NCBI GenBank assembly: GCA_977017575.1
Contig: CDRNVI010000030.1
Coordinates: 1,054,001 to 1,118,000 of the forward strand
Source: Paramoeba atlantica
Taxonomy: Eukaryota; Protista; Discosea
Length of the DNA stretch: 64,000 nucleotides
Direction: 5' to 3'
How positions within the stretch are numbered: the first letter of the stretch is position 1; each line of letters starts with the position of its first letter. A program made the translations under genes and the position numbers. The notes under the pieces were generated by a model, which searched no databases, had not been told where the DNA came from, and worked only from the letters and a program-made list of their open reading frames with translations. Of the stretch, positions 1-64,000 are shown one piece after another.

Positions 1-1423
1 CCGTCACGGTGCGACTCAACACGTTCTCCGCTATGAGTAACTCCGCCAGCTTGTTCTTCTGCGAGATAAGAAACTCCTTCAGCCCACCATACTCATAGTT
101 GGAGCTCTCATCATGACTCTTAAGCAGAACACACTCATACAGGTACGTAATATTCAAAACATGATGCACCTCTCTCTCCGTACTCGCGCTCAGCTTAATC
201 CCAAACCTCGTTTTCCTTGCCCAGCACCGCTCCACATGCGGCACAAACCCCTGCGGCGTCCCCCCCTCCAGCAACTCCAGAAACGACCAAAACTGAGTCC
301 GCAATAGGGTCCCATACACCCGTCTCGTACGACTCTGCATCAGGTAATCCGCGGCCTGGTACCCCAACCGGCACCCCTCCGCGACGCCTTTCACCCTACA
401 GAACCGCCCGTACTCAAACAGCCTTCGGTAGAGCTCCGCGTTCAGCTTTACGTTATCCTCGGTGAAGTGGGTCTCGTGGGACTGACTCCGGCGGGGAGTG
501 GGGGTTCCCTCCTCGGCGGTGGTCACCTGCCGGGGGTAGGCCTCCAGGTGTTGCTTGATGTCACTCCCACGGAGGGTGTCGAGGTAGGACACGAGTTGGT
601 GGAGCCAGGGGAGTACCTTGGAGGGGTCAAGGGAGGGGGAGAAGGTGAGGGGGGTGGTGGTGGGCCGTGTGGAGGTGTCATGGGGGGGGAAGGGAGAGGG
701 GGTGGTGGGGGTGGAGAAGAGAGTAGGGGTAGGGGGGGTGGGGGCGGTTTCAAAGGAGGAAGAGGAGGGGGAGGTGGGGACGATTTCGGGGGAGGGGGTG
801 AGAGGGGAAGGGGAGGTGGAGGGTAGAGTTAAGGTGGTGAGGGGGTCGTGAAGTGGGATGTTGGCGGCGTCGATGTCGGGGAGAAGAGGAGGGCTGGCGG
901 CGTCCTCTTCGTGGGGGACGGGTTTACGGTGGGTAGATCGTAGGGTCGGAGATGTGGTACTTTTTGCAGGGGAAAGGGTTTTCTTGGTGTCTCTTTTGGG
1001 AGATGCTTTCTGTTTTTTCTCCTTTCCGTGGGTCATTGATTTGGGCTCCAGTTTCGGAAATTCAGCAGAAAAACACAGAGGGTCAGTATTGGGGTGTGTA
1101 CTTTTTGTTGTGGATATTGAGGAAACACTGGTGGACTTTCTCTCAGGTTCAGGAGTAGCCGCTTTTATCGCCAGAATCGCGTCACCCAAAGATTTTCTGC
1201 GACCACGAGTTCCTCGTACATCATTCCTTGCTTTGGATTTTTGAGCTGACTGTGACACACGCAAAGACTCAAAAAAGGGAGTCTCGGGTGTTCTTTCCTC
1301 GGGAACATTTAAGAGGGGTTGGTTTGGAGAGTCGCTCGCAACTGTTCTGCGTCGCCTATTCGGGGTTTTGAGAGATTCTGGAGATTCTAATTTATTCGTA
1401 TGCGATACAGAGGCCGTAACCAT
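1..1423 (-). CDS. Hypothetical protein, partial (3' end runs off the window); Ser/Thr/Pro-rich N-terminal region followed by a helical-looking region
   Basis: Not in the ORF track because it has no stop inside the window. Manual translation from ATG at 1423 gives 474 codons with no stop to base 1 (MVTASVSHTNKLESP...VKLNAELYRRLFEYGRFC...LAELLIAENVLSRTVT). The nearest upstream in-frame stop is a TAA near 1535. Same strand as all host genes. Confidence 0.75.
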   Translation of the reverse strand, partial: MVTASVSHTNKLESPESLKTPNRRRRTVASDSPNQPLLNVPEERTPETPFFESLRVSQSAQKSKARNDVRGTRGRRKSLGDAILAIKAATPEPERKSTSVSSISTTKSTHPNTDPLCFSAEFPKLEPKSMTHGKEKKQKASPKRDTKKTLSPAKSTTSPTLRSTHRKPVPHEEDAASPPLLPDIDAANIPLHDPLTTLTLPSTSPSPLTPSPEIVPTSPSSSSFETAPTPPTPTLFSTPTTPSPFPPHDTSTRPTTTPLTFSPSLDPSKVLPWLHQLVSYLDTLRGSDIKQHLEAYPRQVTTAEEGTPTPRRSQSHETHFTEDNVKLNAELYRRLFEYGRFCRVKGVAEGCRLGYQAADYLMQSRTRRVYGTLLRTQFWSFLELLEGGTPQGFVPHVERCWARKTRFGIKLSASTEREVHHVLNITYLYECVLLKSHDESSNYEYGGLKEFLISQKNKLAELLIAENVLSRTVT

Positions 1424-1640
1424 TATGAGCACCTTTTCGATTACAGCTGAGTAGTCATGATAGTAACATTCGTTGAAAAATACTAGTATATTTGGAATAA
1501 AAAGAAGGAATGTATTTGGAAGAGTAGGCGTTATTTAGATCATTGTAAATATCCAATGTACGAATAATACCGAGGATACGAAAATGTAACGTTCAACGTG
1601 ACAAAGCATAAACAAATAGCTTAATAACAAACTGAATTCT

Positions 1641-2801
1641 CTATAGCTTTGATATAGCTATATTCGAGTCTTGTGAAGATGAATCAATCATTTGCGAGTC
1701 AACATCCAGGTCACCATCCTCAGGAACGGTATCGAAGAAGTTTTGTACTGCGGTATCGCTCACGTCTGCCAAAGCAGAGGGAACCCAACGGGGATCTTTG
1801 GTTTTTTCCCGCAACTGAGCGCGCACGCCCTCATCAAAATCCGGTGAACGACATAAAAATCCTTGGCTAAGACGATATTCCAAACGGAAGTTTTCTTGTG
1901 GTGTAGGTAGACTCTGTACACGTCGAAACATTTCCCAGGTTACTTTCACTGAGAGTGGAGCATTACGAAGTAGTGATTGAAGTATCGCATCCACAAATTC
2001 GGAAGTGGGCTCGGCGGACAGAGCATTAAGTGCATCTTCTACGGTTTGTGCGTCACAAAAGGCTCGATGCAGGCATTGTAATTGGGAAGGACTCCACTCC
2101 TGGAGCTCAGTCGGAGCGTTTACAGGTTCGTGGTAACTTGTAATCAAGCCATCCACTTCCGCTGGCTCCTTTACGCGACGCAACGACTCAACTAGCTCAG
2201 GTAGACGTGCACGTGGCACGAAATGAGTACCCAACCCGGAAGTTATCACATCACGCCCGTACAGCCGCCGCCCCGTGAGCCCAAGACAGCGACCCAAGGC
2301 CAAAGGCTTCACACGCGGAAGAAAAAGACTTGCACCGGAGTCCGGAAAGTGCCCTATCGCACACTCGGGCATTGCAAACACTGTATTCTCCGTGCACACG
2401 CGGTGTGAGCCATGCATCGCAAGCCCCGCCCCGCCTCCCATGGTGATCCCATCCAGCAAAGCGAGATGCGGGATGGCATGTGCCCGAGAGAGGGTTCCAA
2501 TGGTGTAATTCAAACAGTACTGATCTTTGAAGTAGTGCGGTCGGGTACCACGCGGGGTGTCCGTGCTGATGGCAACGACATCCCCACCCGCGCTAAAAGC
2601 CCGAGGACAGGAACTACGGAGGACTACGACACAGCGTTGGCTCTGGGTGGACCATGTTTGGTACAGAGTACGAAGGGAACGTACCATAGACCAAGAAAGA
2701 GCATTCAATGCACCGGGACGGTTCAATGTTAAGAATTTTGTGACACCACAGTCCTCTAGAAGAAGGTGACCGCCAGCCAATGAGAAAAAAGACATGATCA
2801 A
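1641..2801 (-). CDS. HIBCH: 3-hydroxyisobutyryl-CoA hydrolase-like (enoyl-CoA hydratase/crotonase fold)
   Basis: Motifs LTLNRPGALNAL, AFSAGGD, GITMGGGAGL, VFAMPECAIGHFPDSG and C-terminal DFDEGVRA...PRW match HIBCH. First ATG is at 2795; the track starts at a TTG. Confidence 0.88.
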   Translation of the reverse strand: MIMSFFSLAGGHLLLEDCGVTKFLTLNRPGALNALSWSMVRSLRTLYQTWSTQSQRCVVVLRSSCPRAFSAGGDVVAISTDTPRGTRPHYFKDQYCLNYTIGTLSRAHAIPHLALLDGITMGGGAGLAMHGSHRVCTENTVFAMPECAIGHFPDSGASLFLPRVKPLALGRCLGLTGRRLYGRDVITSGLGTHFVPRARLPELVESLRRVKEPAEVDGLITSYHEPVNAPTELQEWSPSQLQCLHRAFCDAQTVEDALNALSAEPTSEFVDAILQSLLRNAPLSVKVTWEMFRRVQSLPTPQENFRLEYRLSQGFLCRSPDFDEGVRAQLREKTKDPRWVPSALADVSDTAVQNFFDTVPEDGDLDVDSQMIDSSSQDSNIAISKL

Positions 2802-3004
2802 GGTGGAGAGGAGTACGATACGTGTGAGGATACATCTGATTCCTATACTAACGGACTCCTATACTCCTGTAATGGAAAGTTTTTCTTCTTTCCTCCCTGT
2901 ACAAAGTAGTAACCGAAATTAGACAGAATCATAAACGGTAAAAAGCCTTTAAAGAGGTGGCGTACCCAACTTTGCTTTCTTTTAGTGTGAAAACAGCGCA
3001 AAAA

Positions 3005-3074
3005 CACAAAACTTTGTGAGAGCTCTCGAACATGCTATTGTTTTCCAAAATTGGACAAGTTTTACGAATTTTAG
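3005..3074. repeat. Dispersed ~70-bp repeat, copy 1 (copy 2 at 46927-46995)
   Basis: cacaaaactttgtgagagctctc...tttccaaaattggaca...tttacgaattttag aligns by eye, in the same orientation, with 46927-46995. Confidence 0.7.
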
Positions 3075-3147
3075 ACCCCCCGCAGCATCTGATTTACCCT
3101 CCTGTATCAAGTCAAGGAACCAACAGTACGATGACGATCTGTTTCAC

Positions 3148-3765
3148 TCATACATTTGTAGAATCAACAAGAGTACCACGTAATGGTATTTTCGCAACCA
3201 AGCATGCGCGCTGAACCACTGATTTATCCTTCGGGTGCCTAAGTTCTCTCCGTTTAGGATCTGTTAGAATTTCATATGCGTCCCACACTAGACGGCACGA
3301 CAAGGGTAACCTGTTATAATATTCTTTAGATTTTTCCAAGGTCGCCTTTTTAATGTTCTCATAGTTTAGCTGGGAGTCGTTAACTTCTTTTTGATCATTA
3401 TCGAATCGTTCCTTTATTAGTAAGCCTCTTTCTTCAGCTTCTGTGATGCCACTCGTAGACGCAACGTGATGTCTTGACGGAGAATCTGCATCACAGAAAT
3501 ATGTTGCGTTGCTCTCAATGTCCAGTACTCCCCATGCCTCACTACTGTTTTCATTATCATCTGCAAAATCCCACCAGGATTCGGCACCGTCTGTATTAAT
3601 TCCTTTCGACATCAGGAATTCTTTCTTTTCTTCACCGGTGCCATCATAATAATGTGCATTGAATCGATGCATTTCCTTCCAAATATGGTGAACTTCCGGG
3701 TGAATTGATTCCACTGAGCTAGATTTTGAGTTCTTGGATATGCTGCTATTCATGAAAGGATTCAT
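3148..3765 (-). CDS. Hypothetical protein with a DnaJ helix-IV-like motif near the C-terminus
   Basis: 205-aa ORF on the gene strand. DAYEILTDPKRR resembles the AYEVLSDPxKR end of J-domains, but no correctly placed HPD motif precedes it. Confidence 0.55.
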   Translation of the reverse strand: MNPFMNSSISKNSKSSSVESIHPEVHHIWKEMHRFNAHYYDGTGEEKKEFLMSKGINTDGAESWWDFADDNENSSEAWGVLDIESNATYFCDADSPSRHHVASTSGITEAEERGLLIKERFDNDQKEVNDSQLNYENIKKATLEKSKEYYNRLPLSCRLVWDAYEILTDPKRRELRHPKDKSVVQRACLVAKIPLRGTLVDSTNV

Positions 3766-4055
3766 AGAAACTATGATTAATTTTTCGATTTAAACAGTAA
3801 GAACTACGAATGCCATGGGCATAAATAAGGCAAGAATAAATAAAGTTAAAACAAACATATTCTTTCAGAAAAAAAAACAGAAAGGAAATGAATCTGGAGC
3901 AGTATTTAGATCCTTTCTTGTAGGGATAAACACATAAACAAATTAAGAATGTTGTACGTGCTGCGCGAGACAAGTACCTATACTGTCTGTAGGTATTTCT
4001 GTGACAGACACAAGTATATTAAATGGATAGAGAACACCCACACGGTCACCCAAGA

Positions 4056-4718
4056 TTACTCAAAATCTTTCGCGTGTTTCAGCTTCTCGTCCCTTTTAGC
4101 TCTTCTTGCCGCTTTGCGTTCCATAAGCTTCGTGTACTCCTCGTCATATATCTCTTTGCGGAGCTGAGCAATCAAAGCCTCGTTGGCCCATAGTTTGATC
4201 ATCCGTCTCCTCTTGTGCTGCTCTTTTTGCAGCTCCGAGTGCTCAGCGTCAAATGCAGTTTGCAGTCGCTCTCGAAAGGGATGTCTACCCCGATTGTAGG
4301 TAGTAAGATCCCCAAGATACGAATTTTTGTCAATATCAAACGCTGTGGCTAATTCGTCGGCGCGATGCCTACGTGAGCGTTTTGACCCCTTGTTCCATTC
4401 TTGATTTTGACACTTGAGGGACTCATGAAGCTCACAGGAAAATGCTTCCACTTTTTTGTCAACTTCAAGCGGTGTCAGTGCATCGTCTTTTTCTAGTTCT
4501 GCACGTAAGGTAGCTATTTGACTCTCGATATCCCTCTCTTTTTCGTAGTCTTGCAATTCCGCATTTAATTCTTCTTCAAGAGTAAAAGAGTCGCCTGCAC
4601 GGTCTCGATAATTTGGTTTCAGGCGATCATCTGCACGCTTACGATGAGCAAGATTGCGAGAGACGTATCCGCTCGATGCAGTACCACGGTGTGTGCGGTT
4701 CCCTACGTGATTGTACAT
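4056..4718 (-). CDS. CWC21: Pre-mRNA splicing factor Cwc21/SRRM2-like
   Basis: N-terminus MYNHVGNRTHRGTASSGYVSRNL matches the Cwc21 signature MYNGIGLxTxRGSGTNGYVQRN. It is followed by a cwf21-like segment, RDIESQIATLRAELEK. Confidence 0.8.
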   Translation of the reverse strand: MYNHVGNRTHRGTASSGYVSRNLAHRKRADDRLKPNYRDRAGDSFTLEEELNAELQDYEKERDIESQIATLRAELEKDDALTPLEVDKKVEAFSCELHESLKCQNQEWNKGSKRSRRHRADELATAFDIDKNSYLGDLTTYNRGRHPFRERLQTAFDAEHSELQKEQHKRRRMIKLWANEALIAQLRKEIYDEEYTKLMERKAARRAKRDEKLKHAKDFE

Positions 4719-4977
4719 GCCAGTGTATTTAGTAGCGATATTGAATACCTACAAACAAACTACACCAAAATGTACAAATAATCCTTTATCATGAATAAGA
4801 CATTTTTAAAGAAACTGTTTCTCTAAACTCACACAAACACCGTTCAACAAGCACACTACAGTGTTCCATGTTCCTTGAAACCACAACCTATAGAAACAAT
4901 CGAAAGCTGTGGTTGCATTTTAATAGAAAAAATCAAAAAAGAGAACAATTATAAGCTTTAGGAGCAGTTTAAAAATA

Positions 4978-5155
4978 CTGTTCCCCTCTTTAAGCGCACC
5001 ACGTTTTTCTTCAAAAGTTCGCTTAAACGGGGGGGGGTCTGAATCACTACAGTACATAAAACTAATTTTGAAGCGGTGCCAAAGTCAACATCTCAAAAGT
5101 CTGTGCACTTAATTGTGGGGGTCTCACCGGGTGCTCTTAAACGGAAGGGATACAG
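4978..5155. mobile_element. Degenerate ~180-bp TA-flanked mini element of the CTGT-C(n) TIR family
   Basis: Left end is TA|CTGTTCCCCTCTTTAAGCGCACC; the right end reverse-complemented is TA|CTGTATCCCTTCCGTTTAAGAGCACC. The TTAAGCGCAC motif recurs near 5207 (inverted) and 5449. Confidence 0.55.
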
Positions 5156-5541
5156 TAAACTTCAGTTCAACTTTATGTTTGTATGTACCTCGTTTTCCGT
5201 GAAAAGTGCGCTTAAAAAAAAGGGGGGCATCCGCACCCTTATCTGTCATAAACGCACCCTTATCGGTAAATGAGGGGGGAATGCGCAGGGTGTGACAAGC
5301 AATGATTAAACTTAATAGAACGAGCATAAATCCTAATGCTCGGCTCTTTTTTTGAAGTTGATGCATTCTCCACGCCAAAAACTTGCTTTTCAAAACTGCA
5401 TCTGAAGATACTCTCATTTTTAAAATCTCTTCAAAACAATTTTCCGTTTAAGCGCACCAAGGCAGTCCCCTATGTACACCTGACATCGTATTTCTAATTA
5501 TGCATCAGTGCAAGCGCTTTTTGCTTTCTTCGCTTGTTACT

Positions 5542-7569
5542 TTATGGCTTGACATCTATGTCCGCACTATAGATAGAATCTATTAATGATAAACACTCTG
5601 AGCGCATCTCTGACACGATGGCTCGATCACCAATCCTATGAATAATCGGACTGAGCGAGGCCTCTAGCTTCTCAAGCACAGATTTCCTTTGCAAAGTATT
5701 ACCGGTTTTTTCTTTCAACCATCTAAGAGGACTTACAGATCCAGTACTCGGACGCTTGACTAACTTACTTTTAATACTTTCAAGTGCGCGATTCTGAAAC
5801 GTTTTCGCTGCAGTATGCAGCAGATGAAATTCATCCGACAAGAGTGGACCAGGAGCAAGTAAGCAAGGGCTTTGGTCTTTATTTGGATGGATGATTCTCA
5901 TTAGATAGAACTCCACACCCCCGAGAAGAAGCAAATAAAAGGACGTATTGATGCTGAGCAGCGCATGTAGCGTTGGCTCGGTTGTATCCACTTTACGATA
6001 CTTTTTGTGCAATTCTCGAAGAATTATTCTAAAGATATTGGCTATGTACTTTCTCAGATTTAAAACAGAATCTATGTTCCATTGCAGAAGAGGCTTTACG
6101 TCGCTTAAAAACTTGAGGAGACGTAAACCTATCATTGCGACGTGTTCGCTAAAAGGCATAAGCCCATCTCGAACAACATCTGAACAATTTTCAGTCGTAC
6201 TTTCCTGTGACTTGAAAGAGAGAGCTGGATAGAGAGGATGCTGGTTTAAAAATGATTCGGCAATGTTGGTTTCAAATTCAGCGGGAGATTTCACGTGAAA
6301 AGGAGCAAAGAATACACTATTATCTACCTCTAAAATACTCTGTATTTTTTCTAATAGTTCTTGGCTTAGTACTGCGAGAACGTGATCTTCCAATTTGAAA
6401 AATATGGTGCGTATAATCATATTCGGCGTACTTGCTATAAATAAGTCTAAAGACTTCACAAAAATGTGAGCAGACTTCAGCGCATCTTCCAATAACTCAC
6501 GTTTAGTTTGGGATCTGAGAATTAGATTTACTGTGATTTCAAGCTGTAACACAGCAAGTTCAAAAATGAAATAAAACAATGAAAGATCAATGGGCGAAAA
6601 CCGAAACCCCTTTTGAGTCCAGCATTGAAGGCGAAACAGAAGACCGAATAGCTTTTGACAACACTTTTCTGGATCTGTGGAAAATTCTTTTGTAATAGTA
6701 GAACACACAAGTTCAGCGTACTCCCTCTCTGACATGCGTACATACTCTATTAGCTGTGAACGAGCATCTAACAATTCGTAACAATCTTCAAACAAAAAAC
6801 ACTTTCGAAAAGCGGACCTTAAAGAGTTTCGTGCTATCAAAATGTTCTGTGTGCAGTGCGCTTTATTGTTTCTGCCACCTGCATTGGTCACCATCGAATT
6901 TTCTGTAGCCTGTGATATTGACTCCCGTATGGAACCAAAAACGTCAACACCTATTCGTTCTTCTTCTTGGCGTTGATACCTAATCCAAGTTTCTAATTCC
7001 ATAGTTAGCGCTTGTAAAATATTTTGGCGGACACTACGTATCGTATGCTCTATCCAATTAATTATCTTGTCAGCGCCAAACTGGGAAACTCCGATATTCT
7101 TCCATAGTAGACATACTTCATGTAGCAGCCTGGAAGCAGCAAAAATGGAATCGTTGCTTAAGAAATCTTTTGTTTCATTTAGTAACCTCAGTATTTGAGC
7201 AAGTCTTTCAAGGTGTAGTTTAGTGGATTTCATCTCATGTAGTTCAGCAACTTTGGATGAAAACACTTTTATTCGCTTTTCTTGAGTAGAAAATTTACAT
7301 AAAATTTCTCCGATCTTGCGTTTTTCGTCATCTAAGTTGATCCGGATGCAATCCTGTGAATCACCTGTCCCTTCTGAAACTTTCTCTTCTGCAACACGGG
7401 ACATTCTTTCGGCACCCGAAGTAAGACTTTCTAATTCACCGAAAACGACAGCGCATGCTGTAAGTACTGCTGGATTCAGTTGCGTGTCGTTTTCCAGTTC
7501 ATCCATGACAAAAAAATATGTAGAACACAGTATTTGTGTATTGCTAATCCAAGATATCATTACATTCAC
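5542..7569 (-). CDS. Divergent exocyst subunit Sec15/EXOC6-like helical protein
   Basis: 675-aa mostly helical ORF. The N-terminal pattern (coiled coil; FAASRLLHEV; ELETWIRYQRQEEERIG) recalls the Sec15 N-terminus. Likely start is MDELEND at 7506. Confidence 0.5.
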   Translation of the reverse strand: MNVMISWISNTQILCSTYFFVMDELENDTQLNPAVLTACAVVFGELESLTSGAERMSRVAEEKVSEGTGDSQDCIRINLDDEKRKIGEILCKFSTQEKRIKVFSSKVAELHEMKSTKLHLERLAQILRLLNETKDFLSNDSIFAASRLLHEVCLLWKNIGVSQFGADKIINWIEHTIRSVRQNILQALTMELETWIRYQRQEEERIGVDVFGSIRESISQATENSMVTNAGGRNNKAHCTQNILIARNSLRSAFRKCFLFEDCYELLDARSQLIEYVRMSEREYAELVCSTITKEFSTDPEKCCQKLFGLLFRLQCWTQKGFRFSPIDLSLFYFIFELAVLQLEITVNLILRSQTKRELLEDALKSAHIFVKSLDLFIASTPNMIIRTIFFKLEDHVLAVLSQELLEKIQSILEVDNSVFFAPFHVKSPAEFETNIAESFLNQHPLYPALSFKSQESTTENCSDVVRDGLMPFSEHVAMIGLRLLKFLSDVKPLLQWNIDSVLNLRKYIANIFRIILRELHKKYRKVDTTEPTLHALLSINTSFYLLLLGGVEFYLMRIIHPNKDQSPCLLAPGPLLSDEFHLLHTAAKTFQNRALESIKSKLVKRPSTGSVSPLRWLKEKTGNTLQRKSVLEKLEASLSPIIHRIGDRAIVSEMRSECLSLIDSIYSADIDVKP

Positions 7570-8119
7570 TAGTTGATACCCAGTTCATCCTTGCGTATAA
7601 TTCATACATGTAAATTTATATGATACGCTACAAGTTACTGCATAGTGCGACGGACTTTGGCCAAACGGCACCATAAGTGGGGGTTACTCGAATTTACAAG
7701 AAAAGATGCGTTCATCAAAATTAATTAAAAGTTTGGAAAGAAAAGTGGTAAAACGTAGTTTCTGACTATAAATTTAATAGAAAGCTTTAGGAGTGCTACT
7801 CGCAAATCAAGCAAAACATGCGTATTTCCCCAATTTTTACCACACGCCTGAAAAATCTGAAACCAAAAATCCGGAAAAACTAAAACTGGGGGGCGCCCCG
7901 CGACAGTATAGTGTACGTGTTATGGGGCGGTCACCCCGTGTACGTGGGGGGGGGGTGTACAATACGTAGGAGTGCTCGAATCCTGCCATTACATTTTTCG
8001 TTTGGTTTGGTTGCGGGTTGAAAAGCACCATTCGCCTAAACCCCGAACAATACATTTCCACCTTTGATTGTTATTTTCGGTGTTTATTAAATATAGCGAA
8101 TTCACAATTATGCCATCCG

Positions 8120-11100
8120 CTATCGACTGAACAGAAAACGTAAATCTTCTTCTGTAAGCTTCGCAATAGAATTTCGCTGTGCATCTATAGTACCCTCAAA
8201 CACAAGCTGTTTCTTTTGTTGAAGCTCCAGCATGCGCTCCTCGATCGTATCCCGAGTAATAAAACGCGTGACGTACACTTTCTTACATTGTCCTATACGG
8301 TGCACTCTCTGTGCGGCCTGCATTTCAACCGCAGGATTCCACCATGGGTCAATGAGAAATACATGATTTGCAACCTGTAAGTTTAGTCCTTCGCCACCAG
8401 CCTTCAGGGATATTAGCATTACTTTAACACTGCTTTCCGGATTTCGAAACTTGGAAAGCATTGATTGCCGCATTACCAAAGGCATTGAACCAAGGAGCTT
8501 CGTCGTTTGCACTTTCTCTTTCTGAAGTCTCCACTCAACGAGGTCTAACATATTGGCATATTGAGAGAATATTATAGCTTTATCCTGATCTGGAAGTCTT
8601 AAAATCAGTGATGTTATTTTCTCAAGCTTGGATGATGACTCAAATTTTGATGTGTCTACTCGTTGCAAGATATTCCTGCGTCCCCGCAGAAGTGCTTTGG
8701 ATTCACCACTCTTTGGTAGGGATGGAAGTCCTTGAGGTTCGTTTTCCTGAGGTAGTTGCGGGGGCGGAATGGGACGAATTTCTTCGTCTTCACTACTACT
8801 TGAATTACTTTCCTCTTCTTTAGAAGCTCGAATAGAGTTAAGATCTAATGTCAAAGGTGAAAAACAACGAGGGCATCCAATATCTCCTTGTGGAGCTTGT
8901 GATATGTACTCATAAAGACAGTTACGGTGAAACGTATGAAGGCAAGGCTTCGTTGATGTTACATGCGAAGGAGAAACCAGGTCTTGACATAACGCACAAA
9001 TGTCAAGCGCGGGATTTGATGTTGCAGTTCCTTTCTCTGGCAGCTCTGCACTGCCTGCACGGTACAGTACGATATAAGGATGATCAAGCGCCTGCCTAAG
9101 GCTTGACAGAAGATCAAAAATATGAGCATAATTATTCAGTAGCGTTCCCTTCTTTACGAAAGTATCAAATTTGGCCTCACTGCGCTTGTAAAGGGATTCA
9201 TAAAAATCACGTTCCTCAAGACGCAATTCTACATAAGAAACACTCACTTGTAAAGCATCAAGATTTAAATCAGCGCTTCGTTCGCTCTTTGTGCGCCGAA
9301 GCATTACCTGATCTAAAACCTTCTCCTTAAGCGTAAGAAGACCTTTGCGTCCATCACCTATGTATCCGTAACGACGAATCGGATTCAGTACATGCTTGTT
9401 GAAATAGCCATAATGCTGCAAAGGACCATGCCCGCATTGAATGCATCGCCGGTGTTGTTTCCACGTAAACGGATAAGCCAGTGTGGTACATTTACAGTCG
9501 CTTGCCTGGCAGTAGTATCGTGAAAATTTTGGCACTCTAATAAATCGAATAAGACTGTATAGCTCTCCAACTCGGTTCTGTAAAGGAGTACCAGTCAGAC
9601 ACCACTTAAAGGATCCCCGAAGTGCAAAGATTCCGCGCGCTGTTGATGTGGTCTTGCTCTTAATCTTGTGTGCTTCATCTAAGACAATACGGTACCATTG
9701 AATCCCATGTACTACACTTCGTGAGAAATCTAGTGGGACACCTTCAAATCCTTCTATGTCAGCTTCATCTTCTGGCAAAGGTGCATTATCACGGTCTTCC
9801 GCCTGTTTGAATTCCCAATCCTTGCGAAAGTTTGTCTTCACCCTTTGAAGAAATGGCTTATCATCGTCAGAATCGGTTGAATCTTTGAGACAGTCAGATA
9901 CTCTGAAAGTGGGTTCCGGTAATCGCTTCTGTGAAGGCTTAGATTTTGCAGAACTTCTCAGACAAGCTTCAGTCTCAACGTCATTACATTCAACTATCTC
10001 CAATGGTTCTTCTTCGGATTTTACTGCAACAGAGTTGGTATCTTCGCAAAGTGAGTTTTGTCCTTCATTTTTAATAATTTCTTTTGCTGTTAGGCTTGCA
10101 GGTTTTCCCTGAGCACTTTTAAGCCCTTTAACTTTAGTTTTAGGGGATGAATTTGAATGCTTGAGCAACTCGCTTCCCTCCTTTTGGCTGTTCTCATTTT
10201 CGGCCTTCATGATATAATCTCGGCGATCGAAACGACTGTATGCTCGCCGACCAGCATCTGCCATCAGTTCTCGATATATTGCCATAGGTGTTCCCATCTT
10301 TTTCTGAATGTTTTCGATATTTTCTGATTTCACCGATTCTTTTGCGCTATTCGTAGTTTCGTTTTTGGTTAGATGGCTGACAACGTTTTTTCTACGGGTA
10401 AGGAACCGCTGTACAAGAGTATCACTTTCATAATTTGAAGCAAGACTTCTACCATCAACTTCGCGCGATGCCTCTACTATCGCTTCGTTTTCTCCAACAA
10501 CCTTCAGCGAGCGCAAACCCTTCTGTACAGTCTGCGAGCTTTGTTTTTTCTCTTGTTTGCGTTGTTTCAGTGTTTTGGCAGCGTCGGGGCCGCAGTAATA
10601 TTTCAAATGAACAGCCATCTTTCGAGGCAGAAAGGCTTTCCCACAGTAGGAACACTTTATTTTTTTCTCTGCCGTCAGTTTACGCCATTGTGCTTCAATT
10701 GTATGGTATGTCGTGAGAACCACATCTGCGCGAAGTATATCTTCGGAGGAAGGTAAAACTTTCTCACTTCCATGAAAAACAAGAACTCGCAGAGAACCTG
10801 GTTCCGTGTAATTCGCTATTTCCTCCTTCCATTGTAACATTGAAGAAAGAGGACACACAACAAGAGTGGGACCGTAGCCTCGTCGCTCTAAAAGGAGTGC
10901 CACAGTTTGAATCGTTTTTCCCATTCCCATTTCGTCGGCCAGCAGTCCTCCACGAACAGCAGAACGCGCGGTTGAAAGATCTGCCGACTCAGCGGCTTCT
11001 TCTTGTTCGCACATCCAACCAAAGCCTTCCTTTTGATACGGCAACAAGTGCTGTGTAAGTGTCGGTGGGGGTTCTCGCGCACGCAGTGGCCCTCTTTTTA

Positions 11101-11473
11101 CAATTTCATCAGGATCAAGTTCGTGAAAATGTGCTGGTTGAGTAGGATTAAGAGCCTCGGTACGGAGAAGCGCCTGGTGTTCATCCGTTAACTGATCAAA
11201 TCCATAAACGTGGAGATCGAAATCAAGATCTTCGTCCTCAACTCGAGTGCACTGAAAATGCTGCCATGCTGAAATATACCCGTGCTCTCCTCGAGGATCT
11301 CGAATTGGAACCCCGAATCGGGGACATCCTTTTTCGATTGCCTCACTACACTTGCGACAACGTGCTCGACTAGACGGAGCGTAACCAACCATGTATCTAC
11401 GCTCTTTTGCGCGCTTTTTTTCGTTATGAAGAGGAATCCAACTGCCGTGTTTATTTACAGTCAGCACGCTCAT
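8120..11473 (-). CDS. Rad16/Rhp16-like SNF2 helicase with N-terminal PARP-type zinc finger and internal RING
   Basis: zf-PARP (YAPSSRARCRKC...WQHFQC); GGLLADEMGMGKT; LDEAH; LTGTPLQN; RING (CALC...CLHTFHRNC...CPRC); helicase C-terminus (SLKAGGEGLNL, DPWWNP, QRVHRIGQ). Confidence 0.9.
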   Translation of the reverse strand: MSVLTVNKHGSWIPLHNEKKRAKERRYMVGYAPSSRARCRKCSEAIEKGCPRFGVPIRDPRGEHGYISAWQHFQCTRVEDEDLDFDLHVYGFDQLTDEHQALLRTEALNPTQPAHFHELDPDEIVKRGPLRAREPPPTLTQHLLPYQKEGFGWMCEQEEAAESADLSTARSAVRGGLLADEMGMGKTIQTVALLLERRGYGPTLVVCPLSSMLQWKEEIANYTEPGSLRVLVFHGSEKVLPSSEDILRADVVLTTYHTIEAQWRKLTAEKKIKCSYCGKAFLPRKMAVHLKYYCGPDAAKTLKQRKQEKKQSSQTVQKGLRSLKVVGENEAIVEASREVDGRSLASNYESDTLVQRFLTRRKNVVSHLTKNETTNSAKESVKSENIENIQKKMGTPMAIYRELMADAGRRAYSRFDRRDYIMKAENENSQKEGSELLKHSNSSPKTKVKGLKSAQGKPASLTAKEIIKNEGQNSLCEDTNSVAVKSEEEPLEIVECNDVETEACLRSSAKSKPSQKRLPEPTFRVSDCLKDSTDSDDDKPFLQRVKTNFRKDWEFKQAEDRDNAPLPEDEADIEGFEGVPLDFSRSVVHGIQWYRIVLDEAHKIKSKTTSTARGIFALRGSFKWCLTGTPLQNRVGELYSLIRFIRVPKFSRYYCQASDCKCTTLAYPFTWKQHRRCIQCGHGPLQHYGYFNKHVLNPIRRYGYIGDGRKGLLTLKEKVLDQVMLRRTKSERSADLNLDALQVSVSYVELRLEERDFYESLYKRSEAKFDTFVKKGTLLNNYAHIFDLLSSLRQALDHPYIVLYRAGSAELPEKGTATSNPALDICALCQDLVSPSHVTSTKPCLHTFHRNCLYEYISQAPQGDIGCPRCFSPLTLDLNSIRASKEEESNSSSSEDEEIRPIPPPQLPQENEPQGLPSLPKSGESKALLRGRRNILQRVDTSKFESSSKLEKITSLILRLPDQDKAIIFSQYANMLDLVEWRLQKEKVQTTKLLGSMPLVMRQSMLSKFRNPESSVKVMLISLKAGGEGLNLQVANHVFLIDPWWNPAVEMQAAQRVHRIGQCKKVYVTRFITRDTIEERMLELQQKKQLVFEGTIDAQRNSIAKLTEEDLRFLFSR

Positions 11474-12287
11474 TTAAAAAAGTTTCTAGAAATTGCATGT
11501 AGCAGAATAATGAATCATACGTATTTGATATGAATTCGTGAATGACGTGTATTTACTACGATGCATACAGATAATCTATCACTGTCATTATCAGGATAAT
11601 CTATCACTATCAGGAAAAGGTTTCACGAATGAATTCGCCAGCACACGCCATACTCCTAAAGTAATCCCCCATCTCCTCCCCATCCTAATGCTGACCGTTT
11701 TGACAAAGCGACGCTAAAAACTCCTTGGTAAAAAAGGAGGGCAAAAAAAGTAATCGGCATCAAAGCATAATAAGCATGCCGGAAACAATTTTCATGCTCC
11801 AACTTCTCTCTCTATCAAAGTCTCTCTATCAAAGTTGTAGAATTTACATAGCAATGCTTCTACTACAAGCATCGGCCATGTTGCCATATCCCGACAACTA
11901 CAAACAATCGCAACAACAACCCATCACAGTAACACACCTGAGAATAGAATATTCTTCCAAATCAGTGCACTGCAGAAGGCATTCGGGGGGTATTCGGCGG
12001 TTTAAACAGTGAGTATAGATCAAAAAAGTCTTGACACGCGTTGAGACGGAGGCTACAAGTACGAATGTACGAAAACCTCGGTCTCATCTCTTCATCGCAC
12101 TTCGTCTGATGATACACTCCCAAGTTCCTCAATCGTACATTATATCTAATCCTGCGATTCATTGGGATGTTACATTGGGCTCCTGATCGGGATTTTTTTT
12201 GTAAAGAGCAGCTTGCGTTTATAACAGACCTGCTATGTGAATGTCCCCTCGAAACAAATTTGTTTGACATCCTTGCAAAATTGGAAC

Positions 12288-12995
12288 TCATGAGGGTTGA
12301 AGCGCGCTACCATATTCACGCAATATCTTTTGAGCAAATCCTTGGTTCGAATTGCGGACAAATATATCCCCATCACCTAGGGCATGGGCACTCTTCTTGG
12401 CATCGCGCTCCTTGTCACGCTTCTCTTCTACACGTAGCGCTTCCTCCTTGACTCTGTTGCTCGCTGCCTCAAGAGTACTTTGGCGCAGGTCGGATACTTT
12501 CACAGAGGCGTATAATCTACGGAGAGCTTTGGAATATTCCTCCGACGCAGCTTCGGAGGCCAATAATGTGGAGCTCATGAGTCTCTCGCGGTCTACCGGG
12601 TGAAGTCGTTTAGGAGCTTCCTTTGAACCACGTAGGCGTTCCCAGTTTGTAGCACTCAACTTGGGTTTCTCATTTTTATTTGTTTTTTCTTTGTCGCTCG
12701 CTGTGGTGGGGATATCTTCAAGTTGTATGACGACTGAATTTGTTGCTGCTTGTTCTGCTCTTTGTTTATCTCTCCCTACATTTTTGGCAAGAAGTTCGGC
12801 TGATTCAATGTTTTTTTGAAGACACTGTTGCCGCATGACGAGAAGTTCTTTGAAACGTTCTTCGTTTGTTTTAGGGATAATTGGCGGAGTATACTCCATT
12901 TCATTACTTGGAACTGACATTAGTACAATAAAACTATAGACAAAACGTGATTGTAGTGATTCGCACATCTGCAGGAAGCAAGGGCCTCCCTCCAA
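12288..12995 (-). CDS. SYF2: SYF2-like splicing factor (NineTeen complex)
   Basis: C-terminal GDIFVRNSNQGFAQKILREYG resembles the SYF2 motif DVxYINERNxxFNxKLxRxYG. N-terminal ERFKELLVMRQQCLQKN also fits. Likely start is at 12920. Confidence 0.55.
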   Translation of the reverse strand: MEGGPCFLQMCESLQSRFVYSFIVLMSVPSNEMEYTPPIIPKTNEERFKELLVMRQQCLQKNIESAELLAKNVGRDKQRAEQAATNSVVIQLEDIPTTASDKEKTNKNEKPKLSATNWERLRGSKEAPKRLHPVDRERLMSSTLLASEAASEEYSKALRRLYASVKVSDLRQSTLEAASNRVKEEALRVEEKRDKERDAKKSAHALGDGDIFVRNSNQGFAQKILREYGSALQPS

Positions 12996-13264
12996 ATTAA
13001 AAAAACAACTTCGAAAGTATTGAGGGGGATTTACGATTCAAAGCGAAACTTTCGTTTAAAGGAAAATTCTTATCTCTTGGTGCCTTCTTTGGCTTCCCAC
13101 CCTACCCCTCCCTTGCATATTCCGAGAGTTACACAAGCAATGTAGCTTACTGAGCGTGTTAGTCTGAGTATCCACTGTAACTTGCAAAGTAAGGTTAACA
13201 TACTGAGTAGGTTTATCGTTTCGCATGGTCTTTCGCATGGTCAGGACACTATATTTTTCGTACT

Positions 13265-14893
13265 TCATGGCATATCTTCTTCATCTATTTTTAAGGCCTC
13301 GATGTCAGAGCAAATGCTAAGGTCTTCCTCCTCGTCTAGTTCAACATTTTGATTTTCTGGAGGTACGTCTGCTTGCCGTGATCGCATAAAGATTTGCACA
13401 TCTTTTCGATACTCTTGATCTCTTTCCAAGTCATCCATGAATTCATCTAGCTCTTCCTGATGTTCCTCCGGATTTCCCGTTGTCTTCTCTTTGCGAAGCG
13501 AACGAAGCTTCCACTTTCGTCTTCGTCGTCTGGCGGCGTAATCCGGATAAAATTTATGCACCAAAATCACGTCCGTCTGTGCCTTCGAAGAGTTCATATA
13601 CTGTGCAAACTCCTCGTGGTTGCTATTCAACGCGGAACACAAATATCCCATCGCGCTATCCCCGGGACGAAGCTGATGTCCCAGGTGGGTTTTGGTAATC
13701 CACTCACGTCCTTGTCCAATCTCACTCGCCAAACACACCGTAGCGTCCGCAAGCTGTAGTTTACCGTGCTCACGCCCAGGGAGGATTCGCAGATCAATAA
13801 CATAGAACTCTACCAGTTGTCTCGAGGAGGCGACCGATCGAAACGGCATTTTCCAAAACCGCGTACCCATCATATCCCCTACCCGTAACGACAGCGGTTC
13901 CAGGAACACCAGATGGGAGTGAACTTTATGACAAAGCACCAGGGGACCGAGCCCCCCGAGAGCTCGGCATATCTTAGTTGGGAGAAACACCAGATCCTCA
14001 CGACATATCGGAGCAATTTCTGCAGAGTACGTTGTGTGGGTCTCCGCGGTGTTACTTTTCACATCCGTAGTCACCAGCTGCACGGAGTCTTTACGCTGCA
14101 GTGGGACCTGACCCTGGACGAATTCCAGAAACCGCAGCCCGTGCATACGGTGCGCAAAGAAAAAATCCAGCCCATCAGGCTGCATCTCGATGCGGGTACA
14201 CTCCCGGTGCATTTCATGTTTTAAAATGATTTGCTCGAGGTAGAGAAAGGTACGACGATGGGGAACCTTCTGCCTGAGCTGCACGACAGCGTCCCACTGA
14301 GGTTGTCCCGTGGCAATGCGTTGACACATCTCACATTGCTGGTTGTGGATGGTGTATTCCACCACGAAGCCCTGGCGCACGACAGCGTCGTCAAAGAGCT
14401 CTTTTTGAATGGTCAGGCGAAGTTTAACGCGCTTGGAGTGAGGCTCGGTCCACAAAAAGGTGGCGTCGACGAGTTTAACCTTTGCCAGACCCTTGACTCG
14501 TTTGAGACATAGTCCCATCATTTCTTTGGACTCGAAAGGGGCTTTCATCCAAAACTTGGGGGGTTGCAAATAGCGCTCACAGCTGCGACAGTAGGATAGG
14601 GTGCTCTCCTTGGGGAAGCCAGAGGTTATGTCAATGTTGGATCGGATGCAATTGGCACACATATTTGTTGGATTACTTGGGATCGCTATCCCACAAAGAC
14701 AGCACATCACAGTGGGCAACGTCTCATTGAAATGGGCTGGTTGCTCCACACAGGGTGCGACGCTTTCGGAACCAAATTCATCAACATCCATCACAGGAGT
14801 ACGAACTAGAATGAATATATTCAGGATTTTGAGGTAATGATTGAAGATAGCGTATAATTTAAAGATGACCTGTTTCATTTTGTGAAGCTCCAA
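13265..14893 (-). CDS. NMD3: 60S ribosomal export protein NMD3
   Basis: CCLCGIAIPSNPTNMCANC, YCRSCERY, WTEPHSKR, QQCEMC, WDAVVQLRQKV, FLYLEQIILKH and DGLDFFF are all NMD3 motifs. Likely start is MDVDEF at 14791. Confidence 0.95.
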   Translation of the reverse strand: MELHKMKQVIFKLYAIFNHYLKILNIFILVRTPVMDVDEFGSESVAPCVEQPAHFNETLPTVMCCLCGIAIPSNPTNMCANCIRSNIDITSGFPKESTLSYCRSCERYLQPPKFWMKAPFESKEMMGLCLKRVKGLAKVKLVDATFLWTEPHSKRVKLRLTIQKELFDDAVVRQGFVVEYTIHNQQCEMCQRIATGQPQWDAVVQLRQKVPHRRTFLYLEQIILKHEMHRECTRIEMQPDGLDFFFAHRMHGLRFLEFVQGQVPLQRKDSVQLVTTDVKSNTAETHTTYSAEIAPICREDLVFLPTKICRALGGLGPLVLCHKVHSHLVFLEPLSLRVGDMMGTRFWKMPFRSVASSRQLVEFYVIDLRILPGREHGKLQLADATVCLASEIGQGREWITKTHLGHQLRPGDSAMGYLCSALNSNHEEFAQYMNSSKAQTDVILVHKFYPDYAARRRRRKWKLRSLRKEKTTGNPEEHQEELDEFMDDLERDQEYRKDVQIFMRSRQADVPPENQNVELDEEEDLSICSDIEALKIDEEDMP

Positions 14894-15081
14894 ATAGATA
14901 TTCTTATCCTAGGATACAAGAAAGAGTACCCTAGATGAAATTGGAGACAGAAGACAATGATTTCATACTTACAAGCCGTTTCTCAAAAGACAAGTGCAAC
15001 TGAAGCGGCACCGAAAAATAGAGATATACACGTTCGGAGAGATATTATATCTCTCCGTATATCATATACGTTTGGAACCAT

Positions 15082-16986
15082 CTAACGACGTTTTTTTCGA
15101 GGTTTCTTTTTGCCCTCCCGCTGAGCAGTGCGACGCTTACGCGTTGGGGTCTTCATTTCCTCTGGCGATGGCAACCTAATTTCTTCCGAAGATGATTCTT
15201 TACGGGCGGATTTGATAGGTGACCCACAACTCTCGATTTGTGTCGGGCGATGAGGTGTCATTGTCACGCCCTCTACGTTATGCAAACAAGCGAAGGCCTT
15301 TTCGCGGCGAAGCGCGGCCTTTGCTTCCGCCAGCTTCAAACCCAGCTCGTTACGAGATTCTTCAAGAGTTTTTTTCTCTTTTTCGGCATTCATAATCGAA
15401 GTTTGCAGCATTTGGCTCTCCTCTTGGACTCTTGGTTGCATGCTCTGAGGTACGGTGGGCATTTCTGCAGTGGAACCAAAATCTAGGTGTGTGATACTGG
15501 GTTCGGTATTTATTTGTGGTAGATGCAAGAGAGAGTAATTCTCCGTCTGAGATGATTGATCTAATGATTCTTGTAAAGCGATTCGTTCTCGTGAACGGGC
15601 TGAAAGCTCTTCCTCTAGATGCTCTATGCTCTCAACATGCTGCGCTCGCAAGTCCGATAAATGCTCTGTGACTTTCAAAGTTCTTTTTTGGACGTCTCTG
15701 AGGCGCCCTTCGAAATCTTCCTTCGCCATCAGGATCAGCTTCAACTGTTCGGCACATTGACTATTTTCAGATTTTCGATGAAATTTCGTTTGTTTTACAG
15801 ATGCCTTAATTCTGGCTCTCTTCTCGATTTGTGCCTTGTCACAAGCGGTTAATCGCTCAGCGCATGAGGCGACAATTTTGTTTAACTGTTGCTCAGTTTT
15901 GTCCCAATGAGAAGTTTTCCCTTCCACGTAGGAACGCGCTACCTCAGCATATGGCAATGCGTAACCGGGTGTTTCTAGCAAGATCGAGCATTTCTTTTGC
16001 AATTCGGATAATTCTTGTAACGCGTTTCCCTCACATCTCTCGTTTTCTTCTTGTTGCTGTTGCAATACACAGAGAGTAGTGCAACATTGATCTATTTCAT
16101 TTAGTAGGCGACTGTTTTCTTCAATTGCATAAGTTTTCGATTGTTCAATAGAAGTCTTCAGATTTGCAATTGTTTGTTCGAGTTGTACAGCCTCTTCATG
16201 CCGGGATAATATTTGTTTGCTCATGACAGTAACTTCTGCTTCACACCGACTCATCGTGGGCTGCAGTTCGTACTCCAAACGAAGTTTATGATCACGCAAT
16301 CGATTCTCACCCTGTTCTTTTAACAGAGCACAGTGATTTTCGTTCTCATACAAAGCAGTTTCAGCGTCTTTCATTCGTCCCAAAATTATTTCACATTTAG
16401 CTTGCAGTTCATCGTATTTCTGCTTGAATTCTGGAGAACCTGAATTGTGCGTAAGGTGAGAATCAAGAAAACCTAGATCACCGCGCGCATAGGACCGACG
16501 CGGCGTTTCGCCCGCAGAATAATACGGATAAGAGGAACCGGTAGAGGCGTCTTCGGGAGATAGATTGCTCGCGTACGAAGAAATTGACCCTTTTTCCAAT
16601 TGTGGCGAAAAATGTACGTGACGCTCGTCATTAAGAATGGTTGGTCTCTGTGAGGTTGGCGTCTGGACGTCTTCTACTTCCGTTACAGCAAGTGACACGG
16701 AGACTGCACACAACTCTTCGGGGGGGCTAGGAGGACCCTGTGCCATTAAGACAGATGCCGGTGTAAAAGTCGGTTCCCTGGCAAAAGGACTAGTTTTTAC
16801 ATCTCGTGCGAGGTTAGTTTGTAAGTCTTCTCCTTCCATACCATGGTGTGCATCATTCATGTATCTCATTTCCTGCTGAGTTCCCGAGGTTTCCGGATCA
16901 ATTTCATATTCTTCAAATACTTCTTCGGTATGCTGAAAAATATCACCAATACTTTCGTCCAAAAGACTTCCTCTCTCCTCACTCAT
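15082..16986 (-). CDS. Hypothetical coiled-coil protein with a basic C-terminal NLS-like tail
   Basis: 634-aa ORF rich in E/Q/K/L heptads, ending RKRRTAQREGKKKPRKKRR. Confidence 0.75.
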   Translation of the reverse strand: MSEERGSLLDESIGDIFQHTEEVFEEYEIDPETSGTQQEMRYMNDAHHGMEGEDLQTNLARDVKTSPFAREPTFTPASVLMAQGPPSPPEELCAVSVSLAVTEVEDVQTPTSQRPTILNDERHVHFSPQLEKGSISSYASNLSPEDASTGSSYPYYSAGETPRRSYARGDLGFLDSHLTHNSGSPEFKQKYDELQAKCEIILGRMKDAETALYENENHCALLKEQGENRLRDHKLRLEYELQPTMSRCEAEVTVMSKQILSRHEEAVQLEQTIANLKTSIEQSKTYAIEENSRLLNEIDQCCTTLCVLQQQQEENERCEGNALQELSELQKKCSILLETPGYALPYAEVARSYVEGKTSHWDKTEQQLNKIVASCAERLTACDKAQIEKRARIKASVKQTKFHRKSENSQCAEQLKLILMAKEDFEGRLRDVQKRTLKVTEHLSDLRAQHVESIEHLEEELSARSRERIALQESLDQSSQTENYSLLHLPQINTEPSITHLDFGSTAEMPTVPQSMQPRVQEESQMLQTSIMNAEKEKKTLEESRNELGLKLAEAKAALRREKAFACLHNVEGVTMTPHRPTQIESCGSPIKSARKESSSEEIRLPSPEEMKTPTRKRRTAQREGKKKPRKKRR

Positions 16987-17376
16987 TAAATTGTAAGTTC
17001 GAAGAAGAGAAAAAGATGAAAAATAAAAAGAGAAATTTTTGAAAGGCTACTTGAAAAATTAAAAAATTGAAGTTCTATCAGAGTGAATACTTCGTGCATA
17101 CTTCACGTGCAGCAAGAGAAGGGTAAAATACAGTGTAGATCCCAGCATGCCGACAAAAAAGTGTTACACGATGAACATCTTGACGGAAGAAGAAATCCAC
17201 TAAAAGCATGACAAAAAAGAATGCATGAAACTCTAGAGAGCCCTCATCAATAAGGAATATCTTGGTATTCCTTCATACAGGGGGGACATACAGTATGCAT
17301 ATACTGTATGCAGTATGCAGTATACTGAATACTGCAGTATGCATCATATGTATTTGTTTGAACGGTGCAAAGCTTC

Positions 17377-18342
17377 TCAGTCCGTTAAGTCCAAGCGACA
17401 CCGCTGGGGAAGTGCACCGTCGAAAGCATCAGTCCAGGAAGATCCTTGAAGTACTCGAGCCAGGGTATCTACTATGTGATTTATGGTAAGAACTCTGCAC
17501 ATGTTGGATCCCCCCGGTGGAAGATTCTCTTGTAAGGGTAGACGTGCATGTCTGATTCCGAGCGCTCGTGCCTTAGAAAGTGTTGCTCCCTTGTGTCGAT
17601 TACGGTCCACAAAGCCACCCACGACATAAATAGGTGACATGTCCAAACGTGATGTTTGATTGCAATAGCCAGCGCCTGAATCCGGACGAGTATGATATGT
17701 AGAAGTCTTCCCAGCTTCATGGATGGATGCGTCATCGATAACATCCTCTACATCATTGCTTGTTCGCCCTGATTTGACATTTATAAGAATTGCATCGCTG
17801 TCAGCCGTCAAGTAAATTAATCGAGAAAAATTGGTACGCCAAATTTGAGAAAGAGTTTCCTGTCGAAACTCACAGGGCCACTGGAGATGATGCGGATTTT
17901 GATTCAAAATTTGTTTGTGCAGAGCACCATCCTTCGTAAACCCGACGAAATATGGCCACAAACGGAAATCGGTCGCACGGCATAGGGCGTATACGGAGCG
18001 CACTTGATAGGCTGTGGATTTACACTGTTGCTCCGTCATGAACTCTTCGAATTCTAAATCAACTACAATCCCTATTTCACCATTCTTAGCAATATTCGCG
18101 TCACAAGAAAGCTTTTTCTGAGCTTCCCTAGCGATGCGCTCTTCTCGAGTGCGACTAAGAGCTTCCCGTTTGTGCTTCCGCTCTTCCTCTGTTAAGGCCT
18201 CCCAACGCTTCATAATGGTTTCCTTCTTACGTTCCTGCGCTTCGCGTCTTCGCAATTTCTGCTCGACTCGACGTTGTTCCCAATAGTCTAATACCTCACC
18301 GGACGATGCGATAGTTTCGCCAGAAAATTTACTGTTAGACAT
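17377..18342 (-). CDS. TRM10: tRNA (guanine-N1)-methyltransferase Trm10-like (SPOUT)
   Basis: Motifs IVVDLEF, LIYLTADS, YVVGGFVDRN, ARLPL and VLTINH. Confidence 0.9.
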   Translation of the reverse strand: MSNSKFSGETIASSGEVLDYWEQRRVEQKLRRREAQERKKETIMKRWEALTEEERKHKREALSRTREERIAREAQKKLSCDANIAKNGEIGIVVDLEFEEFMTEQQCKSTAYQVRSVYALCRATDFRLWPYFVGFTKDGALHKQILNQNPHHLQWPCEFRQETLSQIWRTNFSRLIYLTADSDAILINVKSGRTSNDVEDVIDDASIHEAGKTSTYHTRPDSGAGYCNQTSRLDMSPIYVVGGFVDRNRHKGATLSKARALGIRHARLPLQENLPPGGSNMCRVLTINHIVDTLARVLQGSSWTDAFDGALPQRCRLDLTD

Positions 18343-18960
18343 ACTAACCTAAGAACAGAGGCATCATAAAGATAAGAAAAGATAGGAATTTGGGAAACTG
18401 TGTGCATCAATGCTAAGGAGAGTACTTCAACGTTCAAACTAAATTATACAATCCATTTCTATTTCACGCATTTTTATATAAAATGTTATCAAAGACTTAT
18501 CAAATATCTCGCACCGAGATTCTAGTATCCCTGTTGCTGTGACGAATAACCATTATGGTAGAGTGAAAGACTACAAATACCGCGAAAAAGCAAGGAATGT
18601 CCTAGGTAGTTCATGACAGACTAATTGCATGTCAGGTACACAAGCAAGATGAACAGTAAATAGGCCATGGCATAAGGGGTTGATAACTCCCTTGTATGGT
18701 TAGAACCCACATTGGCCAAATTCGTCGAAACATTAACAAAACAGTCGTTCCAATAGCAAAATTGGTTTGGTTAAAATGCATAGCTCATTTACATTATCTC
18801 ACAACAAATATTTATTTCATAAATATTGTGATGCGTTAAGCCGAGAAACGGTTTTTAGATACCACGATAACTACCTAGAATTCTCCGACAAATAGTAATG
18901 ACGTTGAAAATTGCAAAAATGAAGGATACTCAAATGCAAGTGCGCAGGCGATTAGGCAAA

Positions 18961-19902
18961 TTATTTCTTTAAAAGTGTGTTTAACATGGAGACGTTAAAA
19001 CCTCCAGTCTTCTTTGAGTTCTGCTGGTACAATGGAATACCTGCTGGTGTACCTGTGGTTGAGTTTGCAGCCTTTGTCATAGATTTCTGCACCTGTTCTT
19101 CATTACAAAGACGTGATGCGTCTGGTGTTGTTCTGTCACCTTCTTTTCGATAGGTACTTGAATTCTTTATGGCTTGAGTAAAACTAAGATTCTGTCTGCT
19201 TTTAGGAGGATTAGAATCGTGCTTATGTGTTGCGTTAACACTTTCTTCAGACAGTAATTTCGGAGATTTACCCGCATCTGGCTTTGGCACGCGGCCTGGA
19301 AGATTTCGAATGGATGAATAAATAACGAATTCCTGAACAGCAGACTTAGTCTCAGCCGTCAGAGGTGAAGCGGTGTTCGAAAATGGCTCTCTATGTGAAA
19401 GTTGCTTCGGGGACATTGTTTCAGAAGAGCCTTCAAACACATTAGAATAAGGTACATCGCCGTTTAATCGATCCTCTATCGTGTCTTTCTCCTTCGCGAA
19501 TGATTTTAAAGATGCGTCCTGAACGCCTTTCGTGATTTCCTCAAGGGTACCCGAAAAAAGAGCATCAACTTCATTTACTGGATGCGTTTCTGACTGACTT
19601 TGGTTCAAAGCTTTTTTCTCGGATTTCTGGCGCTGATTAGCTTCGTATTGCATTCCAATTTCAAACGTTTCGTGATCTTTTGAAGCAACAGATCGCGTTT
19701 TCTGTAATTGAACCTTGTTCACTGGCACGCCGCGGGAAGGATTATAAAAATAAGACAATTCCGTTTGGACATCGGATGTACCTTCTTTCGATTTCATAGA
19801 ACGTTCGATCGCATACATCTCATCTATGCTGTACGTTCTTCGCAAGGCTGCAGTCATGAAGAAAATTATGCAAATACGAAGTTCCCTACTTAAAATATGC
19901 AA
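18961..19902 (-). CDS. Hypothetical, largely disordered protein
   Basis: 313-aa ORF on the gene strand with no recognised motif. Likely start is MTAALRR at 19857. Confidence 0.65.
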   Translation of the reverse strand: MHILSRELRICIIFFMTAALRRTYSIDEMYAIERSMKSKEGTSDVQTELSYFYNPSRGVPVNKVQLQKTRSVASKDHETFEIGMQYEANQRQKSEKKALNQSQSETHPVNEVDALFSGTLEEITKGVQDASLKSFAKEKDTIEDRLNGDVPYSNVFEGSSETMSPKQLSHREPFSNTASPLTAETKSAVQEFVIYSSIRNLPGRVPKPDAGKSPKLLSEESVNATHKHDSNPPKSRQNLSFTQAIKNSSTYRKEGDRTTPDASRLCNEEQVQKSMTKAANSTTGTPAGIPLYQQNSKKTGGFNVSMLNTLLKK

Positions 19903-20317
19903 CTCATATAAAACAGATGTAAAGACATATCATTAGTCATAATTATTATTATTATCAAAATTTAATCATTAGTGTAGGTGTTCCCTCTAGTAGAGGGTAC
20001 GCGCCTGCAAAAAAGATAAGAGGCATCTGTAAATCCTTACTTTACCTTCAGAAAACTTTCGCTGAGATAAGCAGTGTACAAGATTTTACTGTACCATATC
20101 CAGTATGTAATCTGTGAACCATTACGAGGGCCAATTTGACCAGAGCATTCAATGGAATTGATGACATGCAGGTGGGTGACAAGCACTGCAAATATCCCCT
20201 TCCCGATCGTATTCACATGTCGAGCATCGTACCACTTTTCAAACGTTCGGGTAAGCGCCTGCAAGGGCACGAAGGGAATATTTTTCAGTAAAATTCTGAT
20301 TCACGATGAAGTACTTA

Positions 20318-21334
20318 CTGTCCCCCCCCACTTAAGCGCAACCAGGTTTTGGCCTAAAATTGCGCATAAGTAGGCGGGTCAAAAAAAGGGGTGAAAAAAA
20401 ATTTGCGCGCCGCTTCGCGGCGCGTGTTTTAATCATGAGTTATGTACGCGGGGTGCCCCGGGGGGCTGCTTTTTATATACTCCCCCTCTAATTTCTATAA
20501 ATTATATTTTATAAAAAAAATGAGTTATTATTACTGTGACCCCCCCTTTATACTTCGCCCATTTTTATATCTATAAAAAATAATTAATGAAAATGGTAGT
20601 TCGTCGGCGTTAGTACCATCAGTGGAGGGGTGCAGACGGTACCTGTAGCTCGTTGTCGAACGGTGGCAACCAATCGCGATCGGTAACGACAGATCGCGAC
20701 CGGTTGCGAACGCTGTGGATATTTTTTCGAGGTTCGAAGTGTTTACCGATTCATTGGAAGATCAGTCGGACAGGGGGTGACGTGTGAGAGATAACTAGGG
20801 AGGAGGTACAGTACTTCGCTTGTATGGTTACTTATGCCTGCAAATGACCACATCACGAGGTAAGTGCCTTTTTTGCGAGCACCCGATCAATTGTAGGAAA
20901 AGAACGGACTTTTAAGAGCGTGGGTCCGAAATAAATTTATAAATTAAAGTTTAGTTTATCATGCACTTGTAGTGCAATTACCCACGTTATCTTTACCCGC
21001 CCCACATCTAGGCGGTGCCGCACGCTGGTGCGCTGATCATTTCAAAAGCGTACAGTACGTGGCAGGAGAGTTCCTCTGATGTACAGTACAGTATAGTATG
21101 CAAAGACTCGCCGTACAGACCGGTGAAGATCAGTGTGGATCAGAGGAGATCGCTGGAGATCATTTTTGAACGCCCAAAGGGACTCTCCATTTCAAGAGCG
21201 GCGAAAATCTGTACAAAAATTCGTACCACAAAAAAAAAATTGCGCCGCTTTGCGGCGCTGTTCTTCTGAACGATGCGTCAAAATTGCGCTTAAGTGGCCG
21301 GGTCAAACGGTTGCGCATAAGTAGGGGGGGACAG
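20318..21334. mobile_element. Non-autonomous DNA transposon (MITE-like, 1017 bp), TA-flanked
   Basis: Left TACTGTCCCCCCCCACTTAAGCGCAACC (20316-20343) versus reverse complement of the right end TACTGTCCCCCCCTACTTATGCGCAACC (21309-21336): 26/28 identical. Subterminal AAAATTGCGCwTAAGT repeats at ~20356 and ~21281. GCGCCGC-ttt/ttc-GCGGCGC hairpins at 20406 and 21242. Confidence 0.85.
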
Positions 21335-21447
21335 TACCCTATATTTTCATCTAAAACTCATGTTGCACACAAGTCAATAAATTAGACATACAGTCGAAAT
21401 TATACAAACGAAAGAGAGAGGCACAATAAGTGAGAGGGCAGAGTTAT

Positions 21448-22764
21448 TCACGTGCATATTGCGGGCGTTCGTAAGGTAATCACATAGTTGCAAACTGAAG
21501 GCTCTGATATATCCGATATTTCGGTTGTATTTCCACACACTGCACGCACGACAGTATGTCGCATAGGTCCGGACCAGCAGCTATCACCGTGTTCATACCA
21601 CATTGTTGAAAAGTCTCGCTGATACTCCTCATCTTCTTCAGCTGTACCGGCTTCACCAAAGTCAGTCCACCGACCAAGAGATATTCCGCGATCTGGCCTG
21701 TCGGGATTTTCCTGTGTGACATCGTGAAACATACAGAGTGTGTGGTTCAATCCCTTGTGAATCTTGAAGTAGCATTTTCCGTGAAGTGGGAGAAACGCAT
21801 CCTGCTCACCGAAAGGAGTGCCAAGTTCCCGTTGCAGCGTCTCAACCTCACGTTGAGTTGCCCACTTTTCGCGTAGTTGCGACTGATAGATTTCTCTAGC
21901 TACCTTGGCCTCTGGACGCTCGTATTTCGGTTTAGAATCGTACCCATAGTCATCTATTTCATCATAAATGTTGATATCATCTTTATCTCTATATCTTCTA
22001 TGCCTATCAGGAGAAATCTGGTCTTGCAAGTCATGAATGTATTCTTCATGGAAAGATGCCGCATCATGCTCCCAATCCCCAGAGACGCTTGCGTTTCTTT
22101 TTTTGCTTTCTTCCAAGGCTTCCCTTTCTTTGTCCTCCAGCATTTCCTGTTCTTTCTTTTTCATTTCGAATTCTTCAAGCTCACGCTGTTTAACGGTGTA
22201 CCGTTCTTTCGCTGCCTCAAGCTCTATCTTGCGTTCCTTCCGAATTTGCAAGGCACGCTCTATTAAGTCTCGTTTCTGTTGTAGTCCTTGACGACGGACG
22301 TCAGTCTCCTGTTGCTCTTGCGCTGCCTGAGCTGCAGCTAAAGCTGCACAATTTCGAGGACAGAACCCTTCTTGCTCATCGGAGCCGTCGCAGCAATCAC
22401 ACACACCGTCATCCACATGACTGCGAAAGATCCATTTCGCGATGTGACCCTCATTGGGACAATAGAATTCCTTTTCTGCTGCATTTACGTGACTGCATGC
22501 CGAGGTCCCAGGTTCGTCCGTTCCATCCTCACAGTCACAGTAATAATCGTTGACGTTTTGTATTGCAATGGATGTACCGTCCCCGCACAGGAAGCTTGGT
22601 CCCGAATATAAATGTCTGCGCTCGGGTGAAACTCCACGAGTTGTAGAACATTTCAAAGGAACGGGGGAGAAGACCAGAAGAGCTACAGCAAGGCAATAAA
22701 CGAAGTTCATGAGAGGAACACCTTCAGAATCGTTATTGTGCACGCATGTTCCACTTAAAGACAA
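21448..22764 (-). CDS. PRKCSH: Glucosidase II beta subunit (PRKCSH-like)
   Basis: Signal-like N-terminus; NDYYCDCEDGTDEPGTSAC; VDDGVCDCCDGSDE; coiled coil; C-terminal MRH domain (YEHGDSCWSGPMR...EPSVCNY). Likely start is at 22712. Confidence 0.92.
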   Translation of the reverse strand: MSLSGTCVHNNDSEGVPLMNFVYCLAVALLVFSPVPLKCSTTRGVSPERRHLYSGPSFLCGDGTSIAIQNVNDYYCDCEDGTDEPGTSACSHVNAAEKEFYCPNEGHIAKWIFRSHVDDGVCDCCDGSDEQEGFCPRNCAALAAAQAAQEQQETDVRRQGLQQKRDLIERALQIRKERKIELEAAKERYTVKQRELEEFEMKKKEQEMLEDKEREALEESKKRNASVSGDWEHDAASFHEEYIHDLQDQISPDRHRRYRDKDDINIYDEIDDYGYDSKPKYERPEAKVAREIYQSQLREKWATQREVETLQRELGTPFGEQDAFLPLHGKCYFKIHKGLNHTLCMFHDVTQENPDRPDRGISLGRWTDFGEAGTAEEDEEYQRDFSTMWYEHGDSCWSGPMRHTVVRAVCGNTTEISDISEPSVCNYVITLRTPAICT

Positions 22765-23072
22765 TTCGTACTAAAGCCAATCTTGTTTTGACGCATTAAT
22801 CTCCGAGGTAATACTATCACGTGTCCGTTTTCTACGATTTTAACAAACCATGTGCATCATGCACACCCTCCGATATAGATCACTAAAGACTGATTAAACA
22901 AATGGAACCCATCAAAATCATATATCTTCTATGGTTTCATCATATGAATCAATTCCAATAGGATCAACACCAGTATATCAAAATAAAAAACTCGGCTTTC
23001 TCTTCCTTTAAAACGTATTGACCCTCTATAAACAAACCTACCCCAGCACCCCCATCCTCCCTCCCTACTTAC

Positions 23073-24176
23073 CTACGTGGACAGCGGCATCAGCGGCCCC
23101 GCCTGCTGCTGGTGCAGCTGCGTCACAAAGGGGTCCCCGATATTCAGCAAAAGCTGATACAGCCACTTCCGCATGTTCACGTCCTCGTTTAGAAACTTAC
23201 TAAACGTGGTGTCCCGCAGCGGGGCGGGGAGCTGCTGCTGCAGCACCTCCCGGGCCTGGGGGTGGTCCGAGAGCCGCAGGTAGCACCGTATGATGTGGCG
23301 CAGCAGGCGGGCGGTGGGGGCGTCCGCGACCATGGTGCGGAGGGTGTTGCTGACGGCGGTGAACCGCTCGGGGGTGGCGCAGACGTACCGGAGCCCGTGG
23401 TCGGGCTGGATCATCTTCTGGAGGACGAAGGTGGCGACGGTGCGGGTGAGCTCGACGCCGCGGTCCATGGTCTTGAGGCAGAGCGGGATGAGGTCGGTGG
23501 CGAGGAGGAAGCGGATGACCTCGGGCTCGTCGGACTTCACGAGGGCGCCGAGGACGCCGAGGCTGGTGAGGCGGAGGTAGTCGAGGGCGCGGGCGGGGTG
23601 GGTGGTGGAGAGGAGGGGGTAGAGCAGCAGGGGGAGGTGGGTGCGGAGGAGGGGGGGGCGGGTGTCGGGGTGGGAGGCGACGCACTGGAGCAGGGCGAGC
23701 GCGTTGCAGACGCGGTTGGAGGCGGCGGGGGGGAGGTCGGGGGGGGTGGTGAGGAGGCGGGGGTAGACCGCGGTGAGCTCCTGGAGGAGGAGCGCGATGA
23801 CCGCGGTGGCGTGCCAGAGGGTGAGGGCGAGGTCGGGGTGGCGCTCGCGGACTTTGGAGAGTTCGTAGAGGGCGGATTCGCGGGTCTGTGGCTCGAGGAG
23901 TTGGCTGACGAGGGACCAGATTTTGGGGTCTTCGCAGGAGGAGGGAGGGGGAAGGGGAGGGGGTGGGGGTGGGGGGAGAGGACCGTGGGAGGGGGTCACG
24001 GGGGTGGGGGAGGGGTTGAGTCCGGAGAGGGGACTGACCCGGGGGACGGGGGTAGGGGGGAGAGGGGGGTGGGGAAGGGGGTGGGTGCTGGTGGGGGGAG
24101 GGTAGGGAGGACCGGGTGGGACCCCGCGGGGGTGGGGAGGAGGGGCGTGGAAAGGAGAGGTGCCGAACTGGCTCAT
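23073..24176 (-). CDS. CNOT9: CCR4-NOT subunit 9 (Rcd1/Caf40)
   Basis: RESALYELSKVRE, SNRVCNALALLQCVASH, YLRLTSLGVLGALVK, VATFVLQK and LRHIIRCYLRLSD are canonical Rcd1 motifs, preceded by a Pro-rich N-terminus. Confidence 0.96.
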   Translation of the reverse strand: MSQFGTSPFHAPPPHPRGVPPGPPYPPPTSTHPLPHPPLPPTPVPRVSPLSGLNPSPTPVTPSHGPLPPPPPPPLPPPSSCEDPKIWSLVSQLLEPQTRESALYELSKVRERHPDLALTLWHATAVIALLLQELTAVYPRLLTTPPDLPPAASNRVCNALALLQCVASHPDTRPPLLRTHLPLLLYPLLSTTHPARALDYLRLTSLGVLGALVKSDEPEVIRFLLATDLIPLCLKTMDRGVELTRTVATFVLQKMIQPDHGLRYVCATPERFTAVSNTLRTMVADAPTARLLRHIIRCYLRLSDHPQAREVLQQQLPAPLRDTTFSKFLNEDVNMRKWLYQLLLNIGDPFVTQLHQQQAGPLMPLST

Positions 24177-24447
24177 GGAGATGCGAGTCGGTGGGTGATG
24201 TAGTAAGAAAATCCGATGGAAAGAAAGAGAGATAGAGGTAAAGATATAGGGGTAAAGAAGTGAGACTGCGAAACGATTATTTTTGAGAGTATAATGAGTG
24301 CGAAAAATAGTTTTTATCTCTTATATCTTGAGAGAGAACTTCATGCCCAATACAGCCTGACGGTATAAAAGCAGGATCATGTAACGATAGAAAAAAATAG
24401 AATCGTAGAATAGACCGCCCCATATATTATTTATCACCTGATTTCCC

Positions 24448-25419
24448 TCATGTACGCACATGCTTTCGAATGCCTCTCTCGACGCAGGGGCATACGAGAA
24501 AATTATTTTGGGCGTTCAATGGGGCATTCTTCTTCGCCTCGGTGTGTCCTGAGGAGACGCGATTCCACGCGTAGCGCCCATTGTCCACCTCACGCACTAC
24601 CATCATGGAGGGGTGAGCCGTCTCTGTTGTAGAGTTCGAGTGGAACCAATTCTCGAGATCAACTGCGAGAGCTTTCATGTCGTCTGTGCCTTGTACGGCG
24701 CATACCTTCGTAGTGCCGTACGCCTCATCCCAATTAACTTCGGAACTAGCGTCGTGTAAGTCGTAGCAGCGCTGGTCATAAGAGCAAGGTTCGATACGAA
24801 CAGTTTCCCCAACGTGTCTGGGATATTTACCATCCAAAAGAGTTCTCCGTAGTGTAGGAAAAGCATCCAATGTGGCCAGTTCCCGCGCGTGAAGGGTCTC
24901 ATGCAGGCGAGCTGCGGGGCTAGCGCCTGTCTCAATAACTTCTTCAACGAGTCCAGGGCGTCGCAAGTCTTCGTATACATACTCCGGTCGAACGTACTCC
25001 GAAAGAGATTCTTTTGTGACCCTGACGTAAGAGTGGACAGTACATCGGCGTGCGTCAAGAATAGCATGAGACTGTAATGAGACCTCTGATGGCATTTCAG
25101 GGGACTCATTGGGCTTGGAACCGAGAAACATAAACGAGCGGTCGCAACGAAAGACTCGCGCAAAAAATGTCAATATGCGAGACAAAGTTTGCACACACGT
25201 GTTTCGAAAATGTTGAAAATCAGAGATTTTATGCCCTTCCAAATCTTCCTTTTCTTCCATTTTTTCGTACGAATCTCGCATATCAGAATCAGCCTCAGCA
25301 TTTTTGGGTGATACCTCTCGCTCTTCACCGTTCCCCATCTCATTCTGGGTAAAGCAATACCCCAGGAGCGTCATTATAAGCAGGGACGTTAACATCGCGT
25401 AGAGATTAAGGCAAGTCAA
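24448..25419 (-). CDS. Hypothetical protein with an N-terminal hydrophobic (signal/TM) segment
   Basis: 323-aa ORF on the gene strand; hydrophobic stretch LYAMLTSLLIMTLLGYCF. Confidence 0.65.
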   Translation of the reverse strand: MTCLNLYAMLTSLLIMTLLGYCFTQNEMGNGEEREVSPKNAEADSDMRDSYEKMEEKEDLEGHKISDFQHFRNTCVQTLSRILTFFARVFRCDRSFMFLGSKPNESPEMPSEVSLQSHAILDARRCTVHSYVRVTKESLSEYVRPEYVYEDLRRPGLVEEVIETGASPAARLHETLHARELATLDAFPTLRRTLLDGKYPRHVGETVRIEPCSYDQRCYDLHDASSEVNWDEAYGTTKVCAVQGTDDMKALAVDLENWFHSNSTTETAHPSMMVVREVDNGRYAWNRVSSGHTEAKKNAPLNAQNNFLVCPCVERGIRKHVRT

Positions 25420-25741
25420 AAAATATTTTTTACGCCAAATAAATCTCTAATGCCTAAAAATACTTTGCTTCTAAAATACTCAGATTAGTCCCTCAGATAT
25501 CAGTGTTAACCTTCAGAAGAGTAAATTTTTAAAAGTATACGTAATATGCTAGTTCAATACGGTCTAGTACTAGACGATTTTCAAAGTGAATCGTTTACTG
25601 TATCGTAAGCTGAGATTATGATCTTTTATATTAAAAATACAATTACTCCCGAGCATACGCTTGCCCAATTAATCAATACGCAATGATGTAAAAACTAAAA
25701 GACTCTTTTAAAAGGAGATTCTGAATTACAAATATCTGTTT

Positions 25742-28700
25742 CTATCCTGCGAAGCTACGATCAGAAATATGCGCCGCCTCTTCGTCTTCTGTATCGTCAT
25801 AAATCAGAGGTCCGATTGCACTGTTCACAGCATCTCGCACTTGCTTGGCTTCCATCTCAAGGCCTTTCTTGTGATGCTCGAAAGCAACATTTTTCGCCAG
25901 ATTTTGTTTGTTTTCTTTCTTACTTACGCTTCTCGGTGAGCCACAGAATGGACACGAAGTACTTGGAAGCGTACTTGCGGCGCGCTCGAACGTATCACAG
26001 AGCATCGGTAGTAAGCCGAACGTCCGGAGCTGGAGTCCCAGACTACGGCGTACCGGTTCATCCTCCTTGGAGGCTTTGCGAAACACTGAGAACAAGCCTC
26101 GAATATCAGGATAAAGTTCAATCGGTCGCGTTACCACTTCCACTGTTGCGTTCTCTTCTGAAACCTTAAAGAATGTATCTAAAGAGTACGGTGCCGCGGC
26201 ACGGTGCAGAAGTTCGAGCATTGCCCAACAGATATTTGCCCGCATACAAATCGCCAAAAGTGCGCCTGAGCGCACAAATGCTTGCAAATAGGTTTCATTA
26301 GCCGCACAACATTGTGAGACCAGTCGTGTCATGCAGCGCAAATGGGAGCAGTGTGTGTCAGTGTACAGGATGTGCGTAACCATCGCGATCATGTGGGAGT
26401 CCTGCATGAAGGAGCGTGTCAGATTCTCGTCTGTTTGCATCATGAAACGAAGGGGATCCACCGCCAAATGCCACTGGCGTCGTGTTGGGACATACCAACA
26501 GGCCAGATTTAGCAGAAGTAGATCTTCCGAATGAGCCACCTTGATCAAGGGTGTGTTGTGATACTTCGTCAACGTGAGCAAAGTCGAAAACAGCATGTTC
26601 GCGGCACGTCCTTCGGAAGCCGTAAGTGGAGCCACTCCTAACTGAAAAGGCGTATGACGCGGGAGGATAGAGAAAATTTGCTGTAGGATACCATACTTCA
26701 GGACACGTTGCACATGCCCGCACAGTAGTGCACGACACAAAATACCCGTTACGGCCTCGATACATTCCAGTTGGTTTTTCTGGGGGAGAGCATTGAAAAT
26801 ATATTGCACGCCATCTAATAAAACTTTGAAGTGCTCCCATTTAACGTCCTCCACCGTGTTCGTCTCACGAGGTGTTTCACTAGTGGCTGTGCGAGATTGT
26901 CGAGTACGGATCATGTAGTAAAGTAGCAGCATGAGCCACCAGATGGCATCGTACTGTCGACGCGAAACTAGCTTGGTACCTGTCGTTATGAACACGTCTA
27001 GCTCATCAAGACACAATCGACGATAAAGTTCAGCGAGATCACGCGGGTAGCATTGCCGTGAAAGTTCGGCAAAATCTCCACAACACCCTCTATAAATGAG
27101 AGGCCAGAGCCGAGTGTCGTTTTCCGCCATACAGCGAAAGTGCGCAGCAACCTTTGCAACAACGTAATTGGCGTTCTTCGGAGCAAAATAGCCTAAAATG
27201 CAGAGACAATCGCCAAGTAAATTTACATGCTTAATACTTCGATCTTGTAGCAGGTCCATAATCTTCTCAAAGATAAAGTCATATGAAGACGGTAATGGTC
27301 TGATGGACTGCGTTTCGTTTTCGGGGTGACTTTGATCCAAAATATAGAGAATACGACACGTGGCCTGAGCCATTACCTCGGGGTCAAATGCGGAACTGTC
27401 GAGAAATGTGACGCAAGTTCGAATCGCAGTTAGACTCGCTTGACTTACCAGCTGATTGCACCTACTCTTGACCAATTTACTACTCGGGTCTACCTCCAAC
27501 GCTCGTCGGTGAGCATCGCTTGCGGCATGCCATTTTCCGAGAAGTCGTAGACATTCACCAAGACAAAGATGAGCTCGAGCCCATTGTGGGGCGAGAACGA
27601 CGCAAGCAGTAGCATCTTCGTGGGCTTTCTTATGTTTCTCCAAGCGTAGATACGCAATGGCGCGATTATAGTACAGCGATGCTAACTGTGGCTCCGCCTG
27701 TATGCCGCTTGAATAACACTGTATACTGCGATTGTAATCGCCTGACTGAAAAGCCTCGTTTCCCTTGCGCTTCCATTCCGATGCAGTCGCAGGTTTGCTT
27801 TTCGACTTTCCTGTGGTCTCAATTTGTTCTTCAGAATCGGTAAGTGACAGATCAAGATTGCTCGATATTTCCGCATCTTCCACAGTGGTCTCTTCAGTGT
27901 CAATATGACAGGAGCATCCCTTCGAATCATGTCGTCCAGAAGACCACAATTCCATAGACGCAACAAGTTCATCGGTGACTGGTGACCTAAGAAGCCACTC
28001 CGTCTCGGCGCTCGTTAGATCCAGAGCTCGACGGCCTTGAGCGGAGGAACGTATACCTTTTTTGTTCCCTTTGTTTTTGCGAATATCAAGCATGACAGTC
28101 AGATCATCGCCGATGTCAAGACTGGGACGCGCTTTCTTAGTCTTTGTCTTACTCTCTTTTGTACCACAGAGTAGTTCTATCTGCTCGGCTGATGTGTCCT
28201 GTCGCGCATTTCGATCTGCGTTGCGTCCCTTGTCGGTCTGTGACACTGTCCGATTCGATTTCGTTTCAGATGTTTCGGTCTTTTTCTCCTTGCGCGCGGA
28301 TAAATCAGTAGCAATTGTTCCCTTTTCTTTCACTCCACTTGACGAGGAAACTTGCGTCTCATTCTTTGGTGAAAAAGTGGGTGTCTTTTTGCTTTTTTCT
28401 GGTTCGGGAATGTTGTCGATTTCCCCATTAATGTGAGTTCGCTTATTTATGTGAATGAATTGGGGAACGGACTCGTTATTGATTCCAATTATTTTTTCTA
28501 ATTCACCCTTCGACATGCCGAATTGCATAGCAAAGTAATCCATCCTCTTCTGTAGCCTACGCATAACTTTACAATGATACACTCCATGCTCTTCTCCACA
28601 ACATAAGCAATAATGAAATCCGGCTGTTCGGTGGCGCTCCTGCTGGTTACAATTATTCTCAGAATTGTTGTAATACAAGCAAGGGTAGCGGTGTGTATGC

Positions 28701-31700
28701 TTAATTTTTTGCCATCCTAGTTTGGGTGCTTTTGTGAAGCGCACCCAGTGAGCTGCAGTAAGAATTGCCCACAAATGTGGAATATTGCGGATAGTGGTTT
28801 TTTCCCAGTGTGTAACAAGAAGATCTTGGACACATTCGCGAACATCTCCATTCGATGTGAGATACCATAAGCTATTTAAATCCTCTTCATCTGCAACGTA
28901 CGATCGGTAAAACAGATCTCGAGAAATTTCTGTTGCGGTGGGATCCCGACTACCCGCAGTACTACGTACACTAGTTTTTGAAGTGGATACGTTAATCGTC
29001 TGCTGCGAGCCACTGGATGAACCATTCTCGTTGGATGCAGAAACATGGTTCGGCGTACTAGTGATAGAAGCTCGCTTCGGCGGTGGTGGTGTACGTAGAT
29101 GAATTGCATTCGGAAGTTTCGGAGTGCGTTGCATTCCAACGAACTGTGAAAGCTGGTGTTCTGATATAGACAGTACGCGGGACAGACTTTTTACGCGACG
29201 CGAAATCTCTCGCAACTCTGGGCAGGCGCATGCACCGTGATCTCGAAGTAGACAACAAAGGCAAAAGTGAAACCCCGCCTCTCGATGAGCAGTTACCTTC
29301 TTACACAAATTTTCCTTGGAGTTATAGTACAGACAAGGACTTGTTGAGTTCTTGTCAGAAGATTTCTGCCATACTAAGCCTCTTATTCCCGATCCGCGTG
29401 CTGACGCTAATAGGGCCCAAAAATAAGGCAATGTGAGTGCCGTACGAGACCAATGATTTGACCACATGTCCTCGGCGCTCGTTCGAACGGCACCTTCGCT
29501 ACACAAATGCCATACGTCACTTAAGTAGATGTCACTTACGATCCATTCTTTGAAGAATTCGTTTCTAGAAATACGGCCTTCGTCCATTTTGAGGTCTTTA
29601 ATACCGGTAACGGAGCTCACATCGTCTAGCAACCTAAGATTCGGATCGTCATCAGTTTTCTTAGTTGTCGGTAATTCAACTTTACCCGGAATAGTAAGCT
29701 CGTCTATGGGATCAGGCGAAAGTGATGCTTCTAGACCATCGGAGTTACCTATGATTGTTCTCATCGGAGATTTAATCGAAGTTTGCGGGTGTTTAACCGG
29801 AAGAACAATTATTTGAGGCGGAGTCAAACGTGTAAATCCCATGAACTTTTGAAGCACCTCAAGATCAACTTCTAGGGTAACAGCAAGCTCCCGAATTCGA
29901 GATTGTAAGCGCTGGAGTGCTAAGCAATTTGACGCTCCGTGTTCTTCAGCACCGCAGCACAAGCAAAAATGAAATCCAGCAGTACCGTGCTTAGCATTTT
30001 GCTTGCATCCGCCAACGGCATGATTATAAAACAAGCAAGGTGTGTGCTGTGTCCTTTTTGCGACATGCCAGACCAAAGACCGAGTAGACGTGTGGGCGGC
30101 ATTTCTACCCGAGCGACAACCGTGTGATGCTGCAAGAAGAGCCCAAAAAAAGGAAGCCGATACTGATATTTGAGCCCAGTGATTGTCAGAAAGGTCTATC
30201 GCACGGGTCCGGATAAGTTCCTGTGAACCCATGTACCATAAATCTCGCATAGTTTCATCTGAGCAGTCTACATAGGTTTGATAAAAATCCTTCTTTGTAA
30301 GCTGCAAACCTGTTTCAGAGCGAGAAAATGCTTTGCTAGGTGAGGTGGCGTGATCTCCCGGGCGTGTCCAAGGTACAGATTTGCGTAAACCGCTCTGTTG
30401 GGCTTCCACCTGGGGAGTAAGACGTTCGGGTGGTGAACGAACGTCATGAATGCTGATTATTTCCCGATCCGGGGTGAACGATGCTCGCTCGTTTGAAGGA
30501 ATGGGGGAGTCAGCTTCGAACGTTTGAAATTCGTTTAAAAATTGCATGGAGTCAAGCAAGGATCCTTGTATTGGGGTAGTCGTAGGCTCAGCAATCCGAA
30601 GCTTTTCAAAGACTGTATCTACACCCGAAGGATTCTCTAGATTCAGGGCATCTTCGGGCCCCGCATCTATATTAAATCCAAACATGGGACGACGCAGCAA
30701 AGAATTCGGCGATTCTGGTTCATCTTCAGTATTTTTTGAACGCATACTTTCTAGTAAAGGCTGCAGGACATTTGTTACGTCCTTTTGGAGAGAAGCTTCA
30801 TCGTGTTGCTCCAAATCTTGCGGATTCATCAACTTTGAAGCAATGGGGTCACTTATAGCCGCGTTTTTGAGACGAGCGCTGGCTTTCAAGCCTTGATGGG
30901 ATTCAAATGGTAGGACTGCATGTCCCTTATGAAATTTCTGTGTGTGTCCCCCGGTAGAACTGGAAGGTAGATTGGGGTGGTAAGGTGTGGCTAATGGGTT
31001 ATACATATTCGAGCGCATGCTGAAGTCGGAAGATCCGTGGGGTGCCGAAATGTTGCGGGGTATCATTTCCAAAGGGTTAGCTGGATGTCCCATGAACTGG
31101 CCGCCATCATGCATCGGTAATTCATTCATACCTGGAAGCGGTGGTGAAAATATGTCCTCATTGTACTGGGGGGGCATGGCCGGATTTGAGCCTTGTGGAT
31201 ATGAAGCCCACGGAGGTGGCATTAGATGGGAAACAGTATCACGAAACAGCCGTCGGAGTTGGGAAATAGTGAACGCTGGAGATTTCAAGCGATAAAAATT
31301 TCTCTCGAAGCAGTCATAGAGCCATATGACACCCGGCGTAGCCCAATATTCTTTATCAGTTGGAGTAATTTCTTCTACACTTTTGGGCTTGTACGTGGTC
31401 CCCGGTTTGGACAGTGACAAGGCGTGTTCTTCAAACAGAAACTTTGAGGAGTAAAATTCATAGAATTGAACTAGAATCTCAAGTGTTGAGCTTACTTCGC
31501 TTTGTAGCTGATAACTCAGTCGCAAAAGCTCCAGTTGCAACGAGAGCTTATGAAATTCATCTAATGCAACTTGCGGAGGAACGAATTGAACCAAATTCTT
31601 ACGCGTCTGACAAACAAAATATGTCCACATCTTCATGATAACTTCGGATCGTAAGCTTGACTTACGGCACGTGAAGAATTCCATTGAATGAGCGAGCTTT

Positions 31701-32275
31701 AAAAGAACTCGAGCGCCCAAGTAAATCATTGGATGTTGTGTGAAGTATAATCTGTGGAGAACAGCTTCAAACACATCTGTCCCACCGAACTTAAGATTAA
31801 AATTGATGTTCGTGTATCTACTCGTTTGATCTACCCGAGAGGGATGCATGCCTTTGGCACGGTACTGAATGCAGTCGTTCCTTTGACTCTCGGTGCCGCG
31901 ACAAAGTAAAATCGTTCCTTTCTCTGAGAGAGACAAAGTAGAAAAATACCGACTAAACTGTACCGCATCGATTTCTGCTGACATTCGTAGCCTAGATTTA
32001 GATCCCATTTGAGATGCCAATGTTTGATCTTCCGGGGATAATGCCGTTAGTTCAAGTGGAGAAGTTGGATCCCAATATCCAAGAGCTAGAGATTGACCTG
32101 AAATGTACACGTTGCGCCGAACTGAGAGACCCGCATTTTTCACATGAGCTTGGATGTCATCTTTCACTTCACATGCCATTTTCCATATCGCAGCGACTGA
32201 TGAAAGTTTGGCTACTGTGAGAATGGTTTTGTGAAGTCGCTCTCGCTGGCTCCCGTCCAACACATAAGGTTGCAT
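25742..32275 (-). CDS. 2177-aa protein: three copies of an unrecognised Cys/His-rich module, three TPRs and a helical C-terminus
   Basis: Uninterrupted ORF. TPRs ASEWKRKGNEAFQSGDY...YYNRAIAYL...ALEVDP at ~27480-27790. Modules at ~29835-30290, ~29135-29575 and ~28480-28925. Confidence 0.9.
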   Translation of the reverse strand: MQPYVLDGSQRERLHKTILTVAKLSSVAAIWKMACEVKDDIQAHVKNAGLSVRRNVYISGQSLALGYWDPTSPLELTALSPEDQTLASQMGSKSRLRMSAEIDAVQFSRYFSTLSLSEKGTILLCRGTESQRNDCIQYRAKGMHPSRVDQTSRYTNINFNLKFGGTDVFEAVLHRLYFTQHPMIYLGARVLLKLAHSMEFFTCRKSSLRSEVIMKMWTYFVCQTRKNLVQFVPPQVALDEFHKLSLQLELLRLSYQLQSEVSSTLEILVQFYEFYSSKFLFEEHALSLSKPGTTYKPKSVEEITPTDKEYWATPGVIWLYDCFERNFYRLKSPAFTISQLRRLFRDTVSHLMPPPWASYPQGSNPAMPPQYNEDIFSPPLPGMNELPMHDGGQFMGHPANPLEMIPRNISAPHGSSDFSMRSNMYNPLATPYHPNLPSSSTGGHTQKFHKGHAVLPFESHQGLKASARLKNAAISDPIASKLMNPQDLEQHDEASLQKDVTNVLQPLLESMRSKNTEDEPESPNSLLRRPMFGFNIDAGPEDALNLENPSGVDTVFEKLRIAEPTTTPIQGSLLDSMQFLNEFQTFEADSPIPSNERASFTPDREIISIHDVRSPPERLTPQVEAQQSGLRKSVPWTRPGDHATSPSKAFSRSETGLQLTKKDFYQTYVDCSDETMRDLWYMGSQELIRTRAIDLSDNHWAQISVSASFFWALLAASHGCRSGRNAAHTSTRSLVWHVAKRTQHTPCLFYNHAVGGCKQNAKHGTAGFHFCLCCGAEEHGASNCLALQRLQSRIRELAVTLEVDLEVLQKFMGFTRLTPPQIIVLPVKHPQTSIKSPMRTIIGNSDGLEASLSPDPIDELTIPGKVELPTTKKTDDDPNLRLLDDVSSVTGIKDLKMDEGRISRNEFFKEWIVSDIYLSDVWHLCSEGAVRTSAEDMWSNHWSRTALTLPYFWALLASARGSGIRGLVWQKSSDKNSTSPCLYYNSKENLCKKVTAHREAGFHFCLCCLLRDHGACACPELREISRRVKSLSRVLSISEHQLSQFVGMQRTPKLPNAIHLRTPPPPKRASITSTPNHVSASNENGSSSGSQQTINVSTSKTSVRSTAGSRDPTATEISRDLFYRSYVADEEDLNSLWYLTSNGDVRECVQDLLVTHWEKTTIRNIPHLWAILTAAHWVRFTKAPKLGWQKIKHTHRYPCLYYNNSENNCNQQERHRTAGFHYCLCCGEEHGVYHCKVMRRLQKRMDYFAMQFGMSKGELEKIIGINNESVPQFIHINKRTHINGEIDNIPEPEKSKKTPTFSPKNETQVSSSSGVKEKGTIATDLSARKEKKTETSETKSNRTVSQTDKGRNADRNARQDTSAEQIELLCGTKESKTKTKKARPSLDIGDDLTVMLDIRKNKGNKKGIRSSAQGRRALDLTSAETEWLLRSPVTDELVASMELWSSGRHDSKGCSCHIDTEETTVEDAEISSNLDLSLTDSEEQIETTGKSKSKPATASEWKRKGNEAFQSGDYNRSIQCYSSGIQAEPQLASLYYNRAIAYLRLEKHKKAHEDATACVVLAPQWARAHLCLGECLRLLGKWHAASDAHRRALEVDPSSKLVKSRCNQLVSQASLTAIRTCVTFLDSSAFDPEVMAQATCRILYILDQSHPENETQSIRPLPSSYDFIFEKIMDLLQDRSIKHVNLLGDCLCILGYFAPKNANYVVAKVAAHFRCMAENDTRLWPLIYRGCCGDFAELSRQCYPRDLAELYRRLCLDELDVFITTGTKLVSRRQYDAIWWLMLLLYYMIRTRQSRTATSETPRETNTVEDVKWEHFKVLLDGVQYIFNALPQKNQLECIEAVTGILCRALLCGHVQRVLKYGILQQIFSILPRHTPFQLGVAPLTASEGRAANMLFSTLLTLTKYHNTPLIKVAHSEDLLLLNLACWYVPTRRQWHLAVDPLRFMMQTDENLTRSFMQDSHMIAMVTHILYTDTHCSHLRCMTRLVSQCCAANETYLQAFVRSGALLAICMRANICWAMLELLHRAAAPYSLDTFFKVSEENATVEVVTRPIELYPDIRGLFSVFRKASKEDEPVRRSLGLQLRTFGLLPMLCDTFERAASTLPSTSCPFCGSPRSVSKKENKQNLAKNVAFEHHKKGLEMEAKQVRDAVNSAIGPLIYDDTEDEEAAHISDRSFAG

Positions 32276-33211
32276 TAGCTTGACGTTACTTGGACACTAC
32301 GTCAAAAAGGAAATAACAAACAACCTAAATTGAAATGAAATATGTTGTGTACGACAAATTAGCTACTCTACTGAGTACGTTATTCACATTCAAAAAAGAA
32401 ACAGATGAAGTGGTTTAAGTTTACGCTCTAATACGTTGAAAATGTATTCACCCTGTGGTGTACATTTGTCAATGAAGTAAATTACCGGAGCAGGATGGAG
32501 CTATTATTGCCTTCACTATTATGTAATTAATTCAATTAATAAAATTGCTCTTTCAGCGGCTATCATTCACGTAAATACATCTGGACTATCGACACAGTAC
32601 TATAGTATCTGCATCGACTAGACAAAAGTGGTACACTATAATCATAAAAGGTTGAACCTAACCGAAGTTACACTCTCCTTCACCAGAAAAATATACAATA
32701 ACTTCTTTTCTCAAAAAATAAAATGTGTACGAAATCATACGTACATACATGTACGTAATATGCATGTACGTAGAATATATTTGTGCATTGGAGCAACGCT
32801 CTACGCCACTCCAGAGATAACTGAAATCCGATAGGAAAAAACTGAGAGACAGTGAATTCACAATGTGTTTAAATATTTCATATAAAACATTTACTTAAAA
32901 CAAGCAATGCCATTTTACGATCTACTCATTATTCCGGGAATAAATCAAATGCAATGGTTAGTATCAATATGTGCGGTGAGTAGAAAATATCCGCAGTGTT
33001 AATTTTGTTGACTTTACGCTGCAAAACGTAATTTTGTACTCCATTGGGAAAGATGATCCCCCCGGTTTCAATACAACATCTCTTCGTTAAGAGAACATAT
33101 TTCCATTTTACCTCTCTCTTTGTTCGTGTAGAAATCTTTTGAAGGAATAATACGGTATACTTTTGTATACCGTATACCCCCCAGCGTACAAGTAAAGTTT
33201 AAACAGCCGCA

Positions 33212-36200
33212 TTACAGCATATGATACAATACGAGTAGAACGAAAACGCATACTGTAATGCAAAACACCATATAGGGGATGTTTCCGAACAAACGTAAGT
33301 GATCATGAAGTCCGATAAGGAGTGATGCAAAAGCTTCATGTAGTAAATCAGAATATGACTTGCTGTGTATTTTACTGAAAGGAGATGTCGCTTTCTCCTG
33401 TGAGTGGCGATTTATTTGTTTCTGATGAATATGTGAAACCTGATTTGCTTTTTCGTCGACAATATCTGAAGTTGTTCGTTTGTGAGCAGTTTCGCTCTGC
33501 TCAAAGCTTTCCATTGCTTCGCAGACCATAGGAGTCTTGAATTCTTCAGTGTCGTTTAGAGATTCCGCATACCGCTTCTGTTCTAAAGAGCTTAAATCGC
33601 GACGAATTGACTCTAGATCCTGCTGCTTGCGGAGATGCGAATCTTTCGATATTTGAAAACTCTTTTCTAGAATTTGAAAGTGCGCTTGATCCTCCGAATT
33701 TGAAAATTCATCTAGCTTTAGAATACTCTGCGCACGCTCATATTGTTGACGATGAAGCTCATGTTGTGCGAAGGCTAGTCGCTCTTCATCATAGGCCCTG
33801 TCCAACGCTTCTTGTTTGTGAACAACGTCATGTTCGAAAGCATAGAATGAGTTATCCTCTGAAGTACCATTTGATGTATTCAACACTTCATTCAAAGTTG
33901 GGTCTACTCCTCCTTGAGCAGCAGGGACTGCCAAACTTTTCTGCGCCGCAGTGTTGGAAGTGGAACGGGACCGAGAGTACTCCGTATTGTTAAGGTCTCG
34001 AATGTAAAATACTGAGCGTGATGGAGGGCCTGTAATGCCTAATAGTCGATCAAATCCATCACGCGTGAGGCCGAACTGTTGCGAAAAGTGGATAAGCCTC
34101 TTTTCCAATCTTTTTAGATTTCGACAAGTTCGGGCTCCATGATCAGTTTCGCCGCAACACAAACAAAAATGAAAACCCGCCGGGACGTGCCTTTCCGAAA
34201 GAGCACACATGTTGTCAGCCTTGTTGAAATAGAGGCAAGGGTAGCCTTGAGGATGCTTACGACGTTGCCAATTGAATGTGTGTGGCTTTAAAAACCTTAC
34301 CCAATGCGCTGCAGTTAATATGGCCCATAGACGAGGCACGTCTCGAAACGACGTCTTGTACCAATGACGTGTCATTACCGTCTCAGCGCAACTTTGAGCA
34401 TCATCACTAGAGGTCACAAACCAAAGACTGCGAAGATCATCTTCCGAAGTCACAAACACGTCGTAAAATCGAGTTCTAGAAATCGAAATCACTTTTTGGA
34501 CTTCATCTAACATAAAATTTCTGCGAAAAGATGATTCATCACTTTCTTCGCCCGCACCTGAATCATCACTAATAGTATTCTTTGATGTCGATGGTGTTAT
34601 GTCGGCATTCCTTTTTGTCACTGCTATCGTAACAGAGATAGAAAAACGATCATTTATTTTTTCCGTCCCAAAGATTTCCGCTACAGCGGCTACCGATGTT
34701 CCCAGATCGTGCGCGAATTGTTGTATTGCACTCCGCAAGCCTTTCATTGTGGAACAGTTTGCCGCATCGTGGTGAGAATGCCCACAGCAAAGACAAAAAT
34801 GTTTATTCTGAATATGTTGAACATTCTTGTTAACACAGTTTCCCGTGTTGTAAGCGAAGCAAGGAGTTTCTGATATGGAGTAGTCCAATTTCACCCAAAA
34901 CGGCGTAACAACAGACTCTGTCCATACAGCAGCCAGGAGGGTCCAAAAGAACGGCATAGATGACGGACATTCTCTTAACAATGCGAAAGCCTTCTTTCTC
35001 AATCTCGAATTGTTCCCCATTTTCCAAATATCGCGCAATTTTAAGTTTGATGCAACAAAATTTTGGTAGATGTCTTGTTTAGAGGCAGTTAGTCGAGTTT
35101 TCGAAAGTGAAGGATGTTTATCCATATCTTTCATAAGAAAAACATCTCGAAATCTGTTTAACGGTGTAAGGCGAGAAGCCGGAGAGCATGATCTCGTGCG
35201 CGCTGAAGGCTGTGCCCGATGATTTTCTACGCTCTCAGATGATGACACATTATTAATCACCTGGCTTTTAGTATTTCCGTGCGCGTGAAGTGGCATGGCA
35301 GTTTCGTTTAATAGCACCACGATTGTTGGAGGAGGTTCACTTTCTTGCAACCCGAAGAATTGCATGAGAGTCTCTTCAGATACTTTCAAAAGGACCCCTA
35401 AGTCACGCAGAAGACGTTCCAATTTGTTTAGACTTGGACAAATATGAGCACCGTGATCACCACGGCCACAGCACAAACAAAAATGAAAGCCCTGTGTTTC
35501 GTGATCTTCGTTGCGGTTGCACTTATACTTCTCCAGATTGAAGAATAAACACGGACTCTGGTGAATCTTTTTGACGAGCTGCCACGTAAATAATTCTTGA
35601 ATGTTCGACCTTCCTTTAGTACGGTGCATAGTGGTGAGCAGAGCCCAGTGAAATGGTGCTTGTAGTCCTGTCAGAGACCAGTGATGAGTCACACGTGTCA
35701 TGGCTCGTGATCGGATGGATTCGTTAGATCCCATGCTCCATAGCTCCACAAGCGTTGCGTCTCCATGTTCAATGAAAGTGTGATAGAAATCATCATGTTG
35801 CATCGTGACCCGGGGATACACGGCTTCTAAGGTATCATCCTTACGAATTTCATGTGGCAATACTTTTTCTTCGAGATGTACCGCCTTATGGGCCATATCA
35901 TTGTACATTTCGCCTTGATGTTCCAGGAAATTTTCATCCAATATATACATTTCTTTCTGGGCATTGGTAGACATTTCGATCGCAGTTGGTACGATTTCCT
36001 GCTTCGCTGGAGACGATATAAAAGCAAATGGTTTGTTTTCATGACGAGTGTGTGGCTCAGTGACGTCATCAGGAAGAAGTTCCAGCCAAGAACCAGCAAT
36101 GTGACTCGCAAGCGAGATCGTGTCCGGGGATGGCGGCACCAAGTGTACTTTTAAAAACGGAGAATTACTCAAGGGTCGTTTTTCATGAAACTCAGAGTGA

Positions 36201-37189
36201 TTGGCATCACTCTCAAGAAATTCAGAGTATCCCGTACCTTGTTTCCGGAATTCTGAAGATGTGTACATTGCGAGATCCCGAAACTCGTCCACATTGGTTG
36301 CATTCATTTCATCGTGAATTCTATCTCCTTGTGAGGGTATGTACCGATTTCGATTTCTTCTACGTTGGGCGTTTGCAGTTTCGTACGGCATCGGTGTGCC
36401 TTCCAGACGTGCATTGCTTTCGGCTTCCTGATTTTCTAGTGCATAGTACTCACCATAGGGCGCACTAGCGGAATTTTCAAATCCGGGTGTCATACCGCGA
36501 CGAGCTCGAAACACTCTTCCTGCGTCATATTCTGACGTAGATGGGGGGTACGGAACACGACGACCTCGCATCATCGAGCCATGAAGAGAGCCACGATGGA
36601 CAGGTGAAATCGAAACGTCAGGTGAAATCGGAGGAGGGAGAGGGTAAGGAACATCCATCGGGTGGCCCATTCCCCCGCGGTCCATTCGTCCGCGCGTGTT
36701 CCTGCCACGGCGAGAAAAGTGGGGGACCGGGTCGCGTCCTAGAGCGCCTGGCATGGGGTACCCGTGCTCGGTAAATCCTGGCGGGGGATAAAACGACGGG
36801 GGGACAAGACCGTAGGGTCCACTGTCAGGGTGCTGTGGGGAGGGTAGAAAAGGGGGAAGAAAGTCGGAGTCGTGCTCCATTTCCGGAGCAAAGGGCATGC
36901 CACCACCGCGTTGAGTCCTGCGGGAAATCCTACCCTCTCGAGGGCGCGAGTGTGTCAGTCGTTGTGGCCCACTTCGAGAGGTATGTCTGTCACCCCGACG
37001 TCTCGGCTCAGGTCGATCGGAATCGTGTTGCCTGTCACTGGGAATCTCGGTGTGTGGTTCTTTTGCAAGGTCCTTCGATGTAACACGTTTAAGAACCCGT
37101 ATGGGTGGAGTGCGTTCCTCAGGCCGCTTCGCAGAGCCCGTCATGTCGGCGCAAGTTAATTCTTTGTGACTGGGGCTTTCTGAGGTCAT
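33212..37189 (-). CDS. 1325-aa paralog: Pro/Arg-rich disordered N-terminus, three copies of the same module, coiled coil and predicted C-terminal tail anchor
   Basis: Uninterrupted ORF. Modules at ~35340-35790, ~34665-35080 and ~34035-34480. Ends in hydrophobic YMVFCITVCVFVLLVLYHML. Confidence 0.88.
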   Translation of the reverse strand: MTSESPSHKELTCADMTGSAKRPEERTPPIRVLKRVTSKDLAKEPHTEIPSDRQHDSDRPEPRRRGDRHTSRSGPQRLTHSRPREGRISRRTQRGGGMPFAPEMEHDSDFLPPFLPSPQHPDSGPYGLVPPSFYPPPGFTEHGYPMPGALGRDPVPHFSRRGRNTRGRMDRGGMGHPMDVPYPLPPPISPDVSISPVHRGSLHGSMMRGRRVPYPPSTSEYDAGRVFRARRGMTPGFENSASAPYGEYYALENQEAESNARLEGTPMPYETANAQRRRNRNRYIPSQGDRIHDEMNATNVDEFRDLAMYTSSEFRKQGTGYSEFLESDANHSEFHEKRPLSNSPFLKVHLVPPSPDTISLASHIAGSWLELLPDDVTEPHTRHENKPFAFISSPAKQEIVPTAIEMSTNAQKEMYILDENFLEHQGEMYNDMAHKAVHLEEKVLPHEIRKDDTLEAVYPRVTMQHDDFYHTFIEHGDATLVELWSMGSNESIRSRAMTRVTHHWSLTGLQAPFHWALLTTMHRTKGRSNIQELFTWQLVKKIHQSPCLFFNLEKYKCNRNEDHETQGFHFCLCCGRGDHGAHICPSLNKLERLLRDLGVLLKVSEETLMQFFGLQESEPPPTIVVLLNETAMPLHAHGNTKSQVINNVSSSESVENHRAQPSARTRSCSPASRLTPLNRFRDVFLMKDMDKHPSLSKTRLTASKQDIYQNFVASNLKLRDIWKMGNNSRLRKKAFALLRECPSSMPFFWTLLAAVWTESVVTPFWVKLDYSISETPCFAYNTGNCVNKNVQHIQNKHFCLCCGHSHHDAANCSTMKGLRSAIQQFAHDLGTSVAAVAEIFGTEKINDRFSISVTIAVTKRNADITPSTSKNTISDDSGAGEESDESSFRRNFMLDEVQKVISISRTRFYDVFVTSEDDLRSLWFVTSSDDAQSCAETVMTRHWYKTSFRDVPRLWAILTAAHWVRFLKPHTFNWQRRKHPQGYPCLYFNKADNMCALSERHVPAGFHFCLCCGETDHGARTCRNLKRLEKRLIHFSQQFGLTRDGFDRLLGITGPPSRSVFYIRDLNNTEYSRSRSTSNTAAQKSLAVPAAQGGVDPTLNEVLNTSNGTSEDNSFYAFEHDVVHKQEALDRAYDEERLAFAQHELHRQQYERAQSILKLDEFSNSEDQAHFQILEKSFQISKDSHLRKQQDLESIRRDLSSLEQKRYAESLNDTEEFKTPMVCEAMESFEQSETAHKRTTSDIVDEKANQVSHIHQKQINRHSQEKATSPFSKIHSKSYSDLLHEAFASLLIGLHDHLRLFGNIPYMVFCITVCVFVLLVLYHML

Positions 37190-38435
37190 GACATAAAATC
37201 ACCGATACGCGTAAAGATTCTGATAAGAAACTAGAACACAAAAGGCAAATTATTGATAGAAGAATATGTTTTGATAACTTTTGCATGTCTATGTGCATGC
37301 GTGTAATACAACGTGCGTGCATGTATATCAATAGTGCATCTTACAAAAAGGTAGGACATTTCGTGATGCGCAACAGGAAGAATAGAGAACACATAAATTT
37401 CATAAATAGAGAACAACTGAAAACTCGCTGATAAGACACTTTTTCCTATACACCCCCATATAACGATCATATCGATCGTGCAAATCCGTTTAATCAAGAT
37501 AATGTGAAAACACAAACATGCGCTAACGTTACGAAGCTAGAAAATACACAGCAAGAAAGAATAGCAAACCTAAATAGTTCATATAGGAAAACTAGAGAGG
37601 AATGTGGCGCGAGATTAAAGCCCTACGAAAGAAAAATCAGACTCAAAAGATATAAGGTTGAGAGCGAGTGATACGAAATGCAAAAAATAACACAACTACT
37701 CACAAAAGTGACGGTGTTGCATAAAAAGTGCGAGACGTGCAATATAGCTTATATTGGCTTTCGCAATATAACATCGGAAAAGGTCTGTATAACATCGAAA
37801 AAAAATGGAAGTATCGAGGCTCGTTGAGAACCAAATCAAACAATCGAGTAACGAAATAACTCACTCCAGAAAAAGAAAGTGCATAGAATAGACGTTTAAA
37901 AAATATGGTTCATAGAAAACTATAGCAAACTGGGAGAACATTTAACTTTTTTATACGAAATCGAAATTTATAAAAAATTAGCAGAATTATTATAAAAAAT
38001 TGTAAGAAAACCGCCTCGACTCGAAAACCATCTTTGAGATAAACAAATTTGGAGAGCCGAATTTAAGGACCACACAATCAAGAACTTGCTACTCAAAATA
38101 ACATAAAGTTCATAACACCTTATTGAAAGGCTAAATCATTTACTTAACCCCATACTCTTAAAATTCCGTCACACACAACAGACGACATGCGTACCTTATC
38201 TAGCTGACCCTTTCAATCTTCTCCACGTCACGTTGTTCTATCCTGCTTTATCTCTCCTTCCAAACTTCCTCCAAACTCCTTTCTTTCTCAAACACAAGAT
38301 TTACATCGTAGACCCAAAAAAACCCTGAGGCAAAGTCCCATCCTAAACCCCAATTTAAAACGACCCTACTACCATAGTACTGTACTCGTCAATACAATAC
38401 CCCCTTTGTCCCCCCCACCCCCTCTCCCCCCCGCC

Positions 38436-39116
38436 TCACCCCCGGGACTGCACCATCAGCGTCGCCCCGTCCTCCGTCATGTGCCCGTTCATCTCCGCCA
38501 CCGCCGCGTCGGCCTCCGCCTTGGAGGCGTAGTGCACGAAGGCGTACCGCCCCCGGGCGGGGTTGCGCCCCTCCCGCGGGCCGTCCACCCGGGTGACCGC
38601 CCCGAACGGCGCGAACAGCCCGTGCACGGTGCTCTCCGACATCGCGTGCGGGAGGCCCGCGACGTAGACCGTCGTGGGGTCGGGGTCCGAGGCCCGGGGG
38701 CGCTTGTTGTAGCCGTAGTCCACGGCCCCGGGGTAGGGGGCGGGGCTGCCCCCGGGGTAGGGGGGCGGGGGAACGGCACGGGGGTAGGGGGAGGGGAGGG
38801 GAGCCCCCCGGGGGAGGGCGGGGGTGGCGGGGATACTTTGTGCCATCATGCGGTCGTCCAGTTCGACGGGGCTTACGGTGACGGTGAGGGGGGTGTTGAC
38901 GAAGCCCACGCAGTAGGGTTGGTTGGAGAGGAATTGGAGTACCCGGGAGGCGTTCTCGATGCGGTCGAATCGGGCGTAGCCGGTGCATCCGACGCCTGTG
39001 GGACTGGGTAGCAGGGCGGCGTTGACGAAACCGTTGGCGAAACGAAAGAAGGTGGAGAATTCACGGGGGGTGATGTCAACGGGTAAGCCGGTAACGACGA
39101 GGGTGGCAGAAGCCAT
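38436..39116 (-). CDS. RNA-binding protein with two RRM domains (first RRM RBPMS-like)
   Basis: RRM1 TLVVTGLP...TGYARF; RRM2 TVYVAGLP...RYAFVHY, with RNP2/RNP1 motifs; Pro/Tyr-rich linker. Confidence 0.9.
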   Translation of the reverse strand: MASATLVVTGLPVDITPREFSTFFRFANGFVNAALLPSPTGVGCTGYARFDRIENASRVLQFLSNQPYCVGFVNTPLTVTVSPVELDDRMMAQSIPATPALPRGAPLPSPYPRAVPPPPYPGGSPAPYPGAVDYGYNKRPRASDPDPTTVYVAGLPHAMSESTVHGLFAPFGAVTRVDGPREGRNPARGRYAFVHYASKAEADAAVAEMNGHMTEDGATLMVQSRG

Positions 39117-39307
39117 GTAGACGGAGTGATAAAGGTAGAAAAGTGCGTAGAAGTTTGTAAAGTTTATGAGTTTGGATGAAAAGAGTCGAATAAAGATGAA
39201 GGGTAAAATCCAATTATGAGGTGAAGCACAATTATGAGTGAATTCATCCGAAATACGATGATATTCTGGTATTCCGGAAAGATTGAGCTCCGTCGTACGT
39301 GGTCTTG

Positions 39308-40345
39308 CTAGGATTTGAGATGCTCACCCGGTTCACAGGTCTCCAACAAATGGTACATGCGCCGCAAAGTTTGATTGGCACCACGATTGTAGCGTTGAGC
39401 AAAGCCTTCTACAGCCTCGACAACGTCTACCTTTGGGCCCAGGCCCTGCTCATGCATCGTCTGGCGCAGCTGAACTCCTCGGAGGGCTTCATCCTCTTCA
39501 TCACTCCACGGTTTACTGGAGTCCCACTTTGTGACATCGATCACGGCATGACTGGTGGGATCCTTGCAGTGAGGGCAGCACTCACACCCGGTTTCATCTC
39601 GAATCGAAGGTAGTCGCATAGTTCCGTACCCGGTGCAACTGTGAGTAAATATCGGAACTCCTTCTACGTGACACAGGTGCGTATGATGACGGGGTGAGGT
39701 CCAAGACAGGGCATCGCGTTCGGTTTCCCAGTGGGCATCCTCCAGAGCGTAAGACAATATTCTCTCGTAGCCGGAGTGAGATTTTCCGAATAAGCCCCCA
39801 GCGAGCGCCTCTGGGGTAGTATCGTATTCCAGACACCATAGCATAATACGTGGAACATCCACGCGAATACGTGAACATGTATTGTATTTCTGATCGTGAC
39901 AGATAAGAAGAATTCGGGCGTCTTTTGATGCTGGATAGTTGTCCAAAACTTTCTGAAATTCTATAGCTTCTGCAACCTCTTCTAAAGGATTTTCCGATAT
40001 TATGGTTCTCACGAATAATAGCGGCTGTATAGGACCTTCAAGCAGGGCTTTGTACCTTGAGAAGCGTTGCAAATAATCGTTTTGAATTTTTGGATTGCTT
40101 ATGTCGAAATGAGTAAAACATGTGTGCTTACCACGAAAAAGTAACCATATGCCAACTGGGTCTGCCACTGCAGGTTCTGGAAAAAAGTCCGAAAGATTGG
40201 AGCGGCGCGTATATTGAGTTATTGCGTCGAATGAGCAACGAACAAATTCATATGGGGAGAGTGAATCATCTGTCTTCCGCAGCGCAAGTTTCGATATGGC
40301 AAGCGAGGGTCCGCACCACCCGCCTATACAGACAAGACGTCGCAT
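39308..40345 (-). CDS. Putative papain-like cysteine peptidase (DUF1796-like) with a C-terminal Myb/SANT-like segment
   Basis: N-terminal LVCIGGWCGPSLAISKLALR...SPYEFVR matches the DUF1796 pattern (SLGxxCxxA...LR...PFDW). C-terminal KPWSDEEDEALR...RGANQTLRR resembles a Myb repeat. Confidence 0.65.
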   Translation of the reverse strand: MRRLVCIGGWCGPSLAISKLALRKTDDSLSPYEFVRCSFDAITQYTRRSNLSDFFPEPAVADPVGIWLLFRGKHTCFTHFDISNPKIQNDYLQRFSRYKALLEGPIQPLLFVRTIISENPLEEVAEAIEFQKVLDNYPASKDARILLICHDQKYNTCSRIRVDVPRIMLWCLEYDTTPEALAGGLFGKSHSGYERILSYALEDAHWETERDALSWTSPRHHTHLCHVEGVPIFTHSCTGYGTMRLPSIRDETGCECCPHCKDPTSHAVIDVTKWDSSKPWSDEEDEALRGVQLRQTMHEQGLGPKVDVVEAVEGFAQRYNRGANQTLRRMYHLLETCEPGEHLKS

Positions 40346-40450
40346 GTGCCCAAAGGCAATTTACAAAACGATAGTATAATGAACGATTGAATACATTAAC
40401 TTGCACGCATGACTCCATACAGAGCTGTTATTTGAGAATTTTTATTGAGG

Positions 40451-40503
40451 GAGATACGGAGTATGTAACTCGTTGTAACAGCGAGTTACATACTCCGTAT
40501 CTC
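40451..40503. repeat. Near-perfect 53-bp palindrome
   Basis: gagatacggagtatgtaactcg (40451-40472) is the exact reverse complement of 40482-40503; the 9-bp centre is itself partly self-complementary. Confidence 0.95.
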
Positions 40504-40599
40504 ATCCTGTATAGGGTAAATTCAAAATTGTAAACAATAACACGAAATGAACGGCACAGGTGTGCGCCCGAAATTACAAAGCGCACTCGTACCATATAT

Positions 40600-40732
40600 A
40601 GATGTAGCAGATTCCCACTGAAAAGAAATCGTATCTCCCTGCACGAGAAATGCTTACCTATGCGCTTGCTAGCTTGGAGCCAACTTCGTGCAGGGAGATA
40701 CGATTTCTTTTCAGTGGGAATCTGCTACATCT
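40600..40732. repeat. Perfect 47-bp inverted repeat with a 39-bp spacer
   Basis: agatgtagcagattcccactgaaaagaaatcgtatctccctgcacga (40600-40646) is the exact reverse complement of 40686-40732. Confidence 0.95.
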
Positions 40733-40835
40733 GTTGCTTCGTATCTCCCTCTCCCCTTTATACCTGGATTCTACAAAAACAGTTTTGTCTTATCAATCAG
40801 TAAAATCAATCAGTTTCGTCTTAAACTTCGTAAAA

Positions 40836-40875
40836 CGTTAGATGGTACCAATGGTTCGTTAGATGGTACCAATGT
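40836..40875. repeat. Two direct copies of an 18-mer at 22-bp period, just left of the 27-bp array
   Basis: cgttagatggtaccaatg at 40836-40853 and 40858-40875. Confidence 0.9.
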
Positions 40876-40892
40876 TCACGATCAGTGGCAAA

Positions 40893-41335
40893 CACCCTAA
40901 GAAAAAGGCCACCCTCTGAAAAAGGGGCCACCTGGCCACACCCTGAAAAACTGGCCACCTGACCACCCTAAGAAAAAGTGGCCACCTGGCCACACCCTGA
41001 AAAAGTCGCCACCTGGCTACACCCTGAAAAAGGGGCCACCTGGCCGCACCCTGAAAAAGTGGCCCCCTGGTCGCCTTGTGAAAGAGTGGCCACCTGACCA
41101 CCCTCAGAAAGATGGGCCACCTGACCACCCTCTGAAAAAGTGGCCACCTGGCCACCCTCTGAAAAAGTGTCTACCCGGCCACCCTAAAAAAAAGTGGCCA
41201 CCTGGTCGCCCTGTGAAAGAGTGGCCACCTAGCCACCCTCAGAAAGAGGGGCCAGCTGGCTACACCCTGAAAAACTGGCCACCTGGCCACTCCCCGAAAA
41301 AGTGGCCAGCTGGCCACCCACTGAAAAAGTGACCA
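40893..41335. repeat. Tandem array of ~16 diverged 27-bp units (consensus AAAAAGTGGCCACCTGGCCACACCCTG)
   Basis: Read directly. Units differ by substitutions but keep the 27-bp period, with no unique spacers. Confidence 0.95.
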
Positions 41336-41760
41336 GCTGTCCTTTCGTGCAGGAGGTGGGGAGCTTGCGACTTTTTTTAGACGTCGCTATTCATCTTACG
41401 TATAAGAAACATCTTCTTCCCAACAAGTTGATTCGACGTACTCCTTGGCCTTAGGTCAAGCCATAGGTCAAGCGTACCCGGAACTTCTCTTCATGCACGG
41501 ACAGCTTCTCGATGATTCTAGACTTTAGATCGGACCGAATCGTCACACGCCTTCGATTCAAATCTCCGACAAAGCTATTCCAAATGTTTTTTAATACTGT
41601 CACCATGTCACGTTCGTCTTTAGAACTCACAGACAATCGGAACTTTTTGGGGTAGTTAATGCCTGCCCGCAAAAACTTAGTTCCGTCATCGGCCCAGCCT
41701 AAACTTTGCAGAACGCACCGAAAAAAGATTTAAATTGGCTGATAAAACGAAAATATGGCT

Positions 41761-41810
41761 ACTCATGCCAACTCATGCCAATTCATGCCAACTTGTGCCA
41801 ATTCATGCCA
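41761..41810. repeat. Five tandem 10-bp units (ACTCATGCCA-like)
   Basis: actcatgcca actcatgcca attcatgcca acttgtgcca attcatgcca. Confidence 0.9.
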
Positions 41811-41838
41811 ACCAAGACTTGCACAGTCTCCAATGCGA

Positions 41839-42510
41839 ACTGTATTTTTTAGTAGTCAGCTGGCCATTTTTCCAGGTGGTGGCCAGCTCACCATTGTGCC
41901 AGGGGGTGGCCAGCTGGCCACTTTTTCAAGGCCAAGAAAATCATACTTTTTTTTCATTCATTTGTTATGCCGTCGGCGAGTGAAATGCGTTTCAAGAAAA
42001 AGATAGTTCTGGAAGTTAGTTTAGGAGCACAAAAATATTCCCCGAACTTTGAAACAGCTGTAGTCTGTCAATTTTGGGAACATAATCAAGCATCTTCGCG
42101 TTTTTTTCGGATTTGAAATGTCCGTCTCTAAGCCGCACTCCGGGTCGCGTTTTTGGCAAAAGGGTTTGCGTATACGAAACGCAAACTGTATTTTTTGGTA
42201 GTGAGCTAGCCATTTTTACAGGTGGTGGCCAGCTCGCCACTGTGCCAGGGTGTGGCCAGCTGGCCACTTTTTCAGCGCCGAAAAAATCATACCTTTTTTT
42301 CGTTCATTTGTTATGCCGTCGGCGAGTGAAATGCGTTTCAAAAAAAAGATAGTTCTGGAAGTTAGTTCAAAAATATTCCCCAAGCTTTGATACAGCTGTA
42401 GTCTGTCAATTTTGGGAACAAATTCAAGCATCTTCGCGTTTTTTTTGGATTTGAAAATTTCCGTTTCTGAGCCGCATTCCGAGTCTCGTTTTCGGTAAAA
42501 GCGTTCTAAA
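41839..42510. repeat. Diverged tandem duplication, period 346 bp; each copy opens with inverted 27-bp-array-like units
   Basis: 41839-42184 aligns with 42185-~42510 (shared blocks such as ttcatttgttatgccgtcggcgagtgaaatgcgtttcaa and cagctgtagtctgtcaattttgggaaca). Each copy contains gtggccagctggccactttttca, the reverse complement of the array unit. Confidence 0.9.
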
Positions 42511-43300
42511 AACGGCGGACTGTACTCGACTTTTTTCATTTTTGGAGAATTACAGACATTGATTGATGAGCCATACCTCTGTTTTTAAATTTTTTGAAAA
42601 AATCGTTTTTGTGCTCGTTTTATGCCGATTTTGGGCTCGTGGAATTAACCTTAGTAAGCGAGTTAGATACTCACCGTATCTCTCTCAACTTTCAGCCTAC
42701 ATTTATACTGCATATTACCCCTTATTGCGGTGGTTGTATAGCTACCGCTCTACCCTCGATTATTGAAAAGAAAGTGAACAAAAACAGTGAAAATATAAAG
42801 AGGAACACTGTAAAATAATAGAAGAAAAAATAAAAGGGGGCTCCGGTGAAAGAAATTGAAAAGTTCTGAAAACAAATTGAAAAAAATGGGGGGTCTAGGG
42901 GGGGTCCAGGGGGGGGGGGTCATGGTCGAGCAATTTTTTTTGAAAAAATTATTTTTCGAAAAAAGTCCTCAGAAGGGGTAGCCGAGGTCTTGGCGCCCAT
43001 TTTCCACCCCCCTTCCCGGGGGTGACCCCCCCTCGTATGCACAGGACGGGTCTGCCAAATTCGGAAAAAAACGACAAAAAGTAATTTTCGGACCCCAAGG
43101 GGCCTTTTCGTGTCGAAAGAATGGTGTGGTTTGAGTCCCATTCTCTACCCAATACGTTCGGTAGGCTTATATTCATGCCTACGACTGATTTCCCACGCGC
43201 AAATATCGGATTTGACCCCATTTATATGACCCCATTTTTACCCGAAAATCGGCTATTTTTGGCTATAATCTCTCCGTTTTCCTTAGCTTTCCGGGCCAAA

Positions 43301-43415
43301 TTTTCTTTTTTAGGCTCTTCGTTAAACGCGGTGGTAGTTTTCAACGCGAAGAGCGCAGCATGAGTGACTTCGAAGTTGAAAACCACCGCGTTTAACGAAG
43401 AGCCTAAAAAGAAAA
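43301..43415. repeat. ~40-bp imperfect inverted repeat
   Basis: ttttaggctcttcgttaaacgcggtgg(tag)ttttcaac pairs with gttgaaaaccaccgcgtttaacgaagagcctaaaa, with one 3-bp indel. Confidence 0.9.
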
Positions 43416-43691
43416 ATCTTAATCCGACGAACTGGAAGATGAATACAATCGCAATTGTCTTCGGTGATTCAAGCTTTTCGGCAACTTTTGGACAAATAGT
43501 GGTTTTCAGACATTCTACGCATACCGCTTCAGTATAAATGGAGACTTAGAGTAAGTTCTCGACGATAGGAAACCAAATTTCTAATTTATGTCCAAATGAG
43601 GAAGTTGATCCTTTACCCCAGTCATTTATTATCGTAAGCCTTAAGATTGTTTTTGCTTTGGAAGGAAGAAATACAAAGTAGCGGACATCAA

Positions 43692-44414
43692 TCAAGTTAG
43701 AGATGCGCCTTGATTTTTAATACAGACGACATTGGGAACAGACATTGGAATGAACTCCCGAATAAAATTTTGTGACAAATCTAGGCACCGTAACGTCGAA
43801 GGCAAATTTTCGAGTTTTACTACACCAGAAATCAAATTCATTTGCATAAAAACGTAGCAGATCCTCGGCGGCATCGCGTCTACGACTAGCGCCCCCGAAA
43901 ACTTATTGGAATACAACGAGAGAGTATTCAGTGTATGCGGTAGTTGATTTGCATTTATCGTACCATTAAAATGGTTCTTATTAAGCGACAGATGAGTAAG
44001 GGAAGACGGAAACTCACTCCAATCTACGGGCCCAGAAAGGTGATCTTGCACCAAGTAAACACGGCGAAGCGTCCGAGGAAGGTAAGCGGCGAGGAGTCCT
44101 CCGTCCATTGTAGCACCAGCGATTGCAAGGCTCAAAAGAGTATCGGGCAAGTGGTGCCAAGGAACGCTCCCGACGTAATGGGAGACGTAATGCCACCCTA
44201 TCGATTCTACTGAGCCGTCGTCCTTAGTTTTCACCCCGAGCCACCCGTGAGCGGGATAATCTGCGGACCACGAAGCGTGCGGATGGCGAACAGTGGCAAT
44301 GAATCGTCCGAGCTGCACCTCCGGTGGGAGTTGAGCTCCACGTACCCTGGAAAGACGTGTAGCGCCGTAGCTTTCCGCAGTGTTGAAGCAAAGGGTGGTG
44401 CGGGTAAAAAACAT
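43692..44414 (-). CDS. Short leucine-rich-repeat protein
   Basis: Repeats LPxTLxxLSLxxNxFSG and LPSTLRCLDLSQN, preceded by a WLGVKTKDDGSVESIGW cap. The architecture recalls the expanded LRR family I associate with Perkinsela (not verified by search). Confidence 0.8.
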   Translation of the reverse strand: MFFTRTTLCFNTAESYGATRLSRVRGAQLPPEVQLGRFIATVRHPHASWSADYPAHGWLGVKTKDDGSVESIGWHYVSHYVGSVPWHHLPDTLLSLAIAGATMDGGLLAAYLPRTLRRVYLVQDHLSGPVDWSEFPSSLTHLSLNKNHFNGTINANQLPHTLNTLSLYSNKFSGALVVDAMPPRICYVFMQMNLISGVVKLENLPSTLRCLDLSQNFIREFIPMSVPNVVCIKNQGASLT

Positions 44415-44938
44415 TTTTCTGTGCAGAATAGAACTCGTAAAATGAGAACCTTCATAGTTATTATCAATAAGACTACAGAAACGTTTTATGCTATGTAGAC
44501 TTTCCTAAACATGTGTCTTCCCAGGGTACTGGAAAACGTTGTGGTGGTTACATACACCCCTGAGCAGCAACATTTACCCCCCTTGCAGGTCTCGTATTTT
44601 GTTCGATTTCGGAGTTTTTTTTGCATGGGACTGATTTGTGCCACTAATGTCTCGAATCCGTAGTTAAATTGGATCCGCTTGTAATAATAATGTACTCATC
44701 ACATATTCTCCAATCCATCCTAAAATTGCGACTTTAAACGAAAATCCTACTCAGCCCTTCTCGAAGTACAGACTCCATAGATTGCTATTCGGAGCGCGTG
44801 GGAAGGCTTCAATCCTCTGTTACTTGGAAATATTCTCTTCGTATAGCTCTAGATTTCCGTTTGTACTATAAACCTTATAGTACCGTCCCCCACACGTTGT
44901 TAGTTTTGGCCAAACGGCACTGTACATGTAAGTAACTA

Positions 44939-45976
44939 CTGTCCCCCCCCCCCTACATAAGAGTCCGCGGTGTACCCCCCCTACTTCAGAGTCCTTTTTG
45001 ACGGAGCCTCGGGCTGCCTGCGGCGCGAAGCGCCGCCAGATTTTTTTTTGTGTCTTTTTATTTTCTTTGATTTTTTTTAATAGTGTCCGCCCATTGCGTT
45101 TAGTTTTAATATTTCCAAGCTATTTATACTTGATGGTACACCGAGCAAGGAGCAGACTACGGGCAGGCATGGTAGACAACTATGCCAATCTGCCGACCAA
45201 CCCCCTTCATCTATCTCCCCACCTAACCACGGTAACCTTCCGTTACTCCATTCCGGTAGCCAACCCCGTTCTCTTCTATCCCCATTTTCCCATCAAGGTA
45301 ACGATCGTCTTCAGCGCTTCTCACACCCCCACCATCCCAACCCGCCCGCCCGACCGAATTATAATACTAATTATAATCTCTGCGTTAAGGGTAATTATAA
45401 TCTCTGCGTTAAGGATGGGTGCCTTATTGGTGCGGAGGGGTTTATATAGTACTATAATTATAGATTTTGTAGATTTTCAGACCCCTGCTTATTTCTCACT
45501 TAGAAATACGCTCAAAGGATCCTTACTGGATGTATTTTGCCAAATGCCCTCAGCAAATGCCTGGCGAAAATACGTGCGGACTACACGTAATAAATAACTT
45601 ATGTTCTCCATTTGGTGTCGAAAAAGGGTATATTAGCAGATCAACACTATGCGAAGATTGGTCTCCACACCTTAACTAGACAATAGCTTTTATCAAATTC
45701 ATAAACTTTACCACTCCTGATGTGAGTGCGTAATGGGGAAGTATGGTCGGGACCTCCTCGTGGTCTTCCCTGGCACTGCTATCTTATCGATAGTACAGAT
45801 GCCGACCTTCATTAGACCAAAATAGAGAAAAAAACATAGACAAAAAAGGAACCGGCCATACTGAAATTTTATGAAAAAATGCTGACCCCTCCACTTAAGA
45901 GTCCGGAAAATTGTGACCCCCCTACTTAAGAGTCCAAATGCCCAAAATCGGCGGACTCTTAAGTAGGGGGGGACAG
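44939..45976. mobile_element. Second non-autonomous DNA transposon (MITE-like, 1038 bp), TA-flanked, same terminal family
   Basis: Left TA|CTGT-C11-TACATAAGAGTCCGC; right end reverse-complemented TA|CTGT-C7-TACTTAAGAGTCCGC. Extra CCCCyACTTmAGAGTCC copies near 44977, 45886 and 45917. GCGGCGC-gaa-GCGCCGC hairpin at 45020-45036. Confidence 0.85.
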
Positions 45977-46926
45977 TACTATAAGGGGATTACTCAAATT
46001 TATAAAAAAACAAAATTCGTCAAAATTCTTTCCAATATGATACATAGTCAACTAGCATTTTAGTACGTACTAAAAGGAATGTTCCCTTAGACTCATATAC
46101 ACTTTGTGCCGGGGCTTTTAGCCTGTTTTAAAACTTTAAATAAGTTTGGGAAAATCATTTTTTGCCAATAACTTTTTGCTTGAACTCGAGGCTCTTTTCC
46201 TTGCTTTTAACGCGAACTCTGATCAAGCGAATATTGGCAAGTGTGTACAGGCGTGCCGCGAAAACGTGGGTCTTCTTCCGAAGGTGGATCGAGTAATACT
46301 GCCCCCGCCTGTTCTGAGCGTGAACGGCTAAATACCACAAAAGACGGAATGGACCCCTTGAAGAATCTAATCGACTAAAGAGGTTCACATTCAGAGGCTA
46401 CCGCAATGTGAAATTTAGTCGGAGTCATGCAAGCGGGCAAGGTAATGTGCGACGATCCGGTCACGCAGCCACTGAAAATACAGCGAAATCTCAAAAGAAG
46501 AACTCAGGAAAACGAAAATTCGTCGTTGCTACGCTACGATGTTTATTACGATAAGGGTTAGGGAAAGATGGTTATGTTTTCGAGGTTTCAAAAAGTAAAA
46601 CTTCCTGAGCTAATCGTATCGAAAGGATTTTTTTTAAAACCACGCATCACCTGTAAAATACAGGTAGGTGAAAAATCACCGATTTTGCTAACATTATTAA
46701 TGGCGGATTTATAAACTCCCCTTATAAACTCCCCTTCATCAATAAAACACCCCACCTTATTTTTGGCACACAGCGGCATGGATAGGTTATAGAACCACTT
46801 CGTCATGTAAAATTTTGAGATCTGCACGTTCTCGCATATTTTAGGTCTTTTGAGAATAAGAATTCAAAAAAAATACCTTTTTTCACATGCTCAAATGACC
46901 TTCTAAAAGCAGTCAATGAGTAAGCC

Positions 46927-46995
46927 CACAAACTCTGTGATAGCTCTCTAACGCGCTTTTACTTTCCAAAATTGGACACGATTTACGAATTTTAG
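46927..46995. repeat. Dispersed ~70-bp repeat, copy 2 (copy 1 at 3005-3074)
   Basis: cacaaactctgtgatagctctc...tttccaaaattggaca...tttacgaattttag. Confidence 0.7.
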
Positions 46996-47059
46996 GCCTT
47001 TTGACGCGTACTCCTGTATGTGGAGAGGTCACATTATATTTTCCCCAGCTGTATCATCA

Positions 47060-48088
47060 TTAGTTGTATAAGCTAATGGTTTCATCGGGAGTATTCTTTT
47101 TGCGTGGTTTTTGCGGAGTTATTGAGTTATTATGCGAAAGTTTTTCTGTTTTAGTTGATTTTGAGAAAAATGACATAAGGTCTTTTGGTCGGTATTCGTC
47201 CAGAGCAGATTTCCGTGCCGGGTCTCGGGTATTAGATTCTACGCGCTTACTGAAATTAGGGTTAATCGGATGCCATTGCACTTCATCAGACGGCGTGAGT
47301 ACGTGTTTTACTTCATGGAATGGTAGAGTATTATCCAGCCACAAATCTACGGTCTCTGGAGTATCCAATATGGCGGGCATTCGATTGTGACACCACTTCA
47401 ACGAGTCGGATGCGTCCACAGTAAGTATTGTGCATCGCTCACTGTCATAGAGACCTGCAAGAGGCATCAAACGAGATTGAATGGGATTATCATTCAGAAC
47501 GTTTGCGCTGCGCAGTACATCATCCTGCGAGAGCTCTAGCTCTCTTTTTGGATATATATAGTACGGTTGAGGATGTGTTTTCGGAGAATTGGGAAAATGC
47601 TTCCACTCAATAAAGCCTGTTACTAACACTATGCACCGATTTTGTAAATGGTGTCGAAAAGAAGCACGTTCAGAAACGGAATCCGAACGAGCATTAAACA
47701 ATAGCGAAGACATTTGTGGAACTCTAAATCCCCATGGAAGAGTCTGCAGAACGAATGCCTTTTTGCACGTGTTCGGCGAAACAAGAATAGTTAAGTAGCC
47801 ACCAGGACTGATGTTACATGAATGTGGACGAAACGCTTCGCTATTTATCCACGATATCTCACTCGCTGCAGAGTCAGAATTCTTTGTAGGTCGCACTGTA
47901 CCCGTTTCATTACATTTTGCAAAACTATGATTCAGTGCGAAATCAACGGTATGCGTACTTTGTTCTTGCGAGGTAGCTCTGTTGCTTTGAAGACGCACTG
48001 CTTCTCTTCGTCTTCTACGTGCTGTCACCCTTTGAGCGTATTGAATGAGTACAGGCGCTTCAACGTCGACGGCTGCTCTGCCGCACAT
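47060..48088 (-). CDS. HMCES: SRAP-domain abasic-site processing protein (HMCES/YedK-like)
   Basis: N-terminal MCGR, NISPG, WG...FNARSD, RCIV...GFIEWK and HNRMPAIL. A ~70-aa insertion follows the N-terminus. Confidence 0.9.
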   Translation of the reverse strand: MCGRAAVDVEAPVLIQYAQRVTARRRRREAVRLQSNRATSQEQSTHTVDFALNHSFAKCNETGTVRPTKNSDSAASEISWINSEAFRPHSCNISPGGYLTILVSPNTCKKAFVLQTLPWGFRVPQMSSLLFNARSDSVSERASFRHHLQNRCIVLVTGFIEWKHFPNSPKTHPQPYYIYPKRELELSQDDVLRSANVLNDNPIQSRLMPLAGLYDSERCTILTVDASDSLKWCHNRMPAILDTPETVDLWLDNTLPFHEVKHVLTPSDEVQWHPINPNFSKRVESNTRDPARKSALDEYRPKDLMSFFSKSTKTEKLSHNNSITPQKPRKKNTPDETISLYN

Positions 48089-48281
48089 TATAAAATTATC
48101 TTACTTTCGTATTAAAATAAACATAAAACTGTGTCAGCTCAAATAGTAAAATGGTGATACAAGAATTGCTTACCTTTGTAAGCTCTTGTGTAAACTCTCT
48201 TTAGTGGCAATCATGAAATTCATTCGGTCCATAATGTGAAAATGTCGAGTGCCCGTTTCTGAATGAGCTCCCGGACTCGAC

Positions 48282-48740
48282 CTACTTACTCCTACACTTA
48301 GCAGAATTACTGGATATTACTCTATTGGTGTTGTTGAAGTTACTGTACGAATTAGTGCTCAGGTTGTCAGTGAACGGAGGATGTGTCTTGCTGAAGGAAT
48401 TTACCTCAACAAAGGTCTCTCTTTTCACAGTGTGTAGATTCTTGAAAGTAAGGGCAGATGACTTGGGCTCTGCTAAGTACGATTCGTTCTGTGATAGTCG
48501 TTCCCCCTTTTGATTGGTAACGAAATCAGATTTCATAACACGAGTTGGCTTCAGTTTAATTTTAACGGAACTTGGTGGCTTCTTTGTATCTGCCTCTAAA
48601 TCACTATCAGCAAGTTGCAGCAAAGGATTCATGCGACCACTACAATATGTCAGATCTTCTCGTATTGAACCCATTAATCTCCGCAGTTGTGACCGCAAAG
48701 GGTTCGTTTTGCAACGAAAAGCACGGCTACCAATCCCCAT
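48282..48740 (-). CDS. Possible small hypothetical protein
   Basis: 152-aa ORF on the gene strand filling a gene-sized gap; no motif recognised. Confidence 0.4.
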   Translation of the reverse strand: MGIGSRAFRCKTNPLRSQLRRLMGSIREDLTYCSGRMNPLLQLADSDLEADTKKPPSSVKIKLKPTRVMKSDFVTNQKGERLSQNESYLAEPKSSALTFKNLHTVKRETFVEVNSFSKTHPPFTDNLSTNSYSNFNNTNRVISSNSAKCRSK

Positions 48741-49326
48741 GACTTATGGTGCAGTGCATAGATGAGAGAATGATATCCGCAATATTACCTGTCTGACTGG
48801 CAAGGGAGCAATTTCTTGTTCAGAGAAAGTTCATGTACTTGCAAAATAGATAGACAATTTTTTTTCTCACTGAAAATTTTCAACTGCGTAAAAATGCCAA
48901 AAAATTTTAGAGTTCAAGAAGAAAAAAATGATACCTGAGTATTCCGGCGCATATGTTATGTACACTTACATTATACCTGCACAGTATGCATCTGAAGAAA
49001 TCTTCAAGAAAACTTTTCAAAACGAGTGGATGTGCCTTGACTTTCTTCGGTTTGAAGCCATAAATAATTGCGGAATGAAGCATGACCAAAATAATAATAA
49101 TGTATACGGAGTAAATCTAACGGCTTCCCAATGTATATTTGGAAGTCGAAAATGAAGTTTCACAGTGTCATCATGTTCCGCTTCCAACTTAAATACGTTC
49201 GATTACACGCACATAAAGTAATGAAGCACAATATAAAGTTGATGGTTAGATATGACAAAAGGCTTTATGTTTTAAAAACATTAAGCAAGAACGCAGCAAT
49301 CGCCCAAAAACAATGTTTCTGCATGG

Positions 49327-51801
49327 CTACTGAGCCCAAAATTCATCGTTGACCTCAATGAATCCATCAAGGTTCGATGGATGGGATGCCCCAATGCGCA
49401 AAGTACCGGCGAAAAAGCGTCGGTACACTTCGAGTCCGTCTTCTCCACTGTGGACAAGGTAGACAACATTGCTAAGCCACTCGGAACCTTTCACCACCCC
49501 CGCTTCAAGATTCGCTCTCCATCGAGGCGTAATTTTCTCCTTCCAGTGCTTCTTAGGCCCAAAGATTAGTATGGGGTTTGGAGGAGTCGTACCAATTTTT
49601 CGTCGGACCTCTTCCAGGGCGTATTCGAAATCAGTGCCAACTCCGCCAACGCAAATAATCGGGAAGTCTAAGTTAAAGTCAGACTGTCTCTCTACAAGTT
49701 TTTCCAATCGGTAGGTCATCCAGGCGTCAACAAAACTATTTTGCTTCTGCTCATTAATAACAACACCTGCTTTTCGTTTTCCGGCACCAAAGTCCACGAA
49801 CAAGCCGCAAGACAAAATACCCAGATTATGTGCGACGCGATTTCCCAATTCCATGATGCCTGGACCACCACCAGTGACGACGCAAAGACCTTTTTGGGAT
49901 ACCTCGGGATTTGGAGAAGTTGTGACGATCTGTTTAAGACCACTGAATACTGTTTTGAGGTCGGACTCGAAATCGCCTTCCACAAGATTTGAGCCGTACA
50001 CTCCGACGTAGAAGGCTCGGAGATACTCCTCTTTCCGACCCATTGGGACAAACATACCGCTGTCTGTGCCCATTCGATGTACGTACTGAAAGATTTGTCG
50101 ACGGCGAACATCTACGTGGTAGACTCGAACTCCAAACAACATCAGATCTTGCAACATGGCACGATCGCTTTGGCTAAAGAAAGAGCCCGTGGACTGACTG
50201 GCTTCGAGAAAATAGATCGCACGTACACATTGGCACACATACCCCGAGAGTAAAAAGTGTTTCAGAATTGGTGAGATAAAGTACTTAGTGAGCAGTACGC
50301 CTTGGCTTGTAATCTCGCCCTGTGCAATTGCTTTCAGAAGTCCGTACTGACATTGCTGCACCAGATACTGTCGAGCCTGACTCAACTGCTGCTGTGGGTG
50401 AACCGAACCAACGTATGGCACAGGTTGAGGTCGGGACGTAATCCACGAAGATTCCGTCAGCTCACTCATTTGACTCCCTTTGCAAATATACACGCACGCC
50501 TGAACATCGTGCTCCGTGGGTGCCGTCGCAAATGCCGCAGAGGCCTCCTCAAAGTTCATCAAGAGTTTGTTAAGCGCGGTGCGGTCCTCAAAAGCAATTC
50601 CCTCCCGATACGGCTCCACGGTGTAGAACTCAATCGGAATGCGGTCAAGCTCCTTGTCCGAGTCCCCGTAGAACACAAACGTGCGCCCGCACAGCGTCTC
50701 CTCCTCACTGGAGCCGTAGGGCTCGAGTACACTGGCGGAGGTGCAGTGAATCCCCGGAGGGAGCAACTCATCGACAACACGGGCGAACATCGTATGAATG
50801 TGCATCGCTTTCGAACGTACCATTAACATGTCTCCCTCCCGGGCGTAGCGAGAGTTACTCCCTTTGTGGTTCTGGTGCAAACGTAGCATGGGACGAATGT
50901 GGGTGGTGCTTTTTGATCGCAGTGCCTTGCCAACGGTAGGAAGAAACCCCGTGATTTCAAAATCATACGTAATGGCCCCTGGTTTCAGCTTGATAAACGC
51001 CACAAGACGACCGTCCCTCTCCTCAAGCTCCCAATCCTCCTCATCCTGGGCGCCATACACCAACAAGGGATCTCCAAACCGCGTGGTGCGTCCCTTAAGC
51101 TGTCGGATATACTGTTCATGGTGAACCCGGCGTGCGGCACACACCGCAAACAGTTTCCCCAACTGTGTACCCATCTCCACAAAATCTAGCGCCAGCACCC
51201 CCATGGTTGCAATCGCCACCAGCCGTATCACACAAGATGCCGAGCGTGTCTCCTTATCCAGCACCAACTCATCCGTTACACTGTGCAGCCCAAGCTGAGA
51301 CAGTGTGGACTTTAGATTAAAACTTAGTCGGTCGTTGGGCCCCAGGCACCATCCCAGGAATTGCGGGGAGATGTCGGTAATCGAAATCTCGCAGCGCAGT
51401 GTCTTGCGGTCCTCCCGGGTGAGCCCGACGACACGGCCATCGGGGGAGACGAGATCAAAGGAGGTGTCGACGAGGACACGACTGGCCTGGGAGTGCGGGA
51501 TGTGGTGCGCCCCGCGTAGGGCAGGGGACATGGGGAGGACGGAGTAGGTGGGGGTGGGGGGGAGAACGGGCTGGTGGACGAGCGCGGGTTTGTCTTCCAC
51601 GGGTTTGTCTTCTTCTGGGGTGGGGGAGGAGACGGGGGTGGGATCTTGGGCTTCGTCTTTTCCGGTGGGGGGGAGGGCGAGATCTGGGGGGGAGGCGTCC
51701 TCGGTTTGAAGTGGTGTGTCGTCGTTGCGAACCCAGCTGGGTACCCAATTGCTTGCGGACGTGTTGGGTCGGGCGGATAAAGGGGTTGTGTTACCGGACA
51801 T
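49327..51801 (-). CDS. Long LOG-family (LOG/PpnN-like nucleotide phosphoribohydrolase) protein
   Basis: C-terminal domain has VVTGGGPGIMELGN, ERQ and VGGVGTDFE (variant of PGGxGTxEE), after a ~550-aa unrecognised N-terminal region. Confidence 0.8.
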   Translation of the reverse strand: MSGNTTPLSARPNTSASNWVPSWVRNDDTPLQTEDASPPDLALPPTGKDEAQDPTPVSSPTPEEDKPVEDKPALVHQPVLPPTPTYSVLPMSPALRGAHHIPHSQASRVLVDTSFDLVSPDGRVVGLTREDRKTLRCEISITDISPQFLGWCLGPNDRLSFNLKSTLSQLGLHSVTDELVLDKETRSASCVIRLVAIATMGVLALDFVEMGTQLGKLFAVCAARRVHHEQYIRQLKGRTTRFGDPLLVYGAQDEEDWELEERDGRLVAFIKLKPGAITYDFEITGFLPTVGKALRSKSTTHIRPMLRLHQNHKGSNSRYAREGDMLMVRSKAMHIHTMFARVVDELLPPGIHCTSASVLEPYGSSEEETLCGRTFVFYGDSDKELDRIPIEFYTVEPYREGIAFEDRTALNKLLMNFEEASAAFATAPTEHDVQACVYICKGSQMSELTESSWITSRPQPVPYVGSVHPQQQLSQARQYLVQQCQYGLLKAIAQGEITSQGVLLTKYFISPILKHFLLSGYVCQCVRAIYFLEASQSTGSFFSQSDRAMLQDLMLFGVRVYHVDVRRRQIFQYVHRMGTDSGMFVPMGRKEEYLRAFYVGVYGSNLVEGDFESDLKTVFSGLKQIVTTSPNPEVSQKGLCVVTGGGPGIMELGNRVAHNLGILSCGLFVDFGAGKRKAGVVINEQKQNSFVDAWMTYRLEKLVERQSDFNLDFPIICVGGVGTDFEYALEEVRRKIGTTPPNPILIFGPKKHWKEKITPRWRANLEAGVVKGSEWLSNVVYLVHSGEDGLEVYRRFFAGTLRIGASHPSNLDGFIEVNDEFWAQ

Positions 51802-52396
51802 GTATCAATGGGTGGAAGGGTAGTGAAAAGAGAGATGGATTGTTACGGATAAATAAGAAAATAGGAGGAAATAACAGGCGTACATACTTTAGTCCTGATA
51901 CTACATACTGTAGTCCTGATACTATAGATACTTTGATGTTTAGATACATTTACATACAAGTATGTATGATCAACCTGATAGGCAAATGTGCAAGTAGCAT
52001 CTAAAAATGGGATGCAAATGTGTCAAATAGAATGTGACTTTTCCATTATGGATGGCGGGAGATCGTCAAAGTAATTCGATGTCTAAGATTTACACACAAG
52101 CGTACGACGCTACTCTAAAGGGAGCAAACTGCACACCAAGGATAGAAGACTTCAGTGCGAGAATCGCTCGAGTAGCTTAGTTGAATGGCCTACATGCTCT
52201 TAAATGTGTGGGACGGTCTATTCACCGAGGTACATACGTAAAACTACATACGGTAGGTATACATCGGCACACGTACAATATGGCACACACATATTCATGC
52301 ACATGAAGAAAAACAGTACATGCGCTTTGTCACAGTATAGCTGTGGTATACGCACCTTATTCCCTTTAAAAGCAATAGATTCGAACCCCAGTATTC

Positions 52397-54801
52397 TTAA
52401 CCTCGGGCATCCTCTGATGCATTTCGTAGGTACACATTTCGAGCGTCGAACCCGACAACTACTTCCCGCACCTCCAGTATGCGCACCGCATTTGCAATCT
52501 CTTCCATACTAGTAGACCTCCCGCGCCCTAGCACACGGCGAAGTTCATCCATTGACACCGTACTTCTCTCGCTTACGGTGCGGAGATACTCCTCGATTCG
52601 ACGTACAAGCAAATCAGCGCCGCCCTCGGAAACGTGACCACCAAATACGCGAGCAAAGTTTACCCCGGTGTCACCGGATCCCGCAGTGAGGTCCACTCCG
52701 GCACTTCCCCAAGCGGCGTGCATTAGATCACGCGCGTCCTCAGCGTCGCGTAATGTCACCTGCACACTCCATCGCATACGTGCCCTGGCCTCCGCCAGTC
52801 GTATGAGCGACTCCAGCGTACGGAGAGTTGGGCTCATGGAACCAAACGAGCGCACTCCCCGCATGGTGCAGTAGGTATTGATAAGGGAGTTCTGAGCCTC
52901 AGCCGAGAGCACAGGATGGATCTGTGAGCGGGCGTACACAATAAATTTAGTGAGGTCTGTGGAAGACATAACTTCCTCACCCGTGTTGACGATTCCATCC
53001 GTGTCCATCGCATCCGCTGCTTTTTCGTTCTCCTCCGGACCTGTGGCTCCGAACATGCGAATGAGATGACGAGTTAAGGAGCGGTGAAACTCCTCAGGGT
53101 GGTCATCAAGCATTAGATAGATGAGATCAAATCGACTGAGTAGACCGGGGTCCAAATTTAGATTCTCAACAACGGTAAGATTTTTATCCCACTTACTCTC
53201 GCGAGGATTCGCCGCGGCCAATATTGAGGTTCGCGCATTCAACTGGCACACAATACCTGCTTTCGCAATACTTAACGTGTGCTGCTCCATGACTTCCTTT
53301 AGCACATTTCGCTGTTGCGTGTCCATCTTATCAAACTCATCAATACAGCACACCCCACCGTCGGACAAAACCAACGCACCGCTCTCCAGTACGCGATCCC
53401 CTGTGTCAGCGTCGCGCACAATGTACGCTGTGAGTCCGACACTACTGCTACTTCGACCACTCACATAAACCCCACGATGGGACACACGGTGCACATGCGC
53501 CAGGAGCTGCGATTTCGCCAGCCCGGGATCACCACAAAGCAGAATATTAATTTCCCCACGACAGGAGCTGTTGGAGAATTGTTTTGCGGTTCCACCAAAC
53601 AGAAGGGTCAGTAGCCCATCTTTCGCGCTCTCCATCCCAAACACGGAGGGGGCCAGGGACTGTCGCAGGAGGTCATAAATATCCGGCCGGTCTTCATCTC
53701 CCGCAAACGCTGCACCTCACCCAAAAAATACGCACTCTCGGTATCCTTATTCTCCAGACAGCTCAGAAACCTCTCCGTGCCCTCATTCATACGATCGTGT
53801 GCATTCCTCTTCTTCAGCCTTTTCAAGTGAATACAATCCATATGGGAGCGTACCACGGCATGGCACAAATACCGGTTCTGCTGGATCCGTGCAGGGTGCA
53901 CGCGATACACCCCGGTGGCCACCACCACATCCCCGGGCACCACACTGTCCACGAGGGCGTTGTACACCGAGAGCGCGATCGTAATCGGGGTCTCCCCGGG
54001 ACGCATATCCTCGGGGGTCTCCTGTAGCCGAATCACCTGTTTGTCCTCGTAGATACACAGGTGGTGCATGAGACGGAAGGTGCCGTGGGCGCCACACCCG
54101 GGACAGCGCGGGGGCTCGTGGATTTTACCCCGATCCACGCTGGAGTGGGTGGTGAGCGCACACTTCTCACACTGGAACTCCGCGTGGGCCATCTCGGGGA
54201 TCACCGTGGAGGTGCGCACGACAATACCCCGGACCGCGGTGAGACGCTCCACGTGGAGGTGGGAGAGCCCATTCATCGCGGTCTCGGGGACGTTGTAGGG
54301 GCAGAGGACAAGGGGGCGAACCGAGGGGGCGTGGGGGGAGGTCGCGGAGGGGAGCTCACGCACGCCGGCAGGGGGGGTTGTGTGGATTTGATACCAGTGC
54401 TCCCCGAGGGCGAGCTCGAATACCGGGATACAGGTCGTGGGGTGTTCCATCATGGATTCGTGAAGAAAGGGGTGGGTGTCCGCGAGTGTGGACATGTCCA
54501 CCTCCAGGCCGCACCCGGGTTGTGTGAGCTCTCGCAGTCGGCTGTGAAGTGCGGTCTCGGCGTACTGCCGACAGCTACGCTCGAGTTCTTGGATATCGAT
54601 GGAGGTTCCCCATATGACGGTGCGAGTCTCGGCGGCCGGTAGTCCGTGCGCCACGGTCATGTTATCGGGAAGGGCGCCCGGACTCTCGACATCGTACGAC
54701 TCTGGTTCCGGTTCTGCATGGATGGGTGGTGGTGGAACATTGTCAAAAGGGTCCACGAAGGCTCTTGAGCGAGGCATGCCGTACGTCTCGTCGGGGTCCA
54801 T
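52397..54801 (-). CDS. MCM4: DNA replication licensing factor MCM4, split by a single frameshift at ~53680-53720
   Basis: 5' ORF 53608-54801: VIWGTSI, C4 zinc finger (CEKC...CPGC), DKQVIRLQETPE. 3' ORF 52397-53644: LLCGDPGLAKSQLL, GALVLSDGGVCCIDEFDKM, LLSRFDLIYL, RTLESLIRLAEARA. The second frame reads RPDIYDLLRQSLAPSVFG upstream of its annotated ATG. Confidence 0.93.
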
Positions 54802-55049
54802 TGATCTCTAAATTATTTTCTTATCCGACAAGTTAAAGGGGAAATAACGTTGAAGAAATGCGCACGATTTATAGGATGAATGCGCTAATCTCTTCACACC
54901 AAAGAGTTTTGGGTCACCCCAAAATTAAGGTTAAATAATTTAACTTAAATTTGAAGATTGTAGGTGGAGATTGTAAGAAATTTTATATTTAGAAAATCAG
55001 ATACAGATAAGGACACAATAATATTTGTGTGTATGGCATGCACGTATTC

Positions 55050-55961
55050 TTATTGTAGACCCCATGGCATATGGCTGCGTGGACCATCTGCAGGATGTCG
55101 CTTTTGCTCAAGTTCTAAATCTGGGAGAGCGAATTCCTGCAGCTCATATTCTCTGTCAAAGGGTCCCGTTCGTGTCAGAACTTTCCTCTTCGACCAATTA
55201 TCCGTAAATATACCGGACCAGGGGTAGGGTCCTTTCCAGGGTTTTAATTTCGGTCTCGGTGGGAAGTCATAGTATTGCTCCCCGAAAAGTTCATTTGTTC
55301 CCATGCGGTAATTGTATACGTGCTCGAAGTGTGCCTTTTTGAATTCCCAACCGGCTTGCTCGGACATGAGTCCATTGTGGGAGACAAGAATGACGTCAAA
55401 TCCTCGATTGGGCTTCTCCACGGCATACATTTCGCGAAATTCCTTTTCATTTAGCTGGAGGGCGTAGTCAATCTCGTCTCGAGGAATCCAAATTGAGTGG
55501 GGAATCCAGAAATGCATTTTCTCCACCTCCATTCTACAGTCCACTATGTACGTCGTGGGCTCGGGGTATTTCGTCAGCTGGATCAGATCCGCTTTATATA
55601 CCTGTCGGCACAACATGTGACGCATGTGGGCCCAGTGACGCTGTTCAAATTCGAACTTGTGAGAATCATAATACCAAGGCTGGAATTCTCGAGGGTGCCA
55701 ATTAAACCATTCTCGCGGATTAATCTCCCCGTCTAGCATAAAGTGATGCCGTGTGCGTCGGTCGGGCCCTCCGAGCAAGAGTTGGCGCACAGGCTTTAAC
55801 ATGAAGTCAGAACAAACACCGAAAAAATAATCGAAAACTTTTGATATAAATAGAACGTGTCCAGGAGAACGTATTTCTTTGTTCACCATGAAGACCACAT
55901 TGATAGAGCGTGATAAATTTTTGTAACAAAAAAAGCGTCTAGATGTGCCTAACTCTCGCAT
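55050..55961 (-). CDS. Rhodanese-like domain protein lacking the active-site Cys; probably mitochondrial
   Basis: YIVDCR...IPHSIWIP...DVILVSHNGLMSEQA...VYNYRMG follows the rhodanese pattern, with the usual CxxGxRS loop replaced by SHNGLMS. Likely start is MLKPVRQLL at 55802. Confidence 0.7.
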   Translation of the reverse strand: MRELGTSRRFFCYKNLSRSINVVFMVNKEIRSPGHVLFISKVFDYFFGVCSDFMLKPVRQLLLGGPDRRTRHHFMLDGEINPREWFNWHPREFQPWYYDSHKFEFEQRHWAHMRHMLCRQVYKADLIQLTKYPEPTTYIVDCRMEVEKMHFWIPHSIWIPRDEIDYALQLNEKEFREMYAVEKPNRGFDVILVSHNGLMSEQAGWEFKKAHFEHVYNYRMGTNELFGEQYYDFPPRPKLKPWKGPYPWSGIFTDNWSKRKVLTRTGPFDREYELQEFALPDLELEQKRHPADGPRSHMPWGLQ

Positions 55962-56256
55962 GCGTATCTCTAAAGAAGCAAATATTATTTTTAAAGAGAG
56001 CCCAAAAACTTGAATTATAACTTTTAGGGTTTTAATTACACTAAATTAGGGTAAAAACTGCCTCAAAAAAGATAGATGAATTTAAAGATATTAATTTATT
56101 CAAAGCTGTCATAGTATTCGATTTGGCTGTCCGTAAGTCTTCTACGGGACGTCACATATTCCTTTTTTTGGATCCTTTTCAGTAGACCCCTTTCTATAGA
56201 AATTTTTTCTATGTATTATTTACCACGTACCGTAAACAATTCTACCGAAATTATAC

Positions 56257-58218
56257 TTAAATATTGCAGAGCACGAACCCTGCCGTTACTGTCAGCGCTC
56301 CTCCAAAATAAAGAGGCGTAAATGTGTGCGATTTTATAAAGAAGTCTAGCACCATAGCGAGGGGAATGGTAAGTGATAGTCCCACAGTAGCAACGAGTGG
56401 TGAAGTCAGCACCACGCCTCGGGCCCATAATACATCGGAAAGACTGGTACCGACCAGGGCGTTAACAACAAGGGGCCATATTGTGTGCTTCGGCGGGAAT
56501 AAAAAGGTTTCAGTACCGGTGTAGTGAAGAATCAGAAATCCGGGCCAGAAAATCAGAGTGTTCACTACCCCCAGTAGTCCAAACACCATCCCCATGCTGT
56601 AGTGCCGTTCATCAGGAAGCTGTCGTTTTAGCGCGACGGTATAGGCCGCATAGAAAAACGCAGAAACACTCGCGGCCGCCATGCCATATGGTGTGGAGTG
56701 CCCTTGATTCGACCCGGTGGCAAATCCCACCATAATGGAACCACCAACACAGAGAAGAACGGCACCAAAATGGTGGATGCGGGCCCGCTGACCGAGAATA
56801 AAAAAGCTCAGCACGAGCGTCCACACCGAGCTTGTGGAGCTTAGAATCGTATTTGTGGACACTGTGGTGGCCGTAAGCGAGGCATTGAACAGCGAGTTGG
56901 CGATAAACCACAGAGGACAGAAATACAAGGTGGCCCACCACAGCCGACGCATGTGGTAGGGTTCTGTGTCCGGCATCACACCCGACTCCTCCCCCTCCGC
57001 GGCGTCGTACTCCTTCGTTCCCGGACACGTGCGAGCCAGGCACACCCGACAGGAGTCCCAGCAACGAGCCCCAGACCGTGGAGTCGCCAGCTCAGCGATA
57101 GGATAACTTGATCGCCCCGTACAGGGCTCCGAGGTGGGTGGGTTGGTTCGCGTAGAGACCTCTTCCATAGGATCCGGTACCGGTTCCTCCTCCACGCAAG
57201 CCCCCACCTTTGGGGTCTTCGCCACCGTATCCCGCCGACCACACAGCACCCCACGCCAACGGCGACGAAAGATGTACCCGAAATTCCACACGGAGAACCC
57301 AAACGTGTTGAAGTAGGTCAAAAAGTACGGCTTGTTGTATTCCAAATTCCCATAGATGTACTGAATCCACAACGAGGACACAACCCAGATAATCGCCACC
57401 GTCACAATCAGAAACACCCCAAAAGCATAATTCGAGTACGGCAACCACAGACCACACCAGGAAACTGCCCGTTTCACCCCCTCCCACGACCTTTTCACCA
57501 TCCCTCCCTTTCCACCACCTTCTCCCTCCTCCCCTCCCCCACCCTTCCCCCCCTGCTCCCCCGTCCCATTTCCCTTTCCCTCCCCATACGACCCCACCGC
57601 GGGGGGGAGGTAATACGACGAAGACCCTAACGGGGATCGTCCACCACCACCCCCTCCCATCATCCCTCCCCCACCCATCATCCGTACCCCTCCCCCCCCT
57701 CCACTCCCCATCCGCGCACTCTCCAACGCGTCACACGACAGCGCGGAGCGTGCCGTGAGCAGTGGACTACGGGGCTCCGAGGGCACTCCCCCGCCTGTGA
57801 GGATATCATCAAAGGAGTGAGCCCCGGGGAGCGTGGCGGAGAGGGCGCAGGGGACTCGACGCGTGGTGGAGTGGTGGGGAGAGGAAGAGGAAGAGGAGAG
57901 GAAGGGGAGACGGGGGAGCAGACGGGACGCGGCACTGGTACTCCCCCGGGTGGTACTTGCGGTGGAGGAGCTGCGACTGGGGGCGTAGATGCGGTCCGTG
58001 GGGTCGGTGGGGGGTGGGTGACGACCGCTGAGGATGTGGTGGGGGTGGTGGGGGTGGTGGGAGAGGGTGAGACCGGAGGGGAGGTCGGAGGGGAGGGCGA
58101 GCTCATCGACGGAGAGGAAGGCGGCGGCGGAGGAGGGGGAGCCGGCGGAGAGGGTGTCGGCGAGACTGGAGGCACCGCCCCAGGGTTCGTCGGGGTCGTT
58201 GCTGGTGGTGGGTTTCAT
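56257..58218 (-). CDS. DMT-superfamily transporter, SLC35F5/Thi74-like, with a long low-complexity N-terminus
   Basis: About 10 hydrophobic segments; YNKPYFLTY, FCPLWFIAN, NTILSSTSS, SAFFYAAYTV, SDVLWARGVVLTSPLVATVGLSLTIPLA. Confidence 0.88.
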   Translation of the reverse strand: MKPTTSNDPDEPWGGASSLADTLSAGSPSSAAAFLSVDELALPSDLPSGLTLSHHPHHPHHILSGRHPPPTDPTDRIYAPSRSSSTASTTRGSTSAASRLLPRLPFLSSSSSSPHHSTTRRVPCALSATLPGAHSFDDILTGGGVPSEPRSPLLTARSALSCDALESARMGSGGGGGVRMMGGGGMMGGGGGGRSPLGSSSYYLPPAVGSYGEGKGNGTGEQGGKGGGGEEGEGGGKGGMVKRSWEGVKRAVSWCGLWLPYSNYAFGVFLIVTVAIIWVVSSLWIQYIYGNLEYNKPYFLTYFNTFGFSVWNFGYIFRRRWRGVLCGRRDTVAKTPKVGACVEEEPVPDPMEEVSTRTNPPTSEPCTGRSSYPIAELATPRSGARCWDSCRVCLARTCPGTKEYDAAEGEESGVMPDTEPYHMRRLWWATLYFCPLWFIANSLFNASLTATTVSTNTILSSTSSVWTLVLSFFILGQRARIHHFGAVLLCVGGSIMVGFATGSNQGHSTPYGMAAASVSAFFYAAYTVALKRQLPDERHYSMGMVFGLLGVVNTLIFWPGFLILHYTGTETFLFPPKHTIWPLVVNALVGTSLSDVLWARGVVLTSPLVATVGLSLTIPLAMVLDFFIKSHTFTPLYFGGALTVTAGFVLCNI

Positions 58219-58540
58219 GAGGGTGGTGGAGATGTGTGGAATGGAGTTGTGTGGGTGTGGTTCGAGGTTGAGGTGTGTGGGTGGAGGTTTTAAGCCAGGA
58301 ACATGTGTTGGGTGAAAGCGAATGCTGAATAGAGAAGAAACCTAATGAGTATTTGGGATATGTTCTTGTGGTAGGAATTGCATCTCAGTAAGAATTAAAA
58401 TAAAATGATAGGATCTGAACATACATCTCCCTTGTACGACAAGCGTGTATACAAGCGTGTATAAGCTCATGTTGAGAGAGACACATCGTTTACCAGAACT
58501 ACTATCATCTGAATTACGATCCTTACACTAGTTTAATCTT

Positions 58541-59815
58541 ATGGTGGATACTATTCCTGAGCTTGTCCCTGTGGTGAACAACGCTCCTTCCCCAAAGGCC
58601 TCTTATATGGAGCTTTGCTCCATGAAGCGACTTGGCTTGACCGTGCAATGGAACATCTTTGGGGCCCTTCCCGGAGCCATTCAGTTTGCTAAAGAACTCG
58701 TCAACATTGATCCCGTACTGGAGCGCGCATCCGCATGCGCGGACAACTCTATTCACGGTACCCAAGTGATTCGTCGTAACTTGAGTGCCTCGCAACGAGG
58801 TGATTTCTCCAGCACGGACATAACGCCCCAAGTCAAACTGCGAGATGAACTGTGCGGGGAGGAATCTGTTCTGTTTCGCCCTCCGAGCACCGTTACTGTC
58901 CCCGTCGGAGAGTTGGAAAAGAGCACCCCAAAAAGACATCTGCGAAACTTTCCCATCCTTGTTCGGAACCTAGGAACCCTCGTTGTGGCCCGGAGTTGCA
59001 CGCATGCCTAACGCGAACGGGGTTTAGCGGTGAGGCATGGCTAACACAAGAAGTAAAGCGTCGCGTCTGTAACGCAGTGGGGGGCAGACTGGATATGGTC
59101 CACTACGACAAACGTTTGGCTAGCATGCCGCCGGACACGCGATTCCCGAGCATCGAGGAGGACGGCCTCTGAACCCTCTTCTGCAAATTGGGGTCAATTC
59201 TTTTAACGCATCGCCTTCATGAGGGCGTTGGGGTTGCCGTGAAGACACTGAAAAAGCTTATGGTGAGACAAGCTGCGGACAAGAATAACCTTTTCGCGGA
59301 TCAGTTGTTGGCAGCATGCATGATGCCAAAATTTATAAGAGTACTAGTGTGCATCGTACTCCGCTGTTCACTCACCACAGGACGAAATGTTCTTGGCCGA
59401 TCTAGGGTACATAGGTTGTGTGCACTGCCTTGTATCCTATAAGAAAAGTGGCCGTGGTCTCACCGATGATGAAAAACGTGTGAATGAAAGGATTTCACTG
59501 ATTCGCTCTCGAATTGAGCGACGTTTTGCACACTTCGACAAGTTTCGTTTTCTTCATGGTACTGATCATGATATGCCATGGGTCAGAGATGCTTTTCAAA
59601 TTGTTTTTGTAGTTGCGTATGGACTGCTGGCTACTCAGCCGCAGTATGATTCCATTATAAATTTAAGTTTGAAATCTACAAGTGATGAAGGTGAGTGTTT
59701 GTGTAGTAAAGGGTGCGGTGTAGTTGAGGGTATCGAAAGCGGCAGAGAGTGGGTTAAGGAAAATATAGATGGCGTTGCCTATGAGCCCAAAAAATCAAGT
59801 AAGTGCGCTAAATAA
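58541..59815 (+). pseudogene. Decayed DDE_Tnp_4 (IS5/Harbinger/ISL2EU-like) transposase
   Basis: Motifs in order across shifted frames: IHGT (58751; IDGT-like), GGICSVS (~58858), VGSMHDAKIY (59307), LADLGY (59393), N...SLIRSRIERRF. Confidence 0.8.
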
Positions 59816-61052
59816 TATTTATGTTCAAGGCTCGTGGTGATTTTGTAGTTATAAATAAGTGTATCAGGGTTACCCATTTCTTTGGTAAAATCACTCGTAT
59901 ATTCCTTTTAGTAGATTTGTTACTAACCGTATTGATTTGCTACTAACCGCAAATTTCATTCAGATTTACTCTCCAACAATGTCCGGATTCATGAGGCCAC
60001 GCCTTCGCCTTCTACGCCCCTGCCCCCCACCCCTACCCATTCTACACTCCGCATTCCTGTTCTTGCACTGAGATAAGTAGGTACACCGCACCGAGATCGC
60101 ACCGAATCCCCACCCGCAGCCCCTCACATGTATGCACCTCCGGTAATTCTTTTTTTTATTTGGGTCATTTTTCGACTTTTATAAAAATATATGATTCATA
60201 AAAAAATGTTTCATTGAATAAATTATGAAACTTTTTTTGAAAATTGTATACCGTTTTTTATCGAATGGATCGAAAGCGTCATTCCGAAAGTATGGGGAAC
60301 ATTGATCTGCTCCCCTGGTTTATCGACCAGCACCGCGGTGGATTCCTGAGAAAAAGAGGAAGTGGTTTGCGGATCTTTTTTTGAATAACTGTGAAAATAC
60401 TTATTTTCTGAAGTGTTTTCCATTTTTGGGGAACGTCCGTATAAAAAAATATATGAGAAAATTAAGAGTTTGCCAATATCTAGGTGTTGAGAAAAAATAC
60501 AAGAGAAAAAATATAAAAACAATTCACCCCTCCCCTAACTCAGCTGCACCCAGACGCACCCACTTGTTTCAACCCTCTGACTGTAGGTATTTTTAGATAT
60601 TTTCAAAATGCCTAAAATATCGATTACCTAAAACATCAGCACGCATGGTGTGCCAAGGAAAACTATCACGAGGAGCCTGTATCCTGTGATCGTACTGAAA
60701 ATTGTTGGTTGTGCCCAATGCAAAACAACCATTCCTGTCGAGGCCACTATGGAGTTCTAGAACCCCCGCTTATCAACTGCGCTCAGCGCAACGTGAAGAG
60801 TAAGTTTAAAATGATTCACGCCCTCACAGGCATTCTAAACCGGCCCCTCGTTTAGGTTAAAAAACAGTTTTGATTTTAGAATTTGGGCAAAAAAATTAAA
60901 ATTAAATTTCCATTTTTAAAAATGATGCACAATAAAAAAGTCACAAATTTTCGTTTTCCTGTGTTTCGTTACACAAATAATTGTGTTGAGTGTATTGTCC
61001 TTTCCCAATGAAACACTAGATTCTATAATTCGGACCGACAAAAGTACAATAC

Positions 61053-62514
61053 ATGTGGCTTCCCTCTTCTTTCTTCCTTCTTGAATATTGGCTTCATATC
61101 GTGCCTTCCATAATAGCATCAACAAATATTCCGCTCTCCGTGGAAGCGTTCGTCATTGGAAAAATGGAGGAATGGCGCCACCGTCTTCCGCCGAATATTC
61201 CCATCGAAGCCATGGACAAAGGTACCCCCAGAACATCGGAGGATTTAGAGAATGACATAGGCTTACTTGCACGTGATCTGTGGGGTAAAATTAAGAACAG
61301 TATTGATGATTCCGAAATTTTCGGCATTGCTATGGACGGCGGTACTGATCAACTGCTAGGTGAACACATTATGCTAGTCGTGCTTTATGCTGGACCTGAC
61401 CACTGGGTATTACCTCCAATGTACCACAACAGGCACAGTGCATTCAATGGTCAGGAAATTGGAACGTCGATTGTACATGATCTGCGACGACACCTCGGCG
61501 TTCAACGTCTTCTGAAGTGGGCCTATATAATTGTAGACGGTGCCGCCGTTAACCACGTAGCACGGGACGAGGCTGAGAATGAGTTGCGAGAACTCTACTT
61601 ACCACTGTGCATTCTGGGGAACCAAGATTGGATCAATTTAAACAACGCCATTAACAGTGAAGTTTTGCGGATCGCGCATGATGGAATACGGTTGATACAG
61701 TACACATGTAGCTCTCATCCCATGCGTCGGTCACTTCCTAAACAACGTCTCTAAAACCGCACTCTCTCCCTGGACAAGTACTCCACTATTTAAATTAGAC
61801 AAGTCCTTTACGAACGCTTTCTGGGGTGGAGGAACAACTTCTTCAAGAGGGCAGTACAAAGGGGTCGTTTTCGAAGTCCGACTTTTGGAATACGATAAAG
61901 CTGGAGTTAGATTGGTACAGAGGTCTTCTTGATGATCAAAGTATGAGCACAACAGAGAAAGCAAAAGTTGTCAACACCTTGATAAGTTGCTTACAAACGT
62001 TACGTCAATTCAACAGGAACATGGTGAGTCTCTAATTGCACATCTTATGTCGGATGAAAGCTTTCAGGAAAAAGAAAACGCGCTAAATGTTCCTGCCGTG
62101 CTAGACGAATTTGAAAGGGCCAAGCAAGCCAAGGTGAGGGCTACCCCTGTACTGGGAGGAGTTGCACGATGGATTTCCGATAAATTCACTTCCGTTGAGT
62201 ATATCGCGCAAAAAGCACCGACAATTGCAAAATTTGTGGTGGAAATTTGCGCCAAGAACAGGGCTCCACCGTCTTCGATCGAACAGTACTGGGTAATTCT
62301 AAAAGAAGAGGGGGCCATTGACGCGATCGCGGTGGAAGGGCATCGATTCCTTAAGCAATGCGGACCTATTCGTGACGTTCTGAAGCATTTTTCGGATGTA
62401 CCAGCGTTTCCAACAGTAGCTCGCGTTTCGAGCGCGTTGAATGAACTCGAGGCATACCTACAAACGGAACCCATCATATTAGAAGCCTTTCAGCGTCATC
62501 GATCCCGATCGTAA
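61053..62514 (+). pseudogene. Decayed hAT-like transposase
   Basis: KIKNSIDDSEIFGIAMDGGTD, IIVDGAAVN, then IPCVGHFLNNV (CxxH at 61723-61734) in the +1 frame. Further frameshifts split it into the ORFs at 61826 and 61987. Confidence 0.72.
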
Positions 62515-62645
62515 AGGAAATTTTGAAACCAGAGAGTAAAAACAGCTCCGGAAGGCAATAAGGAAAGCCTTTGCGATACTTAGCGTCATCCTTATCGACG
62601 CCGAGTCTTAAATTGTATAATTCAGTTCCTTTTAATCTTCCATCG

Positions 62646-62715
62646 CCCCCCCCCCCCCCTTTATAGGTTCATTTGGGCAAAATCGAGGCTATTATAAACG
62701 GGGGGGGGTACAGTA
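62646..62715. mobile_element. Solo right end of the CTGT-C(n) TIR family
   Basis: ...TATAAACGGGGGGGGGTACAG|TA (reverse complement TA|CTGTA-C9-GTTTATA), preceded by an inverted C(n)TTTATA copy at 62646-62664. Same layout as the right end of the 44939 element. Confidence 0.6.
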
Positions 62716-62774
62716 AAACGAAGTGAAGCAAACATGTTAATGTCACTGCACTCCTAAATGACTGCCTCGTGCCA

Positions 62775-63587
62775 TCAAGATAATCTAAGAATACTTCGGA
62801 CTCTTCGCCCTAATCGGGTGAACCAAGATGCATCTGCCAAGGCGTCATTTTTTCTCTTCAGCCGCACGTCAACTTGAACAATGGGATTCGTTTCCAAATA
62901 ACCGAAATATAGACTATATGGCTTCATATCGAACAAAGAAGTATCAATAGGACAGTGTACCATTTCATAGTCTTCATTTCTCGACCTCAAGCATACTATT
63001 CGACGAGATATATCTCGCATTGAAAGATCGCCTTCTAGTGTGTCATCCGTCAAATTTGTTGTGCGAAACCTAATGGTGGGATGCTTTCTAGCGTCCAGAA
63101 CGTAGCTCGAGATGATTTCATAATCAAGAGCAGCTTTCTGGGCTTCAGACAATGGAGTATATTCACTATTCGGTCGCCACGAGTTATGAGAGTTCGCCAC
63201 TTCGTGTAGGGAGCCTACATTCTTTTGGGTAGAAGAGTCCGGGATCGCCCCTAGCGTACGTAAAGAAAAAGTGTCGAACCAGGCCTCCGGCAGTCCCCTT
63301 ACTTTGGATATGTCTATGGAAAAGTTCTTGCAAGCTATCCTAAAGTTATTACCCCAACTTGCCAGTCTGCCTTGCTTAAATACGGACACCTCCACTTCTG
63401 CTTCGGGGTATATCCAATTCGTAGTCATAAATAAAGAAGCCAAAAAACAAGAGACGTAACAAGAAAATCTGTACCATATTGAATGAAGCTCACTAGTACG
63501 GATACACAGGCGGGGTAAGTAATGACACACAACATTAATTCGACGAAACGCTTCTGAAAAAAAATGTTGCTCACCTCTAGGCCTCAA
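62775..63587 (-). CDS. YceI-like lipid/polyisoprenoid-binding protein
   Basis: AEVEVSVFKQGRLASWG...VLDARKHPTIRFRTT...LEGDLSMRDISRRI fits the YceI beta-barrel pattern. Likely start is MTTNW at 63428. Confidence 0.65.
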   Translation of the reverse strand: MRPRGEQHFFSEAFRRINVVCHYLPRLCIRTSELHSIWYRFSCYVSCFLASLFMTTNWIYPEAEVEVSVFKQGRLASWGNNFRIACKNFSIDISKVRGLPEAWFDTFSLRTLGAIPDSSTQKNVGSLHEVANSHNSWRPNSEYTPLSEAQKAALDYEIISSYVLDARKHPTIRFRTTNLTDDTLEGDLSMRDISRRIVCLRSRNEDYEMVHCPIDTSLFDMKPYSLYFGYLETNPIVQVDVRLKRKNDALADASWFTRLGRRVRSILRLS

Positions 63588-63782
63588 GGCCTAGAATGTG
63601 ACCATGCCAAACATCAGTTCCCTTCTATTCACATCGTTTTCGAGGCATTCAATCCACTTGAATCTACACGTTAAAAACAACATGTGGAGATCATAGAACT
63701 ATAAAACAATGGTCTTGAAAATCCAAGTGTGTCTGGAGTGATAGTATGCGAGAAGAATTTCGTAAGAACATTCCGCCTGGTA

Positions 63783-63998
63783 TTACCTAGGCCATGAGTG
63801 TTCTGTGCCATGCGGCGGGGTAGCCTCGTGAGGACCTATTTTATATTCCTGCGTGGGCTTCTCCGTCCTAAATTTATACTCCGGACTTCCCCATCGTTCC
63901 ACCGGCTGGTCTCGCTTCATCGACTCCACAGTCTGGAGTTTGTGTTGAACGTTCCGCGCGGCTAGCTGGTAGCAATAGTTAATCGTCCGCAGGTACTT
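63783..63998 (-). CDS. 3' end of a gene entering from beyond the window
   Basis: Open frame from the window edge, KYLRTINYCYQLAARNVQHKLQTVESMKRDQPVERWGSPEYKF...HSWPR, ending at TAA 63783-63785; absent from the track. Confidence 0.5.
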   Translation of the reverse strand, partial: KYLRTINYCYQLAARNVQHKLQTVESMKRDQPVERWGSPEYKFRTEKPTQEYKIGPHEATPPHGTEHSWPR

Positions 63999-64000
63999 CC

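What the first reader, a model, noticed from the sequence alone, without database searches (positions are those of the whole stretch)
28480..35790. Unrecognised ~150-aa Cys/His module repeated three times in each of two adjacent genes
Seen: six copies share F[YF]xx[FYW][VI]...[LVI]W...W[AT][LI]L...W...PC[LF]x[YF]N-x3-5-C-x5-6-H-x3-5-H[FY]CLCC-x3-4-H-x4-C followed by two amphipathic helices; HW is present in five of six. Repeat 1 resembles repeat 1 across the genes (GS[QN]E.IR.RA), and repeat 3 matches repeat 3 (LWAILTAAHWVRF identical). The three-module cassette was therefore duplicated as a unit and then joined to different ends. Inference: a tandem zinc-binding unit loosely like the CCCH-plus-CCHC finger of DIRS/Ngaro retroelement ORF1, embedded in a helical domain and possibly RNA-binding. 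I do not recognise it as a named family. This is the best candidate for an undescribed system in the window.
Basis: partly seen in the sequence, partly recalled or inferred. Interest (0 to 1): 0.82.

Follow-up and report, generated by a model that had tools for sequence, protein, structure and literature searches.

The report
Unannotated two-zinc Cys/His module, tripled twice
Two neighbouring genes of a trypanosome-like protist each carry three copies of a ~150-residue Cys/His domain that matches no described protein family or known fold, and its few relatives are joined to membrane anchors, protein kinases and an RNA helicase, so it looks like a new, rare binding domain whose function is still open.

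Summary
Two intronless minus-strand ORFs, A (25742-32275, 2177 aa) and B (33212-37189, 1325 aa), each contain three ~150-aa modules. Each module matches a profile of the six at E 1e-55 to 1e-68.

A profile read against 1.84 billion representative proteins found about 16 true relatives:
- Single-module, tail-anchored Perkinsela proteins at the same syntenic position as B.
- Neobodo and unnamed protist proteins where the module precedes a protein kinase or a UPF1-like helicase.

Across 22 copies the invariant columns are one Trp plus Cys and His residues. They fit eight ligands, CCHH then CCHC, enough for two zinc ions.

The tree and one collinear A-B alignment support duplication of the three-module cassette as a unit. 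B is the orthologue of the Perkinsela gene. A is a chimera with a catalytically degenerate RET1-like nucleotidyltransferase domain and an Hsp70/90-type TPR.

RNA binding is my favoured function, but it is inferred. Protein binding is a serious rival. I could not test zinc-ligand clustering in 3D because model coordinates are not exposed. The scan's notes hold nothing on this module elsewhere.

The parts
25742..32275 (-). Gene A, 2177-aa intronless ORF: degenerate nucleotidyltransferase domain, three modules, TPR, helical C-terminal region
31376..32275 (-). A residues 1-300: RET1/Cid1-like nucleotidyltransferase fold with the catalytic Asp positions replaced (P/E and N)
   Evidence: PDB 5hzd at E 1.1e-7, with the alignment shown. 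Weak PAP_assoc hit.
29825..30301 (-). Module A1 (A residues 659-817)
29123..29572 (-). Module A2 (A residues 902-1051)
28472..28927 (-). Module A3 (A residues 1117-1268); this is the copy that was modelled
27473..27784 (-). A residues 1498-1601: three TPR repeats of the Hop/RPAP3/CHIP/PP5 type
   Evidence: Pfam TPR_1 at 7e-15. PDB hits to Hop and RPAP3 at about 1e-28.
25745..27472 (-). A residues 1602-2177: C-terminal region with no family match and no paralogue in the genome
33212..37189 (-). Gene B, 1325-aa intronless ORF: low-complexity R/G/P-rich N-terminus, three modules, acidic helical stretch, C-terminal membrane anchor
36122..36163 (-). B residues 343-356: short motif SPFLKV..PPSP, shared with the Perkinsela orthologues
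35339..35803 (-). Module B1 (B residues 463-617)
34655..35086 (-). Module B2 (B residues 702-845), the most diverged copy
34025..34483 (-). Module B3 (B residues 903-1055)
33215..33283 (-). B residues 1303-1325: hydrophobic C-terminal segment, read as a tail anchor (Kyte-Doolittle 19-residue mean 2.63)
   Evidence: The same feature is present in P0004-P0007.

Best explanation
The six copies are members of a real, previously unannotated domain family. Each module has four N-terminal helices, an irregular Cys/His region and two C-terminal helices. In the wider family the Cys/His region reads C-x7-11-C-x1-6-H-x3-9-H-x-C-x2-C-x3-4-H-x4-17-C. That gives eight ligands, CCHH then CCHC, which I infer hold two zinc ions. 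In the window's copies the second half has the spacing of a retroviral-type zinc knuckle.

Gene B is the positional orthologue of a single-module, tail-anchored protein of Perkinsela. Its module was expanded to three. Alternatively, Perkinsela lost two.

Gene A arose when the three-module cassette was duplicated in tandem and fused to three other parts: a RET1-like nucleotidyltransferase domain lacking the catalytic aspartates, an Hsp70/Hsp90-type TPR, and a helical C-terminal region.

The most likely function, which is inferred and not shown, is recognition of RNA or single-stranded nucleic acid. Three modules in a row would give avidity. B would hold its ligand at a membrane surface. A would bring it to a chaperone-linked scaffold. 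Distant relatives would hand it to a kinase or a UPF1-like helicase.
For: The family is real:
- HMM E-values for the six copies are 1e-55 to 1e-68.
- An exhaustive profile search of 1.84 billion representatives gave 23 hits, about 16 of them full-length modules.
- In a 22-copy alignment the only invariant columns are W, four Cys, one His and one Cys, with N and one more His nearly invariant. A further His lies between the second Cys and that His in nearly all copies.

Confident model, no known neighbour:
- pLDDT 92.5, pTM 0.87.
- Foldseek against PDB: nothing below E 3.7.
- ESM Atlas: TM 0.40 or less.
- Pfam and PDB sequence searches: no hit.

Orthology of B:
- Gene order is collinear with two Perkinsela-type genomes: EamA, rhodanese, MCM, SRAP, DUF1796, RRM, module gene, Rcd1, then NMD3 and SNF2.
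- B and the Perkinsela proteins share the SP[FL]LKV..PPSP motif and a C-terminal hydrophobic anchor.
- A3, B3 and the Perkinsela modules form a clade with 97/97 support.

Cassette duplication:
- One collinear HSP over all three modules, E 8e-104.
- Within-gene monophyly is rejected.

Lean towards RNA:
- C-x2-C-x4-H-x4-C spacing in five of six copies.
- Weak, non-significant profile matches to NCp7 and MPE1 knuckles.
- Fusion partners are a TUTase-like domain and a UPF1-like helicase carrying two modules.
- Net charge is positive in five of six modules.
Against: - No direct evidence of zinc or RNA binding.
- The 3D clustering of the Cys/His residues was not checked, because the tools return no coordinates.
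- The commonest fusion partner among distant members is a protein kinase (P0010, P0014, P0015, P0019, and P0012 next to one). That says nothing about RNA.
- Net charge is modest (-1 to +7).
- Most of the module is a helical scaffold, as in protein-binding zinc domains.
- In distant members the last His-Cys spacing is 7-17 residues, so the knuckle-like spacing is not a family trait.
- No Pfam zf-CCHC or zf-CCCH match.
- Transcription is not shown. The only possibly-RNA run is a guess and gives short contigs.
Confidence: 0.5

Rival explanations
1. The module is a zinc-stabilised protein-protein interaction domain, in the way the UPF1 CH domain, LIM domains or RING-like domains are. It would recruit a common partner to membranes (B and the Perkinsela proteins), to kinases, to a helicase and to the chaperone-linked scaffold of A.
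For: - Kinase fusions are the commonest architecture among distant members.
- In P0026 the module occupies the N-terminal position before a UPF1-like helicase. From general knowledge, UPF1 itself has a protein-binding Cys/His domain there.
- The module is mostly a helical bundle with only a small Cys/His region.
- Net charge is modest.
Against: - No structural or sequence similarity to CH, LIM or RING domains.
- The knuckle-like spacing, and the conserved aromatic residues beside the first and fifth ligands (PCLYYN, GFHFC), are features common in RNA-binding fingers. This is established knowledge, not tested here.
- No partner is known.
Confidence: 0.3
2. The module is a domesticated piece of a retroelement Gag, with a helical capsid-like part plus a nucleocapsid zinc knuckle. 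This is in line with the first reader's DIRS/Ngaro ORF1 comparison.
For: - The layout is a helical domain followed by a C-x2-C-x4-H-x4-C motif.
- The language-model search lists low-scoring clusters carrying zf-CCHC or Retrotrans_gag (0.76-0.78, below the level the tool calls reliable).
- The scan's notes say the genome carries tyrosine-recombinase retroelements with Gag.
Against: - The module profile finds only the two genes and their 99.9% identical second copy in the whole 45.7-Mb genome. All 27 candidates were scored.
- No capsid or nucleocapsid structure matches the model.
- B's gene sits in conserved synteny with Perkinsela.
- No Pfam Gag or knuckle hit.
Confidence: 0.07
3. The Cys/His residues do not bind metal. 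The module would be a purely helical repeat with conserved cysteines for another reason, such as redox sensing or disulfides. Alternatively, the ORFs are not expressed genes.
For: Metal binding and transcription are both untested here.
Against: - Eight Cys/His positions are kept across 22 copies at 21-49% identity, while almost nothing else is invariant.
- The proteins are cytosolic-type and have no signal peptide region.
- Both ORFs are very long, open and intact on both assembled copies.
- B has syntenic orthologues. A carries significant TPR and nucleotidyltransferase domains.
Confidence: 0.05

Closest known systems
Retroviral-type zinc knuckle (Pfam zf-CCHC, PF00098)
   Same: The second half of the Cys/His region reads C-x2-C-G-x3-H-G-x3-C in five of the six window copies. 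That is the C-x2-C-x4-H-x4-C spacing. The module profile gives faint matches to HIV-1 NCp7 and yeast Mpe1 knuckles (E 1.4-10).
   Different: - No Pfam match even at E 10.
- In distant family members the His-Cys spacing is 7-17 residues.
- The motif is embedded in a ~150-aa helical domain and fused directly to a preceding CCHH site.
- The sub-model has no structural match.
CCCH zinc finger (Pfam zf-CCCH, PF00642)
   Same: The first half starts like a CCCH finger: PC[LF][YF][YF]N, then a second Cys 7-11 residues on, then a ligand 5-6 residues later. Aromatic residues follow the first Cys.
   Different: The third and fourth ligands are His-x5-His in the window's copies, so the site is CCHH and not C-x5-C-x3-H. 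There is no Pfam match.
Perkinsela sp. CCAP 1560/4 KNH05566.1 and its kin (P0004-P0007)
   Same: These are true homologues (E 1e-23 to 1e-26 in the library search). They lie at the same position between an RRM gene and Rcd1/CAF40. They share the upstream SP[FL]LKV..PPSP motif and the C-terminal anchor with gene B.
   Different: They carry one module, not three, and are 496-555 aa against 1325 aa. The only name on record, 'aminodeoxychorismate lyase', has no support: no Pfam domain is recorded for the protein.
UPF1 CH domain and the kinetoplastid KKT2/KKT3 central zinc domain
   Same: Both are Cys/His-rich, multi-zinc domains attached to a helicase or a kinase. Distant members of this family are attached to the same kinds of partner (PMC8178753 came up, title and abstract only).
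Trypanosoma brucei RET1 terminal uridylyltransferase (PDB 5hzd); applies to the N-terminus of gene A only
   Same: Residues 54-298 of A align to the RET1 catalytic and PAP-associated regions (E 1.1e-7).
   Different: The metal-binding aspartates are replaced. RET1 ADIDF aligns to SPLEL, and RET1 DFDLS aligns to NFNLK, the position mutated to Ala in the 5ido entry. A is probably not an active transferase.

Membership tests
zf-CCHC zinc knuckle (PF00098) | C-x2-C-x4-H-x4-C spacing | tested here: met
   Five of the six window copies have it; A3 has x3 before His. The spacing is not kept in distant family members.
zf-CCHC zinc knuckle (PF00098) | Match to the Pfam model at or above its gathering score | tested here: not met
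   No zf-CCHC hit for any of the 22 module copies at E up to 1-10, nor for the whole proteins.
zf-CCCH (PF00642) | C-x7-8-C-x5-C-x3-H ligand pattern and a match to the model | tested here: not met
   The pattern is C-x7-9-C-x5-6-H-x5-H in the window copies. No Pfam hit.
DIRS/Ngaro retroelement ORF1 (Gag-like) | Sequence similarity to the Gag/ORF1 of such elements; occurrence within elements | tested here: inconclusive
   No reference ORF1 sequence was at hand. The module profile finds nothing in this genome outside the two genes and their second copy, although the scan's notes report such elements here.
Any family with a solved structure | Fold similarity of a confident model | tested here: not met
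Two-zinc Cys/His domain (generic) | Eight conserved ligands that cluster into two tetrahedral sites | tested here: inconclusive
   Conservation of the eight positions is met. The spatial clustering could not be tested because model coordinates are not exposed.
Cid1/RET1-type nucleotidyltransferase (gene A N-terminus) | Fold homology plus the catalytic Asp triad | tested here: not met
   Homology is met (5hzd, E 1.1e-7). The aligned Asp positions read P, E and N.
Hop/RPAP3-type TPR (gene A residues 1498-1601) | Three TPR repeats that match the Pfam TPR models | tested here: met
   TPR_1 at 7e-15 and 54.5 bits against a cutoff of 27.8. PDB hits to Hop and RPAP3 at about 1e-28. The carboxylate-clamp residues were not examined.
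Tail-anchored membrane protein (gene B) | A single hydrophobic segment at the extreme C-terminus and no N-terminal signal | tested here: met
   Kyte-Doolittle 19-residue mean of 2.63 at residues 1307-1325, the last residues of the protein. The four Perkinsela-type orthologues have the same feature. Which membrane it targets is unknown.

The most novel reading that the evidence does not exclude
The module is a new protein fold that binds two zinc ions and is confined to kinetoplastids and a few unnamed protists. It acts as an RNA-recognition unit and has been wired repeatedly to different effectors: a membrane anchor, protein kinases, a UPF1-like helicase, and a dead TUTase with a chaperone-binding TPR. 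That would make it a lineage-specific counterpart of RRM or CCCH domains in organisms that regulate genes almost wholly after transcription.
Probability: 0.35. Interest if true: 0.65.

Novelty: new variant of a known kind. Interest (0 to 1): 0.55.

Why it matters
Kinetoplastids control gene expression almost entirely after transcription (established knowledge), so new nucleic-acid-binding or adaptor domains in this group are of direct interest.

This is a domain with a confident predicted structure that matches nothing solved or described. It has only about 16 representatives among 1.84 billion proteins, and it appears in four or five different architectures. That makes it a clean target for Pfam curation and structure determination.

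It also corrects a misleading public name, the Perkinsela 'aminodeoxychorismate lyase'. And it gives a worked example of domain-array growth and gene chimerism in an early-branching kinetoplastid lineage.

The limits are plain. The family is rare, absent from the studied trypanosomatids as far as this profile can see, and its function is unproven.

Tried and rejected
- **Pfam.** Scans of the whole proteins, the six modules and all 22 family copies gave nothing for the module.
- **PDB sequence profile search.** Only chance-level rows: trypanosome triosephosphate isomerase at E 0.2-0.3, and knuckles at E 1-10.
- **Word-index protein searches.** B's module region found only the window's own two proteins. 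A 22-row alignment headed by the full-length Perkinsela protein found only three already-known Perkinsela-type proteins. Neither widened the family. Both are length-limited, so they say little.
- **Language-model Atlas search.** Best score 0.83, below the tool's reliability level.
- **Bodo saltans.** The gene beside Rcd1 (647 aa) does not carry the module, so there is no syntenic orthologue there.
- **Retroelement origin.** No other copy in the genome.
- **UPF1 CH domain and KKT2/3 central domain.** No sequence or fold match.
- **Paralogues of A's own N- and C-terminal parts.** None apart from the second assembled copy and a distant 1006-aa TUTase-like ORF.
- **Public runs.** Three runs hold the locus almost completely. 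One 2015 run is guessed to be RNA and gives short contigs over B and about 420 nt past its stop codon. The tool cannot tell whether it is RNA, so expression is not shown.
- **Literature.** No paper mentions KNH05566, and a kinetoplastid / 'novel zinc-binding domain' / protein kinase search gave no paper holding that phrase. The earlier Perkinsela plus 'zinc finger' search turned up only the KKT2/KKT3 central zinc domain.
Full report
**What is there**

The window is a one-strand gene array. Nearly all ORFs of 200 aa or more lie on the minus strand, close-packed and without introns. The best matches of its Rcd1/CAF40 protein are the free-living prokinetoplastid PhM-4 (68% identity) and Perkinsela (63-65%). 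The organism is therefore a kinetoplastid near Prokinetoplastina. The scan's notes call the genome kinetoplastid-like.

Two adjacent ORFs hold the finding:
- A: 25742-32275, 2177 aa.
- B: 33212-37189, 1325 aa.

The same locus is assembled a second time on another contig at 99.9% identity, most simply the other haplotype.

**Observation**

A pattern for the Cys/His core hits exactly six times, three per gene. With limits set by alignment, the modules are 144-159 aa long. Sixteen columns are invariant across the six, and pairwise identity is 21-43%. Each copy matches the six-copy HMM at E 1e-55 to 1e-68.

**Not a described family**

- Pfam gives no hit to the module at E up to 10. This holds for the whole proteins, the six modules and 22 family copies.
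- A profile search of PDB sequences gives only chance-level rows, with HIV NCp7 and Mpe1 zinc knuckles at E 1.4-10.
- AlphaFold2 on a 22-row alignment gives a confident model: pLDDT 92.5, pTM 0.87, with all five models at 86 or above. It has four helices, an irregular Cys/His region with two short helices, then two more helices.
- The Cys/His region folded alone (pLDDT 82.7) also matches nothing.
- A language-model search gives 0.83 or less.

The tools warn that missing matches do not prove a new fold, and I keep that caveat.

**Relatives**

HMMER read all 1.84 billion representative proteins with the six-copy profile and found 23 hits. After domain inspection about 16 carry the whole module. 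The rest are short Cys-rich repeats in plant and other proteins.

The true members are:
- P0003: 389 aa, from a metagenome, E 5e-47.
- P0004-P0007: four Perkinsela-type proteins of 496-555 aa. One is KNH05566.1, named 'aminodeoxychorismate lyase' in its record with no domain to support that name. Another comes from a Paramoeba aestuarina transcriptome.
- A more distant set: Neobodo designis P0014 and the unnamed P0010, P0015 and P0019, where one or two modules precede a protein kinase.
- P0012, whose gene ends 15 nt before a kinase gene on a one-strand scaffold.
- P0026, where two modules precede a helicase whose best solved relative is human UPF1 (E 1.8e-34).
- Small stand-alone proteins P0013, P0021 and P0022.

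**The ligand pattern**

In the 22-copy alignment the invariant columns are one Trp, four Cys, one His and one Cys. One Asn and one further His are nearly invariant. Reading the rows, nearly every copy also has a His or Cys between the second Cys and that His.

The family pattern is C-x7-11-C-x1-6-H-x3-9-H-x-C-x2-C-x3-4-H-x4-17-C. That is eight ligands, CCHH then CCHC, enough for two zinc ions. The middle Cys of CLCC is special to the prokinetoplastid copies.

In five of the six window copies the second half has exactly the C-x2-C-x4-H-x4-C spacing of a zinc knuckle, but that spacing is not kept in the distant members. I could not test whether the eight residues cluster in space.

**History of the two genes**

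Gene order around B is collinear with two Perkinsela-type genomes: EamA transporter, rhodanese, MCM, a roughly 800-aa protein, SRAP, DUF1796, RRM protein, module protein, Rcd1, and later NMD3 and the SNF2/PARP-finger/RING protein.

B sits where the Perkinsela single-module gene sits. It shares with that gene an upstream SP[FL]LKV..PPSP motif and a hydrophobic segment at the very C-terminus. B is therefore the orthologue. Gene A and a 323-aa ORF are extra relative to Perkinsela. Bodo saltans has no module gene beside Rcd1.

In a maximum-likelihood tree:
- A3, B3 and the Perkinsela modules form a clade (97/97), with P0003 next to it (93/94).
- A1 pairs with B1 (75/76).
- An A2+B2 pair is not rejected (p 0.15).
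- Holding the three modules of either gene together is rejected (p-AU 0.001 and 3e-10).

One BLASTP alignment runs collinearly from B 461-1052 to A 657-1265, linkers included (31% identity, E 8e-104). Module 3 is the ancestral one. The tree cannot say whether Perkinsela lost two modules and gene A, or this lineage gained them; the relevant branch has 61/17 support.

**The different ends**

Gene A:
- It begins with a domain homologous to the T. brucei RET1 uridylyltransferase (5hzd, E 1.1e-7). The aspartates that hold the catalytic metals are replaced: ADIDF aligns to SPLEL, and DFDLS aligns to NFNLK, the latter being the position mutated in the inactive 5ido entry. It is probably a pseudo-enzyme.
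- After the modules come three TPR repeats of the Hop/RPAP3/CHIP/PP5 kind.
- The last 575 aa or so have no match and no paralogue.

Gene B:
- It has a low-complexity N-terminus with Arg/Gly/Pro-rich stretches.
- After the modules comes an acidic, probably coiled stretch, and then the tail anchor.

**How it most likely works**

Shown:
- A conserved Cys/His pattern.
- A confident helical-plus-Cys/His model.
- The architectures and the synteny.

Inferred:
- Two structural zinc ions.
- Function. I lean to RNA or single-strand nucleic-acid recognition (about 0.5). The reasons are the knuckle-like and CCCH-like motifs with flanking aromatics, the two RNA-enzyme partners (the TUTase-like domain and the UPF1-like helicase) and the mostly positive net charge. 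Triplication would raise avidity.
- Roles. B would hold the ligand on a membrane, and A would link it to a chaperone-binding scaffold.

The main rival (about 0.3) is a protein-binding zinc domain, favoured by the frequent kinase fusions and the largely helical body. A retroelement Gag origin is weak (about 0.07), because the profile finds no other copy in the 45.7-Mb genome and no capsid or nucleocapsid fold matches.

**Expression**

Three DNA-type runs hold the locus nearly completely. A 2015 run guessed to be RNA gives short contigs over most of B and about 420 nt beyond its stop codon. The tool cannot confirm that it is RNA, so transcription is not shown.

**Verdict**

This is a real, rare and so far undescribed Cys/His domain family. 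The duplication history is well supported, the predicted fold has no neighbour, and the function is unproven. I rate it a new variant of a known kind (Cys/His zinc modules) rather than categorically new, with interest 0.55.

Noticed in passing
window 31376-32275 (minus strand), gene A residues 1-300: A RET1/Cid1-like nucleotidyltransferase domain whose three metal-binding Asp positions read P, E and N. It is a probable pseudo-TUTase, fused to zinc modules and an Hsp70/90-type TPR. I know of no described counterpart with this architecture.
   Followed up: partly
window 52397-53644 and 53608-54801 (minus strand): The MCM gene is split into two overlapping ORFs: MCM_OB in one, the P-loop and lid in the other. 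The Perkinsela-type orthologue is a single 825-aa protein. This could be a frameshift, an assembly error or a real break.
   Followed up: no
window 36058-36116: One contig of run X5 (a different sample of the same organism label) skips 57 nt in frame, inside the low-complexity N-terminal region of gene B. This looks like a length variant between strains or alleles.
   Followed up: no
G000 contig C3:486998-500058 against window 25742-37303: The whole A-B locus is assembled twice, on contigs C30 and C3, at 99.88-99.97% identity with 1-4 differences per 3.4 kb. The second copy is most simply the other haplotype.
   Followed up: partly
window 22001-24000 (Rcd1 and the end of PRKCSH) and 38001-40000: GC content rises locally to 0.54-0.56 against about 0.39-0.47 in the neighbouring 2-kb windows, with positive GC skew at 22-24 kb. 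A 313-aa antisense ORF (23262-24203, plus strand) lies over Rcd1 and is probably a by-product of the GC-rich stretch. This may relate to the intragenic GC islands noted elsewhere in this genome.
   Followed up: no
L013:10001-11668 (Perkinsela sp. CCAP 1560/4, KNH05566.1): The public name 'Aminodeoxychorismate lyase' for this protein has no supporting domain on record. The protein is a single-module, tail-anchored member of the family described here.
   Followed up: partly
L019:10001-12969 (metagenome scaffold): A 251-aa module protein (P0012) ends 15 nt before a 732-aa protein kinase gene on the same strand. Together they may be one module-kinase gene, split by a frameshift or by the gene caller.
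   Followed up: no
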